From assembly GCA_964057225.1 (NCBI GenBank), contig OZ059897.1, positions 15,004,001 through 15,068,000 of the forward strand: DNA of 64,000 nt. The letters run 5' to 3'. Source of the stretch: Auanema rhodensis. Its lineage: Eukaryota > Animalia > Nematoda. Below are positions 1 to 64,000 of the stretch, in pieces. Position numbers and translations under genes: made by a program. The notes under the pieces were generated by a model. It searched no databases. It saw only the letters and a list, made by a program, of their open reading frames with translations, and was not told the origin of the DNA. Numbering within the stretch: the stretch's first letter is position 1; every line of letters begins with the position of its first letter.

Positions 1-59
1 ACTATTTTACTCAGCTGCCTAGTTAATTAATGTTTCAAAAGTAGAAACTAACAAGCACA

Positions 60-2083
60 TTAAAGTAATTCGTACAAGAATGGACTGTCTATTACTGCAG
101 CGCCAACAGCAACTCCACCCTAAATGCATAATTATTTGATATTTTCTAATAATATACTATATAATATAAAACCTCATTCATCTTTTCCCCCTTTGTTCGA
201 AGAAGGTGTCCCCCCGTAGCAGTTTCCGGTTTGCCCAACGTCCCCAAGGCATAACCATATATTCCCAATTCACTGACTACGTCAGACACGGCAACAGGCT
301 CCTTGGCGCGCACAAGATAGTTCTGAATTTGAAAGATAACACACGCCATACTACGCCGCACAGTACTTGCACAGTCAAAGGTCTAATTCTTTCCATTAAT
401 ATGTAAGCTCCTCTTTCATCTGAGGTCATTTTCTCAAGCATTTCTGATATCTCATTGCCGTAGTAGTTTCCTCCCCCACCTTCAAGTTGAGGTTTCAGAA
501 CAAATCTATCTGGATGGGCAATAGCACCCTAGAACCAACTTTTGATTATTTTTCTAACAGATTTGGCTTGCCTTGATAATGTTTCTCGTATTTGGATCAT
601 TGTCATCTAAGGCCCACAGTCCAGCAAAAGTATCTCTAATAGCCGAAGCATCTCTAGGATTACCAATATATCGTTCCAGTACGCCATCTTCAGCCAAAAC
701 CTGCAGTTGTATGTAATAAAAATAATCTGGTTCTTAATTCATGCCTGTTGTGTCTTCTTGGTATTGGCAACTTGCAAACCGATCCAAGGAGCTTTGATCG
801 CATCAGATCTTTCGATTATAAGACGAGCGTTCCACTCTTAAAATAAAAAGAAATATAAAATATACTAAGTTATTTGAAATGATTATAATTATACCATTGT
901 CGGTAGGATAATTGTCTGGAGAATACCCTGCACGGAAGTAGACAACAGATACTCGAGAGCCTTTGAAGAGAAGTTGTCGCTCGTCAGATAATGTTAAACT
1001 GAATTTTTGTTGAAGAGAACACAAATAAATACAAATATATGTTCTTACGTATTATTCAGTTCAGTTAATGTTTGTCTTACGACATTGCCTACAGGTACAC
1101 CCATATTTTCCAAAGCATATTCTACATGACGTTGATCGATTTGATTCTGATTTGTATCCTCAACGACAACCAAAATAATAGCATTGGGTTCAGCAACTTT
1201 CGTCCTTGAAGAAGCTACATGTAACAAAGGAAATAAAGAAGAACAAACCAAGCTTTGAATAATGCGTTAGCAATCATTTCTACTGGTTTGTTTTGGGGAA
1301 TAGCTTTTTCAACAAAATCTTTATCATAGCCCAAATCCAAAAGTGTCCTACGATGAAGTTCAGTAACCTGTGTTAATCTATATCATAAAAGTGCTCATAT
1401 CATAAACTCACTCTTTCAGCATGAGCTCCCATACTTGAAGCAATATTATTGACTTCAATCTACAAATATATGAATGTAATACGATAAAGTTCTTTCGCAT
1501 ACTTGTTTCAAGCAATATTCAGAAGTAAATAGATCCTTATGTACCATATAATCAGAACGTTGAATTGCCAAAGTTGTCGTCTGAGCAAGTCCTAAGTGAT
1601 TCAATCCAATTACAATTTTATCAGGGCATTATACTACCTTCTTCGTGAACAGTTTTGAAAATTTCCATCATACGACGAATGAATGGATCGGTCTTAACCA
1701 CGTCATCATGACATTTACTTAAGAATTTGAAATCGTAAGCGATCTCATGGTATAAGCTTGCCATTAACTGTAAACTTATAATATAGCGAGCAAGACTAAA
1801 TGTAACTCAAACATTTTGAACATCAACAGCTTGCTGGAATAATACTCTTGGAAATGGACTTGGCAATAGCGCAATAGGAGCAGTTTGACAATGTGCACTA
1901 CTATCTTTATCTTGAAGAAGACGCATAACTAAACCATGAGCCTAAAAACATATAATTACGAATTATAGGAAAAAATCGAATTACATGAGCCCAATCGTGT
2001 GCATCCTGTACTAAATGAGCTTCAGTGTCTTCAGGTAAAGGAAGGCGCGGAAAATCGGCGAAAAGTACGTTATTCTCTACCAT
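60..2083 (-). CDS. gss-1: Glutathione synthetase (eukaryotic type), multi-exon
   Basis: The spliced translation contains [78 protein letters not shown] and [14 protein letters not shown], all hallmark GSS motifs. It needs two GC-AG introns (529-571, 701-744). Confidence 0.95.
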
Positions 2084-2406
2084 TCTCAGAATCTGGAAAA
2101 AAAATATTTAAGTAAGAAAAAAAAGCATGTGCAAAGAAAAGAAAGACAATATAGAATAAACTGGGCGTTCATTAATCAAATACCAACAAACAACGATAAG
2201 AGATAGATAATGAGAATGAAGAGAACTAAATTCATTGTATATATTATAATCAATTTTATTCAAACGTTTATTCGGTGAAATAGAAACGTAAGTGAAACCG
2301 AGGAAGAACTGAGTAATATCTGAGCATTTGCAGAATAAAACAAGATAAGACATTTAAAATTGAAAGAGATCAAAAGAGGACATGTAAAGTTATTTAAAGT
2401 TATTGA

Positions 2407-4351
2407 TTATTCATTTTCTTCTGAATCTATATCCACAGTAGATCTTCTATTTCGTGCCATTCTTTGATATTTCTTGGAAATTTGCTTGGCAATAATGGAA
2501 CGACGCCCCCTTTCAAAATTTCTCATACCGGGGACCTTTTTCATAAGCGTTTCTGGACACATCTTCACAGAAGGTGAAATAGGCTGCGTTTTATCTTTAA
2601 ATAAAATGTATCTATTTCTCATCTTGGTCCAGAAATAATATATTTACATTTTCTACGAGTAGTTATTGAACTTGTTTGAAGAACTTCAGATGCAGGTTTC
2701 TCAATGGAAATATCTTTTTTAATTTCCAACGTATTGTTTTTAGGTGATTTTTTGATTGGCGACACACAATTTTTTATAGCATCCAATACTGGGGAAACAA
2801 CAGGCAATCTGTTCGACCTGCAATATAACTCAAAAGTTCATAATATTTCTCATATTAAATACCTTTTAACTGCAGGAGTAGTTCCCTTTTTTCTTACAAG
2901 TGTTGCCGGTTTGGAAGATGGAGAACCAGCTAGAGGGATAACACGTTTTCTACGGATAGAAGGTGTAGCAGGACCAGTGGTCGAAATATTGTGTTTTTTG
3001 GTTGATTTTTCTTCTGATTTTTTCTTCTTATTTTCTGTATAAATATTATTAAATACATTTATGCATTCCATTCTTCTATAATAACCTGGGGTTATAGATT
3101 TCACTTCAGAAACCCTCTTCCTGCTAGAGGCAGAAGCCAGGGCTTTTTTCGTTACAGAAAATAACTTTTGAAAATCGACTTGAGCAACATATGAAGTTTT
3201 GCGTGCCATATCAAAGAAGGCAATTACGGCATCGATAGAAGAAGGATAATCCTGAAATATACTTTTTGTTTTTAAACAATTTATATTGATATTGATACCG
3301 CCAGAATTGATTTAACATTTTTGGAAACATCTTTAAGAAAAGATTGTTTCTTTTCAAAAACTTTAGCAGGGTTGGCTTCAAACTCTAGCCATGGCAGACT
3401 TCCCGTTAACCAGTAAATTATATTATAAGCCAAAATTTCAATATCTCCACGGAACGATGGATGATTTCCCATATGAGCATCACATGATGTAAAAATGGCT
3501 GTTCCATTATGAGCTAAAGTTATATTTTATATAGATAATCTTGTTATATTAAAGTTGCCTCTTTTCTTATCCGGTTTATCGATATTATTAGCTGAAAATC
3601 GTGCAAGACCATAATCCACCAGAACTATACTAGTCTTATTTCTTGATTACACATTAACAAAATACCTGCAGTGGAGTAATCATTTTTATTCTCCAAGAGA
3701 ATATTAGCAGCTTTAATATCCGCGTGTGTATATTGCTAAAATACAGAAGAAATATACATTTCCGAATAGTCGCTCATTCAAAAACCTTTTCATGGACATA
3801 TTCCAAGCTTTGTAAAATACAATGAGTTACTTCCCACGTTTCCTTAGAGTTTAGCAATTTCTTCTTTTCTCTCAAAGCTTCCAGAGATGTGGCATATTGA
3901 GGAATAATCATGAATCGTAACTTTTCCGATTTATAGTTTAAAATTCCTCCCGAAATTAGGTAAGGTAAACCAATCCATGACATTTCTGAACATAACACCG
4001 TTCATATGTGTTTATGTAATATCCTTACGTTTATCTTTTTTAAACGTCTCAATCATTTCTTTTCTCAAAATTCGCTGAAATACATTTACTTCGGTAAAAA
4101 GTGGGCCGTTTCCTGATGGCTCAACTTTCACCACCAAATCATTGCTTGTGTTCTCCTTAATAAACTAATAGCAAAACAACTTTTATTTGGTGTTCTACCT
4201 CTTTACATGTATAAATTCGGCCAAACCCTCCGGTTGCGAATTGCTTCCCGAGTATATAATCCTTTTTTTTTGAAGGATCATTGATCTTTGTTCCCTCAGG
4301 TAATAAAACTGCCAATTCATGCAGCTTCTTCTTGGCTGCTTTTGGAGGCAT
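2407..4351 (-). CDS. vrk-1: Vaccinia-related Ser/Thr kinase
   Basis: MPPKAAKKKLHELA start, GKQFATGGFGRIY, EPSGNGPLFTE, YTHADIKAANILL, DYG, AHNGTAIFTSCDAH and RGDIEILAYN (CK1/VRK family). Long basic C-terminal tail. Confidence 0.93.
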
Positions 4352-4842
4352 GCTGAAAAGAAGTGGATGATGCTTGAAGAAAGCTGTTAAAAACCAAAAA
4401 AGATAACTGAAACATAGCAGAAACCATTGCTAAACATATCAAAAATTTGAATAAATTTTATCAGATCTCTATAAATATGAGGAATGGAGAGAGACACGTC
4501 AGAAGACCGATTAACAAGTCTACAAATTTTATAAATACAAAATGATTGTACATGAACAAAGTAAGCAAAGTTCTAACATAGAATCTGAGAAAAAGAAAAC
4601 ATCACAAACAACGAAAACCAATTAAGATCGAAGTTTTCTAAATGTATTTTGGTTATTATAAAAAAGCCTAGGCAATAACATTAAGAATCTATCCTGTATC
4701 TCGACTCTACCGGGAACATGCTACATTAACAAACTTTTTTTTACATTTTTGTTTTGATTAATACCAAATTAAAAAAAAATATATATGATACAGAAAGTGA
4801 GTATAAATCTGGCATTTTGGTAGGAATAGATAATGTATAAAC

Positions 4843-7414
4843 CTATCTTGAAATTCACAGGGAAAAAAATCATTAATCAATTTTCGTGATTAACACTTAC
4901 ATACGCCTTTTGTCTTCTTGGAACTGGAGGGGGGCGAGGGGGGGAAACGGGATCTTCTTCATAACTTCCACCTAATTGAGACTGGAAATATTATTAAATA
5001 ATTAGTGATACAGATATTAAAATCATACCTTGATTAAATTTGTTACATACAAATCAACTGATTTGTATAGGAAAGTATATTGTTCCAACATTTGTACCAT
5101 TGAAGATCTCTGTTTCCGCAAAATTTTAAGAGTGGCAGGAATATCAATAGGACAGGTCAGTCCTAAATATGAATTGAACGCGTGAATATGCAAACTATAT
5201 ATGCACATACCTTTAGTTCTTATTTGATTCAAAAGAACATCAATCATGATAAAAGTTCCAGTTCTACCTATTCCGGCACTGAATACTACTCAATAGGAAT
5301 TAAATTATAAAATACAACAAACCTGCAGTGTACCACTATGGGACCCTGAGGTTCTTTAATTGAATTATAAACGTTGTCTACTTCATCCAAAAATTGTAGC
5401 ACAGGTTCAGGATGATCAGGCCTACCATGATCAGGCCATCCAACGAATTGAAGATGATGTACAGTTCGGGGTGGGCAACCTTTCAATAGATACCAAATTT
5501 TTAAAAATAAAAATAAAGAATAAAACCTTCTTTGTGAAATTTGAATACACGTTTAACAAATGCCTCATCATCCTTGTCGCTATCTCGTTTTAGTACTTCT
5601 TCCACTAAAAATCAAATTCATGAAAGGATATAACGGATAAATGTACCTGTGTTGCAATAGAATCCTCTATAATTCTTCTCTTCTCCAAGATTTGGCCAAT
5701 ATCGGTGACATTTGCTCTCAAATACGAGGAATAGGAAAAAATGTTATTCGGAAACTAACTTTTCCATGTTCATTTTCTTTTGTTGTCATTACGATGACTC
5801 TGACGTTCTCTTGCCAAATCATTCTCCAGAAATCGACAACCTATAATTGTCAAAACATTCAAATCATATTCGTGATCTGCTCACAGTGCTTTCAAAGCAT
5901 CCTTGAGTGGATATATATTCCCGTACATTATCCAAGCGAAGTCTTTCATTATTGGGAAACTAAAAAACAAAGACACTAATCATATCAGCTTAATATTAGA
6001 AAACCCTGATATAGCTAGCATTAATATAGTCATTATCGCATGGATCTTTCGGATTAGCCTCCACTTGCAGAACGACTCTTAAATATCAACGTATATGTTT
6101 ATTAAACTCAATCTATTCGAAAACCTCGTTTGGTCGAAAGGAACAATATTTCTATAACGATTTTTTGGAATGTTTTGTTCTTTCTTGCCAATTCTACAAG
6201 AGAGTAATTGATCATCATCTTGTGGAATTCTCTGCAATGATAATATGACGTGAATTACCAAAAATCATAAAAGGAAATACTCAAGAAAATGAAATATTGG
6301 AAAAAAACCTCAAACTCTTCAGCGAATCCGTTTTTCTTCGTTTGTGGATCATATTCAGCAAGAAGACGGATTCTTTCACTGATAGCATCGGCAGGAACAC
6401 ACGTTGATGGAATAAGCTAAATTTTCATAGATAAAATACATTAATCCCGAATTTATGTTACTGTTATGAGATGAACAACGCGTAATGTTTCCTGTTCAAC
6501 CATTGGACTAAGGTTGTAGTGTGCAAGTAGTTCTCTAACAGAAGAGAATTCATCACCACCTCCTACGTTATACATCCCGCTCTGAATATGTAATAATTAT
6601 ACTATGACAAACTGCATAACACAAGGATAAATCATGTGATATTTCAACAGTAATCTAATGAAAAAACTTTTTACTCAATAGAAGCTTAAACAGACTTGTG
6701 TGTTTTTCTCAATAAGAATGTGCACAGTTGAATGCGTAGTCTTAACAGTTATAACATAAGAACCCGGTGCTCGTTGACTATCTCTGTAAATCTTTTGATC
6801 ACGACACATTTTGAAGCAGTGCGCAACCTAACAAGAAAAGTCCATTGCTTTTCTTTGGCAAGAAGATGTTCGGCTTCTACCCCAGTTAAATTAACATGAA
6901 ACCACCTTTCAGCAGTAGGTGCCCGCACCTCATGTGCGGCCGGCTCACTGATAGGTATAGTTACCGGCCTCCTAAAAAAAAATATATATATATATAAACA
7001 AACATTGAAATTGATATTATACTTTAAAACTATTATAGAGCCATTAGTTTCTTGAAGTTGATCAGGATTATCTATGTAATGCTGCACAAGGGAAGGTAGA
7101 GAATCGAAAGTATCCCCCCCGTGCAATCCCAGGAATCGTCCCAAGTTATAAGAAACTTTTACATGAGTTATGGAAGTGCCACGTCTAAAAACAGCAGAAA
7201 TCAGCAGATAACAATGTAATTTAACAAACTTTATAGACAGAGTATAATTGGTAGGTTGGGACTCACTAGGCCTAGCAAGAAATTCGCCATCCTTACCATA
7301 CTTGTTTAGTAGTCTTTCGGCTTCTTCTCCAGTGACATTATAGAAGAAATTACAACTTCTCATGGAGCTATAAACTAATGATATAATGAACAAATAAAAA
7401 AGAAACTACCTCAT
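4843..7414 (-). CDS. ptp-2: SH2-domain protein tyrosine phosphatase (SHP2/corkscrew orthologue)
   Basis: Two SH2 domains (FLARPSES; [15 protein letters not shown]), [43 protein letters not shown] and QRSSMVQ. Pro-rich tail. The last codons are uncertain. Confidence 0.93.
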
Positions 7415-8939
7415 GTTTTCTAGTTTCCAGACCAAGAAGAAAATATCATTCCAAAACCTGTAAGTTTGAGATGATGAGTATCAATGACAATTTTTTTGAT
7501 ACATTATTTGAAAACAAAGAAATATAAAAAATTAGCATGATTTCAAACTCTATACTCTAAATATTTGATACACCAACAAAAATAAAGATCAAGGTGGAAA
7601 CCGGTACCTGAGAGAGAGATACAACTAATAACTAATTAAAATGAATGAACAGAGAAAAAGAACATAGTGTAAGTGTAAAAGGGTTAAAAAGGTTAGTTTT
7701 TGATAATCGAGAACATATATATGATAAGAATTGACAAAACTACAAGAACTTTTATGAATTATATGCAAGTTAAATTGGAAACAGAACCTGCGACATCAAG
7801 CACATGACCACACGAAGATTTTCACAAGTTTAAAACTTAAAGTAACCAAATATCGTAAATATATGATTCTGTTTACTGAAGTTATTCAAGATTGATAATG
7901 AAGAAGAAATATATCTATAATGCCTTTTCATACATTACGTACAATACGCAGAAAAGATAAATCTACACAAAAGACTTAATTTTTATGATAAGCAATAAAA
8001 CGTTTCGTGAATTTCAATTTATATATATTTTTCCTACGCACGAGCTCATTGCAGGCTTCGTCTTATGTAATATACTAGATAATATGAGAAATAATAGTAG
8101 AATTAACTTAGCTATAATAGTGAATAGCTGTTCTTTATCGACATGCTTTTATCTATATAATCATCCATAAAGATCTCATCTTTTCATTTTAGTCATCACT
8201 ATTTTACTCACACTCACGATATACTCTACACTTCACATAAAAATCGTCAGGCCAGAAGTTGTAATAAGTGGGTTGAAAAGCTTGATATATAGAATATATA
8301 AAGTTATTCAATCATAAAAAACAAATGTTGAAATGAGCAATATTTGAAATAAAATAGCGGTATCATTCAAATCAAGCAATAATAAAAGTATTACCCATGT
8401 GTAGCTCATTAAAAGAATATCTATTTAAAAATTCATGACTCATATCTAAAATGAATTTTAAGGGCAACGTATAAAAATTAAAAATCACTGCTGAAAAGAA
8501 TGAAACCAAAACAGATTTTGGAAAATTCTGAATTAAAGCTGCTTGCAAAGGCAAAAATTTGAATTAAGCAAGAAGGGTTATCTTTCTCCCATGTTCCTTT
8601 GTTCTTCAAACCATATCCCTTAGTTAGCCATGATAAATGCACGACTAACTTGATATTTAAAGAATATTTCAGGAAAATATATTTCTAACCATTAATTTTT
8701 TATTACTACTTTATTTGAAAGAAATATACAGTTTGAAATCAAAATTATGTTAAAAAAAGGCATCCTTAGCAGCAGCGCATTGTTTTATCCATGGTCCAAG
8801 AGAAATAGGATTTCATTGTTGTTCAAAGATCCCATTTTTTTCAATCAAGATTTATGTAAAAGGACGGTTATAATTGAGTTATAACAAATAATTCATTTCA
8901 AAAAACAGAATTACTTCAACCTAATTCATTTATTTATCT

Positions 8940-9757
<818 letters not shown>

Positions 9758-10095
9758 TCTACAACACCATATTATAAAAGTACTTTCTTGGCTTAAAGCA
9801 TCGTGATAAGTAAGGGTGACTCAGGAAAAAGTCATAAATATAAGACAACATTTAAAGTATCTAAACTATTTATTATAAAGCTTTTCACAGAGAAGATATT
9901 ATCGATATGAACATAAAACAAGCAAGACCCGATGATACAAACTGTTAAACAACTGTAGCAACTATTCTCAAGAACAACGAAAGCAGAACAGAAAAATTCC
10001 TGAAATCAAAGAAGGCAATTTTTTTGAAGGGAAGCGTTAATACACCCACGTGTCGTGGCAAGAAATGAGTAAACATGATAAACAAAAGATTGAAT

Positions 10096-11824
10096 CTATG
10101 AAGATTTTATACGGCCTCCCCAGTGCAATCTGAAGCGTCCATGACGCCATCTAATGTCGGGATTTAATAATGCCCTGAAAAAATTGAAAGGGCCAAGACT
10201 CTCCCTGAGAAACCAGGCTTTAAAGAAAAATCCAAAAGAGCACTGAAGTGGACCATTCTAAAAAGAAACAATATATTTAGAATCAATTAACTAGCTATAC
10301 CTGAAGGATATGAATTAAAGTATAATCACTACAAAACCAGAGTAAGCAGTGAATAACAAAGAAAGGTACTGGGTTTATGGATATTAAATGTGATAATGAT
10401 AGTGCAGCAACTAGTCCGGAGGCAAAGCAATCCTAAAATAAACTTATATATAAAGTTTGGAGAAAATAAGTATTTACCTGAATAGGTTCAACAAAAATTA
10501 TATGGGGAAGCATAGCTATACGCAATTTCATCCATCTACAAATTCGTTCGTGAAATCTTGATAAAGTGAGGTTTGCTGTGTTTTGAAGTGCCGGGTGTGT
10601 AGAAATAGCAGCTTTCCAATTCCTGAGTAAGATATAAGCTGATAAGGTGAACTATAATTGAACATTACCTCTTGCTAAGCTCTAGTCCAAAAAAGAAATC
10701 TTCAGCTAGATAATCGCCAAACGCCTAAAGTTGAAAAAATTCAAAACAAACTCGTTTCCTTATTTACCTGAATCCCCCCACACTCTTCTAGAGCACACTT
10801 TCTTAACAAGGAAGACATCCCTGTTGAGCAAACAAAACCTAGACAATTTCCAGCTAAGTATATACGTCCATGGCTAGTACCGAAATAAATCTGAAACAAG
10901 TTCAATATATCTGATTTCATAAAAAAACAGCACTTGTTCCACAGCACTTGCAAATTCAGGCCTATCTTTACAATATGGGGTTTGAGTAACAATGGCTAGA
11001 CGATCTCTAGACATCATTGTATTAATCATATCCATTAGTGCATCCGATTTCATCAAAATACCTGAAAAAATAATTTAGGAAACATTTGAAAGATGTTATG
11101 TTATACCACTGTCACTTATTAAAATAAAAGGATACCGGGAAGCTCGATAAGCAGGCATCATATTGTTAATCTTGGGGTTTAAACCAACATTTTCTCCGCC
11201 TTCAAAATAATAAGTTAGCAGTAGGTAATCATGTAGGTAGCTATAATATTGCTTACCGTAAAATATTCGAGCAGATATGCTAGGATAACGAAGCATTAGT
11301 TTTTTGACTAGTCCTACAGCTTCATCATCACGATCATGAACACAAAAAAGAATTTCATACTGTATAATAGATAGTAAAGTAAGAAATTAGCTTATGCAAA
11401 CATACTGTTGGATAATTCATAGTAAAGAATGTTTCTAAGTTTGTTTCTAAATAAGCATCTACTCCAACAAGAGGTTTGATAATGGTAACACCAGGTGCAT
11501 CTGGATTATATTTAACTTTTCGGTTAAGTCTGTATTTTCTGAAAACGTGAATTTTATTGAAATTCAAATAATGATAGTACACTAACCCATACAAAAGAGC
11601 TATCACGTGAAGTAGATAAAGACCTATTGTAAAAGCTAAACCAAACACAGCTAATCCTGTAGGTAAAACCTTGGATAAGACTGAACTACATCTAATAAAA
11701 AGAATATTTAAAAGAATAGCGCACAAATAATTTACTTGAAATCTATGGTTGATTCCTTCATCCACAACTGGATGAGCACAGATAGATCAGCCAGAAGCCC
11801 GCCGTTGCTTAACGATGCCAGGGC
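10096..11824 (-). CDS. cgt-3: Ceramide glucosyltransferase (GT21); 5' end uncertain
   Basis: [38 protein letters not shown] and RICRWMKLR. The cgt-3 symbol rests on remembered synteny with vps-35, frh-1 and ptp-2. Confidence 0.88.
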
Positions 11825-12586
11825 TATAAAACAGTAAAAATGATATAATAAGGAGCACTGATTATATACTTATATGAATCAACGCATAGTTAAAATGATA
11901 AGATATAATATCACACTACAATATTGTCCAGAGATGACTAATCAGTAATAATTTTCTTTATAAAAGTTAAAAATGAAAAAATTAATTTAAAAATTCAGTA
12001 TAAAAATTTGTTGAATGATGAAGCAGAAATGTAATCAGTGTCAGTACTTTTATATGCTGTGTAAATAAAATATACAAAGGGAAAAAATACGTCAAACAGG
12101 TGAAGAAGAATGCTCGAGTGAATATGTTTATATGCAAAAGTAGGATTATGGTGCCATACTAGGTTACCAAGTAACCTAGCGACGATATTCTATGCTATAT
12201 CTGATATATGCTCTACTATCATTAAGACTAATGAAAAATGCAGAGTGAATAAGAAAGATATGAAGACCATCATACAAGGGCAGACCATAGTTTCAAAGTG
12301 CTTCAAAACTGAATTAAAAGAAAAAGATACGGTAAAATGAAGAGAGGATGTGACTTGAAAGACAAATACACTGAAAGCAAAATAATGCATAAACCATAAT
12401 TGTGGTCGGCCGATAAGAATCGCGCGATGTGTGATAACGTACAGCAATCAAATATTGGCTAAAACCATATATAAAGAGTTTTGCAAACTATGGATAAAAC
12501 TCTGTATTAGCATAAAAAATGTACAATCACAGATTATTAACACCAGGCAAAATGGTAAAAAATGAATAAATTATACAAGGAATGAA

Positions 12587-15500
12587 TTAGATCTTCAAAG
12601 CTTCGGCAAGAGAAGGTTTCAGGCTTTCATCAGTTTTTATGCAATACAAAATTGAAGCAAAATGCTTCTCTAATGCGTCCGCATCAGCAGAGACATCCAG
12701 CTGTACGGAATTCTCTTTAGTTCTTTGTACGAGCTCGGCGATATATTGCTCCGAAATCTGCAAGGATCATGAGGATTAGCGGGATCAAAGAGATATGCAT
12801 ATAACCAACCTCTTCACAGTTTTCTCTAAAGTAGAACAAATAGGTATCTAAGATATGGATTAGCAGCTGTTGTTGTACTAATGGTTCCATACATTGTGTC
12901 GAGATCTAGAACAAAAATTGATACAGATAAATTATTAATTGAAACCAACCTTTACCGCCTTTTTAAGTATATCGGCAACTTTAGCTCCATTTCTCATAGG
13001 CTCTTCATAATCTGTTTTACCTGACCAGAAGAGAATTGAGGCAGAGCACATAGCGCGTACTTGATCTGGCTGGAATAAAATGACAAATAAAACCAATTCA
13101 ATGACTAATTTGTCGACCTTTTTGAAAAGACGAGATGCAGCTAAATAGACTTGAGTAGCAAGGGCCAACATATTTTCCTGTGGTAAACAAGATATTTCTA
13201 ACAGCGAGCCTGTAATCAAGCTGATGCATCGAATTCTGTCACGAGAATCAGCTATATCATCTTCTAGGATAGACAAAGCCTGAATTCAAAGTAATTATGT
13301 ATTTGAACATGTATCGTCAGCCTACTTTAGATAAGAATTCGTATGCAACAGTAAAGTTCTCTGGGAATTTAGCTCTATCAGCAACAATTGCACCCTGAAC
13401 ATAGTTTTGATAAGAAAAGGTAACTTGGTAGTATAATACAAACCTCTAAATATAGTTTTAAAGGCAACTCGGATAACTCAGCTGTATGCATTAAAGCTCC
13501 AATGGTTCCCATTGCACAAATGAAAATCTTTTTAACTTTGGCTTCCCATTGCTCCTAGAAACGGTGGAACATGATATCAGTTAAAATTACTAGATATACC
13601 TGTTGTTCGTTTTCAGTAGCATACTGTAAGATTAACTTGAAAAGAGCAAAAACAATAGGAGGTAGAGTGGACTTGATTCTTTGTTTACCACCAGTGCCCA
13701 TGATTTTTCTTGTTGTATTCAAAAGCTACAGATATCATTATTATAAAATGAAAAATTACAATAATTTACCAAGAATTGTTCATCCAGTGTTTTTCCACGA
13801 ATTTGGTGAATTAGGCGAGCTACCAGATGTTGTTCATCTTCAAAATCTTCGGATGACTATAGAAATTCAAAAGTATTAGAATATATAAAATTTGAAAACC
13901 TCAGCTTCAGAAGGCTGATCATTCTGGTCAACAATCAAAGCGTCTAAAAGACGACAGACAGTCTGTAGTTCATCTTCAGTTTGAATAATAGTATCGTTAT
14001 CAAGAATATTCTAAAGAAAAAAAACAAGATATGATGATATAAGATTAGGATAAACCTGAACAATGTAAGAAGCAGTGACACAACGCCCTCTGTAATCGAA
14101 TATATCCATGAGAGATTGGAAATCAGCCAATTTCGCGACTTCCAAAGCATCTTTGTATTCATCTATTGGAATATAGAGCAACTTAGACAATTCTCTGCCC
14201 ATTGTTCCAAATGCTTTGATTCTAAAGTAAAAATATCTCTTTCTCATACCATGTTTTAAGATCATACGATGTGATATTCTTTTCTTCCAAAATAGCCCGA
14301 AGACCGGAGAGTGTTACACTGGGGTAATCCAAATTGCTTCTATAGCATTTAATAGCAAGACTGATTAATGAAGCCTAGAAAGTGCTTGATAGACCTAATA
14401 TCCTGTAAACAAACAATACTTACGTGTAGAGAAATTATGTTTTCCATTGCCATAGTAGGACGTGTTCGAATAAGTTCTTTTGCTTGTTCAGAGAAAATAT
14501 CAAACAAAGAAACCTTAATAATAGAAGCATTTTGAAAAGTAATTTGTATATATTTGAATATTAGCTGAATATTTGCTATAATATCTATTTTATGTCAATA
14601 AATCGTTGAATTTGTATTTCGTATTATATCCTCAACACAGGAATAAAATGATTTAATCAAACGCTTCGATTGACTCATTGAGCAAAATCATATATATTCT
14701 TTGATCATTTCAAAATAGTTTGAATATAAGTTTTAAATTATTAGCAAATAATATCTATAATTACTAACCTGTTCAGTTACGCCATGACCCTCTGGAGTTG
14801 CAGCAAACAAAGCTAGCCGTTCGATTAAAGCAATAAGTACATTTTTAACATTCACATCCTAAAACTTTAATTTATGAACAACATTTAATTTTTAATTTTA
14901 CGGGAGATAGTTCTCCACAGGCATTGAGGAAATCGCGGAGTGTAGCTAGATGAAACTCATCAGCAAATACTTGAATAACACACTCCATTAAATATTCCTA
15001 CAAAAATGAATAATAAAAATGATGATCATCAGTGAACAAAACCTGCGAAATAAAATCTTTACATGAAACAACTTGTTCCAAAATGCTTGGCAGTACTTCC
15101 TCTACATACAATGCATCCGTCAAATTCTCCAATTGAGATAGTCTTACAAGATTAGTCCCAACAAGAATTCTGATAAGGCTTTTTTTCTGAAATTCTCGAA
15201 AAAACACGTTACCTCAATTCCATTCTTTCCCGTTCTCGTTTTTCTCGCTCTCTTGAAGGTCCCTGATGTTGCATACGAACCCAAAGCTTATTCATTTCAG
15301 CAAAGTTCAACAAAATAAATTGAATGGCATCTCTTACCTAAAATGATATCAAATAAAAATAAAATAGAAATTAAGAAATACAGTTCCATGCTCACTGCTA
15401 CTCCAAGAGGTTTCCACAAAATCGCTGGTAGGTGCTTCATTATTCTGCTCCAAACTAATTCGTTTTGCACTAAAAATTGAAACAATGATTTTCAAAATAG

Positions 15501-16198
15501 AAAAAAATATACATACGCATTCTCTTCTGTTTCAGCAACATCAGGCAGTAATGTACGTGTGGATTGTAATAAATAATTTCTAAAAAACAAATACAAAAAA
15601 TAATAAATTAAATTAATCAAACCGCAAAAAGAGTCCTCTCAGTGGGTGTTGTACTCCCCTACACATCTCAACAATATCTGCTAAAATCTCTCGTCGGGAA
15701 CCTTCCCCGCACTTAATATATACAACACCAATAGTGATTAGCAAGTACCTAACAATATCAAAAATAATATACATTTGCAACTTTACCACTTGCATTCGAG
15801 GTACGATAGACATCGCATACTGTACATATTCATACAAATTTAAAACACCGGCTTTATCTCGCTCATACTCATCCACTAAAAATGATTCAAGATGTTGCAG
15901 TTCATCTACTGCATCCATATCTGAATGGACAAGGTAAACAAAGAATTAAAACTCTAATACTAACAAAGCTTATAATAAAACTTAGGTGAGAGTTCATTTG
16001 TTTTTAGCTCGCTTAAGAAAGTTACAGCATGTTTTAGTGCATCCATGATTCGATTCTTAATAGAACATTTACATAGTTAATAAAATAATTTACAACCTTA
16101 TCTAGACATCTTTTCATTTCAAAGGCTTCAGTTTTAACAACACGAGCAGCTTGCTCAAGAAGTTTTTCTTGTTCACCAGCATTTTCATCGACCCTCAT
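12587..16198 (-). CDS. vps-35: Retromer subunit VPS35
   Basis: [63 protein letters not shown] and [16 protein letters not shown]. One GC-AG intron (15749-15793). Confidence 0.96.
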
Positions 16199-17730
16199 TC
16201 TAAAATAACAATAGTTTTTTTATATTCCTGAACAGCTTTCACATAATATGGTCATAAAATCAAAAAGTACAAACATGATATTTCAAAAAAAATTGAAGTT
16301 TAAAAGATATCCAACAAAAAACACTGCTCTAACACAAATTGACCACAGGGCAGACTTTTTCAAAAAGAGAAATGTTGAAAAAAGTACGCAGAGACCACGA
16401 ATCGATCTTCTGAATCCTTTCTTGCCCGTTGGACATTGATGTAATGTTCGTGAAATAGTTAGAAAATGCTTGGAACACAACTCATCTAACGTCAAAAGAC
16501 ACTCTCTTAGACAGGAACGATTTTTTTGCAAATTGCTTTACAATGATTAGTTCTTATTGCTTTGTAATCTTTCTTTTGATTTATTAAGGAAACAGAAACA
16601 TATATCTATAAAGACACATAAATGAACAAATGAATTTTTAGCAAAAACGCAGAATTTACTAATACCCCCACGAATTGCTTTATTTTCCAACCGTTCGAAA
16701 ATATAAATTAAACAGTTTCATGAATCGCAAAGACACGTAGGCAGGACCATGATCGCGGGGAGACGCTTAATTGTATAAATAATGAAACATTTGTATTAAA
16801 CAAGATATACATCGCAGAGTTGCCGTATTATCAAAATAGCAACTTTCAAAAAGGGTTCGCAGAAAGTTTTATTTTTCCAGTATTTATAGCACAGACCGGT
16901 CGGCTTAGTATTGCATTGCTTTCAGCATTCAGTTTCATGGTTACAATAATTGATCATTTTAATTTTGTTTATGTTTATTCAGATATGCGAGACCCTGCAT
17001 TTACGATGAATTAGAGCTTGCACACATTATAGTTTAATAATTCTTAATATTAAATCCTATCTTGACTCGGTAAAGAGAATCTACAAGCTGATATAAATCT
17101 ACATCATAAACAATAACCCTTCTAAGCAATAATTCACGCATCTGGTTTGAAAATGATGAGATATAGTACTAAAGGAGTATAGATCCTCTTATTTAAAATA
17201 AATTAATCGCTGCAGGAAATTGATCAGGCGAAGAACATAAATATAACCGAAGTTTTGAGAAATTCTTCTATATTCTGGGAAGACAGATGGTCCACAACTT
17301 TAGTCAATACTTTTGTTTGTTTACACCATACTTTATTTCAAATAATCGTCAAGTCGTAATTGCGAACATACGTACGTACTATTTGTACCAAAACTATGAC
17401 GATTCGATTAGTAAGTCATTGAATGATCAAGTTTTTTTCTCCGTTTTTTTAGTCATCATAATATTTTTTTTCAAAAAGTTGCTTTTTTTAATGATTTCGG
17501 TGATTAATATTGTTGTAACGCTTACGATATATTTAATAGCTTTCTTAATTTTCAACGATTAAACTGTTATCTTTTGCTCAGGCCTCGTAATCAAACTGGA
17601 AAGACTTCTGTTTATCATTTTAATATTAAATTTATTTATATAATGTTACTTCTGGTTAGATAACATCTTGAAATGTTTTTTTCTTACTTTTATTCCTGGT
17701 CCCTTAAATGGTTCTATTGCAGTACTAGCC

Positions 17731-19267
17731 ATGGCGGGGCAGCCAGGTTTTGCAATTGCAATTTCCATTTTGATGGTAATTACTGGATCTCTCAATACTA
17801 TTTGTGCGAAATGGGCTGATAGTATGAAAGTCGAAGGAGTTTTATTCAATCATCCATTTTTGCAGGTAATATTCATTTTATATAGTACAATTTAATCTTT
17901 TTAATTCAGGCTGCCTGCATGTTTTTCGGGGAATTTTTGTGCTTAGTGGCATTCTTAGTAATTTTTCTTTATAAGAAATATTCATGGAATCGTCTTAATA
18001 TTCGAGGTATACTTTAACGGTTTAGTTGTATCATATTTATTATTATTAGGTTCGGAAGGATCTATCATGGATATATCATCTGGACCCGCTCCAACATTCC
18101 CCCAATGCAATCCATGGATTTTCCTTTTCCCGGCCTGTTGCGACATCTTGGCAACTTCGATTATGTACATAGGATTGAATCTGACCACTGCTAGTTCATT
18201 TCAAATGCTTAGAGGTTGGATTTTCATAACAGAGCTTAATATTTTTTCTAATCCAGGTGCTGTGATTATCTTCACTGGGCTCCTCTCTGTCGGTATGCTT
18301 GGGACCAGTATCAAACCTTACAAATGGTTTGGAATGCTTTTTGTTATGTTTGGATTGATTGTTGTTGGAGTTACCGATATTGTCTACGATGATGATCCAA
18401 TGGCTGACAAGAATGCCATTATAACAGGTAAAACCTCCAAAATTATGCTGTAAAATAGAAGATTTAGGAAATCTTCTTATCATTATGGCTCAAATTATTG
18501 TTGCTATTCAAATGGTCTATGAGCAAAAATACCTAAATCAATATGATGTACCTGCTTTATTTGCTGTTGGTTTGGAAGGACTTTTCGGTTTTACAATTCT
18601 ATGCGTGCTCATGGTGCCCATGTATTACATTCATGTTCCACATACATTTTCAACAAATCCTGAAGGACGATTGGAGGCAGAGTTATTCATTACCAAAATT
18701 TACAAATCAATTCTTTTTTAGGATGTTTTCTACGCTTGGAGAGAAATCAAAGAAGTCCCTATGATTGCATTAGCTTTATCCGGAACAGTTGTCAGGCTAG
18801 TTATACAATTGTGCACACTTATCTAATATTTCTTTATTGTAGCATCGCTTTCTTTAATTTTGCTGGTGTATCAGTTACAAAAGAACTTTCGGCAACTACT
18901 CGCATGGTATTGGATAGTGTTCGAACTCTGATTATTTGGGCTGTCAGTATTCCTCTTTTCGGCGAAGAATTTATTGCACTTCAGGTTGATAACATTTTCT
19001 TTTGCAATTCTTTCAATTATGATTTTACAGTTACTCGGATTCGCTTTTCTTATTCTTGGAATGTTTGTATATAATGATATCCTCATTGGACCTTATTTCC
19101 GGAGATCTATTATTCCCAATCTTGGTGAAAATAACGCTTGCAACAGGTTTATTCAATACACAACTACACTAACTATTATTTTTTCTTTTAGATGCTGGTT
19201 CTCCATTTGTGGTGTTGATTTGGAAGACGGAGAAGAAAACAGTCTTCTGGATGAAAATATGGACTAA
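17731..19267 (+). CDS. SLC35F6-like nucleotide-sugar-transporter-family protein, copy 1
   Basis: GSLNTICAKWAD, FNHPFLQAACMFFGEF, PACCDILATSIMYIGLNLTTASSFQMLRG and SIAFFNFAGVSVTKELSATTRMVLDSVRT. C-terminal EENSLL dileucine motif. Confidence 0.9.
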
Positions 19268-21445
19268 AATGTTTCTCAAACGTTCCAGTATTTACTGGTT
19301 AAATATTAAGCTGTATTATTTTTTTTATCTGTTTACTCTTTGTGTATATCTGTGAGTGTATTCGGAAATCTTGAAAATATTATAACTCATTTAATCACTT
19401 TTCTAATTTACAACCTTAAATTAATTTCCTCTCGAAGTATTGTACTTCCGCTGGTCATGCGTGTTAATTGTATTTGTCTTAGACGTGTATTTGTTGTGCT
19501 ATTGTAAAATTTTGGGTGTTTTGTCAGTGATATGTATATACTTATTTCATTCTAGACAATGAAACAGGTTACATAATGTTTTTATTTTTTATTTTTCATC
19601 TATATGGGCTATTCCGAAATGCGTCTATTATACTGTTATCCCTATATATTATGTTTTCATTATCCAAATTCTCAGACAAAATTTAACAAAGATGTGGGTA
19701 TTTGAAGAAAATAATCTGTAGGTCAGAAAGCTTATCACGATTTACTGCTTTTCTGAAGAACCTTCATAAATGGAGAAAAGGGTGAACAGGAAGAATTACT
19801 GATGGGAGGGCGCAAAAGAATGTTTGCTGCATTCAGTGGACACTCTACGGCAATCTCCGAAAGATTATCAGTAAGTTTAAATTCCACTGTCGTCATATCT
19901 ACTCGTTTCGTTTTTTCTCAACTGAAAGCTTCGATGATAATATAGTATCATAGGATAGTTTTGTTAATTTATTATCCCATTTTTAAATTCTAACCATCAC
20001 ACGTTTTATATTATAAGTATCTCAACTGTAACAACTAAAGTTATGTAAAGCATTTTGATTTTAGTATTAACCTAGCAGTCTTCAAAATTCTTGATTAAAA
20101 ATTTCGCAAGATAATTTATCGCTTTTATTAACACTTTTTATTTGTCTTGGATTAGATGTTATGTGCCTGTCAAGTCAGGGAGCAAAAAATCAAACCACAG
20201 CTTAGTTGTGGTCATCACACTGACCATCACTTCTGCATGTTCATCTAATCTATACTTTTTATATTCTTATCTTTTGATAACGTATTTCTTTTCTAAAAGG
20301 CTACTCGTGTATTTTCAATCTTATAAATCAGTTCACCTATTGCTTTCTTTACTGTAATTTCGTTTTATTTATTCCAGCAATGGCGCAAGCTAAAGCTGGA
20401 TTTGCTGTTATAATTTCGGTTTTGATGGTAATTACTGGATCTCTCAATACTATTTGTGCGAAATGGGCAGATAGTATGAAAGTCGAAGGAGTTTTGTTCA
20501 ATCATCCATTTTTGCAGGCAAAAATCAATTTTCATTTTGTCAAAATGACAATCAATTTACATTTTAGGCTGCCTGCATGTTTTTTGGAGAATTTTTATGT
20601 TTAGTCGCTTTTTTCTCACAATTTTTATACAAGAAATATATTCATAAAGTTTCAACAACAGGTAATCTTAATAATAGATTTTATAAAATAATTTAATTTA
20701 GGAGACAGCACTGATGATGAAAACTCAACGCAGCCTGCTCCAACATTCCCCCAATGCAATCCATGGATTTTCCTTTTCCCGGCCTGTTGCGACATCTTGG
20801 CAACTTCGATTATGTACATAGGATTGAATCTGACCACTGCTAGTTCATTTCAAATGCTTAGAGGTTGGATTTTCAAAACAGAGCTTAATATTTTTTCTAA
20901 TCCAGGTGCTGTGATTATCTTCACTGGGCTCCTCTCTGTCGGTATGCTTGGGACCAGTATCAAACCTTACAAATGGTTTGGAATGCTTTTTGTTATGTTT
21001 GGATTGATTGTTGTTGGAGTTACCGATATTGTCTACGATGATGATCCAATGGCTGACAAGAATGCCATTATAACAGGTAAAACCTCCAAAATTATGCTGT
21101 AAAATAGAAGATTTAGGAAATCTTCTTATCATTATGGCTCAAATTATTGTTGCTATTCAAATGGTCTATGAGCAAAAATACCTAAATCAATATGATGTAC
21201 CTGCTTTATTTGCTGTTGGTTTGGAAGGACTTTTCGGTTTTACAATTCTATGCGTGCTCATGGTGCCCATGTATTACATTCATGTTCCACATACATTTTC
21301 AACAAATCCTGAAGGACGATTGGAGGCAGAGTTATTCATTACCAAAATTTACAAATCAATTCTTTTTTAGGATGTTTTCTACGCTTGGAGAGAAATCAAA
21401 GAAGTCCCTATGATTGCATTAGCTTTATCCGGAACAGTTGTCAGG
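18088..21445 (+). repeat. Near-identical 709-bp direct repeat (18088-18796 vs 20737-21445) within the SLC35F6 paralogues
   Basis: Read side by side, I saw one mismatch (ttcataac vs ttcaaaac). The tract includes three introns. Confidence 0.92.
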
Positions 21446-22177
21446 TAATGTCAAAACCCTTCATATAAACTAACCAAACAAAAAGTTATCAACACGGTGC
21501 GAAAAAATCAGCAATTTTATGAATGCTGCATGTTTTGAATCATGAACAAGAAAATAATCATTATATCTAATTTTTCGTTTAACTCACAGCTGTTCTAAGA
21601 CTCACGTAAACTAAATATACGTGGGCGTTTCGTTGATGTGGACACATGAAGTGTGTTTGGTTGCATTTGTTTTGAAACTCTGAAAATTTCTTGAGTTAGT
21701 TCATCATGCACTTTTAGTATCGCCTTCTTTAATTTTGCTGGTGTATCAGTTACAAAAGAACTTTCGGCAACTACTCGCATGGTATTGGATAGTGTTCGTA
21801 CACTGGTCATTTGGGCTGTCAGTATTCCTCTTTTCGGTGAAGAGTTTATTGCTGTCCAGGTGAGCCTTTTTATACTTTCTTATCATTTCTCTTTATGTCA
21901 TAGAATTATCAAGAGTTTGTAATATCATATCATTGTTTCAGTTGTTTGGATTTGCATTCTTAATATTAGGAATGTTCATCTATAATGATATACTTATTGG
22001 ACCTTATATTCGCAGAAATATTCTTTCGACAGTAAATGAAAATAATGGATGTTCGAGGTATGTGTTTTTTTTTTTGCTTTTCGATGATCAAAATTCAGAT
22101 GTTGGCTCTACATCTGTGACTATAATAATGACGAAGATGAGGAAAACAACAGCCTGCTCAACGAAGAAACCGCCTAA
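20380..22177 (+). CDS. SLC35F6-like transporter, tandem copy 2
   Basis: Same motifs and exon structure as copy 1, offset by 2,649 bp. C-terminal ENNSLL. Confidence 0.9.
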
Positions 22178-22804
22178 TAACTTTTTTATGTTTGAATCAT
22201 TCGATTCTGATTAACTTATGCGTTATCAAAATCATTGTCCTCTCGAACAGATAATCAGAAAATTCGATTTCTAGTCCTATCAAATTACCGCTCACTGGTT
22301 AAAAAATATCTGTATATTAAGTTAACCCTATGTAACTTGTATTATTTTTTTAAACTATATCAAATATGTCTTTTCGTAAATAAAAACGTGTATTATGCCT
22401 GTCCTGAATGCTTTCACTCTGCCATGACCTTATATTATTGTTTTTTGAATATATATATTAATATAGTAAATTGTTTTTTTTTATCAAATGATTGAAGGAA
22501 TGTATTGGTTCATAGCCCTATATCCTACATTTGCCATATTTGAGTGTGATATTTGCTACCTTCATTAACAATTACTCCTCGGAAGCTATTCCCGTCCCCT
22601 CCATTATTGCAATATTTAACAATTTTTACAACACTACCCGCAATAACTATTTTTTTCTCGTAAATATTTTGCTGAAGAGTAAAATACAAGTTACATCTTT
22701 CCTTTACTACATGCAAGAATACGAGAGCGCGATTTAGCTTTTGAAGTGCTTCCTTACATTACCTTCTCAATATTCCCATACTATCTATATCTACTCTGTT
22801 ATAG

Positions 22805-24891
<2,087 letters not shown>

Positions 24892-25325
24892 GGATACGCC
24901 CTAGAAAGGTGGAGACCTCAGGTTCGCCTTTCTAGGATATCTTTACTCTAGCTGAAAAACGGTGTTCCTACATAATTATCGCGCATAATAAGCCTATATC
25001 TTGCACTTTCTCATATACACGCACTGTTCTCTTCATAGCTATGAGGATTGGATATTCGAGGTCAATAAACCCATATTGGGTATCAAAATAAAATTAGATA
25101 CTGGTATTATCAAATATTTAGCATTGTTTATTCTTTTTTACATAGTTCTGTCATTTTTATATATTTTTTTAATATTCTGTTTTAATTTAGTCTTAAAATA
25201 AATAATGAATATATATATATATCTTTTTTTGGAAGATTATGAGTTGTTGCGTACGGTATTAGATTTATATCACAGGCTCATGAGGTCACTGAGAAGCCGA
25301 CGCCCGCGCCATTTCTGTCATTCAA

Positions 25326-27993
25326 ATGGATGATGCAAGTCCAACTGTTTGTAATTATGTTTATGAAATTAATTGTTCAATTTCAATTGTTTCAAGTTCT
25401 ACGTCTTGTAAAAAAGGTTCTATTAATGCCAAACAAGCTATACTAACACTAGGGAGAAATGCTCAGAGGTTTTGATTTCTGTTTGTGTTTAGTTTTAGAA
25501 TTCTTTTTTTAGGGACATTCTTTTGCAAATTCAACTTTTATCAGGAAAAAATGGTGGTCATCCTACAGTTGCATCGTATCCTCTTAAAAGTTGTTTAGTA
25601 CATCAAGCATTAATAGGACAAGGAAGAGGCAGTATTGTGATTCCGTCTAAGTAGGATCCAAGTATTTATACTTTTTTTGAAAATATATTTCAATTTAAGG
25701 GAATTGATTGTTCAGTTTAATAATTGTGCTCCGAGGAAATTAAATGTTTTCCTTAAATCTCTTCAAGCCAAATTGGACCTTATGAAATCTAATGATATTA
25801 CTAAAACTCCTATGAATGCCAGGTTTATTATATATATATATGGCACTGATTAATTTTTGCTTATAGGTCTGCGCTTTGTAATGGGTTACCTAATGTTTTT
25901 AATGTACTAAGTCCTTTAACAATAGGAGAAATTAGAAATGTTAGGAGGTACAAAAACAATTTATCTATTACTATGAGTATATGATGATCTTAAGGTTACG
26001 TGGGGTCGCTACGGGGGAATCACCTTTGGCAAAGGGAATTAAAGTTTCTGGAACTCCTAAGCGGGTACTTGGAGTTAGGAATGTTCAAGCGACAACTCCT
26101 ACAGCACGATTGAAACGACCTTCTAATCAAGAAGAAGTGATATTTTAGATGATATGAGTTTTTCAAAAATATTTATAGATAGTATTTGAAAGAGTTACTT
26201 TAACTGAAGAACAAAAAAAAGTGGTTCGAGCGGTGGTAAGGGATAAAATGAATATCTTCTTTACTGGAAGTGCTGGCACTGGTAAATCCCTAATTTTACG
26301 AAGAATTATTGAGTTGCTACCTGCTTCATCAACTTTTGTAACTGCTGCTACTGGTAAGTGCTTGAGTCTTTGTTCTTGTATAAATGCATTAACTCAGGAG
26401 TGGCAGCATGTCAGCTAGGAGGCATAACACTTCATAGTTTTGCTGGTATTGGTATTGGCGCTGGTCCGCCTGAAAATTTATTCAAAGTCTTAATCTTAGA
26501 AAATAATTATCTAATGTTTTACTTTTTAGTTGGCTTCTTCTAATCCAGCCACCATTAAACAGTGGAAGAATTGTAGTCATTTGATAATCGATGAAATCTC
26601 GATGATAAATGCTGATTACTTCACAGCTTTGGAATATGTAAGTGACTCATTGAAAATTATGTTTTATTTTTTCAAGGTTTCTCGAAATATACGTGGGATT
26701 GATCGTCCATTTGGTGGAATACAACTAATCATAACTGGAGACTTTTTGCAATTGCCACCTGTTACCAAAGATGGGAAGGAGCCTTCTTTTTGCTTTGAAG
26801 TTCGTTATATTGTTTTAATTTTTGTAAACTTTACTTCACAGAGTGGAGCGTGGAATAAGGCGATTCATAAAACAATCTTATTGAAAGATGTAAAACGCCA
26901 AGATGATCAAATTTTTGTTGATGTTTTACAACAAATACGCTTAGGGCGGTTAGTGTAATCAGAGCAATGCTTAAACTTATCATAATCGTTTTTAGATGCG
27001 ATCCTAAATCTGTCACAATCTTGAAAAGCACAAAAGAAACTAATTTTGAATCTCGTGGGATCGTCCCAACTAAGTTGTGTACGCATACAGCTGATGCCGA
27101 CATTATCAATCTGAAAAGCTTAGATCAATTGAATGGTAAATTTAAGAATTGTAATGCAAATTAATAGTTCGATTTAAGCTCCCTGCAAAGAATTCAAATG
27201 TGACGAAAATTATAGAATACCGGATAAGCTCAAAGTCATAATACCGAAAGTGCTCAATCTTAAAGAGGGTGCTCAGGTTATGTTAACTAAAAACTTGGAT
27301 TTGACCCGAGGACTATCTAACGGTTCCCGTGGAGTGGTAAAAGGTTTTTCTAAACATGGTCTACCAATGGTAAAATTCGCGTCTATTCAAGAGGAAATTG
27401 AGGTGATTTTTGTCAAATTGGGATTAACTTTTTAAATAAGCTTACAGATTCGGCCAGTGCTATTTTCTGTCAGAATACCAGGCGTTGAAGAAAATGTTTG
27501 GAGAAAACAATTGCCTCTTCAATTAGCTTGGGCTATTTCAATTCACAAATCTCAAGGGCTTACTCTTGATGCTGTTGAAATGTCACTCTCTAGGTATTAT
27601 TTTTTTGGCTCTTTTTGGTAATTAAAAGATAACTCGTTGTCATCGAACTATTTATGTTTTACATTAATTGAGAATGAAGTTTTTTCTGAAAACAAAAAAT
27701 CTAGAGAAGAGTTTTGAAATTTGGTTTAATTTTGAATATATTTTTTTCAGAGCGTTTGCAGAAGGGCAAGCATATGTTGCACTCTCACGTGCTCGTAGCT
27801 TAAATTCTGTAAAAATCATTGGATTTGATACTTCTGTCATAAAAGCAAACAAAAAAGTTCTTAAGTATGCCTTTTTTATTCCCAATTTTTAAATAAAAAA
27901 TATTGTTTCAGATATTATGAAAGTTTTTGTGTTGAGGAAGAAGATGATGTAGATGACTTTATCATAAGAAAACGTAGTAGACTCAGTGTTTGA
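25326..27993 (+). CDS. pif-1: PIF1 5'-3' DNA helicase
   Basis: [77 protein letters not shown] and [11 protein letters not shown]. Confidence 0.96.
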
Positions 27994-29528
27994 TTGTGCA
28001 GATTAAAGCATGTAAATACGTGAATAAAGCTTCAATCGCTTAGCTCAATATACTTTTTGATTGGAATTCCATCTAGTGTCGACCGAAAATTTTATTTTTA
28101 TATTGTTATGTAAAATATAATACAGCGTAGAAATGGTGAAAACAGATTATTATTGCATAAATTGTATGCATCCAAGTAAAGACCTTTATCACAAATTTTC
28201 TTCTGAAGTGATTCGTCTGAAGGAATGTGTGAGCTAAAAAATTAGTTTTACAACAAAGTTCTTTTCTACAGGAAAATTGTGGTAATCTAGTAGATAAATA
28301 TGTCGAATACGATACGGTATTAGTAGTTATCGACTTAATCATACATTATTCTACTGCCTACAAACATTTTTTATATAATATAGAGAACGATGTAAGGAAA
28401 CTATAGCTGTAGGGGTAGTCCTAATTATTTTCAGAATTTCTTACGATTAACTGTAATATTCTGCTTTTGTGATGCGTATGATAAGTGGATTGGAGAACGC
28501 GCATTACTGTTGGATGCAGCTAAAGTATATGATCTGGAATGGATGTGAACATTTTTAATCGAATCGACTTTGTCAAAGAAATGCTTTCAGATTTTATAAG
28601 AGCTTAGCTCAAAGTTTTATGGAAATGTTCACATTTATTGTATTTGTTGCCATCTTCGATCTATTATGCAAAAATTCCAGAGATATAAAGTTTATAGCTA
28701 AATCTACAATGCTTGGATATTATGGTTTCTTTATTGTCGTTGTTGAAAGATATTCACCTTTTTTCAGGAAATGTTGCTGTTGTCCTATCTATTATTTTCC
28801 GTCTTAGCAATGACTTCTCGTATCGCTTGGCAACGCAAATATTTCTTTTTATATCACATATTCAAGTTCAACGAGGTAAACATTTATTATTTTTTGAGAA
28901 CTAATCTTCATTATCTGCAGCTCTATTTCCATCCCAAATCTTTGCGATTAATTTTATAGTTATTGTTATTGCCACTCTACTATCTACATACATAGGAACA
29001 GAAACGAAGAACCTATTGAACAGTATTGATTCTTAAGGTTTTATAGCAACGTATGAGCGAACTTTAAAAATAAAAGTAAATTACCGAATGTTGAAATTAG
29101 CAACATTTTATAAAATATTTTCATGGTGATCAGTAATCCTTTTTATGTAATTTATCGAATATAATAAAATTTCTTTTCATTTTTTATCTTCAATGTGTTG
29201 ATTTATCAACAAGTATCCAAAACTAGTTTCGTCTATTCAGATGAAAAAAGATATATGCATGAAGAAATATCATTGAGGAGCATTAGGTTGACCAGAATCA
29301 TATTAAAGAATAATTACCAACGTTATCATAGTATTATACTATTTGTACACCTCTTCCAAAAAACTACCCATTAAACGGTAAACAAGAGTACGTATTGCGT
29401 ACCGCTTGAAATTTCGAATTCGCTCAATTTTGCATCTTCTCTGCCATTTTTAAAATATTTTTTTCTGATACTGCCAATCTTTCATTCAGTTACATTAATA
29501 AAATTAATAGTTACTAAATTTGTAGATA

Positions 29529-29896
29529 ATGTCTAATATGAATATTGTCAACCCTAAGCCTTTCCTCAACAGCCTTACTGGTAAGCTTGTGATTTGCAAG
29601 CTCAAGTGGGGAATGGAGTACAAAGGTATGTGGTTATAACTTGAGAAATATATAATTTATTATTGATCTTCATAGTAATATATTGATATATTGAAGGCAT
29701 TCTTGTTTCTGTTGATGGATATATGAACTTGCAATTGGCTAATGCTGAGGAAATCATTGATGGTAACAACACTGGAAGTCTAGGTGAAATCTTGATCAGG
29801 TTTGATATTAGTATTATCCTAATGTAACCTGAGATAATATTTTGCAGATGTAATAACGTTCTTTACATTGGTGGTGCCGATGATGCATCCGATTAG
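29529..29896 (+). CDS. snr-5: Sm protein F (SNRPF), 3 exons
   Basis: [44 protein letters not shown]...[14 protein letters not shown]. Confidence 0.96.
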
Positions 29897-30060
29897 ACAA
29901 TGATGTTGTGTTCCTTATTCCTGCACCAAGTATCTCATTGTTATTTTTTACCTATTTCCAATAAATATTTGCTGATGCATTTGTCTCTGAGTTTTTATGG
30001 TTTTTTTCCTATAATTGGTTGGATGCGTTAAACGTTGAAATTATCAAGGTTTTTATCTAG

Positions 30061-33000
30061 ATGATGAGGGGAAGGCCATTTAGTAAAGAACCTGAGGTAG
30101 GCGAAAAGAAGAAAGCATTTCAAAATATCTACTAGGATCCTGATGTTCGCCGAGCCCGCATAATGCTCTCAAATCAAAAGTTTGTACAATATGCAATGGA
30201 AGTCGATGAAACAGACTCTGATAGAGAGGTTTGAATGAGATATTGTCGAATTCACATGTTTACGATAGAGATGCGGACAAATGTTGAAAACTCAATATAT
30301 TCCAAGATTAAATGATGTATATGAAATGAGGTGATATAAATTTAAAACTTAAAAATAAATTTGTTTGAAGAATTGGAGATAACAATGCAATTAATCAGCA
30401 ATGCAGCAGAATAAAAAATGCTATGCTTTCAGTATATAAATTAACTTTTATTTTGTACATTTGTCATTTTTCAGATTGTAGATGATGATCCTATTTTGAG
30501 AATAATTGTAGATGAGGTGGAAAAACTAGTCAATAGACAAAAAGAACTAATGCCTAATGTATCTTTCTCAAGTATAGCAAAGTAGAGTCTATCTAACTTG
30601 TGTATAATGTTTAGATTTGTCTTCGTTCACATTAGTTGATCACTACTATCCTTACATTCTTGATTTTCGTCGTTCTCAGTTTTTGAGACCAATTTTCATA
30701 GGTTAATTTATCTTATAAATAATATAACTATATTTATATTAGATGGATGTGGTGCGACATTTTCTTTAGATATTTATACCAAGCCTTGTTTTTTACATGA
30801 ATGTAAAATGTATGACAGACACAGGATGCTACCTATGAGACGTTTGCTCCATTTAGTGCTTCATTTTCTTTTAAGGGGCCATCTTGTGTGTTTTTTATTT
30901 TTTGTTGTATGAAACCCTGTTCTCAAATTTAGGTAAAAATACTATTGCCAACATTTTATGAAAATCCATATTTCCATTCTCTGGTACAAGCTCCCGTGGT
31001 TGATAATATGGAAATATATGAGGTAATTGATATTCAATTCACAATCTTATTTTTTTATTCAGTGCTTGAAAAGACAAGATATGATCCATTTTATTGACCT
31101 AGAGGATTCACCAGCCAGTCTAACTGGAAAAATGAGTAATTTGGTTGATGAGGTCTTGTTGCTGTTAAATGCAATATATAATCTAAAAAGATTTCAGGTG
31201 AAAGCTTGTTTTATATCACGACCAGATGTTCATGATGTATATAATCGTTTATACGCTAATACATTTACTAAAATCGACGCAGATACGGTATTCCTATCAA
31301 TAAATGTCTATATCATAAACAGTTTAGTCTGAAGAAGAAATATTTTCGGATCCTCGAGTTGCCGCTTGTAGTATGCGAATGCTAACCCCTCACTACCTCA
31401 CTCATAATGACACATTTGTTAATATATTTTGGAATATTTTTCTAAATTTACCTTTTTGTTCAGACAATACATGATAGCTACACACGGGTTAAGTTTGAAC
31501 ATGAAGATAGCGTCGAAAATAACAAAACTGTGCTAGCCATAGATTCCGATATAATTCTAAAGTATGATGAAGATTTTGACGAATACCCTGCTCCGGAAAT
31601 TCGCAAAAGCCAACAACTTTCTTTATCTGAGCAAGTCAAACTGGTATTAATCGCATATATTCCCTTATGACAGTGTTTTTATTAGTTACTCGAACTCTGC
31701 GAACTTGATGAGTTTCCGCCAGATGTACTGCGCTCAATACAACTGATACTATGCCTTGCCTATAAGGTGAAATTGAGAACAAATGAAGTTGTTGGTGCAT
31801 TTTAAAGCTTTTAAATCACCTATTTATAGCTTGCGATGTTCATATCGAAATATTCTGGGAATTGAGATTTACTACAAACAGACATTAAAAAGAAGAATTT
31901 TATGCCTACACTGTCCTATAAGTAATTTACTCAACTTTGGCAATGCTGTTTAACCATCCTCCCCTTCTGTAATTAGCATATAACGCATCTGTTCACGGAA
32001 GATCTCACGTACCATTATTTATTTCTAATATTTAAAACAGGTCGGTGAATATCGAACTGTATAATTCTGCTTCACTATTTCCTACTTATTATATAGATGC
32101 CTTCCCTTGATCTCTACAACGGCCCTCCTAATATAGAACATGCTATTGAGCTTTGCTTTTCATGCCTTGAGAATGGTTAGCTTATTATAAAATTCATATT
32201 TATCTCGCTATTTTATGTCCATGTTGTAAAATACACTCTGGAGCCCGTTTATCACCTCAAATATTTTGTAACAATGAAACGTTCCAAATATTTAATCCGG
32301 AACAGATCTCGGAAAAAGATTCGGTAGATAACCGTGAAATAATTAAGTTTGGAAAAAACGAGGAATCTAGCTGCCCCGGCTCTGTTCTTGTTCATCTAGG
32401 TACCGATTTATATTATAAAATTAGGATAATAGTTTTGTAGCTGCCCATGAAAAAAAAATAGAATCTGAAAAAGAAAATACATATTCTCTTGAGTTTGAGG
32501 TAAAGACGAATTATGGAAGCTAAAAACGGCAATTCCATTGTAGACTGTATTATCAACTGATCTTCCTAGGAAAAAATTTTCTCGATTTCGTGAAAAGAAG
32601 TTTATTTGTGATGTCTGTGACGCATCTTTCACTATGAAGCAAAATATTGCGGCTCACCTTTTCCTTTTTCACGTTCAGCCAGATGGCAGCATGAAAAAAA
32701 CTGAAAAAAAGTGGTTCCGCTGTAAGGAATGCTCCCAGGTAATAACGCGCTTTTCTTTTCATAATGATATTCAAAACTTGTGTGAAGTTTTTGATGAGCT
32801 GAATCGAGTAAGAATCTTAACACTCGATAAACATAAATCTTTGGAATGATACCGAATAGTTCATCCATGGGAACGGGCTGCTCAGAGGAACAGAACGGAA
32901 AGCTGACAACCAACCGCTTCTCAACACGATCGATGCGGCGCCCGCGGTCTCCTGCCAGACAACATATCAACCACTTTATCACTACCAATATCACCTCCAT

Positions 33001-33103
33001 ATATGCCGTGGTAGTAAGCCTCGAGAAGGTTTATCTATTCTTTTTTCAAGTTCGGATCAGTTTAAGTGAATACAGTTACCCTACTCTTCGCCATACTCTC
33101 TAG
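30061..33103 (+). CDS. Uncharacterised multi-exon protein with C-terminal C2H2 zinc finger(s); 3' end uncertain
   Basis: A chain of open exons joined by short GT-AG introns starts at MMRGRPFSKEPE. FICDVCDASFTMKQNIAAHLFLFH and WFRCKECSQ occur near 32.6-32.7 kb. Confidence 0.65.
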
Positions 33104-33771
33104 AAACATAAAGTTATATGACCAATACTAGAAAATCTTACAATTTTCACATCTCTGTTATGCTTATGATATGCATTTATCGTGAACACAGTCTTGGAGG
33201 ATTTACGACTTCCTCAAGCTAAAGTGTTCTTTCATTGTGAGTTTATAAGTAAACTAACAACCATGCTTCTTTTGGTGTTAATGCGCATGCACTTCTATTG
33301 ATTTTGATCGGTGTCTTGAGATGCTTTCTGTATCATATTCTATAGTAAAATTGTATTGCTTTATTTAGTTGTAGTCCTGTTAATTGTCTTATTTCCGTAT
33401 GTTCGCTATATATTATTCTGCTAGTAATTTAACGCATTACCAGGTTCCGCTCGATACTACTCGATTTTCAAATTATCCTAAACACCAGTTCATACGCCAT
33501 AATGATTGTGATTTCACGTACATGCTAATGTTGTGTTTGCGTGGAACAGGCGTTTAGAGGCGCCAGCTTTATTTCTGTATCACAATACAAATTATAATAG
33601 TTGCTTACAATTTGAACGCTGGCTGACAATTCAAACTTAAACGTCGTACGTCTCTCTTCATATCCGTCATCAAAGTTTAGATTGGCCTATATTAACAGGA
33701 AGAATATGGATCCTCATCCTCTTGCTAATTCATTCATACCTACTGGAGTGTTTTCTCTTTTACTGCAGAAA

Positions 33772-35332
33772 ATGACCAAGGAAGCTACGGGTTCTTCTTC
33801 CCTTAGTTCGTGTCAGACCGCTGGAAAGTCTTGCAAAATCTCAACCACAGATTTGGAAGATATTCCCACCACTGTGCAAAAATTTGAGGCTCGCCCTGCC
33901 TTGATTGATTGCAGATCAGCTCTTTTTGAGTTGTTAGCAAATGAAGGCAAACAAGAGCAAGCTGTTCAAAAAAAGAGATTGAACCTTGAGAAAACTATTT
34001 CTCAATTAAAGAAAACCAAATCTATCGAACCCGGTGTCACTTCTCATAACGTTGATTATGAACGCAATCTGGACCCATCAAGCGGTGGCGTTAACAATGC
34101 TTTTAATTCCGAAGATGAAAAAGGCCAAGCAAACGCAACAGCGAGGATGTTCGATTTCAGTGAACTTCATGTTTCAGAGGTGTTATTTTGTGGAACATTA
34201 AAAATGTTGTTCTATGTTTGCTTCAATATTTCTCTTTCAGATTTTTCGATCTTCTACAGCAGCTGAAATTCATTTCAAAAAGAAGCATCAAAAAAGAGGA
34301 AACGTTAAAGTACGAAGTGATTGTGAAGAATGTGGTAAAAGTTTTACTTCTGCCTTTCAATTACGTGAGCATATTGCTATTCAACACTTGTATGTAACAT
34401 TTTTGTTCCATTTGTCTTATATTGGAGAATTCAGAAAAGAAAGAAATTTTAAATGTGATCAATGTGAACAACGATTTGGTAGGAGAGGAGGTTGGTATTA
34501 GTTGCTAGTTTTGTCTAATTGTTATAATTTTGCAGGCTTGAGAAGACATGTTCAAATGGTTCATCAAAATCACCTTCACAAATGCCCATATGAAGAATGT
34601 GATCATCCAGGATATAAATGTAGCAAGGTTAGTACTGCTTACTATATTTTTGTTAATTTTCTACATTTTAAAGGCATTAACAGCACATATTCGTAGTGTA
34701 CATACTAATGTTCGTCCATTTGTGTGTACTGAGTGTGAAAAGGCATTTGTGCGCAAAAATGATCTCAAAATGCATGAATTAACGCATCGAAAAGATATCG
34801 AATTCACGTATGTTTTTTTTTCTTTTTTTAGAATGTTTTGTTCTATCTGTTTATACTAAAACAGTTTGCTATTAGTTATTGTGTATTGTAGAATAGCAAA
34901 AGCCAGATAATGATTCAAGTTTTCTGAGCTTGTAGCCGTATGGAGCTGCTTTGTTGGCGGGGAAGGGGATTAAAACTGTTATCAGCTTTCGCTCGGCCGC
35001 TGTTTATGATATCTCACCGGTTGTTTTCCTATTTGTTCTTTTTCGAGTCTGGCTGCTACCACTACTGCTTATGAGGGTATGAATAACAACTGCATGCATA
35101 TCATTACGAGTGATAATAGCTAGTTGCTGAACCTGTTGAGATCTTTTCGATAACTAAATTTACTAATTATAAAAATTAATTCATCTCTAATATGCATATA
35201 TATTCTAAATAAGATATTTTATTATATTTCTTTAGGTGCACGTGTGGGCATTCCTTCCGACGACAAATGTATCTCAAAAAACATCAAAAAACCTGCAATA
35301 GTTGTTCTAATGCCACAATGGATACAGTTTAG
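33772..35332 (+). CDS. C2H2 zinc-finger transcription factor (~5 fingers)
   Basis: CEECGKSFTSAFQLREHIAIQH, CDQCEQRFGRRGGLRRHVQMVH, CPYEECDHPGYKCSKALTAHIRSVH, RPFVCTECEKAFVRKNDLKMHELTH and CTCGHSFRRQMYLKKHQKTC. Confidence 0.9.
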
Positions 35333-36404
35333 TTATCGGTTAGTACGTGATCCAATATCTCATTAAACGTACTAAAAAGCTAGACAAACGTATAATTTAT
35401 GATCTTCATATTTAAAATGTAATTCCATGGTGCAACTATGTGATCTTCGCTGATGTCGTAGATAAGAATAGAAGAAAAATATGGTAGTATTTCCTAGATC
35501 AATATACGTGATAGTTATTATCATTAATTTGATGTTTTTTTTGTATATAATGATATTGAATGAAAATGGATTTTGGTGTAGTTCGTGAGATGTAGATGTA
35601 TGTTGATGATATCTCTGAAAGGGGAAGGATTAATGGCTGCTAGTGACTGAATAGTCAGATAACGCTAACGCCGAATAAGATAGAACTGGGTGCCTTTTCT
35701 TCTAAGCAATCATCTTCTATCAGTGCTATTTGGCCGCTTGTCTCCTTCCTTATTCGTCTGTGATCATTTAGGTCTATGCTCCAAATCTTAGTATAGACTC
35801 ATCATGGTTGTACTTATTTTTGCTTTCTGCTGGATTGGAGCAATAGCTCAAAAAGAATATACGGTAGGAGTTTTCACACTTGGCACATGCTTATTTTAAA
35901 TTTGAATATTAATTTGCTAATCCAACAATCCATCTAACAATAGTAATCCAAGCTGAAAGAAGAATATGATAAGACGTAATGTTTATCAGCATACTCATTC
36001 ATATACATATGTTTCTTGACTAATACTCGGTATGCCCATTGTGGATATCGACTTAATCTCAAGACTGGTTCTCTAAACTAATTGGCCAAATCATTTGCAA
36101 ACAGAAAGAAAATCAGTCAAACAGCTTGTTTATATTTTGCCTTTCCGAGGTAACAGCAAAACAAAAACATAACATATTATATATTATATTTATATATAGA
36201 CAGATAGATATAAAGAGATGCATACAGATTGTAATATTGCAGAATAATTTTTCTTAGAAATCTTTTTTGAATTTCGCCGAAAGAATGCTAATGCACTTCT
36301 TATTGCTAATTCTTTTAAAATCGAAAAAAGGAAAAAATGCCCTTTGATAACGTTGTCTGTTAAATCGTATATCTTCAGTTGTTGGACATAGTGAAACCAA
36401 ATCA

Positions 36405-38958
36405 GAATCAAAGAATTTTTGATACAATTTCTGCGAGCGTTGCCAATGAATATGCTGGCCAGTTAATACAATTTGTAAGTTATTCTGGGTTTCATATAAG
36501 GTTGAGTTGCAAATAAACTAATCGAGGTTTAGGATGAGTCAGTCATTCATTCATACGAAGAAAGGGAAGTCAATTTTGCTAAGCTGAATGAAAAATATAG
36601 GTTTTGATTAGAACCAACTACATGAATAAACTATGATGTTTTTCAATTTAGGGAGTATTTATTTGAAGGAGATATGCTGATTCCTCTAGATAATTTAGAG
36701 AAGATTGTAGATGAAAACGGAAATCCTAGTAGTCGAGCTAAAAGGTAATTACGATATGATCGTTTACGTATTTTATCTATATTAGTCTTTGTGTAGAAAG
36801 GCATTTGTTAACCATGAATATCCTGCTACTATCTGGTCTGGAGGAGTTCCGTATGTTCTAAGCAGAACTTTGAGTTAGTAACTTATAAAACACAATTTTA
36901 AGTTTTAACTCATTGATATAATCTATTTTTAGCTCCTGGGGCACGTGCTTCTATTATTCGTGCCATCAATTTTTGGCAAAAGGAGACTTGTATTAATTTT
37001 AGACAACGAAAAACTGAACGCCAATATTTGGATTTTATTGGGAATGATGATGGATGCTGGAGTACTGTCGGAAAAGATAACCTATATGGTCGTCAAGTGG
37101 TTAGCATAGGACTAGGTTGTGAACATGTGAGTTATCATCATTATTTTTGAAAAAAAATTGAATATTTTCTTGGAAAAAAACCCTAAAACTATTTTTTTTA
37201 AACTTTTGATTTGTAGTTTGGTGTAACATCTCATGAGCTCGCTCATGCTCTAGGTGTTTTTCATGAGCAATCTAGATGGGATCGAGATGGAAGCGTTCGT
37301 CTAAATACTCGAGTAGTTCATGGATCTTTACTCTTCAATTTTGCCAAGGTAAACAAAATATAAAATCGAAAAATATGTCTTTGTCACAGATTCCAAAAAC
37401 AGAATTGAATAATTACAATATGCCATATGATATTGGAAGTGTTATGCATTACACGCCAACTGAGTAGGGAACATATTACTTTTTGCTATTAAAATCAAAT
37501 ACATTTGAGGTTTTCAAACAATCCTAGAGTACCAGCTTTGTTAGCTGTTGATCCAAATTTGCAACAAACTATGGGTCAAATGGAAGGTCCTTCCTTCCTT
37601 GATGTAGCCATTCTAAACCAACATTATCATTGCCATAGTACATAACTTCTGATCAAATGTCGCAAACTTTAGTAATACTTTTAGAACTCTGCAAAAATAC
37701 TTTGAATTGTCAGAATGGAGGATTTATTGATTCTAGAAATTGTAATGCTTGCAAGTCAGTGTATTATTTGAAATTTCCTTTTAATTATTTCTGACTAGAT
37801 GTCCTTCTGGATTTGGTGGAGCTCTATGTCAGAACGTAGCCAGTTCGTTCTCTGAAGGTTTTATCTTAAATTTTATTGTTTTCTAGTACCTGTTTTAGGC
37901 TGTGGAGGCATTTTGAAGGCTGAAGAAGCTGTTCGAAGATTCGACATTACTATCAAGCAAATAGGGAACATTAAAGATAAAATTTGTGTCTATCATATTC
38001 AGGTATGTCTGTTTTATGAGAAAATTAACTTTCCCTTTTATAGGCTCCAGCAGGAAAACGTATTCTGGTCAATATAATTAAACTAGAAGGTCGTTGTTTA
38101 GAAGGATGCTATCAGGATGGAAGTGAATTTAAAATGAAACAAGATTTTCGTCCAGTAGGATACAGGTAAAACCAAACACATTTTTTTAACGAGAAAATCA
38201 AATTACAACGTAAGCATATCATATCTGATTGTTGTTTAAGTTGTTTATAAACAGCACACACCAAGTTACTACTCATTCATTTCCAACAATGACATCTGTA
38301 GATACTTATGTATTGTTTTTTTCTATTTAAGCTCTTAATCTCCCTTCAAGTTTTTTTTATGATTCTAGTAGCTTTTGATAACAATAGTTTCTAGTATTTT
38401 GGATCAGAGATTAACTTCGTCATCAATGTACATATTTACATGATATATCATATGATGGCTGCTTCTATACATATAATGGGATTGACAAAAAGTTTGAAGG
38501 TATTTTGGGTCACATGAGTAGACATTGATTTGATAACTAAAATCTCAAAAACCGCTTCTAAATAAGGTTATGAGTTTGAAAAAGATCAAAAATTTTATGT
38601 CTGGATCACATTTTTTATATATTAAACATGTGGTTATTTTAATATATTTTATAATTTATAGGTTTTGCTGTAAATCAAATAATCAACGACTTTTATCTCA
38701 GACGAATTTAGTGCCATTCATGGTCTATTCTCGTAAGAAAACTGTCAGCTTATCGTTTGAATATACTATTGGTAAATATAAAATTATATAAAATTAATAC
38801 ATATAAGTATCATTTTCTATACAGTTGAAAATCGAGCTGCATTTGATGATCCAACCAAAACAATAGCAGAAGATGACGAAGGATTTGTCCCAGAAGATTT
38901 GATGAAAGAATCCTTATCAGCAAATATAGATGCTGTACCGGAAGTTGTAATAATTTAA
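36405..38958 (+). CDS. Astacin (NAS-family) metalloprotease with EGF and CUB domains; 5' end uncertain
   Basis: YLFEGDMLI prodomain, GCWSTVG, HELAHALGVFHEQSRWDRD (HExxHxxGxxH), YDIGSVMHY Met-turn, CQNGGF..CKCPSGFGG and CUB-like CVYHIQAPAGKRI. Confidence 0.9.
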
Positions 38959-39109
38959 AACTTAATTGTATACTTAATATATAAGTTTTTTTAATTGTAT
39001 TCATTAATTTTAGTTTTTAAATTATTTTTTGAACTGACTATATTTGAAAATAAAAATTATTTATTTATTTAAAGTTAAATTATCTTTTTTAGTTCATAAA
39101 ATGTACAAT

Positions 39110-39131
39110 AATATATATATATATATATATA
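39110..39131. repeat. (AT)n microsatellite
   Basis: Run of AT dinucleotides. Confidence 0.85.
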
Positions 39132-40512
39132 AATACATATATTATAAATTTAATACCAATTCATTTACATATCAGATAATTTTTTCATATATTTGTTAAA
39201 TTGGTAATTAGTCTGATTTTCGGAGAAAGTTAATACATCATAAAGCAAGTCATTATAAATCTTTCTATCTATTGAGTATAGCTGTTTAACACTTTAATAC
39301 TGAAATCTTTCTTTTGATATGTTTGAGTATTTTCGAAAAAAAAAGTACATTCAGTCTATATTAAACGTCATATTTCATATAAACCTTTTTATATTTTATT
39401 CTTTTAATAAGTTTTTGAAAGACATCTTTTCGAAAACATCTTTTTTTCTTTATATTATAATATTTTTTTAAATTTTCAATTCATAACGTTAAAATATATC
39501 AAATTCTTGTATTTTTCATACTACGACTATATATGAATGTAAAAACATCTAAAGACGTTAATAATATAAGACCGTTTGTATCAATTTTAATAATATAATA
39601 TTTCAATATAAATAGATCTATTTGGACTGTAACTATATTTCTAATTTTATAAAATTTATTTCCCATTCTCATTCAAATTACATAGTTTTTGAGAATGACG
39701 TCTGCTCAGCCGACTAGACCCCTATAATTATGAACCAGCGCAAGATCTGTGCTAACTCTGCAAATTATATTCAGTTACTGGTAACTAAGCGTTGAGACAG
39801 TTAATATAGCTCTGTATAGCTAGTTCTAGTTCTTTTCTTTTTTATTAAAATTTTTATGTTTATTTGGAAATTTTCATATATTGATAGTTATATTAGGGTT
39901 TGATCATATATGGATCATGCATATTAAGTTATGATATGACTTGGCAATAATTGGAAATAAATAGATATAAGAATATTGAAATATAATAATTGAAATAAAC
40001 CCAATATCTATAAGTTTTCATTGTTTGTTGGATCATATCGAGTATTATCTATTTTAATATTTTTGTTTCCAATATTCTTTAACGGGCATTTCTCATATAA
40101 ATTAATTTTTGTATCTTATTCATACAAATGAAGATCACTAATTTCTATTAATTTATTATAATATTATTTTTATCTATATAATAGAAAAATATTAATCAAG
40201 AAGAGATGAAACATAAATTATAGTTATATTCATTGGAATATGATGATAAAAGAATTCATAACTAATGTACTTTTTTTTATAATTTGTCCTTTATTCGTTT
40301 AAAGAAAGTTGATATGAGCACATTTCTCAGACAAATTTATCATTCAATTTCGTCTAAAAATAAAATTATCAGTTCAAAATCAATTCAATAAGATATGTTC
40401 ATCAAAGACTGAGTTAAAATCCTAAAATGCTCTGGGACTGATAAAACAGGAAACAAATACGAGGCTATTATATATTGTTGTTCGGAGAATTATCAGAAAA
40501 ACTCCGAAGAAG

Positions 40513-40536
40513 ATATATATATATATATATATATAT
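40513..40536. repeat. (AT)n microsatellite
   Basis: Run of about 12 AT dinucleotides. Confidence 0.85.
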
Positions 40537-41119
40537 GAAGCAATTGAATTCAAAATACTTAATTATCCTTTACTTTCTTTATTTTTGTATAATTTATAAC
40601 AATATTAGTAGATGTATGATTCTTTTTTTTTGAATCATCTATTATAATTTATCAGATGATATTCTTTTGTTGTTATTATTAAATATACAAATTGCATTAT
40701 AATATTATAGAATATTGTAATATTTCAAATGTTTTCTGCTTATATCAAAATAAATTCAAATTGTATCATAAAACAGAAAACAACTATTTCTTTATGAAAC
40801 ATTTTTGAAGCTACAGTTTCTCCAATCCTTTTGAATATCGACAAATTTGCGAGAGTTGTTCATTTCTGCATAAGCAATTTGATTTAATAATTTGACGTAT
40901 ATAAGGAATTTTTATAAAAAAGCCAATGATTTCGTATTGGTAAGTTTGATTTAATAATCCATGTTTACGATTTGTTTCTTTAGTTTATTATCTTTCGTAT
41001 TTCTATGGTAATTTTATAATATTTTCTACATAATTCGACAACTATTGTCTTTTAACATCAACTTTTAAGGTTTTTTGTGACAGAGAGAAATCCTTTTTTT
41101 TATACTTTTTAGTAGAAAA

Positions 41120-42893
41120 ATGGATATATTCTCATATGCTGATCCGAATGCAATTGCATTAACATCTCCGTCTACACATATGGTTCAATCTACTACACCA
41201 TTTCTTGTTATAGATCAAGTTGAGGTAATTTAAGAACAAACTTTTCAATTGAATTAAAAAGGAAAACTTATATTACAGGGAGATTTATTAGCTACAGGAT
41301 CACTCATGAATATATCTGTTAATAGTACAGTACAATATGTTCCAATAGTAACAGCTGGTATAGTATTTACTACATTATGTGTTGTTGGAGCATTAGCAAT
41401 CATTTTATTCATATTGGTACTAATAGTTGGACATAAAACATTTAACGAAGTAAGTTGAAAATATTAAAATCTTTTAAATTTTTTAAATTTTTTGTATTTA
41501 GTTTCCATTTTTCATCATTGTCTGGCACTTAACTATAACGAATGCTGTACATGTATCTTGTGTTATAACTTCAATTTTACCTCTCATGTTACTCAATGTA
41601 AGTCTTATTTGTTTCTAATTATTCATTATTCTTATGTTTTTTCAGTTAAATGATGATAATATCGGTATATGGTACACATGGGCATCCAGAATTATTGCAA
41701 TCACTGAGCAAGCTGCCTTATATCTTACATTTCTTATGACAATTAATCGTTTCGTAGTCTTTGTACTTCCTAATATGTCTATTTACTTTAATAAGTAGGC
41801 TATTACATCAAACTAATTATATTTTACTTGTTATTATCATTATTTTACAGAACGGGAATTATGATAATGGCTATGATAATATGGGTATATGTTTTCTTTA
41901 TTGTTTCATGGAATGTAGCATATGGTACTATCAAAGTATTTAGCAAAAAGAAATTAAAAGCATTAACCCTTGTGGATCAACTCTTAGGTGGCAATTTCTT
42001 AACACAGGTAAATAACAAGAAGATTTCGCTGTTTGTTTCTTGCAACTTCCTGTGTTGTTCAATACAATATCATTGATCTATTCGCAAATTTCAGTTTTTC
42101 AATTTATGTTTTACTATTTTGCCTGTTATTATGTTAGGCATGTATGCAATAATAGTTGTGGTAATTATCAAAAAACGATCCAGTGCAGAACTTTCAACAA
42201 ATAAAATTAGTAGAAGAGATCAGTCATTTTTATGGCAAGCATTTGTCGTTACATTGGCATTAGAGGTATAGAATTAATTTGTTATAATCAAATATATATA
42301 ATTTTCATTTTTTAAGTTATGTAATCTTGCTGCAATGTTTTCATTTTTTTTTAAAGATAAAGGTGAAATTATTCAATGGAGTTATACAATATTTAACTAC
42401 AGGTGAATCTTTTTAAAATCATTGAAATTAATATAGTTATCACTATCATTAGAACTTTTTTTTTCAAATATTGAAATTAGTTGAATTTTCAGAAAGATGT
42501 TTTATTTGAAAAATGTAGAAAAAACAGAGTAGAAAAAACTTTTAAATATGATTATCATGAATTCAACAGAAATAATTTTAAATTTACTCAACAAAGCAAC
42601 ACAGATCAGATATTAACATAAAATTTATAAATGACGTTTTATATTTCAGTACATCTATATTCAATCAAATAGTAAATCCTGTTATATCATTAACGTGTAA
42701 TCGAATGGTTAAAAGGACTTTGATCAAAATTTTCAAACGGGAATTATATTTGAAATGGGTTAGCGAAACAAGTGAACCTGCAGTACAGCTTCCGAAAAAT
42801 CAAGCTTCATGTTTATCTCGTTTTAACCGTATGATTCCATTGATGAGATTACCATCATCACGTAAAACAACTCTTGTAACAGAAGTTCACTGA
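41120..42893 (+). CDS. Seven-transmembrane serpentine (rhodopsin-like) receptor
   Basis: Multiple hydrophobic exons, FLMTINRFVVF (DRY-equivalent) and NQIVNPVI (NPxxY-equivalent). Confidence 0.75.
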
Positions 42894-43768
42894 ATAAAGA
42901 TTTTTTTTATGTACTAATAATAGAACTTTATTATTGATGATTTTCGGATGTGGTAAGCTGTTGATTGCAGTATCGACCGTTGTCAACTATGTTTCCCAGA
43001 ATGCGAATCAGATGATTCTAATAATCTCCAAGATTAATGCCAAGCTTTCCCCCCGTTTTTGCTCTTTTTAGCATAATTCCCTACCTCAATTCAATGCGAA
43101 CGATGATAAACAGTTGTGCAACATGGAATGTATCAGGAGTTCATCAGCGTAGTGCTTATGAATGAAGAAAATGCACCTCAATATGATACTTTTTTTAAGT
43201 AATATGTGGAGTACAAATAAAGAGATAGATTAGGAATTCTTCATTTTTTTACCTTTTCTTGAGATCTCCAAAAAATAAACAAGGTTATTAATAGTCCGCG
43301 TGAATATTATAAATAAATAATCAGGAAGAATTAATTATTCTTAAAAAATCTTTATAGCTTATGTACTTTTCCTACATCGATGGACAATGAACCCCACACT
43401 ATACATCTTTTGAAAAAAATAAGTAATTTAATTGGGTAAACAACATTATTAATGCTTTTCTGCCAAAATAAAAAATATAATACGCTGATTACTGTTTACA
43501 ACAACAGAAAAAAAATTAAAAAGCCAAATGGTTCCGTGTAAATAGTATTTTGAAAGCTGCCCATCCCATTCTAGCAAAAAAATATACAGATTCAAAACAT
43601 GTACGTATTTTTACGTTTGCGTATACTTGTGATAGCTTTTAGACATCATTAAGATGTGAAATCTCGTTTTTTTCGGTTCTAACTTTTCAATTTAATCTTT
43701 TCATGTTATATAAAGGTTGCATTTTATTAATTTAGATTCGTACTCACTTATGATTAGAACATTTTGGC

Positions 43769-44118
43769 ATGAGTGATCGTCATATGCCAAGCATCTTTAC
43801 CGAGTGTGACAAACTAAAACAGGTACCAGTAGTTGAATTAAGAAAATATGTAATAAATTCAGATATACGATAAGTGCTTCACCGAATTTTTTCAAAAATT
43901 CATTTCGCCCAACTACAGACATAAATACGCTGTTAATCCGTGTGACAGACTACAGCAAGTGTATAAAGAGTGTGTAGAAGAGGTTTTTCTTGACAAAATT
44001 GTTCTAATCTTTATTTTTTTATTAGAAGCTTGTTGCTAATCGCCCTTTTGATATTGATATAAACGAAGTGCGTAAAGAGTATTTAAATACCGAGGAGGAT
44101 AAGTTCAATACTGCTTAA
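43769..44118 (+). CDS. Mdm35/TRIAP1 twin CX9C mitochondrial intermembrane-space protein
   Basis: MPSIFTECDKLKQIYDKCFTEFFQKF...NPCDRLQQVYKECV has two CX9C motifs and the Mdm35 signature. Confidence 0.88.
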
Positions 44119-44166
44119 AGTAAGTTCATTCTTAGATATTATAAATAATATTTTTTATTCGATTAG

Positions 44167-44741
44167 ATGGATCCTTCTCACTTCCCCGCTCCTCAATTAA
44201 GCGAATCTGCAGACACTCGTTTCAATCAGCTAGAAAGAACTCTAGAAGCTTTCCAGGTATTTCATTATAGGTTCTAATTTCTTTATTTTTTTTTAACAGG
44301 AAAACGCTCGTCATATGGGCGTTATTGCAACAGATTTTTCATCTAGAAGTCAGGATGCCTTGAATCAAAAAATTCACACTTTAATTTCGGGCTTAAATGT
44401 ATATCTTAAATAAATTTTTTTATATACCTTTTCATACTACAGGAGTTGGATCAAATGAAAAATCAGTTCAACGATGTAAAAATTCCTCTAGAACTTCTTG
44501 AAGTTTTAGATCAAGGTAAAAATCCTCAGCTTTACACGAAAGAAGTCCTTGAAAGGACATTACAAAAAAACAAAGAGGTAAATAAAACCAGACTTTTTAT
44601 TTATTTTTCAAATGTTTTCAGGTTAATGGTAAAAGTGAAATATATAAAAAGTTCCGTGCTCATTTGTTGAAACACTTTGCCGATGAAATGCCCGAAGACG
44701 CAGCAAAATACCTCAACATTCGTAACGTCGATGATTCCTGA
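44167..44741 (+). CDS. mdt-10: Mediator subunit 10
   Basis: QLERTLEAFQENARHMGVIATDF, IPLELLEVLDQGKNPQLYTKEVLE and NKEVNGK. Confidence 0.93.
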
Positions 44742-44906
44742 TTATGTTGTTGTTTATTTCTTCTACATTTTTGAATTGTATGATTACTTATTTGAGTCAT
44801 TGTTAAATTAAGTTTGGATTTTTCTTTAATGTTCTTACGGTTTCAAAAATCCTATAGTTTATCTTAAATTGACAGTTCAAACTTCTATTTCAAAATGAAT
44901 TTTTAG

Positions 44907-45691
44907 ATGTCAATTGGTGCTAATATGATAATGAGGCCGCAAAATGCGGCTTCATCTTCATTAATCAAATTCGTACCCCATTTCTTAGCTCTTAGATTAA
45001 GTTGGACACATAATTCTATAAAGAGCGAAGGTCTCGAACAATTTGTTGAAGAATTTCTACCTGTAATTAGGTGAGCTAATAAAGCTATTCAAATTTTTAT
45101 GTTTCCTAAGTCTATTTTCAAGTAAAGCTATGAACTCTTGTCATAAAATTTATTTTTTTGTTCTAGAGAAAACAATCCACAAGTTAAATATTTCCTTCAA
45201 CGAACATACACTGAATGTGATCCATTTGTTGTTGGAGAGTAAGTTACAACCCATAGTTCCATATCAAAATATTGTTAACATCAACAGATATGCTTGGTTG
45301 AGACACCGTAAGAAGAGGGTATCCTGGAAAACCTGCCACCAGGTTTTATCGATGGTTGAAGAAATGTCAGTAGGTGGAGATTATCGTCCAGGTAATTTGA
45401 TCTAAATCGTATTTGTTTATCATGTACATCATGTAGGTCTTAAACGAGGTGTGAATAAACGATTACCTCGCGGACAAGAACTTTGGGATACAGAAACTAT
45501 GGGTCACGATATCTATCAGGTTTGAACAACTTAAATTATTAGTATTATTATTAATTAATCATAATGTAAATTTAGTTTTTTTATTGTTTTATTGTTTTTT
45601 TCAGGTATACAGCAAGTGGAAAGCTGAAAAACCAGATTCGGAAGTTGTAACTTGGAAAACTCACCCAAATCTTACATTTAGAAAATGCTAA
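44907..45691 (+). CDS. Mitochondrial ribosomal protein mL43-like (L51/S25/CI-B8 fold)
   Basis: KFVPHFLALRLSW..SEGLEQFVEEFLPVIRENNPQV..DPFVVGEY..VSWKT resembles the MRPL43 pattern (S.G.R.FVE....FA..NP.V...P.V.AEY). Confidence 0.7.
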
Positions 45692-46107
45692 AAAAAGTAA
45701 ATATAGTCATAGGCTTCTTGTTGTTTCTTATTGTTTTTAATAAATTGTTGTAAGATATACGACAATTCAATGTGTTAAAGTTTTGATTAATGATCTTGTT
45801 GTCGATCATGGTTACAGTTCATATGAACTCGCGAGACAAAGGAAATGTTTGATGATACAGCATGCTGTTTCGACCAAGGAGCCTAGTTTTCAACATGATT
45901 TCCGTATGATGATGTTATTGTCTTCTTCCGCGAGTGAAGAAACATTTGAACTATTCTTATGAAGAAACACCTATGTCAAATGGTCTTTGTGTTAAGTCAG
46001 TGCCATATTGTAAAGCACATGAAATAGCAAGAAACTTGTTCCTATTCGGCTTTGACTTGTGTGATTGCCTAAATTGCCTTCAATCTCACAAGACAGGTAG
46101 CTTGCAG

Positions 46108-48244
46108 ATGACGACCACTAGCTCTCTAATATTTTTTTCAGTACTCACTAGTTTATGTTTAGGTAGGAAATGAATTTATATTATCATATCTTTACAGTAG
46201 ATTTACTTAGCTCATTTTCTATTTTTTAATTTTTTTTTCAGGTGCTGTTGTAGAGCAACGGCGAAATTTTTTAACGCGAGAAGCATGCACAAAGAATCCT
46301 AAACTAGTATTCTGTGATAGTAATAACAATACTAATAGCGATAGCAGTAGTGATAGTTCTAATAATTCAAGAGATATTATACATGAAGATCATCGCCATA
46401 CTCGTGCCGATCATAAGAAATTGGAAGTTAGTACTTCGAGTACCACATTTCAATCTGATAGATTACACAAAAAACCTTTAGAATGCAAGTTTTCTATTTT
46501 TAATTGATATTCTTTATTTAGTTCACATTATAAGTTTATTTGATATTTTGTTTTTATAGTAGTTGTACCACCTCCGTTACCTCAAGATGCTAAAAATAGA
46601 GCACAGCTGGCTGATCATCAATTAAAATCAGACGATGCTCTTGAAAATCATCTCAAAGCCGATAAAGATACTGCGGAAGTAAGTTTTTTCGTTTTCATTT
46701 CCTTTTAAAGAGTTTTTGTAATACATAGGGTCGGCAAGCCATTCTAGTGAAGATGGAACAATTACGGTTAAAATGTGTTAAATTTGGACCAATAGTAAAA
46801 GAAGTAAATATATTATACTTTGAAAGTTTAAATATAATCTTATTCTAGAACTGTAAAGCAAAAGATACCCCAAAGGAACACATTGGACGATGTGCTGCTT
46901 ACTTCAAAGATTGTTCACGTTTTATGGCTAAATCTAATTCATTATATGATATAGCGCATTCATTTTCATCTGGAGTGAGTTGACTTAAATCATAAAATAT
47001 TTAATTAAATGCTATATTGGCTAAAATTCAATGTTCTTAAGGTTAATCTAAACTTGGCTACTGTGGAAGTGAATGGAATTCCCTATTATCCTATTAATGA
47101 AGAAGGAGGTGTAGGTGTATCACATACCTTGGGAGTACCATTCGGATCATGGGGTGGTGGATTCTCACATGGTGTTGGTGTCAGGTAAAGATTAATGTTC
47201 AATCAACGACAAAATATACTGTTTTCATATATGATTAGTTATTTATAATTTCTAACGACCTTTATAAACCAGTAGTTTTGTTTACGATTTAGATAAAGTG
47301 AAAAGAAATTATTGAAAAAACGGTTAAGAAATTCGGTTCTTTGGATGCAATGTTTCGCGTTTTTTCAGACTTTGGTTTTATTTCTTCATTACAACAAGAA
47401 ATTTATCATACCATTGTCAATTTATTTTAAAATAAATCGTTTTAGGGATTATTGGTCTCAAAATCAAGAAGCTGGTGCTAATTGGTATGATGGTAAATAT
47501 GGCTATAAGAATGGTTTGTGTTTATTCTCTTTAAATTCTTTATCGTAGTCGTTTCAATGCTACAGATAAAAACATTTTAAGAAAAAATATAGTAAAAATG
47601 CCACCAAGGTGTAAAATAATTGCAATTGAATTGTTACGCTAATATGTTGACGTAAAAAAACCGGGCGAATCCAACTTTCTACTTCTTTTCTGTCACTGAA
47701 CCGTAAAATTCTTGACATTCTCTATCTGTTTATCTTTGTGCATCTCTTTTCTTTTTCTGCAGGATGGTCAGTCCCTCTTGTTCAATCTCTGGGAATAGAA
47801 GGTGGACAACACAACACCGTCTCGGTTCCTCTTCATGGCAAAGATTTTGGAAGAATTGACGTGGACAATGGCTATCATGTGAGTTTCTTTCCACAATCAC
47901 AAGCTGTCATATCACCATAAAATCAATATTGTTCATACTGAAGTATGACAACGCAATTTCGTCTCTTTTATTCTCATCGCTTGTTCTCTCTCTTCAAAAC
48001 TGTTTGATGTTAGTCGCTCCCTTGAAACACATTGTAGTCGGAATGACAGATAGATAAATTCATACATTTTCAGGTTGGAGGCTACTATGGTCACAACGAT
48101 CATGTGGGTGTAGATTGGAGGAAGGGAAATGTTCAACACACATTCGGAGTTGGCGCTCCTATTGCAGGTGCTGGATTCATGACTGGTCGTGCCGTAGCAT
48201 TCCCTGGACTAGATGTCTGGCAGAGAGCACTAGGCAAGAAATAA
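46108..48244 (+). CDS. Secreted protein of unknown function with Cys motifs and a Gly/Tyr/Trp-rich C-terminal half
   Basis: Signal peptide MTTTSSLIFFSVLTSLCLG. Exons splice in frame through to ...DVWQRALGKK*. Confidence 0.75.
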
Positions 48245-49585
48245 TGTAAATATGTTATATTTATCTATTGTTTTCTACGTTGTTGTATAAAGTGGTGTGA
48301 ACATAAAGCTCATCAATGTGTCTACAATGTACCTATCTATCGTTTTTTCACCAATTTTACCATTACATTTTCTGTTTATTACTTGTAGCACGCAAAGCCA
48401 ATAGTTTGCCATCGAAAACTGCTTAGTGGGTGTGCAAAATTAACGAGGCGAACCAACCAGAATTCCCAATGGCAATTCCGGACCACTTTCAAGCTTTAGC
48501 CTCATCTTCTAGCCTTTGGTCTCCGCAAAACAAAGCAGAATTTTGATTTTACTTTTGAATACTATCCAAATGCAAACTTCCTCTCGAATTGAAGTCTTGG
48601 TGACTCATAGAACGGGTTAGATCTGACTTTCAAGCTGTCTTGTGATATCAAAAGAAAAAGCGGGTATGGGTTAAAGAATGCGATTGATTCATTTTCCATA
48701 TATCCTTTTTCTCCGATACAGGATGCATAATATCATGGCAAAATAGCTTTCTTTCTTATGAAATGTATCTTCCTCTGTTTCTTGTCGGTTTAATGTCAAA
48801 GTCTTGGACACCGTCTCGTTTGCTTCTCTCGGTTGTTTTTCACTTGTGCATAGATGCGACGTGGGGCGATTATTGATTTCGTACCGAGAACTAGCATACG
48901 GGTAGGGGTCCTACTCTCTTACATAATTTTTTAAAATCTGTTATTTAAAAACATCTTTTATTTACAATAATGCTGGAAAAGCCTCATGTGTTTGTTAGTT
49001 GATTAGTTAGTACGTGAAAATACGTGAAGTCTGCTCTTTCTATATTAGACTTACTTTCGTTCATTCTGGTCACATCTTGATTCTGTAGAGTGGAATTACC
49101 ATAAGAATCACTCAATTCATAATTGATTTGTTTAATGCAGTATTATAACAGAAAAAATTGTTTTTCTTCTGGCTTTATATTGTTTGGTCTATGATTTATT
49201 TCGAATAACGATATGATATTATACTATTAGCTTTCTAAACTTTTTTCATTACATAATATGATCGATTGTCAAGAACATAATTAACAATAAAGAAAGGAAG
49301 TTTAATTAGTTTCGCTCAATTTTCTAATCCAGAATGCTCATTTGAGCTCAAAGAACTAGTGAAGTTTAATTTATATTTATATTTTTTATTTTTTTATTGA
49401 CAAAGTTTTTGCTTTTAATTTTTTCAACTGTTTATATGATTTTTACTTTTAATTATTATCAATCATGTCTTGTGCCAATGTTTAGCTTGTCGTGTTTCTT
49501 TCTTGCATTTTCCTCATTCTTACATTCTTTGCATTCTTTCTTTTTAAAAAAACTTAAAATTCAGTATCTGAGGGAGATTCTTCTG

Positions 49586-52500
49586 ATGAATGGCAACCCT
49601 CCCTCTTCCTTAATCGTGGGTGATGTTACCGAACCACCTCACCAAAAAGGTTGGGAGCATACTCATAAGCAGGATGTAAGTTATAACAATCTTTAGATTA
49701 TTGATATATTTTTGAATTACAGCCTGTGGGATCCCCTAGTTCTTTAGAGTATACTGTTGATGAAGAAGATGAATACTCTGATGATGACGATGAAATACAG
49801 TATTGTGATTGTATCGCTGCAGCTTTGCAACATAGTTTACCCGGAACTCCCGGAAAAAAAGGTTTCCTTGCTAATTAAGTTATATTTTGTCATTATTGCA
49901 TTTCTCTTAGGTATAATACCTTATACTTCAATATACGACACTCAGCATCAAGCTCGAAAAAGGGGATATTGGATTCCTGGGGTTCCCGTTAACGCTAAGA
50001 TTATCAGTGTGGAAAAAAATACTGATAGCGGAATTCACTTCATTAATACTTTTCTGTAAGATCGCACTTTTTTGTTCCATTTTGAGCTCGGATTTAGGTA
50101 TACTATTGAATTACAACATGGAAAGTTCAAATGGACTGTTGTTCGGAATTACAAGGATTTCACTCTTCTTAACAATCGTCTTATGGCCCATCGTGCAGCA
50201 GAGCGGTTACGTGCACCTGTGCGAAGGTACACTTTTTGTTGTTTTTTCTTTGTATCCTGTCTTGTCTATCTGTCTTTTTTCATATTTAACTTATCCCAAT
50301 GCTTTATTTAGATTCAGAAGGAACGGTAAAGTTCGAGAGTAAGTAGTATTATTTCAGTCAAAAACGTGAAGTGTTTGTTTTGTTCGGTCACTAGAAAGCT
50401 ATGATATATTGTGTCCATTGATATGTCTTGTAATTATCTTGCCTGTTTTGATTTTGTTTGTTTGGCTATGCACGATATAATTCAATTCTCCTAGAGTTTT
50501 AAAAGCTTGTTTCCAGAGCACAAGAACGAGTCGATGCTTTCCTCGAAAACGTTGGGGTCGATATTATTGCTGACCACAAAGATGATTGTCCATATTCAAA
50601 GCATAATGTGGCTAGTCGACGAAAATCAAAGGTAATGATACCTATGTAGTTTTTGTAACATAATAGTTTTTAAAGATGGAAGTTCTAAAACGCACATCTG
50701 ATGCTTTTGATTCCGCCGCTCGTAACGGGAAAGAAGCTCCTCTGGCAATCGCTGAGAGTCCATTAGAAACCCCAGATGAAGAACGAAAAGCTAGCATGAT
50801 CCAAGCTGTTAACTGTATTTTGTTACTTTATTAATCTTTTCAATATTGGCTACTTTCAGCTGGAATTCTCCAAGATGAAACTCAACCTATTATCACTCTT
50901 TCTAAGCAGGGGATGGCTATCATAAAGGAAGAGAGTGTTGCTACTTATACCGATGATCAAGTAAGTTCAAACAAAATTTTTGTTTTGTGGTTTGTGCTAT
51001 TCACACTTTACGTAGGAACACTATTTGGGAGACTCAGAGCAAGAGCAACAGCTTTTGGTATATTTGCAGATTTTGCGTAGTGTTTTGTAGTATTGCTTAG
51101 ATATAGTTGGCTACTGTTCTCGTGTCGCGCTTTTGCTTTCTGGCTTTCTTTTCTCCTTAATTCTTTTCCCCTTTCAGACTAGATCGGCCAAGAAAATGAA
51201 AACAAGACAAAGAAAAAAGCATAACCTTCCACCGTTTCCACGATTACCAGATTATATGGTTACTAATGTTGAGCTAAGAAAGGTTTTTTAAAGCATGTTA
51301 CTTTGAGTAGAAGTTAGCCTGTTTAGAAGCAATTAGAGAATTGGCTGCAAATGCTTCTTCATATCCCCATTAATAGAAACCATCATGAAACAGTAAGGAA
51401 AAAATCATGAATCACTCGAAAAACTTGGAATATTTCTAGGCTGAATTCCTTGAGATATCACGATTTTCGTTTGTGAATGATTTGGGAGGAAAGCATACAG
51501 AAGGCTTTGTGAAGAAAAGACCCGGAGGGGCTCGTGTATTTCTTGGATGGAAGCAATGCTGTGTTCGTTATTTGGTACCATGGAGCAAACGGTAAGATTT
51601 TTTTTATAAATTTACTTTGAGTCATCCATTTTAAACTTTATAGTTGGTTAATGGTTCGTGATTCATTTGTTGCTTATATGGATCATCGATCAGAACAAAT
51701 TCGTCTAGTACTTTTAATGGATAAAGATTTTAAAGTTGCTGCAGGAGGAAGGGAAGCAGATGGAATTCCAACGGGTTTAATCATAACTAACACACAACAG
51801 TATTTTTCCAAAGGAACAAACAAATTAATCATAATGTGCGTTCAGTGAACTTCACTTGAAATGTCGTCGTATACAAGATACTGATCGATGGAAGAAAGTA
51901 ATAGAGCAGTCCATTGCTGGACCAGGAAACATATGGATCCAACCACATAGATACTCTTCCTCTTTTCCCGTTAGAACCAATTCGTATGCTAAATGGTAAT
52001 CTCATATTTTAGTTTCTTAATGGCATATTCTCGATTTAGGTTTGTGGATGCTCGTACATTTATGAGCCATGCTGCAGATATGATGGAACTTGCAAGGGAA
52101 GAAATATTCATTGCTGATTGGTGGCTTAGTCCTGAGGTAACGTTCATAAATCAGCATTAATATATCAACGGTTGTTAGATCTTTTTGAAAAGACCTGCTC
52201 TTGAAGGAACATATTGGCGGTTAGATCAGATTTTAAAAAGAAAAGCGGAACAAGGTGTTAAAGTTTTTGTTCTTTTGTATAAAGAAATGGAAATGGCTCT
52301 TGGCTTAAATAGTATTTACACCAAGAAAACATTACAAGCTCTTCATCCTAATATAAAGGTGAGACACTGTTCAATAGAATTTTTGTTTACCTTCGGTTTC
52401 TGAGAACAAACTCTTCAAACATACTTTAGGTTATGCGCCATCCTGATCACTACCCTTCAACTGGAACTTTTTTCTGGGCTCATCATGAAAAATTAATTGT

Positions 52501-55500
52501 TATTGATCAGTTAATATCTTTTGTTGGAGGTAAGGAAGTTCTATTTTCAGTATAAATCCGTTTATAATTTAGGTGTTGATTTGTGCTTTGGTCGATGGGA
52601 TGATGACCAACATTTGTTAACTGATTTAGGTTCCGTTCAGTTTACTCAGCAACATGCTTTTAATCAAGATCATTCATTAGTATGATGCTTTCCATTACAT
52701 GTTTCATCACGTATTTTAGGCTTCTGGACTCAGAGCTTTAGTGAGTGCTCCATTAACATTGGGTCCATTAGGATTGGAAGAGCATGAAAATGTGGTTCCG
52801 ACGGACGTATCTAAACCAATAGAACCTGAGCATTCAATTCCACATGGTAATCCACATGTTATTAGAACAGTTGATTATTTTGTTTTTCAGTTTGTCCCGA
52901 AGGGTCGAATTCTACTTGTGAACGACAGGTGTTCAAATTTATTCCAACGTTCGTTTGATATTTATTGTTGTTACAGGTTACATCTATTATTGTTACGGAA
53001 GGTGAAGATGTTGTCGATAGCACCGTAGCACCTGCACACAAGCAGGAACAAGAAGAGGTTTGTTTTGCTCCTACAACAGTTCCTTTAAGTATTATATATA
53101 TATATATTTAACATAAGTGTTTCAGGTTGTGTTCACCGATAAAGAAACTGGAGGTGTCATGGTTAGGATTTTGAGAAAAAGTAATTTTAGTGGGTATTGA
53201 CTCTTTATAACTTTCTCTTTAGTGAGTAAACAATCGAAGCCTGCAGAATTAAAATATTCACGTCATTCTACCCCTCCAACAATGCTTACAGCCGGAGATA
53301 GATCGTCTCAAGTTTCAGTTAACTCTGATAAAAAAGATAAAAAAGATGACACAAAGGAGAAAGCAGTGGGATTTAAAGAGTTTAGTAGTATTTTTCAAAA
53401 AATATATGCTTCAGGCTGCTCGAGTAAAAAGAGCAGTTTCCGCTGATAGAAAGAAAATTCCATTGGAAGTTTTGAATGAAGCGGGCCCAGCTCCTTCACT
53501 TTTTGATAAAGCTGCCAGAAGTGGAATGGATTTAGCAACAGCTGCAGAAAAGTATAAAGCTTATGTGAATAGTGGGGCTATTCAAAAGGTAAGATGAATC
53601 TATAATATTCCTAATGCTTCTATACGTCGTAGGAGAAACATCGCTCACAAACCCCACCAATGAAGCGAAAAGAGAGTCGTCTTACTAGGGTTGTCGATAA
53701 CTGGAAAAGTAATCGTGCTAAACGAAAATGGAAGGAAGTCTTGGATACAGATGATCCGACCGCAGGTTATGAACTTGATTGGTTGCGACTGCAAAAGAAA
53801 GTAGTTTAGTTCTTTCTTTCCGAATTTTTAAAACATGCTCTATTAGGAAGAAGAGGAATGCGTTGATGGAGGAGTTAAATTGTGGGTTGGAAAAGATTAT
53901 GTTAACTTCATTCATAAAGATTTTGTTGAAGTCGATATGCCTTTCCATGGTATATATTTATAATGTTTACAATTGCTCTATCCGATTCCTTCTACAGATT
54001 TTATTGATCGCGGTAGAACTCCAAGAATGCCTTGGCATGATATTCATTCTGTAACATTTGGTATGCCTGCTAGAGATGTAGCAAGACATTTTATTCAAAG
54101 ATGGAATGCTACTAAAACTGAAAAGCTAAAAGATGACAATAACTATCCATATCTCTTGCCAAAAACTTACGAAAATTTAAAAGTACCTCGTGTATTCAGA
54201 AATGCTAGATTTAGTGAGAATGTTGATGTACAGGTTGGTGTTTAACTTCATATTTTCTCAGTTCTCTCTTTCTTTTAGGTGCTACGTTCCTTGTCCAATT
54301 GGTCTGGACTCATCAATCAGACAGAAGATTCGATTCAAATGGCCTACCTCTCTCTTATAGCTAATTCAAAGGTATTAAATTACTAATTAATATTTTAAAA
54401 ATAAAAATACCTTTTTTAGCATTATATTTATATTGAAAATCAATTTTTTGTATCCATGATTGACTCAAATGATGTATCCAACGAAATTTGTAAAGTCCTG
54501 TGCAATCGTATAATTCGTGCACACAAGTAAGTATCTCTTAATTCATGCTGAAAATATATACTTTTTTTATAGAGATAAAGAAAATTTTCGTGTTTACATC
54601 ATGATTCCTCTTCTACCCGGATTTGAAGGCGATGTCGGAGCACCAGGTGGATCTTCTCTTCAAGCCGTCCTTCATTGGACTTACCAATCTCTTAGTCGAG
54701 GACCTCATTCTTTGATTGAACGATTGAAAACGGTTATTCCCGATCCATTCAAATATCTAAGTATTGGATCTCTTAGGACTTATGATATGCTAGGAGGAAA
54801 GCTTGTATGTTTTTTCCCTTTAATTTATAATAACGCTAAGCTTCTAGGTTACTGAATTAATTTATATTCATTGTAAATTACTCATCGTAGATGATGAGCA
54901 TGTTATAATTGGTTCAGCAAATATTAATGATCGTTCTCAGGTTTCTCATTTACAATTCATTTACATAGTTTTGTGTATATCATTTAGGTTGGAAATCGCG
55001 ATTCTGAAGTGTGTTGTTTATATACTGATATCGTCAAAGAGCAAAGTATGATGGATGGAAAACCTTATCAAGCTGGCCGATTTGCCAAAAGCTTGCGATT
55101 ACAGTGTATGAAGGTATACAATAATGTTCCGAATCCTATGTTGATATATAATTTTTAGGAACATCTTGGTTTACTTTCTAATTGCCGTCGTCCGTCGAAA
55201 TTCATGTATGAAATTACTTGCGATGACCCTGTTGCTGATGCGTTCTTTGTTGATATTTGGCAATCAACAGCTAGCTCAAATACTAGAATTTATGAAGAGG
55301 TTAGTTAATGTTTATCTGAAAAATCTGATATTGTACACGAATATACATTAAACATGTTTGTTTTTAAAGGTTTTCCGTGCTTATCCAACTGATAATGTGG
55401 AAACCTTCGATGAGTTCCAAAAATGGACTGGTCAGATGCCACTAGCTGAATATTCTCCTCAACAGGCTGAAGAAAAAATGAGGGATATCAAAGGTATCTC

Positions 55501-55647
55501 TGACGATTATAAACTTTGAAAATTGTTATATCTTCTAATTGTTTAGGTACTCTGGTGGAATTCCCACTGAATTTCTTATGTAAGGCAACTTTAACTCCAG
55601 GAATAACATCCAAAGAAGGTCTTATTCCAAATGCAGTATTTACATAA
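49586..55647 (+). CDS. pld-1: Phospholipase D (PX-PH-PLD)
   Basis: PX region ([12 protein letters not shown]), [19 protein letters not shown] motifs HHEKLIVID and [26 protein letters not shown] and GSANINDRS. Confidence 0.96.
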
Positions 55648-56111
55648 TTTATTTCATTGCCCATATTTTAATTTTAGTATTTTTTTCATATTTTCACGAT
55701 ATTTAATTGATACATTTTTTTAACAATCAGCTGCTCTTGTCTTCTTCTTTTTCCTCTTTAGGAAGAATGTCCCAACATATGTTATGCATAGCCTCCGGTG
55801 CTTTCTGCTCGTGCAAATTGAAAAACACAGAAAAATAATGCAAATGTATATAAATATATATATTTAATCGCTTTTACCTGCTTTTGTGATAGTGTATAGA
55901 TAATTTAATGATATACCGCATATGAAATCCGTATCTAATTTAATTTCTTACTTTAAGCTGGCTTTTCATATTTACTAAATCTTCGTTAATAACATCTTTA
56001 ATTTTTAATTTTATTTCTTTATTAAATCAGGAATGTTTCTACGTTTTATATACATCTATATACATATTTATAATTGGTTATATGTTGAACTCAATTGAAA
56101 TTCAGAAGTCC

Positions 56112-57761
56112 ATGTCCGAAGAGCAAGCTAAAAAGCCTCTTGTACCTGGGCCCCCCGCTCCATTACCACAGTTCTCAATGCCATCAACCGGCTTTACTCC
56201 TCCTAAACCTCCTGTATTACACCCTAATGTGAAAAACATGAAAGGTGAAAAACAAACAAATCCATTTGCTTCTAGAAAACCAAAGGTTTTAATTTCTTAT
56301 CATGGTTAATTTAAATACTATTTAAGACGGTTGTTAAAACAGAAAATCAAAATGTTAAAAGTAATCCGATAAAGGAAGAAGAAGTTAAGCCTGTACCTAA
56401 AGAGGAAAACGTTGTTACCCAACCACCGGTGGAAATTAATAATGAAATCGATAGAGAATCAGAAAACAAAGCTGAATCTAAAACATTTGATGAGAGATGC
56501 AATGCCGACCCTACTCTGCAAAACAATCGCTTGCTGACTTCTGATAATAAACAACAAGAATTACATCTTGAAGTACTTATATATAACTTAAATTTGAACT
56601 TTTAAAATGTTGTCTCTTCAGAAATCTGAGCTTGTCGATGCAATAACTCCCGAAAAAAAAGTGAGAGATGATAGCATTACATCGGATAAAGTTGATTCAT
56701 CTTCTATGGAAGCTTCTACTCTTCCAAGTGATAGGGTATGATAATATTATGCGAAAATGTTAAGTGGTATTATAAACACTAGATTGACATGACCGCTGGC
56801 TTAATGGGTTGGCTTTCCAAAACCATGACAGAAAGTAAACTCCTATCCGATGTTGCTGTGAAAGCTCGAGTATGTTCTTGGGAATTGAAAAAGTGCTAAA
56901 TCATCTAATTATAGTATGGCATGGAACAAGTAATTATAACTTTAGATCCAGGAATGAAAGGTTTTTTATCTCGAGATGGAGTAGTAAGTAGCACATAGGC
57001 TTCACCTCAATCAATTTATTATTTAAAGGTAGATTTATACGTCTCTTTTGAAAATCAAGACCAAATAAAAGCTGTACATGAAGGGTTTGAGCGAGTATTT
57101 GCTAACGTGCTTATCCGAAATGTTCCAACTGGTAAAGGTATTGTAAACTATGAAAACACCATTTGAAAACTTTGTTCAGGTGATTTACCTGATACTGTAT
57201 ATGGTTCATCGTATTCATTGGATATGTGTCGGAAAAGAGTCAGCAAAATTGTTCTATCAAGACTTGTTCCTGCTGATTCGGCTATTCTAGTGTTTCAGCC
57301 ATTTCTCCTTCATTTCGATGAAAAGTAATTTCTTAACATACTATTCCTTGAAAATCCCTACACCTAGGCTATATGCTGCGACTCGTTTGTTCCTACAATG
57401 GAAAGAGCATGAATTGAATGCGATTACCCAACTTTTGGAAGTTTCTCAGCCTGTTTATGAACTTTTGAATGCATGTTAATACTCCATGAAAGAAAAAATA
57501 CTCTTTATTTAGACGAGATCAAAGGCAGAAGGAATGAAGCAGCATGACTATCCTATTACTGTCACTACTGCTGCACAAGAGGTATTAGATATTCCCTTTT
57601 CTTATTTAAAAATTAAAAATGTTAAGGTTTATGGATTCAAAGAAGAGACCTGGGCAGGTCCCTCACCTCCGTATTCATTTACAGAGTTGTTGACCCCCGC
57701 ATCCTCAGCTGTAGCTCTGAATTTTATGAATTTAAGTATTTCACTATCAAATGAAGAATAA
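56112..57761 (+). CDS. PRRC1-like protein (Pro-rich N-terminus, NTPase-like C-terminal domain)
   Basis: Pro-rich N-terminus, GLMGWL..VAVKA..MEQVIITLDPGM and KAVHEGFERVF, resembling PRRC1. Needs a GC-AG intron at 57471-57512. Confidence 0.75.
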
Positions 57762-57948
57762 TCACTTAATACTGATTGGGGAATATAATATACTAACTGT
57801 GATCTATACAATTCACTGGTCTTATTGAACTTTGCTTTTAAAAGGGTTTATTTTAACCATCGACATATGCTATAATTTGCTTAGAAATAAAAGTATATAA
57901 TAACAAGTGCATATTTACGAAATTTATGTTCTCAAATTAAAAACTAAA

Positions 57949-57971
57949 CCCATACGACATACGGAGATTCA
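57949..57971 (+). promoter_or_regulatory. Candidate proximal sequence element (snRNA-type promoter) of U3, repeated in every unit
   Basis: CCCATAC-N3-ATACGG-N-GAT-N-CA sits at about -57 to -35. It is kept at identical spacing in the otherwise diverged flank of copy 1 and in all internal spacers. Confidence 0.6.
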
Positions 57972-58005
57972 AATGATACGGTTCAGAGAAAACAGTGAAT
58001 CTTTG

Positions 58006-58190
58006 AAATCATACTACACAGAATCATTTCTGTAGTTTGTATTTCACATTCCCTTTTAAACTTCGACACATGTTGACCGCGGTGAAAGGGTAATGAGCAG
58101 GTTGCGAGCGTGAAGAACTTCTTCGGAAGTTGATGACCGCGAGCTAGCCGGCAACGGAAAGCTTTTGTAATCTGCTCATCTGAGCGGTTT
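58006..58190 (+). ncRNA. U3: U3 snoRNA, copy 1
   Basis: Box A'/A (AUCAUACUACACAGAAUCAUUUCUGUAG), terminal stem ACCGC/GCGGU, box C'-like GUGAAAG, 13-bp central stem, box B GAGCGUGAAG (58106-58115), cUUCGg hairpin, box C UGAUGA (58131-58136), GCAA hairpin and box D CUGA (58180-58183). Ends are +/-3 nt. Confidence 0.93.
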
Positions 58191-58376
58191 TAATCGGTTA
58201 ATCATGAAGGAAACTGAAAGAGTTTCAACTGGACTTCACTTCTTCGACCTTCTTGCATCACTCCCCATGCTGCTTACGGCTCTGTCAGGCTACATCAGGC
58301 TCTATGGCAGCCTATACATCCCATACCAAATACGGCGATCCAGTTAGTTCTCTTCAGAGAAAACAGTGATTCTTTG

Positions 58377-58561
58377 AAATCATACTACACAGAATCATTT
58401 CTGTAGTTTGTATTTCACATTCCCTTTTAAACTTCGACACATGTTGACCGCGGTGAAAGGGTAATGAGCAGGTTGCGAGCGTGAAGAACTTCTTCGGAAG
58501 TTGATGACCGCGAGCTAGCCGGCAACGGAAAGCTTTTGTAATCTGCTCATCTGAGCGGTTT
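58377..58561 (+). ncRNA. U3: U3 snoRNA, copy 2
   Basis: Matches copy 1. Confidence 0.92.
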
Positions 58562-58747
58562 TAATCGGTTAATCATGAAGGAAACTGAAAGAGTTTCAAC
58601 TGGACTTCACTTCTTCGACCTTCTTGCATCACTCCCCATGCTGCTTACGGCTCTGTCAGGCTACATCAGGCTCTATGGCAGCGTATACATCCCATACCAA
58701 ATACGGCGATCCAGTTAGTTCTCTTCAGAGATAACAGTGAATCTTTG

Positions 58748-58932
58748 AAATCATACTACACAGAATCATTTCTGTAGTTTGTATTTCACATTCCCTTTTA
58801 AACTTCGACACATGTTGACCGCGGTGAAAGGGTAATGAGCAGGTTGCGAGCGTGAAGAACTTCTTCGGAAGTTGATGACCGCGAGTTAGCCGGCAACGGA
58901 AAGCTTTTGTAATCTGCTCATCTGAGCGGTTT
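58748..58932 (+). ncRNA. U3: U3 snoRNA, copy 3
   Basis: As copy 1 with C>T at 58886 (C-G to U.G pair). Confidence 0.92.
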
Positions 58933-59118
58933 TAATCGGTTAATCATGAAGGAAACTGAAAGAGTTTCAACTGGACTTCACTTCTTCGACCTTCTTGCAT
59001 CACTCCCCATGCTGCTTACGGCTCTGTCAGGCTACATCAGGCTCTATGGCAGCCTATACATCCCATACCAAATACGGCGATCCAGTTAGTTCTCTTCAGA
59101 GATAACAGTGAATCTTTG

Positions 59119-59303
59119 AAATCATACTACACAGAATCATTTCTGTAGTTTGTATTTCACATTCCCTTTTAAACTTCGACACATGTTGACCGCGGTGAAA
59201 GGGTAATGAGCAGGTTGCGAGCGTGAAGAACTTCTTCGGAAGTTGATGACCGCGAGCTAGCCGGCAACGGAAAGCTTTTGTAATCTGCTCATCTGAGCGG
59301 TTT
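59119..59303 (+). ncRNA. U3: U3 snoRNA, copy 4
   Basis: Matches copy 1. Confidence 0.92.
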
Positions 59304-59489
59304 TAATCGGTTAATCATGAAGGAAACTGAAAGAGTTTCAACTGGACTTCACTTCTTCGACCTTCTTGCATCACTCCCCATGCTGCTTACGGCTCTGTCA
59401 GGCTACATCAGGCTCTATGGCAGCCTATACATCCCATACCAAATACGGCGATCCAGTTAGTTCTCTTCAGAGAAAACAGTGATTCTTTG

Positions 59490-59674
59490 AAATCATACTA
59501 CACAGAATCATTTCTGTAGTTTGTATTTCACATTCCCTTTTAAACTTCGACACATGTTGACCGCGGTGAAAGGGTAATGAGCAGGTTGCGAGCGTGAAGA
59601 ACTTCTTCGGAAGTTGATGACCGCGAGCTAGCCGGCAACGGAAAGCTTTTGTAATCTGCTCATCTGAGCGGTTT
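59490..59674 (+). ncRNA. U3: U3 snoRNA, copy 5
   Basis: Matches copy 1. Confidence 0.92.
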
Positions 59675-59860
59675 TAATCGGTTAATCATGAAGGAAACTG
59701 AAAGAGTTTCAACTGGACTTCACTTCTTCGACCTTCTTGCATCACTCCCCATGCTGCTTACGGCTCTGTCAGGCTACATCAGGCTCTATGGCAGCGTATA
59801 CATCCCATACCAAATACGGCGATGCAGTTAGTTCTGTTCAGAGAAAACAGTGAATCTTTG

Positions 59861-60045
59861 AAATCATACTACACAGAATCATTTCTGTAGTTTGTATTTC
59901 ACATTCCCTTTTAAACTTCGACACATGTTGACCGCGGTGAAAGGGTAATGAGCAGGTTGCGAGCGTGAAGAACTTCTTCGGAAGTTGATGACCGCGAGCT
60001 AGCCGGCAACGGAAAGCTTTTGTAATCTGCTCATCTGAGCGGTTT
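59861..60045 (+). ncRNA. U3: U3 snoRNA, copy 6
   Basis: Matches copy 1. Confidence 0.92.
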
Positions 60046-60231
60046 TAATCGGTTAATCATGAAGGAAACTGAAAGAGTTTCAACTGGACTTCACTTCTTC
60101 GACCTTCTTGCATCACTCCCCATGCTGCTTACGGCTCTGTCAGGCTACATCAGGCTCTATGGCAGCCTATACATCCCATACCAAATACGGCGATCCAGTT
60201 AGTTCTCTTCAGAGATAACAGTGAATCTTTG

Positions 60232-60416
60232 AAATCATACTACACAGAATCATTTCTGTAGTTTGTATTTCACATTCCCTTTTAAACTTCGACACATGTT
60301 GACCGCGGTGAAAGGGTAATGAGCAGGTTGCGAGCGTGAAGAACTTCTTCGGAAGTTGATGACCGCGAGCTAGCCGGCAACGGAAAGCTTTTGTAATCTG
60401 CTCATCTGAGCGGTTT
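60232..60416 (+). ncRNA. U3: U3 snoRNA, copy 7
   Basis: Matches copy 1. Confidence 0.92.
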
Positions 60417-60602
60417 TAATCGGTTAATCATCAAGGAAACTGAAAGAGTTTCAACTGGACTTCACTTCTTCGACTTTCTTGTATCACTCCCCATGCTGCT
60501 TACGGCTCTGTCAGGCTACATCAGGCTCTATGGCAGCGTATACATCCCATACCAAATACGGCGATGCAGTTAGTTCTGTTCAGAGAAAACAGTGAATCTT
60601 TG

Positions 60603-60787
60603 AAATCATACTACACAGAATCATTTCTGTAGTTTGTATTTCACATTCCCTTTTAAACTTCGACACATGTTGACCGCGGTGAAAGGGTAATGAGCAGGTT
60701 GCGAGCGTGAAGAACTTCTTCGGAAGTTGATGACCGCGAGCTAGCCGGCAACGGAAAGCTTTTGTAATCTGCTCATCTGAGCGGTTT
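60603..60787 (+). ncRNA. U3: U3 snoRNA, copy 8
   Basis: Matches copy 1. Confidence 0.92.
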
Positions 60788-60973
60788 TAATCGGTTAATC
60801 ATCAAGGAAACTGAAAGAGTTTCAACTGGACTTCACTTCTTCGACTTTCTTGTATCACTCCCCATGCTGCTTACGGCTCTGTCAGGCTACATCAGGCTCT
60901 ATGGCAGCGTATACATCCCATACCAAATACGGCGATGCAGTTAGTTCTGTTCAGAGAAAACAGTGAATCTTTG

Positions 60974-61158
60974 AAATCATACTACACAGAATCATTTCTG
61001 TAGTTTGTATTTCACATTCCCTTTTAAACTTCGACACATGTTGACCGCGGTGAAAGGGTAATGAGCAGGTTGCGAGCGTGAAGAACTTCTTCGGAAGTTG
61101 ATGACCGCGAGCTAGCCGGCAACGGAAAGCTTTTGTAATCTGCTCATCTGAGCGGTTT
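60974..61158 (+). ncRNA. U3: U3 snoRNA, copy 9
   Basis: Matches copy 1. Confidence 0.92.
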
Positions 61159-61344
61159 TAATCGGTTAATCATCAAGGAAACTGAAAGAGTTTCAACTGG
61201 ACTTCACTTCTTCGACTTTCTTGTATCACTCCCCATGCTGCTTACGGCTCTGTCAGGCTACATCAGGCTCTATGGCAGCGTATACATCCCATACCAAATA
61301 CGGCGATGCAGTTAGTTCTGTTCAGAGAAAACAGTGAATCTTTG

Positions 61345-61529
61345 AAATCATACTACACAGAATCATTTCTGTAGTTTGTATTTCACATTCCCTTTTAAAC
61401 TTCGACACATGTTGACCGCGGTGAAAGGGTAATGAGCAGGTTGCGAGCGTGAAGAACTTCTTCGGAAGTTGATGACCGCGAGCTAGCCGGCAACGGAAAG
61501 CTTTTGTAATCTGCTCATCTGAGCGGTTT
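61345..61529 (+). ncRNA. U3: U3 snoRNA, copy 10
   Basis: Matches copy 1. Confidence 0.92.
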
Positions 61530-61715
61530 TAATCGGTTAATCATCAAGGAAACTGAAAGAGTTTCAACTGGACTTCACTTCTTCGACTTTCTTGTATCAC
61601 TCCCCATGCTGCTTACGGCTCTGTCAGGCTACATCAGGCTCTATGGCAGCGTATACATCCCATACCAAATACGGCGATGCAGTTAGTTCTGTTCAGAGAA
61701 AACAGTGAATCTTTG

Positions 61716-61900
61716 AAATCATACTACACAGAATCATTTCTGTAGTTTGTATTTCACATTCCCTTTTAAACTTCGACACATGTTGACCGCGGTGAAAGGG
61801 TAATGAGCAGGTTGCGAGCGTGAAGAACTTCTTCGGAAGTTGATGACCGCGAGCTAGCCGGCAACGGAAAGCTTTTGTAATCTGCTCATCTGAGTGGTTT
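61716..61900 (+). ncRNA. U3: U3 snoRNA, copy 11 (variant)
   Basis: C>T at 61895 in the terminal stem (G-C to G.U). Confidence 0.92.
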
Positions 61901-62086
61901 TAAACGGTTAATCATTAAGGAAACTGAAAGAGTTTCAACTGGACTTCACTTCTTCGACCTTCTTGCATCACTCCCCATGCTGCTTACGGCTCTGTTAGGC
62001 TACATCAGGCTCTATGGCAGCGTATACATCCCATACCAAATACGGCGATGCAGTTAGTTCTGTTCAGAGAAAACAGTGAATCTTTG

Positions 62087-62271
62087 AAATCATACTACAC
62101 AGAATCATTTCTGTAGTTTGTATTTCACATTCCCTTTTAAACTTCGACACATGTTGACCGCGGTGAAAGGGTAATGAGCAGGTTGCGAGCGTGAAGAACT
62201 TCTTCGGAAGTTGATGACCGCGAGCTAGCCGGCAACGGAAAGCTTTTGTAATCTGCTCATCTGAGCGGTTT
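62087..62271 (+). ncRNA. U3: U3 snoRNA, copy 12
   Basis: Matches copy 1. Confidence 0.92.
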
Positions 62272-62457
62272 TAATCGGTTAATCATCAAGGAAACTGAAA
62301 GAGTTTCAACTGGACTTCACTTCTTCGACTTTCTTGTATCACTCCCCATGCTGCTTACGGCTCTGTCAGGCTACATCAGGCTCTATGGCAGCGTATACAT
62401 CCCATACCAAATACGGCGATGCAGTTAGTTCTGTTCAGAGAAAACAGTGAATCTTTG

Positions 62458-62642
62458 AAATCATACTACACAGAATCATTTCTGTAGTTTGTATTTCACA
62501 TTCCCTTTTAAACTTCGACACATGTTGACCGCGGTGAAAGGGTAATGAGCAGGTTGCGAGCGTGAAGAACTTCTTCGGAAGTTGATGACCGCGAGCTAGC
62601 CGGCAACGGAAAGCTTTTGTAATCTGCTCATCTGAGCGGTTT
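62458..62642 (+). ncRNA. U3: U3 snoRNA, copy 13
   Basis: Matches copy 1. Confidence 0.92.
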
Positions 62643-62828
62643 TAATCGGTTAATCATCAAGGAAACTGAAAGAGTTTCAACTGGACTTCACTTCTTCGAC
62701 TTTCTTGTATCACTCCCCATGCTGCTTACGGCTCTGTCAGGCTACATCAGGCTCTATGGCAGCGTATACATCCCATACCAAATACGGCGATGCAGTTAGT
62801 TCTGTTCAGAGAAAACAGTGAATCTTTG

Positions 62829-63013
62829 AAATCATACTACACAGAATCATTTCTGTAGTTTGTATTTCACATTCCCTTTTAAACTTCGACACATGTTGAC
62901 CGCGGTGAAAGGGTAATGAGCAGGTTGCGAGCGTGAAGAACTTCTTCGGAAGTTGATGACCGCGAGCTAGCCGGCAACGGAAAGCTTTTGTAATCTGCTC
63001 ATCTGAGCGGTTT
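62829..63013 (+). ncRNA. U3: U3 snoRNA, copy 14
   Basis: Matches copy 1. Confidence 0.92.
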
Positions 63014-63199
63014 TAATCGGTTAATCATCAAGGAAACTGAAAGAGTTTCAACTGGACTTCACTTCTTCGACTTTCTTGTATCACTCCCCATGCTGCTTAC
63101 GGCTCTGTCAGGCTACATCAGGCTCTATGGCAGCGTATACATCCCATACCAAATACGGCGATGCAGTTAGTTCTGTTCAGAGAAAACAGTGAATCTTTG

Positions 63200-63384
63200 A
63201 AATCATACTACACAGAATCATTTCTGTAGTTTGTATTTCACATTCCCTTTTAAACTTCGACACATGTTGACCGCGGTGAAAGGGTAATGAGCAGGTTGCG
63301 AGCGTGAAGAACTTCTTCGGAAGTTGATGACCGCGAGCTAGCCGGCAACGGAAAGCTTTTGTAATCTGCTCATCTGAGTGGTTT
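63200..63384 (+). ncRNA. U3: U3 snoRNA, copy 15 (variant)
   Basis: C>T at 63379, same variant as copy 11. Confidence 0.92.
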
Positions 63385-63570
63385 TAAACGGTTAATCATT
63401 AAGGAAACTGAAAGAGTTTCAACTGGACTTCACTTCTTCGACCTTCTTGCATCACTCCCCATGCTGCTTACGGCTCTGTTAGGCTACATCAGGCTCTATG
63501 GCAGCGTATACATCCCATACCAAATACGGCGATGCAGTTAGTTCTGTTCAGAGAAAACAGTGAATCTTTG

Positions 63571-63755
63571 AAATCATACTACACAGAATCATTTCTGTAG
63601 TTTGTATTTCACATTCCCTTTTAAACTTCGACACATGTTGACCGCGGTGAAAGGGTAATGAGCAGGTTGCGAGCGTGAAGAACTTCTTCGGAAGTTGATG
63701 ACCGCGAGCTAGCCGGCAACGGAAAGCTTTTGTAATCTGCTCATCTGAGCGGTTT
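63571..63755 (+). ncRNA. U3: U3 snoRNA, copy 16
   Basis: Matches copy 1. Confidence 0.92.
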
Positions 63756-63941
63756 TAATCGGTTAATCATCAAGGAAACTGAAAGAGTTTCAACTGGACT
63801 TCACTTCTTCGACTTTCTTGTATCACTCCCCATGCTGCTTACGGCTCTGTCAGGCTACATCAGGCTCTATGGCAGCGTATACATCCCATACCAAATACGG
63901 CGATGCAGTTAGTTCTGTTCAGAGAAAACAGTGAATCTTTG

Positions 63942-64000
63942 AAATCATACTACACAGAATCATTTCTGTAGTTTGTATTTCACATTCCCTTTTAAACTTC
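63942..64000 (+). ncRNA. U3: U3 snoRNA, copy 17 (5' part, cut by window edge)
   Basis: Box A'/A and hinge are present. Confidence 0.85.

Follow-up and report, generated by a model that had tools for sequence, protein, structure and literature searches.

No eukaryote can make 18S rRNA without the snoRNA U3, for which genomes normally have between one and a handful of genes. Other small RNAs, among them those of the 5S, SL, U1, U2 and U6 genes, are well known to be encoded in tandem arrays, with examples in 5S rDNA, the nematode SL1-5S repeats, and the U1/U2 genes of sea urchin, Xenopus and human (RNU2). Fungi carry at most three U3 copies in almost all of 147 genomes, with a maximum of 10-11 (PMC5832005), trypanosomatids have one U3 gene, and Euglena has at least 14, none of which was found in tandem by the PCR search carried out there (PMC2784804). 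In the king crabs (Lithodidae), the U3 gene was described as "massively proliferated" on the basis of Rfam-type annotation (PMC8086120); the likeness to the locus reported here is the amplification of U3 in an animal lineage, with tandem order, intactness and promoters not described for the crabs. In the literature that we searched, we found no description of tandem U3 arrays, in nematodes or elsewhere.

Here we analyzed a 64,000-nt stretch of the genome of the nematode Auanema rhodensis (the window), one end of which consists of a 371-bp repeat with the appearance of a satellite. A sequence-only reading had taken the repeat to be a series of U3 genes, and this first observation is confirmed: the 371-bp "satellite" is a U3 snoRNA gene array. 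Such an organisation is unusual for U3 and ordinary for other small RNAs. U3 is elsewhere encoded by few genes, whereas the tandem series here numbers at least 16, and depth implies a total of roughly 60 to several hundred. Like the 5S, SL1, U1 and U2 arrays, this one is built of short head-to-tail units, each with one complete gene and what is probably its own promoter; it is highly homogenised, with a diverged edge and higher-order repeats, and its copy number appears to differ between samples. Unlike in those arrays, the amplified gene is U3, and the unit, at 371 bp, is very compact. Taken as a whole, our best explanation, that intact U3 snoRNA genes form a genuine multigene array in the chromosome, is one that we consider highly probable.

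The 371-bp unit and its tandem arrangement

Tandem Repeats Finder reported one forward-strand array that extends to the end of the window (period 371, 16.2 copies, 99% matches, 0 indels; Table 1). Unit-by-unit slicing divided it into 16 full-length units of 371 bp and a final partial unit of 84 bp at the window end, matching the 16 repeats plus a partial copy of the sequence-only reading. Within each unit, U3 occupies positions 25-208 (184 nt), and successive U3 genes lie head-to-tail, separated by 187 bp of spacer. The repeat is not the gene-less unit of a non-coding satellite, given that an intact U3 fills half of each unit. An Rfam search of the remaining part of the unit for a further RNA gene gave no match with an E-value below 5, and the short ORFs inside the unit had no matching products on record. 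A Pfam search of single exons beside the array gave no match that would bear out pld-1 and PRRC1, the neighbours named in the sequence-only reading. An SH2 exon matched two proteins only, of which the named one is from Heterorhabditis bacteriophora (88% identity across 19% of the query), and the Atlas returned generic SH2 clusters alone. These matches point to a nematode-like genome that may lie near Heterorhabditis, and the nine introns of 41-49 nt in the gene neighbouring the array agree with this.

The arrangement was also seen in assembled contigs of three DNA datasets, X1, X4 and X9. Contigs from all three contain the unit joint (58351/58352 to 57981/57982) and step back 371 bases over it, and a 17,485-nt X4 contig runs from the unique flank through the flank-array junction into unit 1.

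Table 1. Features of the U3 array, in coordinates of the window
Feature	Coordinates	Strand	Basis or remark
Tandem array of 371-bp units	57981..64000	+	Tandem Repeats Finder; unit comparison; contigs crossing unit joint
Diverged motif before U3 copy 1	57949..57968	+	-56 to -37, in unique flank
Promoter-like motif, U3 copy 2	58320..58339	+	recurs every 371 bp to 63885-63904
3´ flank, U3 copy 1	58189..58262	+	begins TTTT, includes GGAAACTGAAAGAG; continues U3 in X10 contig
Higher-order repeat, four units (1484 bp)	61691..64000	+	826-base identity; haplotype table
U3 copy 1	58005..58188	+	RF00012 84.5 bits, full model, 184 nt; 5´ end may be 58002, where contigs start
U3 copy 2	58376..58559	+	RF00012 84.5 bits
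U3 copy 3	58747..58930	+	RF00012 82.8 bits; C140U, G-C pair to G-U
U3 copy 4	59118..59301	+	RF00012 84.5 bits
U3 copy 5	59489..59672	+	RF00012 84.5 bits
U3 copy 6	59860..60043	+	RF00012 84.5 bits
U3 copy 7	60231..60414	+	RF00012 84.5 bits
U3 copy 8	60602..60785	+	RF00012 84.5 bits
U3 copy 9	60973..61156	+	RF00012 84.5 bits
U3 copy 10	61344..61527	+	RF00012 84.5 bits
U3 copy 11	61715..61898	+	RF00012 82.9 bits; C181U in terminal stem
U3 copy 12	62086..62269	+	RF00012 84.5 bits
U3 copy 13	62457..62640	+	RF00012 84.5 bits
U3 copy 14	62828..63011	+	RF00012 84.5 bits
U3 copy 15	63199..63382	+	RF00012 82.9 bits; C181U
U3 copy 16	63570..63753	+	RF00012 84.5 bits
U3 copy 17, start only	63941..64000	+	RF00012 35 bits at 63941-63981

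Each complete unit encodes an intact U3

An Infernal search with RF00012, which the sequence-only reading had proposed as a check, was strongly positive in every complete unit. Rfam cmscan at the gathering threshold (34 bits for this family) gave 16 full-length matches to model positions 1-219, with scores of 82.8-84.5 bits and E-values of ~5e-17. A 17th match, at the window end, covers model positions 1-41 only. No RNA family besides these U3 matches was detected by cmscan across the whole 64 kb.

The conserved boxes occur in the canonical order claimed for them: an A-like box, AUCAUUUCU, at U3 position 19, box C´ (GGUGAA) at 77, box B (AGCGUGAAG) at 103, box C (UGAUGA) at 127 and box D (CUGA) at 176. 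Box C´ deviates from UGAUGA and retains the GA. The minimum free energy of the RNA is -64.6 kcal/mol (z = -4.6 relative to shuffled sequences, with 0 of 200 shuffles as stable), and the fold shows a 5´ hairpin, a 13-bp stem, UUCG and GCAA hairpins and a B/C hairpin. In both the minimum free energy and constrained folds, a terminal stem of ACCGC (position 72) with GCGGU (position 180) closes the 3´ domain and joins boxes C´ and D. The terminal stem, the 13-bp stem and the two tetraloop hairpins are those that had been picked out from the letters of the repeat. The RNA is the same as U3 of other eukaryotes (RF00012), having the full model, boxes A, C´, B, C and D, the 5´ hairpin and the 3´ domain, and it is short: its 184 nt compare with 219 model positions, and a loop of 4 nt takes the place of a 29-nt insert in the model.

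A scan of metagenomes with a box B to box C pattern yielded no U3 relatives for covariation or synteny analysis. The 28 loci that it returned were chance matches, since 0 of the 28 was U3 by Rfam.

The window holds the left edge of a larger U3 family

Copy number was assessed by word depth, a rough proxy whose sums can be inflated by short overlapping contigs: U3-core contigs had a depth of 4112 compared to 70.8 for the flank in X4 (~58x) and 1118 compared to ~19 in X9 (~59x), and the summed depth in X1 was 270,000-490,000 compared to ~900 (~300-500x). These values suggest that the genome as a whole has some 60 to a few hundred U3 copies. The window holds only the left edge of this family. Among the reads, the most frequent unit type has a U at U3 position 181, a type that is in the minority within the window. 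Read depth had been put forward in the sequence-only reading as the way to establish true copy number, and it showed that the number given there was too low. What stands of the "at least 17" U3 genes in the window itself is 16 complete genes; the 17th is present only as a copy truncated by the window edge.

The excess depth of the unit argues against a single-copy assembly artefact. Near-identical repeats are difficult to assemble in general, which is all that speaks for the assembler having expanded one or a few U3 genes into an array. Against this explanation, to which we give practically no weight, stand a unit depth in independent datasets that is at least 58 times that of the flank, a tandem joint found in three datasets, and an ordered pattern of differences between units at 12 positions.

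Variation is concentrated outside U3 and the units are homogenised

Of the 12 variable positions, just 2 fall in U3, which makes up half of the unit (Fisher p = 0.036). Both of these variants, C140U and C181U, convert a G-C to a G-U pair in canonical helices, and pairing is kept. Among variants above 10% in the reads, 1 site is in U3 compared to 7 in the following 172 nt of spacer.

Units 8-10, 12-14 and 16 are identical to one another, as are units 11 and 15, in line with the "compact homogenised array" of the sequence-only reading, which also fits the 99% identity and the short spacer. The higher-order repeat consists of units 11-14 followed by units 15, 16 and the partial unit 17, with 61691-62516 identical to 63175-64000 across 826 bases. 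Given the blocks of identical units, the four-unit repeat and the diverged copy of the promoter-like motif at the edge, we infer that unequal crossing-over together with gene conversion keeps the units alike.

A promoter-like motif and 3´ flank accompany each U3

A 20-nt motif, CCCATACCAAATACGGCGAT, is found at a fixed position, -56 to -37, relative to every U3 copy, with 17 matches in the window, one per unit, compared to 0.05 expected. The diverged motif at the array edge shares 17 of its 20 positions with the motif inside the array, and the flank around it is unrelated. The presence or absence of a TATA box at about -30 separates Pol III from Pol II snRNA genes; we found no TATA-like box around -30, where positions -32 to -25 read TTAGTTCT. 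On the 3´ side, each unit has a TTTT run immediately after the U3 sequence, and GGAAACTGAAAGAG, located ~20-35 nt past U3, bears only a loose resemblance to the 3´ box of vertebrates. Transcription by SNAPc and Pol II with Integrator-type 3´ processing is established for animal U3, and the copies in the array are most likely U3 genes of this SNAPc/Pol II type. Each unit would then be a self-contained snRNA-type gene composed of a motif like a proximal sequence element, the 184-nt U3 and a 3´ flank with a processing signal. Transcription would be SNAPc-dependent and carried out by Pol II, with 3´ processing of the Integrator type, and the RNA would associate with box C/D and B/C proteins and enter the SSU processome for 18S maturation. 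As a U3 snoRNA, it would be expected to be stable, capped and nucleolar, to bind fibrillarin, Nop56/58, Snu13 and Rrp9, and to pair through box A/A´ and the hinges with the 18S and 5´ ETS of the organism.

We also examined X10, a run labelled as probable RNA, a label that is itself a guess. A 261-nt X10 contig (58002-58262, depth 3.86) spans U3 and 74 nt downstream and leaves out the rest of the spacer. The unit subtype that it represents accounts for only ~7% of X1 DNA depth, which argues against plain DNA carry-over. With respect to expression of the array U3, the contig is suggestive only. The ends of the contig could be branch points in the assembly graph, given that DNA contigs break at 58002 too.

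The T run raises the possibility that the units are functional U3 genes transcribed by Pol III, as in plants, and ending at the TTTT that adjoins the U3 3´ end in every unit; the run was scored as terminator-like in a bacterial promoter/terminator scan that is otherwise irrelevant here. This reading is at odds with the sequence TTAGTTCT in place of a TATA-like box near -30, with the continuation of the X10 contig beyond the T run and with the assignment of animal U3 genes to Pol II, with a trimethylguanosine cap (PMC7277114), and we regard it as very improbable.

Array copies and dispersed copies

Loose ends at 58001/58002 in X1, X4 and X9 show that U3 also occurs in dispersed copies preceded by other sequences, and these copies could supply the U3 of the cell. 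The array might accordingly be viewed as a largely or wholly silent satellite derived from a U3 gene, with dispersed single genes making the cell's U3. The unrelated upstream sequences of the dispersed copies are consistent with this view, as is RNA support for the array that consists of one low-depth contig, and recent homogenisation can by itself keep copies intact without selection. However, all 16 of the 16 copies are full-length with all boxes, variants avoid U3 and those that fall inside it preserve pairing, the promoter-like motif is kept at a fixed distance in each unit and in the diverged edge copy, and the X10 contig bears a 3´ flank specific to one array subtype. Together these points make the silent satellite decidedly unlikely in our judgement. 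Under the preferred reading, an array of functional U3 genes, the array copies and not the dispersed ones would supply the cell's U3, and the array may confer a benefit of dosage.

Discussion

A broader proposal is that SNAPc-dependent small-RNA genes, here U3, have been transferred wholesale into homogenised, rDNA-like arrays in this lineage, that strains or sister species differ several-fold in their number of U3 copies (~60 to several hundred), and that transcription is confined to particular unit subtypes, as with the X10 contig, whose subtype makes up ~7% of the DNA. We consider this proposal unlikely. If transcription were limited to particular unit subtypes, U3 dosage would be epigenetically regulated, as for rDNA.

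The array leaves the understanding of U3 function unchanged. It does serve as a caution for practical work: what is probably the organism's main U3 locus would be lost to repeat masking, and the array would collapse in assemblies from short reads. It also allows one to study the behaviour of SNAPc-type genes that recur every 371 bp, and the action of concerted evolution on a small-RNA gene of the Pol II class. Finally, the array provides a natural system in which to ask whether gene dosage sets the supply of U3 in parallel with rDNA.

Tandem U3 genes at the window end

The sequence-only reading took the apparent satellite at the end of the window for a tandem array of U3 genes. An Rfam scan of the entire window at the gathering threshold bears this out, returning U3 (RF00012) alone, with a match in all 16 complete units and in the partial 17th. 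The 16 full-length matches cover model positions 1-219 at 82.8-84.5 bits (E ~5e-17; gathering cut-off, 34 bits). The array, the sole one reported by Tandem Repeats Finder, was sliced into 16 complete units and one 84-bp partial unit ended by the window edge; 12 of the 371 positions vary in a unit-by-unit comparison of the complete units. Its G+C content is 44%, compared with ~33% in the remaining window. U3 occupies unit positions 25-208 (184 nt). The other 187 bp gave no noteworthy Rfam match, and no records were found for the unit-internal ORFs that were looked up.

Folded alone, the U3 RNA reached a free energy of -64.6 kcal/mol (z = -4.6), a value that 200 shuffles all failed to match. The computed fold contains a 5´ hairpin as well as the 13-bp stem and the UUCG- and GCAA-capped hairpins picked out by the sequence-only reading. 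The terminal stem ACCGC/GCGGU, also proposed there, was compatible with a canonical 3´ domain, which results at a small energy cost when the stem is imposed. An A-like box (position 19) is followed by boxes C´ (77), B (103), C (127) and D (176). Compared with the RF00012 model, the RNA is compact, with 4 nt in place of the model's 29-nt box B/C hairpin insert.

Features of the window, in window positions
Feature	Position	Strand	Basis or detail
SH2-domain open exon	6749-7393	-	214 aa
PIF1-like helicase ORF	26530-26958		Pfam PF05970, E = 2.6e-17
Protein-coding gene directly upstream of array	56104-57844	+	RNA-run contigs; nine introns of 41-49 nt
Diverged copy of 20-nt motif in unique flank before unit 1	57949-57968		17/20 identical to in-array motif
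Tandem array	57981-64000		Tandem Repeats Finder; period 371, 16.2 copies, 99% matches, no indels
17th RF00012 match	63941-63981		Rfam scan; first 41 model positions

Copy number and arrangement in public reads

Contigs from four public runs were aligned to window 55500-58360: three DNA runs under different organism labels (X1, X4 and X9) and one run guessed to be RNA (X10). A contig leading from a unit end into a unit start is present in each of the three DNA datasets, and a single 17,485-nt contig in X4 links the unique flank to unit 1, the leftmost unit; the tandem arrangement is confirmed independently of the assembly. Read depth also speaks against an assembly artefact, which we regard as extremely improbable, with the unit at least 58-fold over the flank in X4, X9 and X1. 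Word depth was 70.8 for the flank and 4112 for the U3-core contig (58005-58157) in X4 (~58-fold), and ~19 and 1118, respectively, in X9 (~59-fold). For X1, the flank was at ~900 and the summed unit depth at 270,000-490,000 (~300-500-fold). Because overlapping short contigs inflate such sums, which are not copy numbers, we give the number of U3 units only as a broad range, roughly 60 to a few hundred, possibly dependent on the sample. Word depth thus points to far more copies than the window displays.

U at U3 position 181 (window 58185) accounts for 68-82% of read depth versus 2 of the 16 window units, and spacer variants that are frequent in the reads, such as 58196 T and 58265 A, occur in none of them. 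What the window holds is therefore either the edge of a larger array, made up of minority-type units, or a single array among several. In X9 (organism C), a 587-nt contig tracks the window flank to 57941 and continues with 26 unlike letters, the promoter-like motif and the array being replaced by other sequence. Since X9 departs at 57941-57942 yet keeps the unit at ~59-fold, the array of that organism may have a different left junction or lie elsewhere.

Variation among units

Two of the variable positions lie in U3 and ten in the spacer (Fisher p = 0.036); both U3 variants, C140U and C181U, change a G-C pair to G-U within canonical helices. Among read variants above 10%, one site falls in U3 versus seven in the following 172 nt of spacer. 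One spacer type is common to units 1-6, a second to units 7-10, 12-14 and 16, and a third to units 11 and 15. The stretch 61691-62516 is identical to 63175-64000 across 826 bases, indicating a four-unit higher-order repeat that, together with the unit blocks, is a signature of unequal exchange.

Promoter-like motif, putative transcript ends and dispersed copies

Each U3 copy is preceded, at -56 to -37, by the 20-nt motif CCCATACCAAATACGGCGAT; the window has 17 matches against 0.05 expected by chance, the diverged copy in the unique flank being one of the 17. The flank around the diverged motif before unit 1 is otherwise unlike the array, identity falling to about one half at -36 to -24, so the leftmost gene retains an older, diverged copy of the element; this fits functional constraint and also the escape of edge units from homogenisation. 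The unit sequence has no TATA-like box near -30 of U3. Animal U3 genes are of the SNAPc/Pol II snRNA type, and each unit would most likely be an autonomous gene of this type. A TTTT run directly follows the last U3 base, and Pol III transcription terminating there is quite improbable.

An alternative to working genes, a U3-derived satellite that is largely silent, is unlikely. In X10, a 261-nt contig (58002-58262, depth 3.86) comprises U3 and 74 nt downstream, without the remaining spacer, and belongs to the same subtype as units 11 and 15, which makes up only ~7% of X1 DNA depth. This pattern favours a 3´-extended precursor over DNA carry-over only weakly, because DNA contigs break at 58002 too. 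Several DNA contigs attach unrelated upstream sequences to U3 precisely at 58001/58002; dispersed U3 copies, either genes or retrocopies, therefore exist, and the true U3 5´ end may be 58002 instead of the Rfam-called 58005.

A separate set of contigs departs from U3 at 58183. Contigs at single-copy depth in X1, X4 and X9 match the U3 3´ domain only (window 58084-58178, 7 differences), with AT-rich unrelated sequence ahead and similarity beginning near the ACCGC stem. They represent a 5´-truncated U3-like locus common to the three organisms, which would be a pseudogene or else a derived box C/D RNA.

Neighbouring features

One intron of the upstream gene is GC..AG (about 57471-57512), and the first promoter-like motif begins ~190 bp beyond its stop codon (57759-57761). 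The sequence-only reading's gene names pld-1 and PRRC1, the latter for this upstream gene, are tentative. The PIF1-like ORF may belong to a Helitron-type element. Positions 38001-42000 are strongly AT-rich (24.8% G+C versus ~33% in other parts of the window). Only two proteins, the named one from Heterorhabditis bacteriophora, matched the SH2 exon within the length filter in a 5.8-billion-sequence collection, in which the organism's proteome thus appears poorly represented. This best named match and the very short introns of the upstream gene indicate a nematode, and the taxon was not narrowed further by an Atlas search.

U3 as an arrayed gene

In almost all fungal genomes the number of U3 genes does not exceed three, and the highest count is 10-11 (PMC5832005). 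Trypanosomatids have one, and Euglena has at least 14, among which PCR found no tandem copies (PMC2784804); in king crabs U3 is reported to have 'massively proliferated', in an arrangement left undescribed (PMC8086120). Metagenome pattern-scan matches considered as U3 relatives were chance hits only. A full-text search that covered only a minority of subscription journals turned up no account of U3 genes arrayed in tandem, be it in nematodes or in other organisms; with this coverage, the result is not proof of novelty.

The array most likely supplies U3 to the SSU processome; we infer the polymerase type, the motif's promoter role, the contribution of the array versus dispersed copies, and any dosage benefit. 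Tandem arrays are well known for 5S, SL, U1, U2 and U6 genes. While we found no description of U3 as an arrayed gene, the tandem arrangement itself is thus one already familiar from other small-RNA genes.
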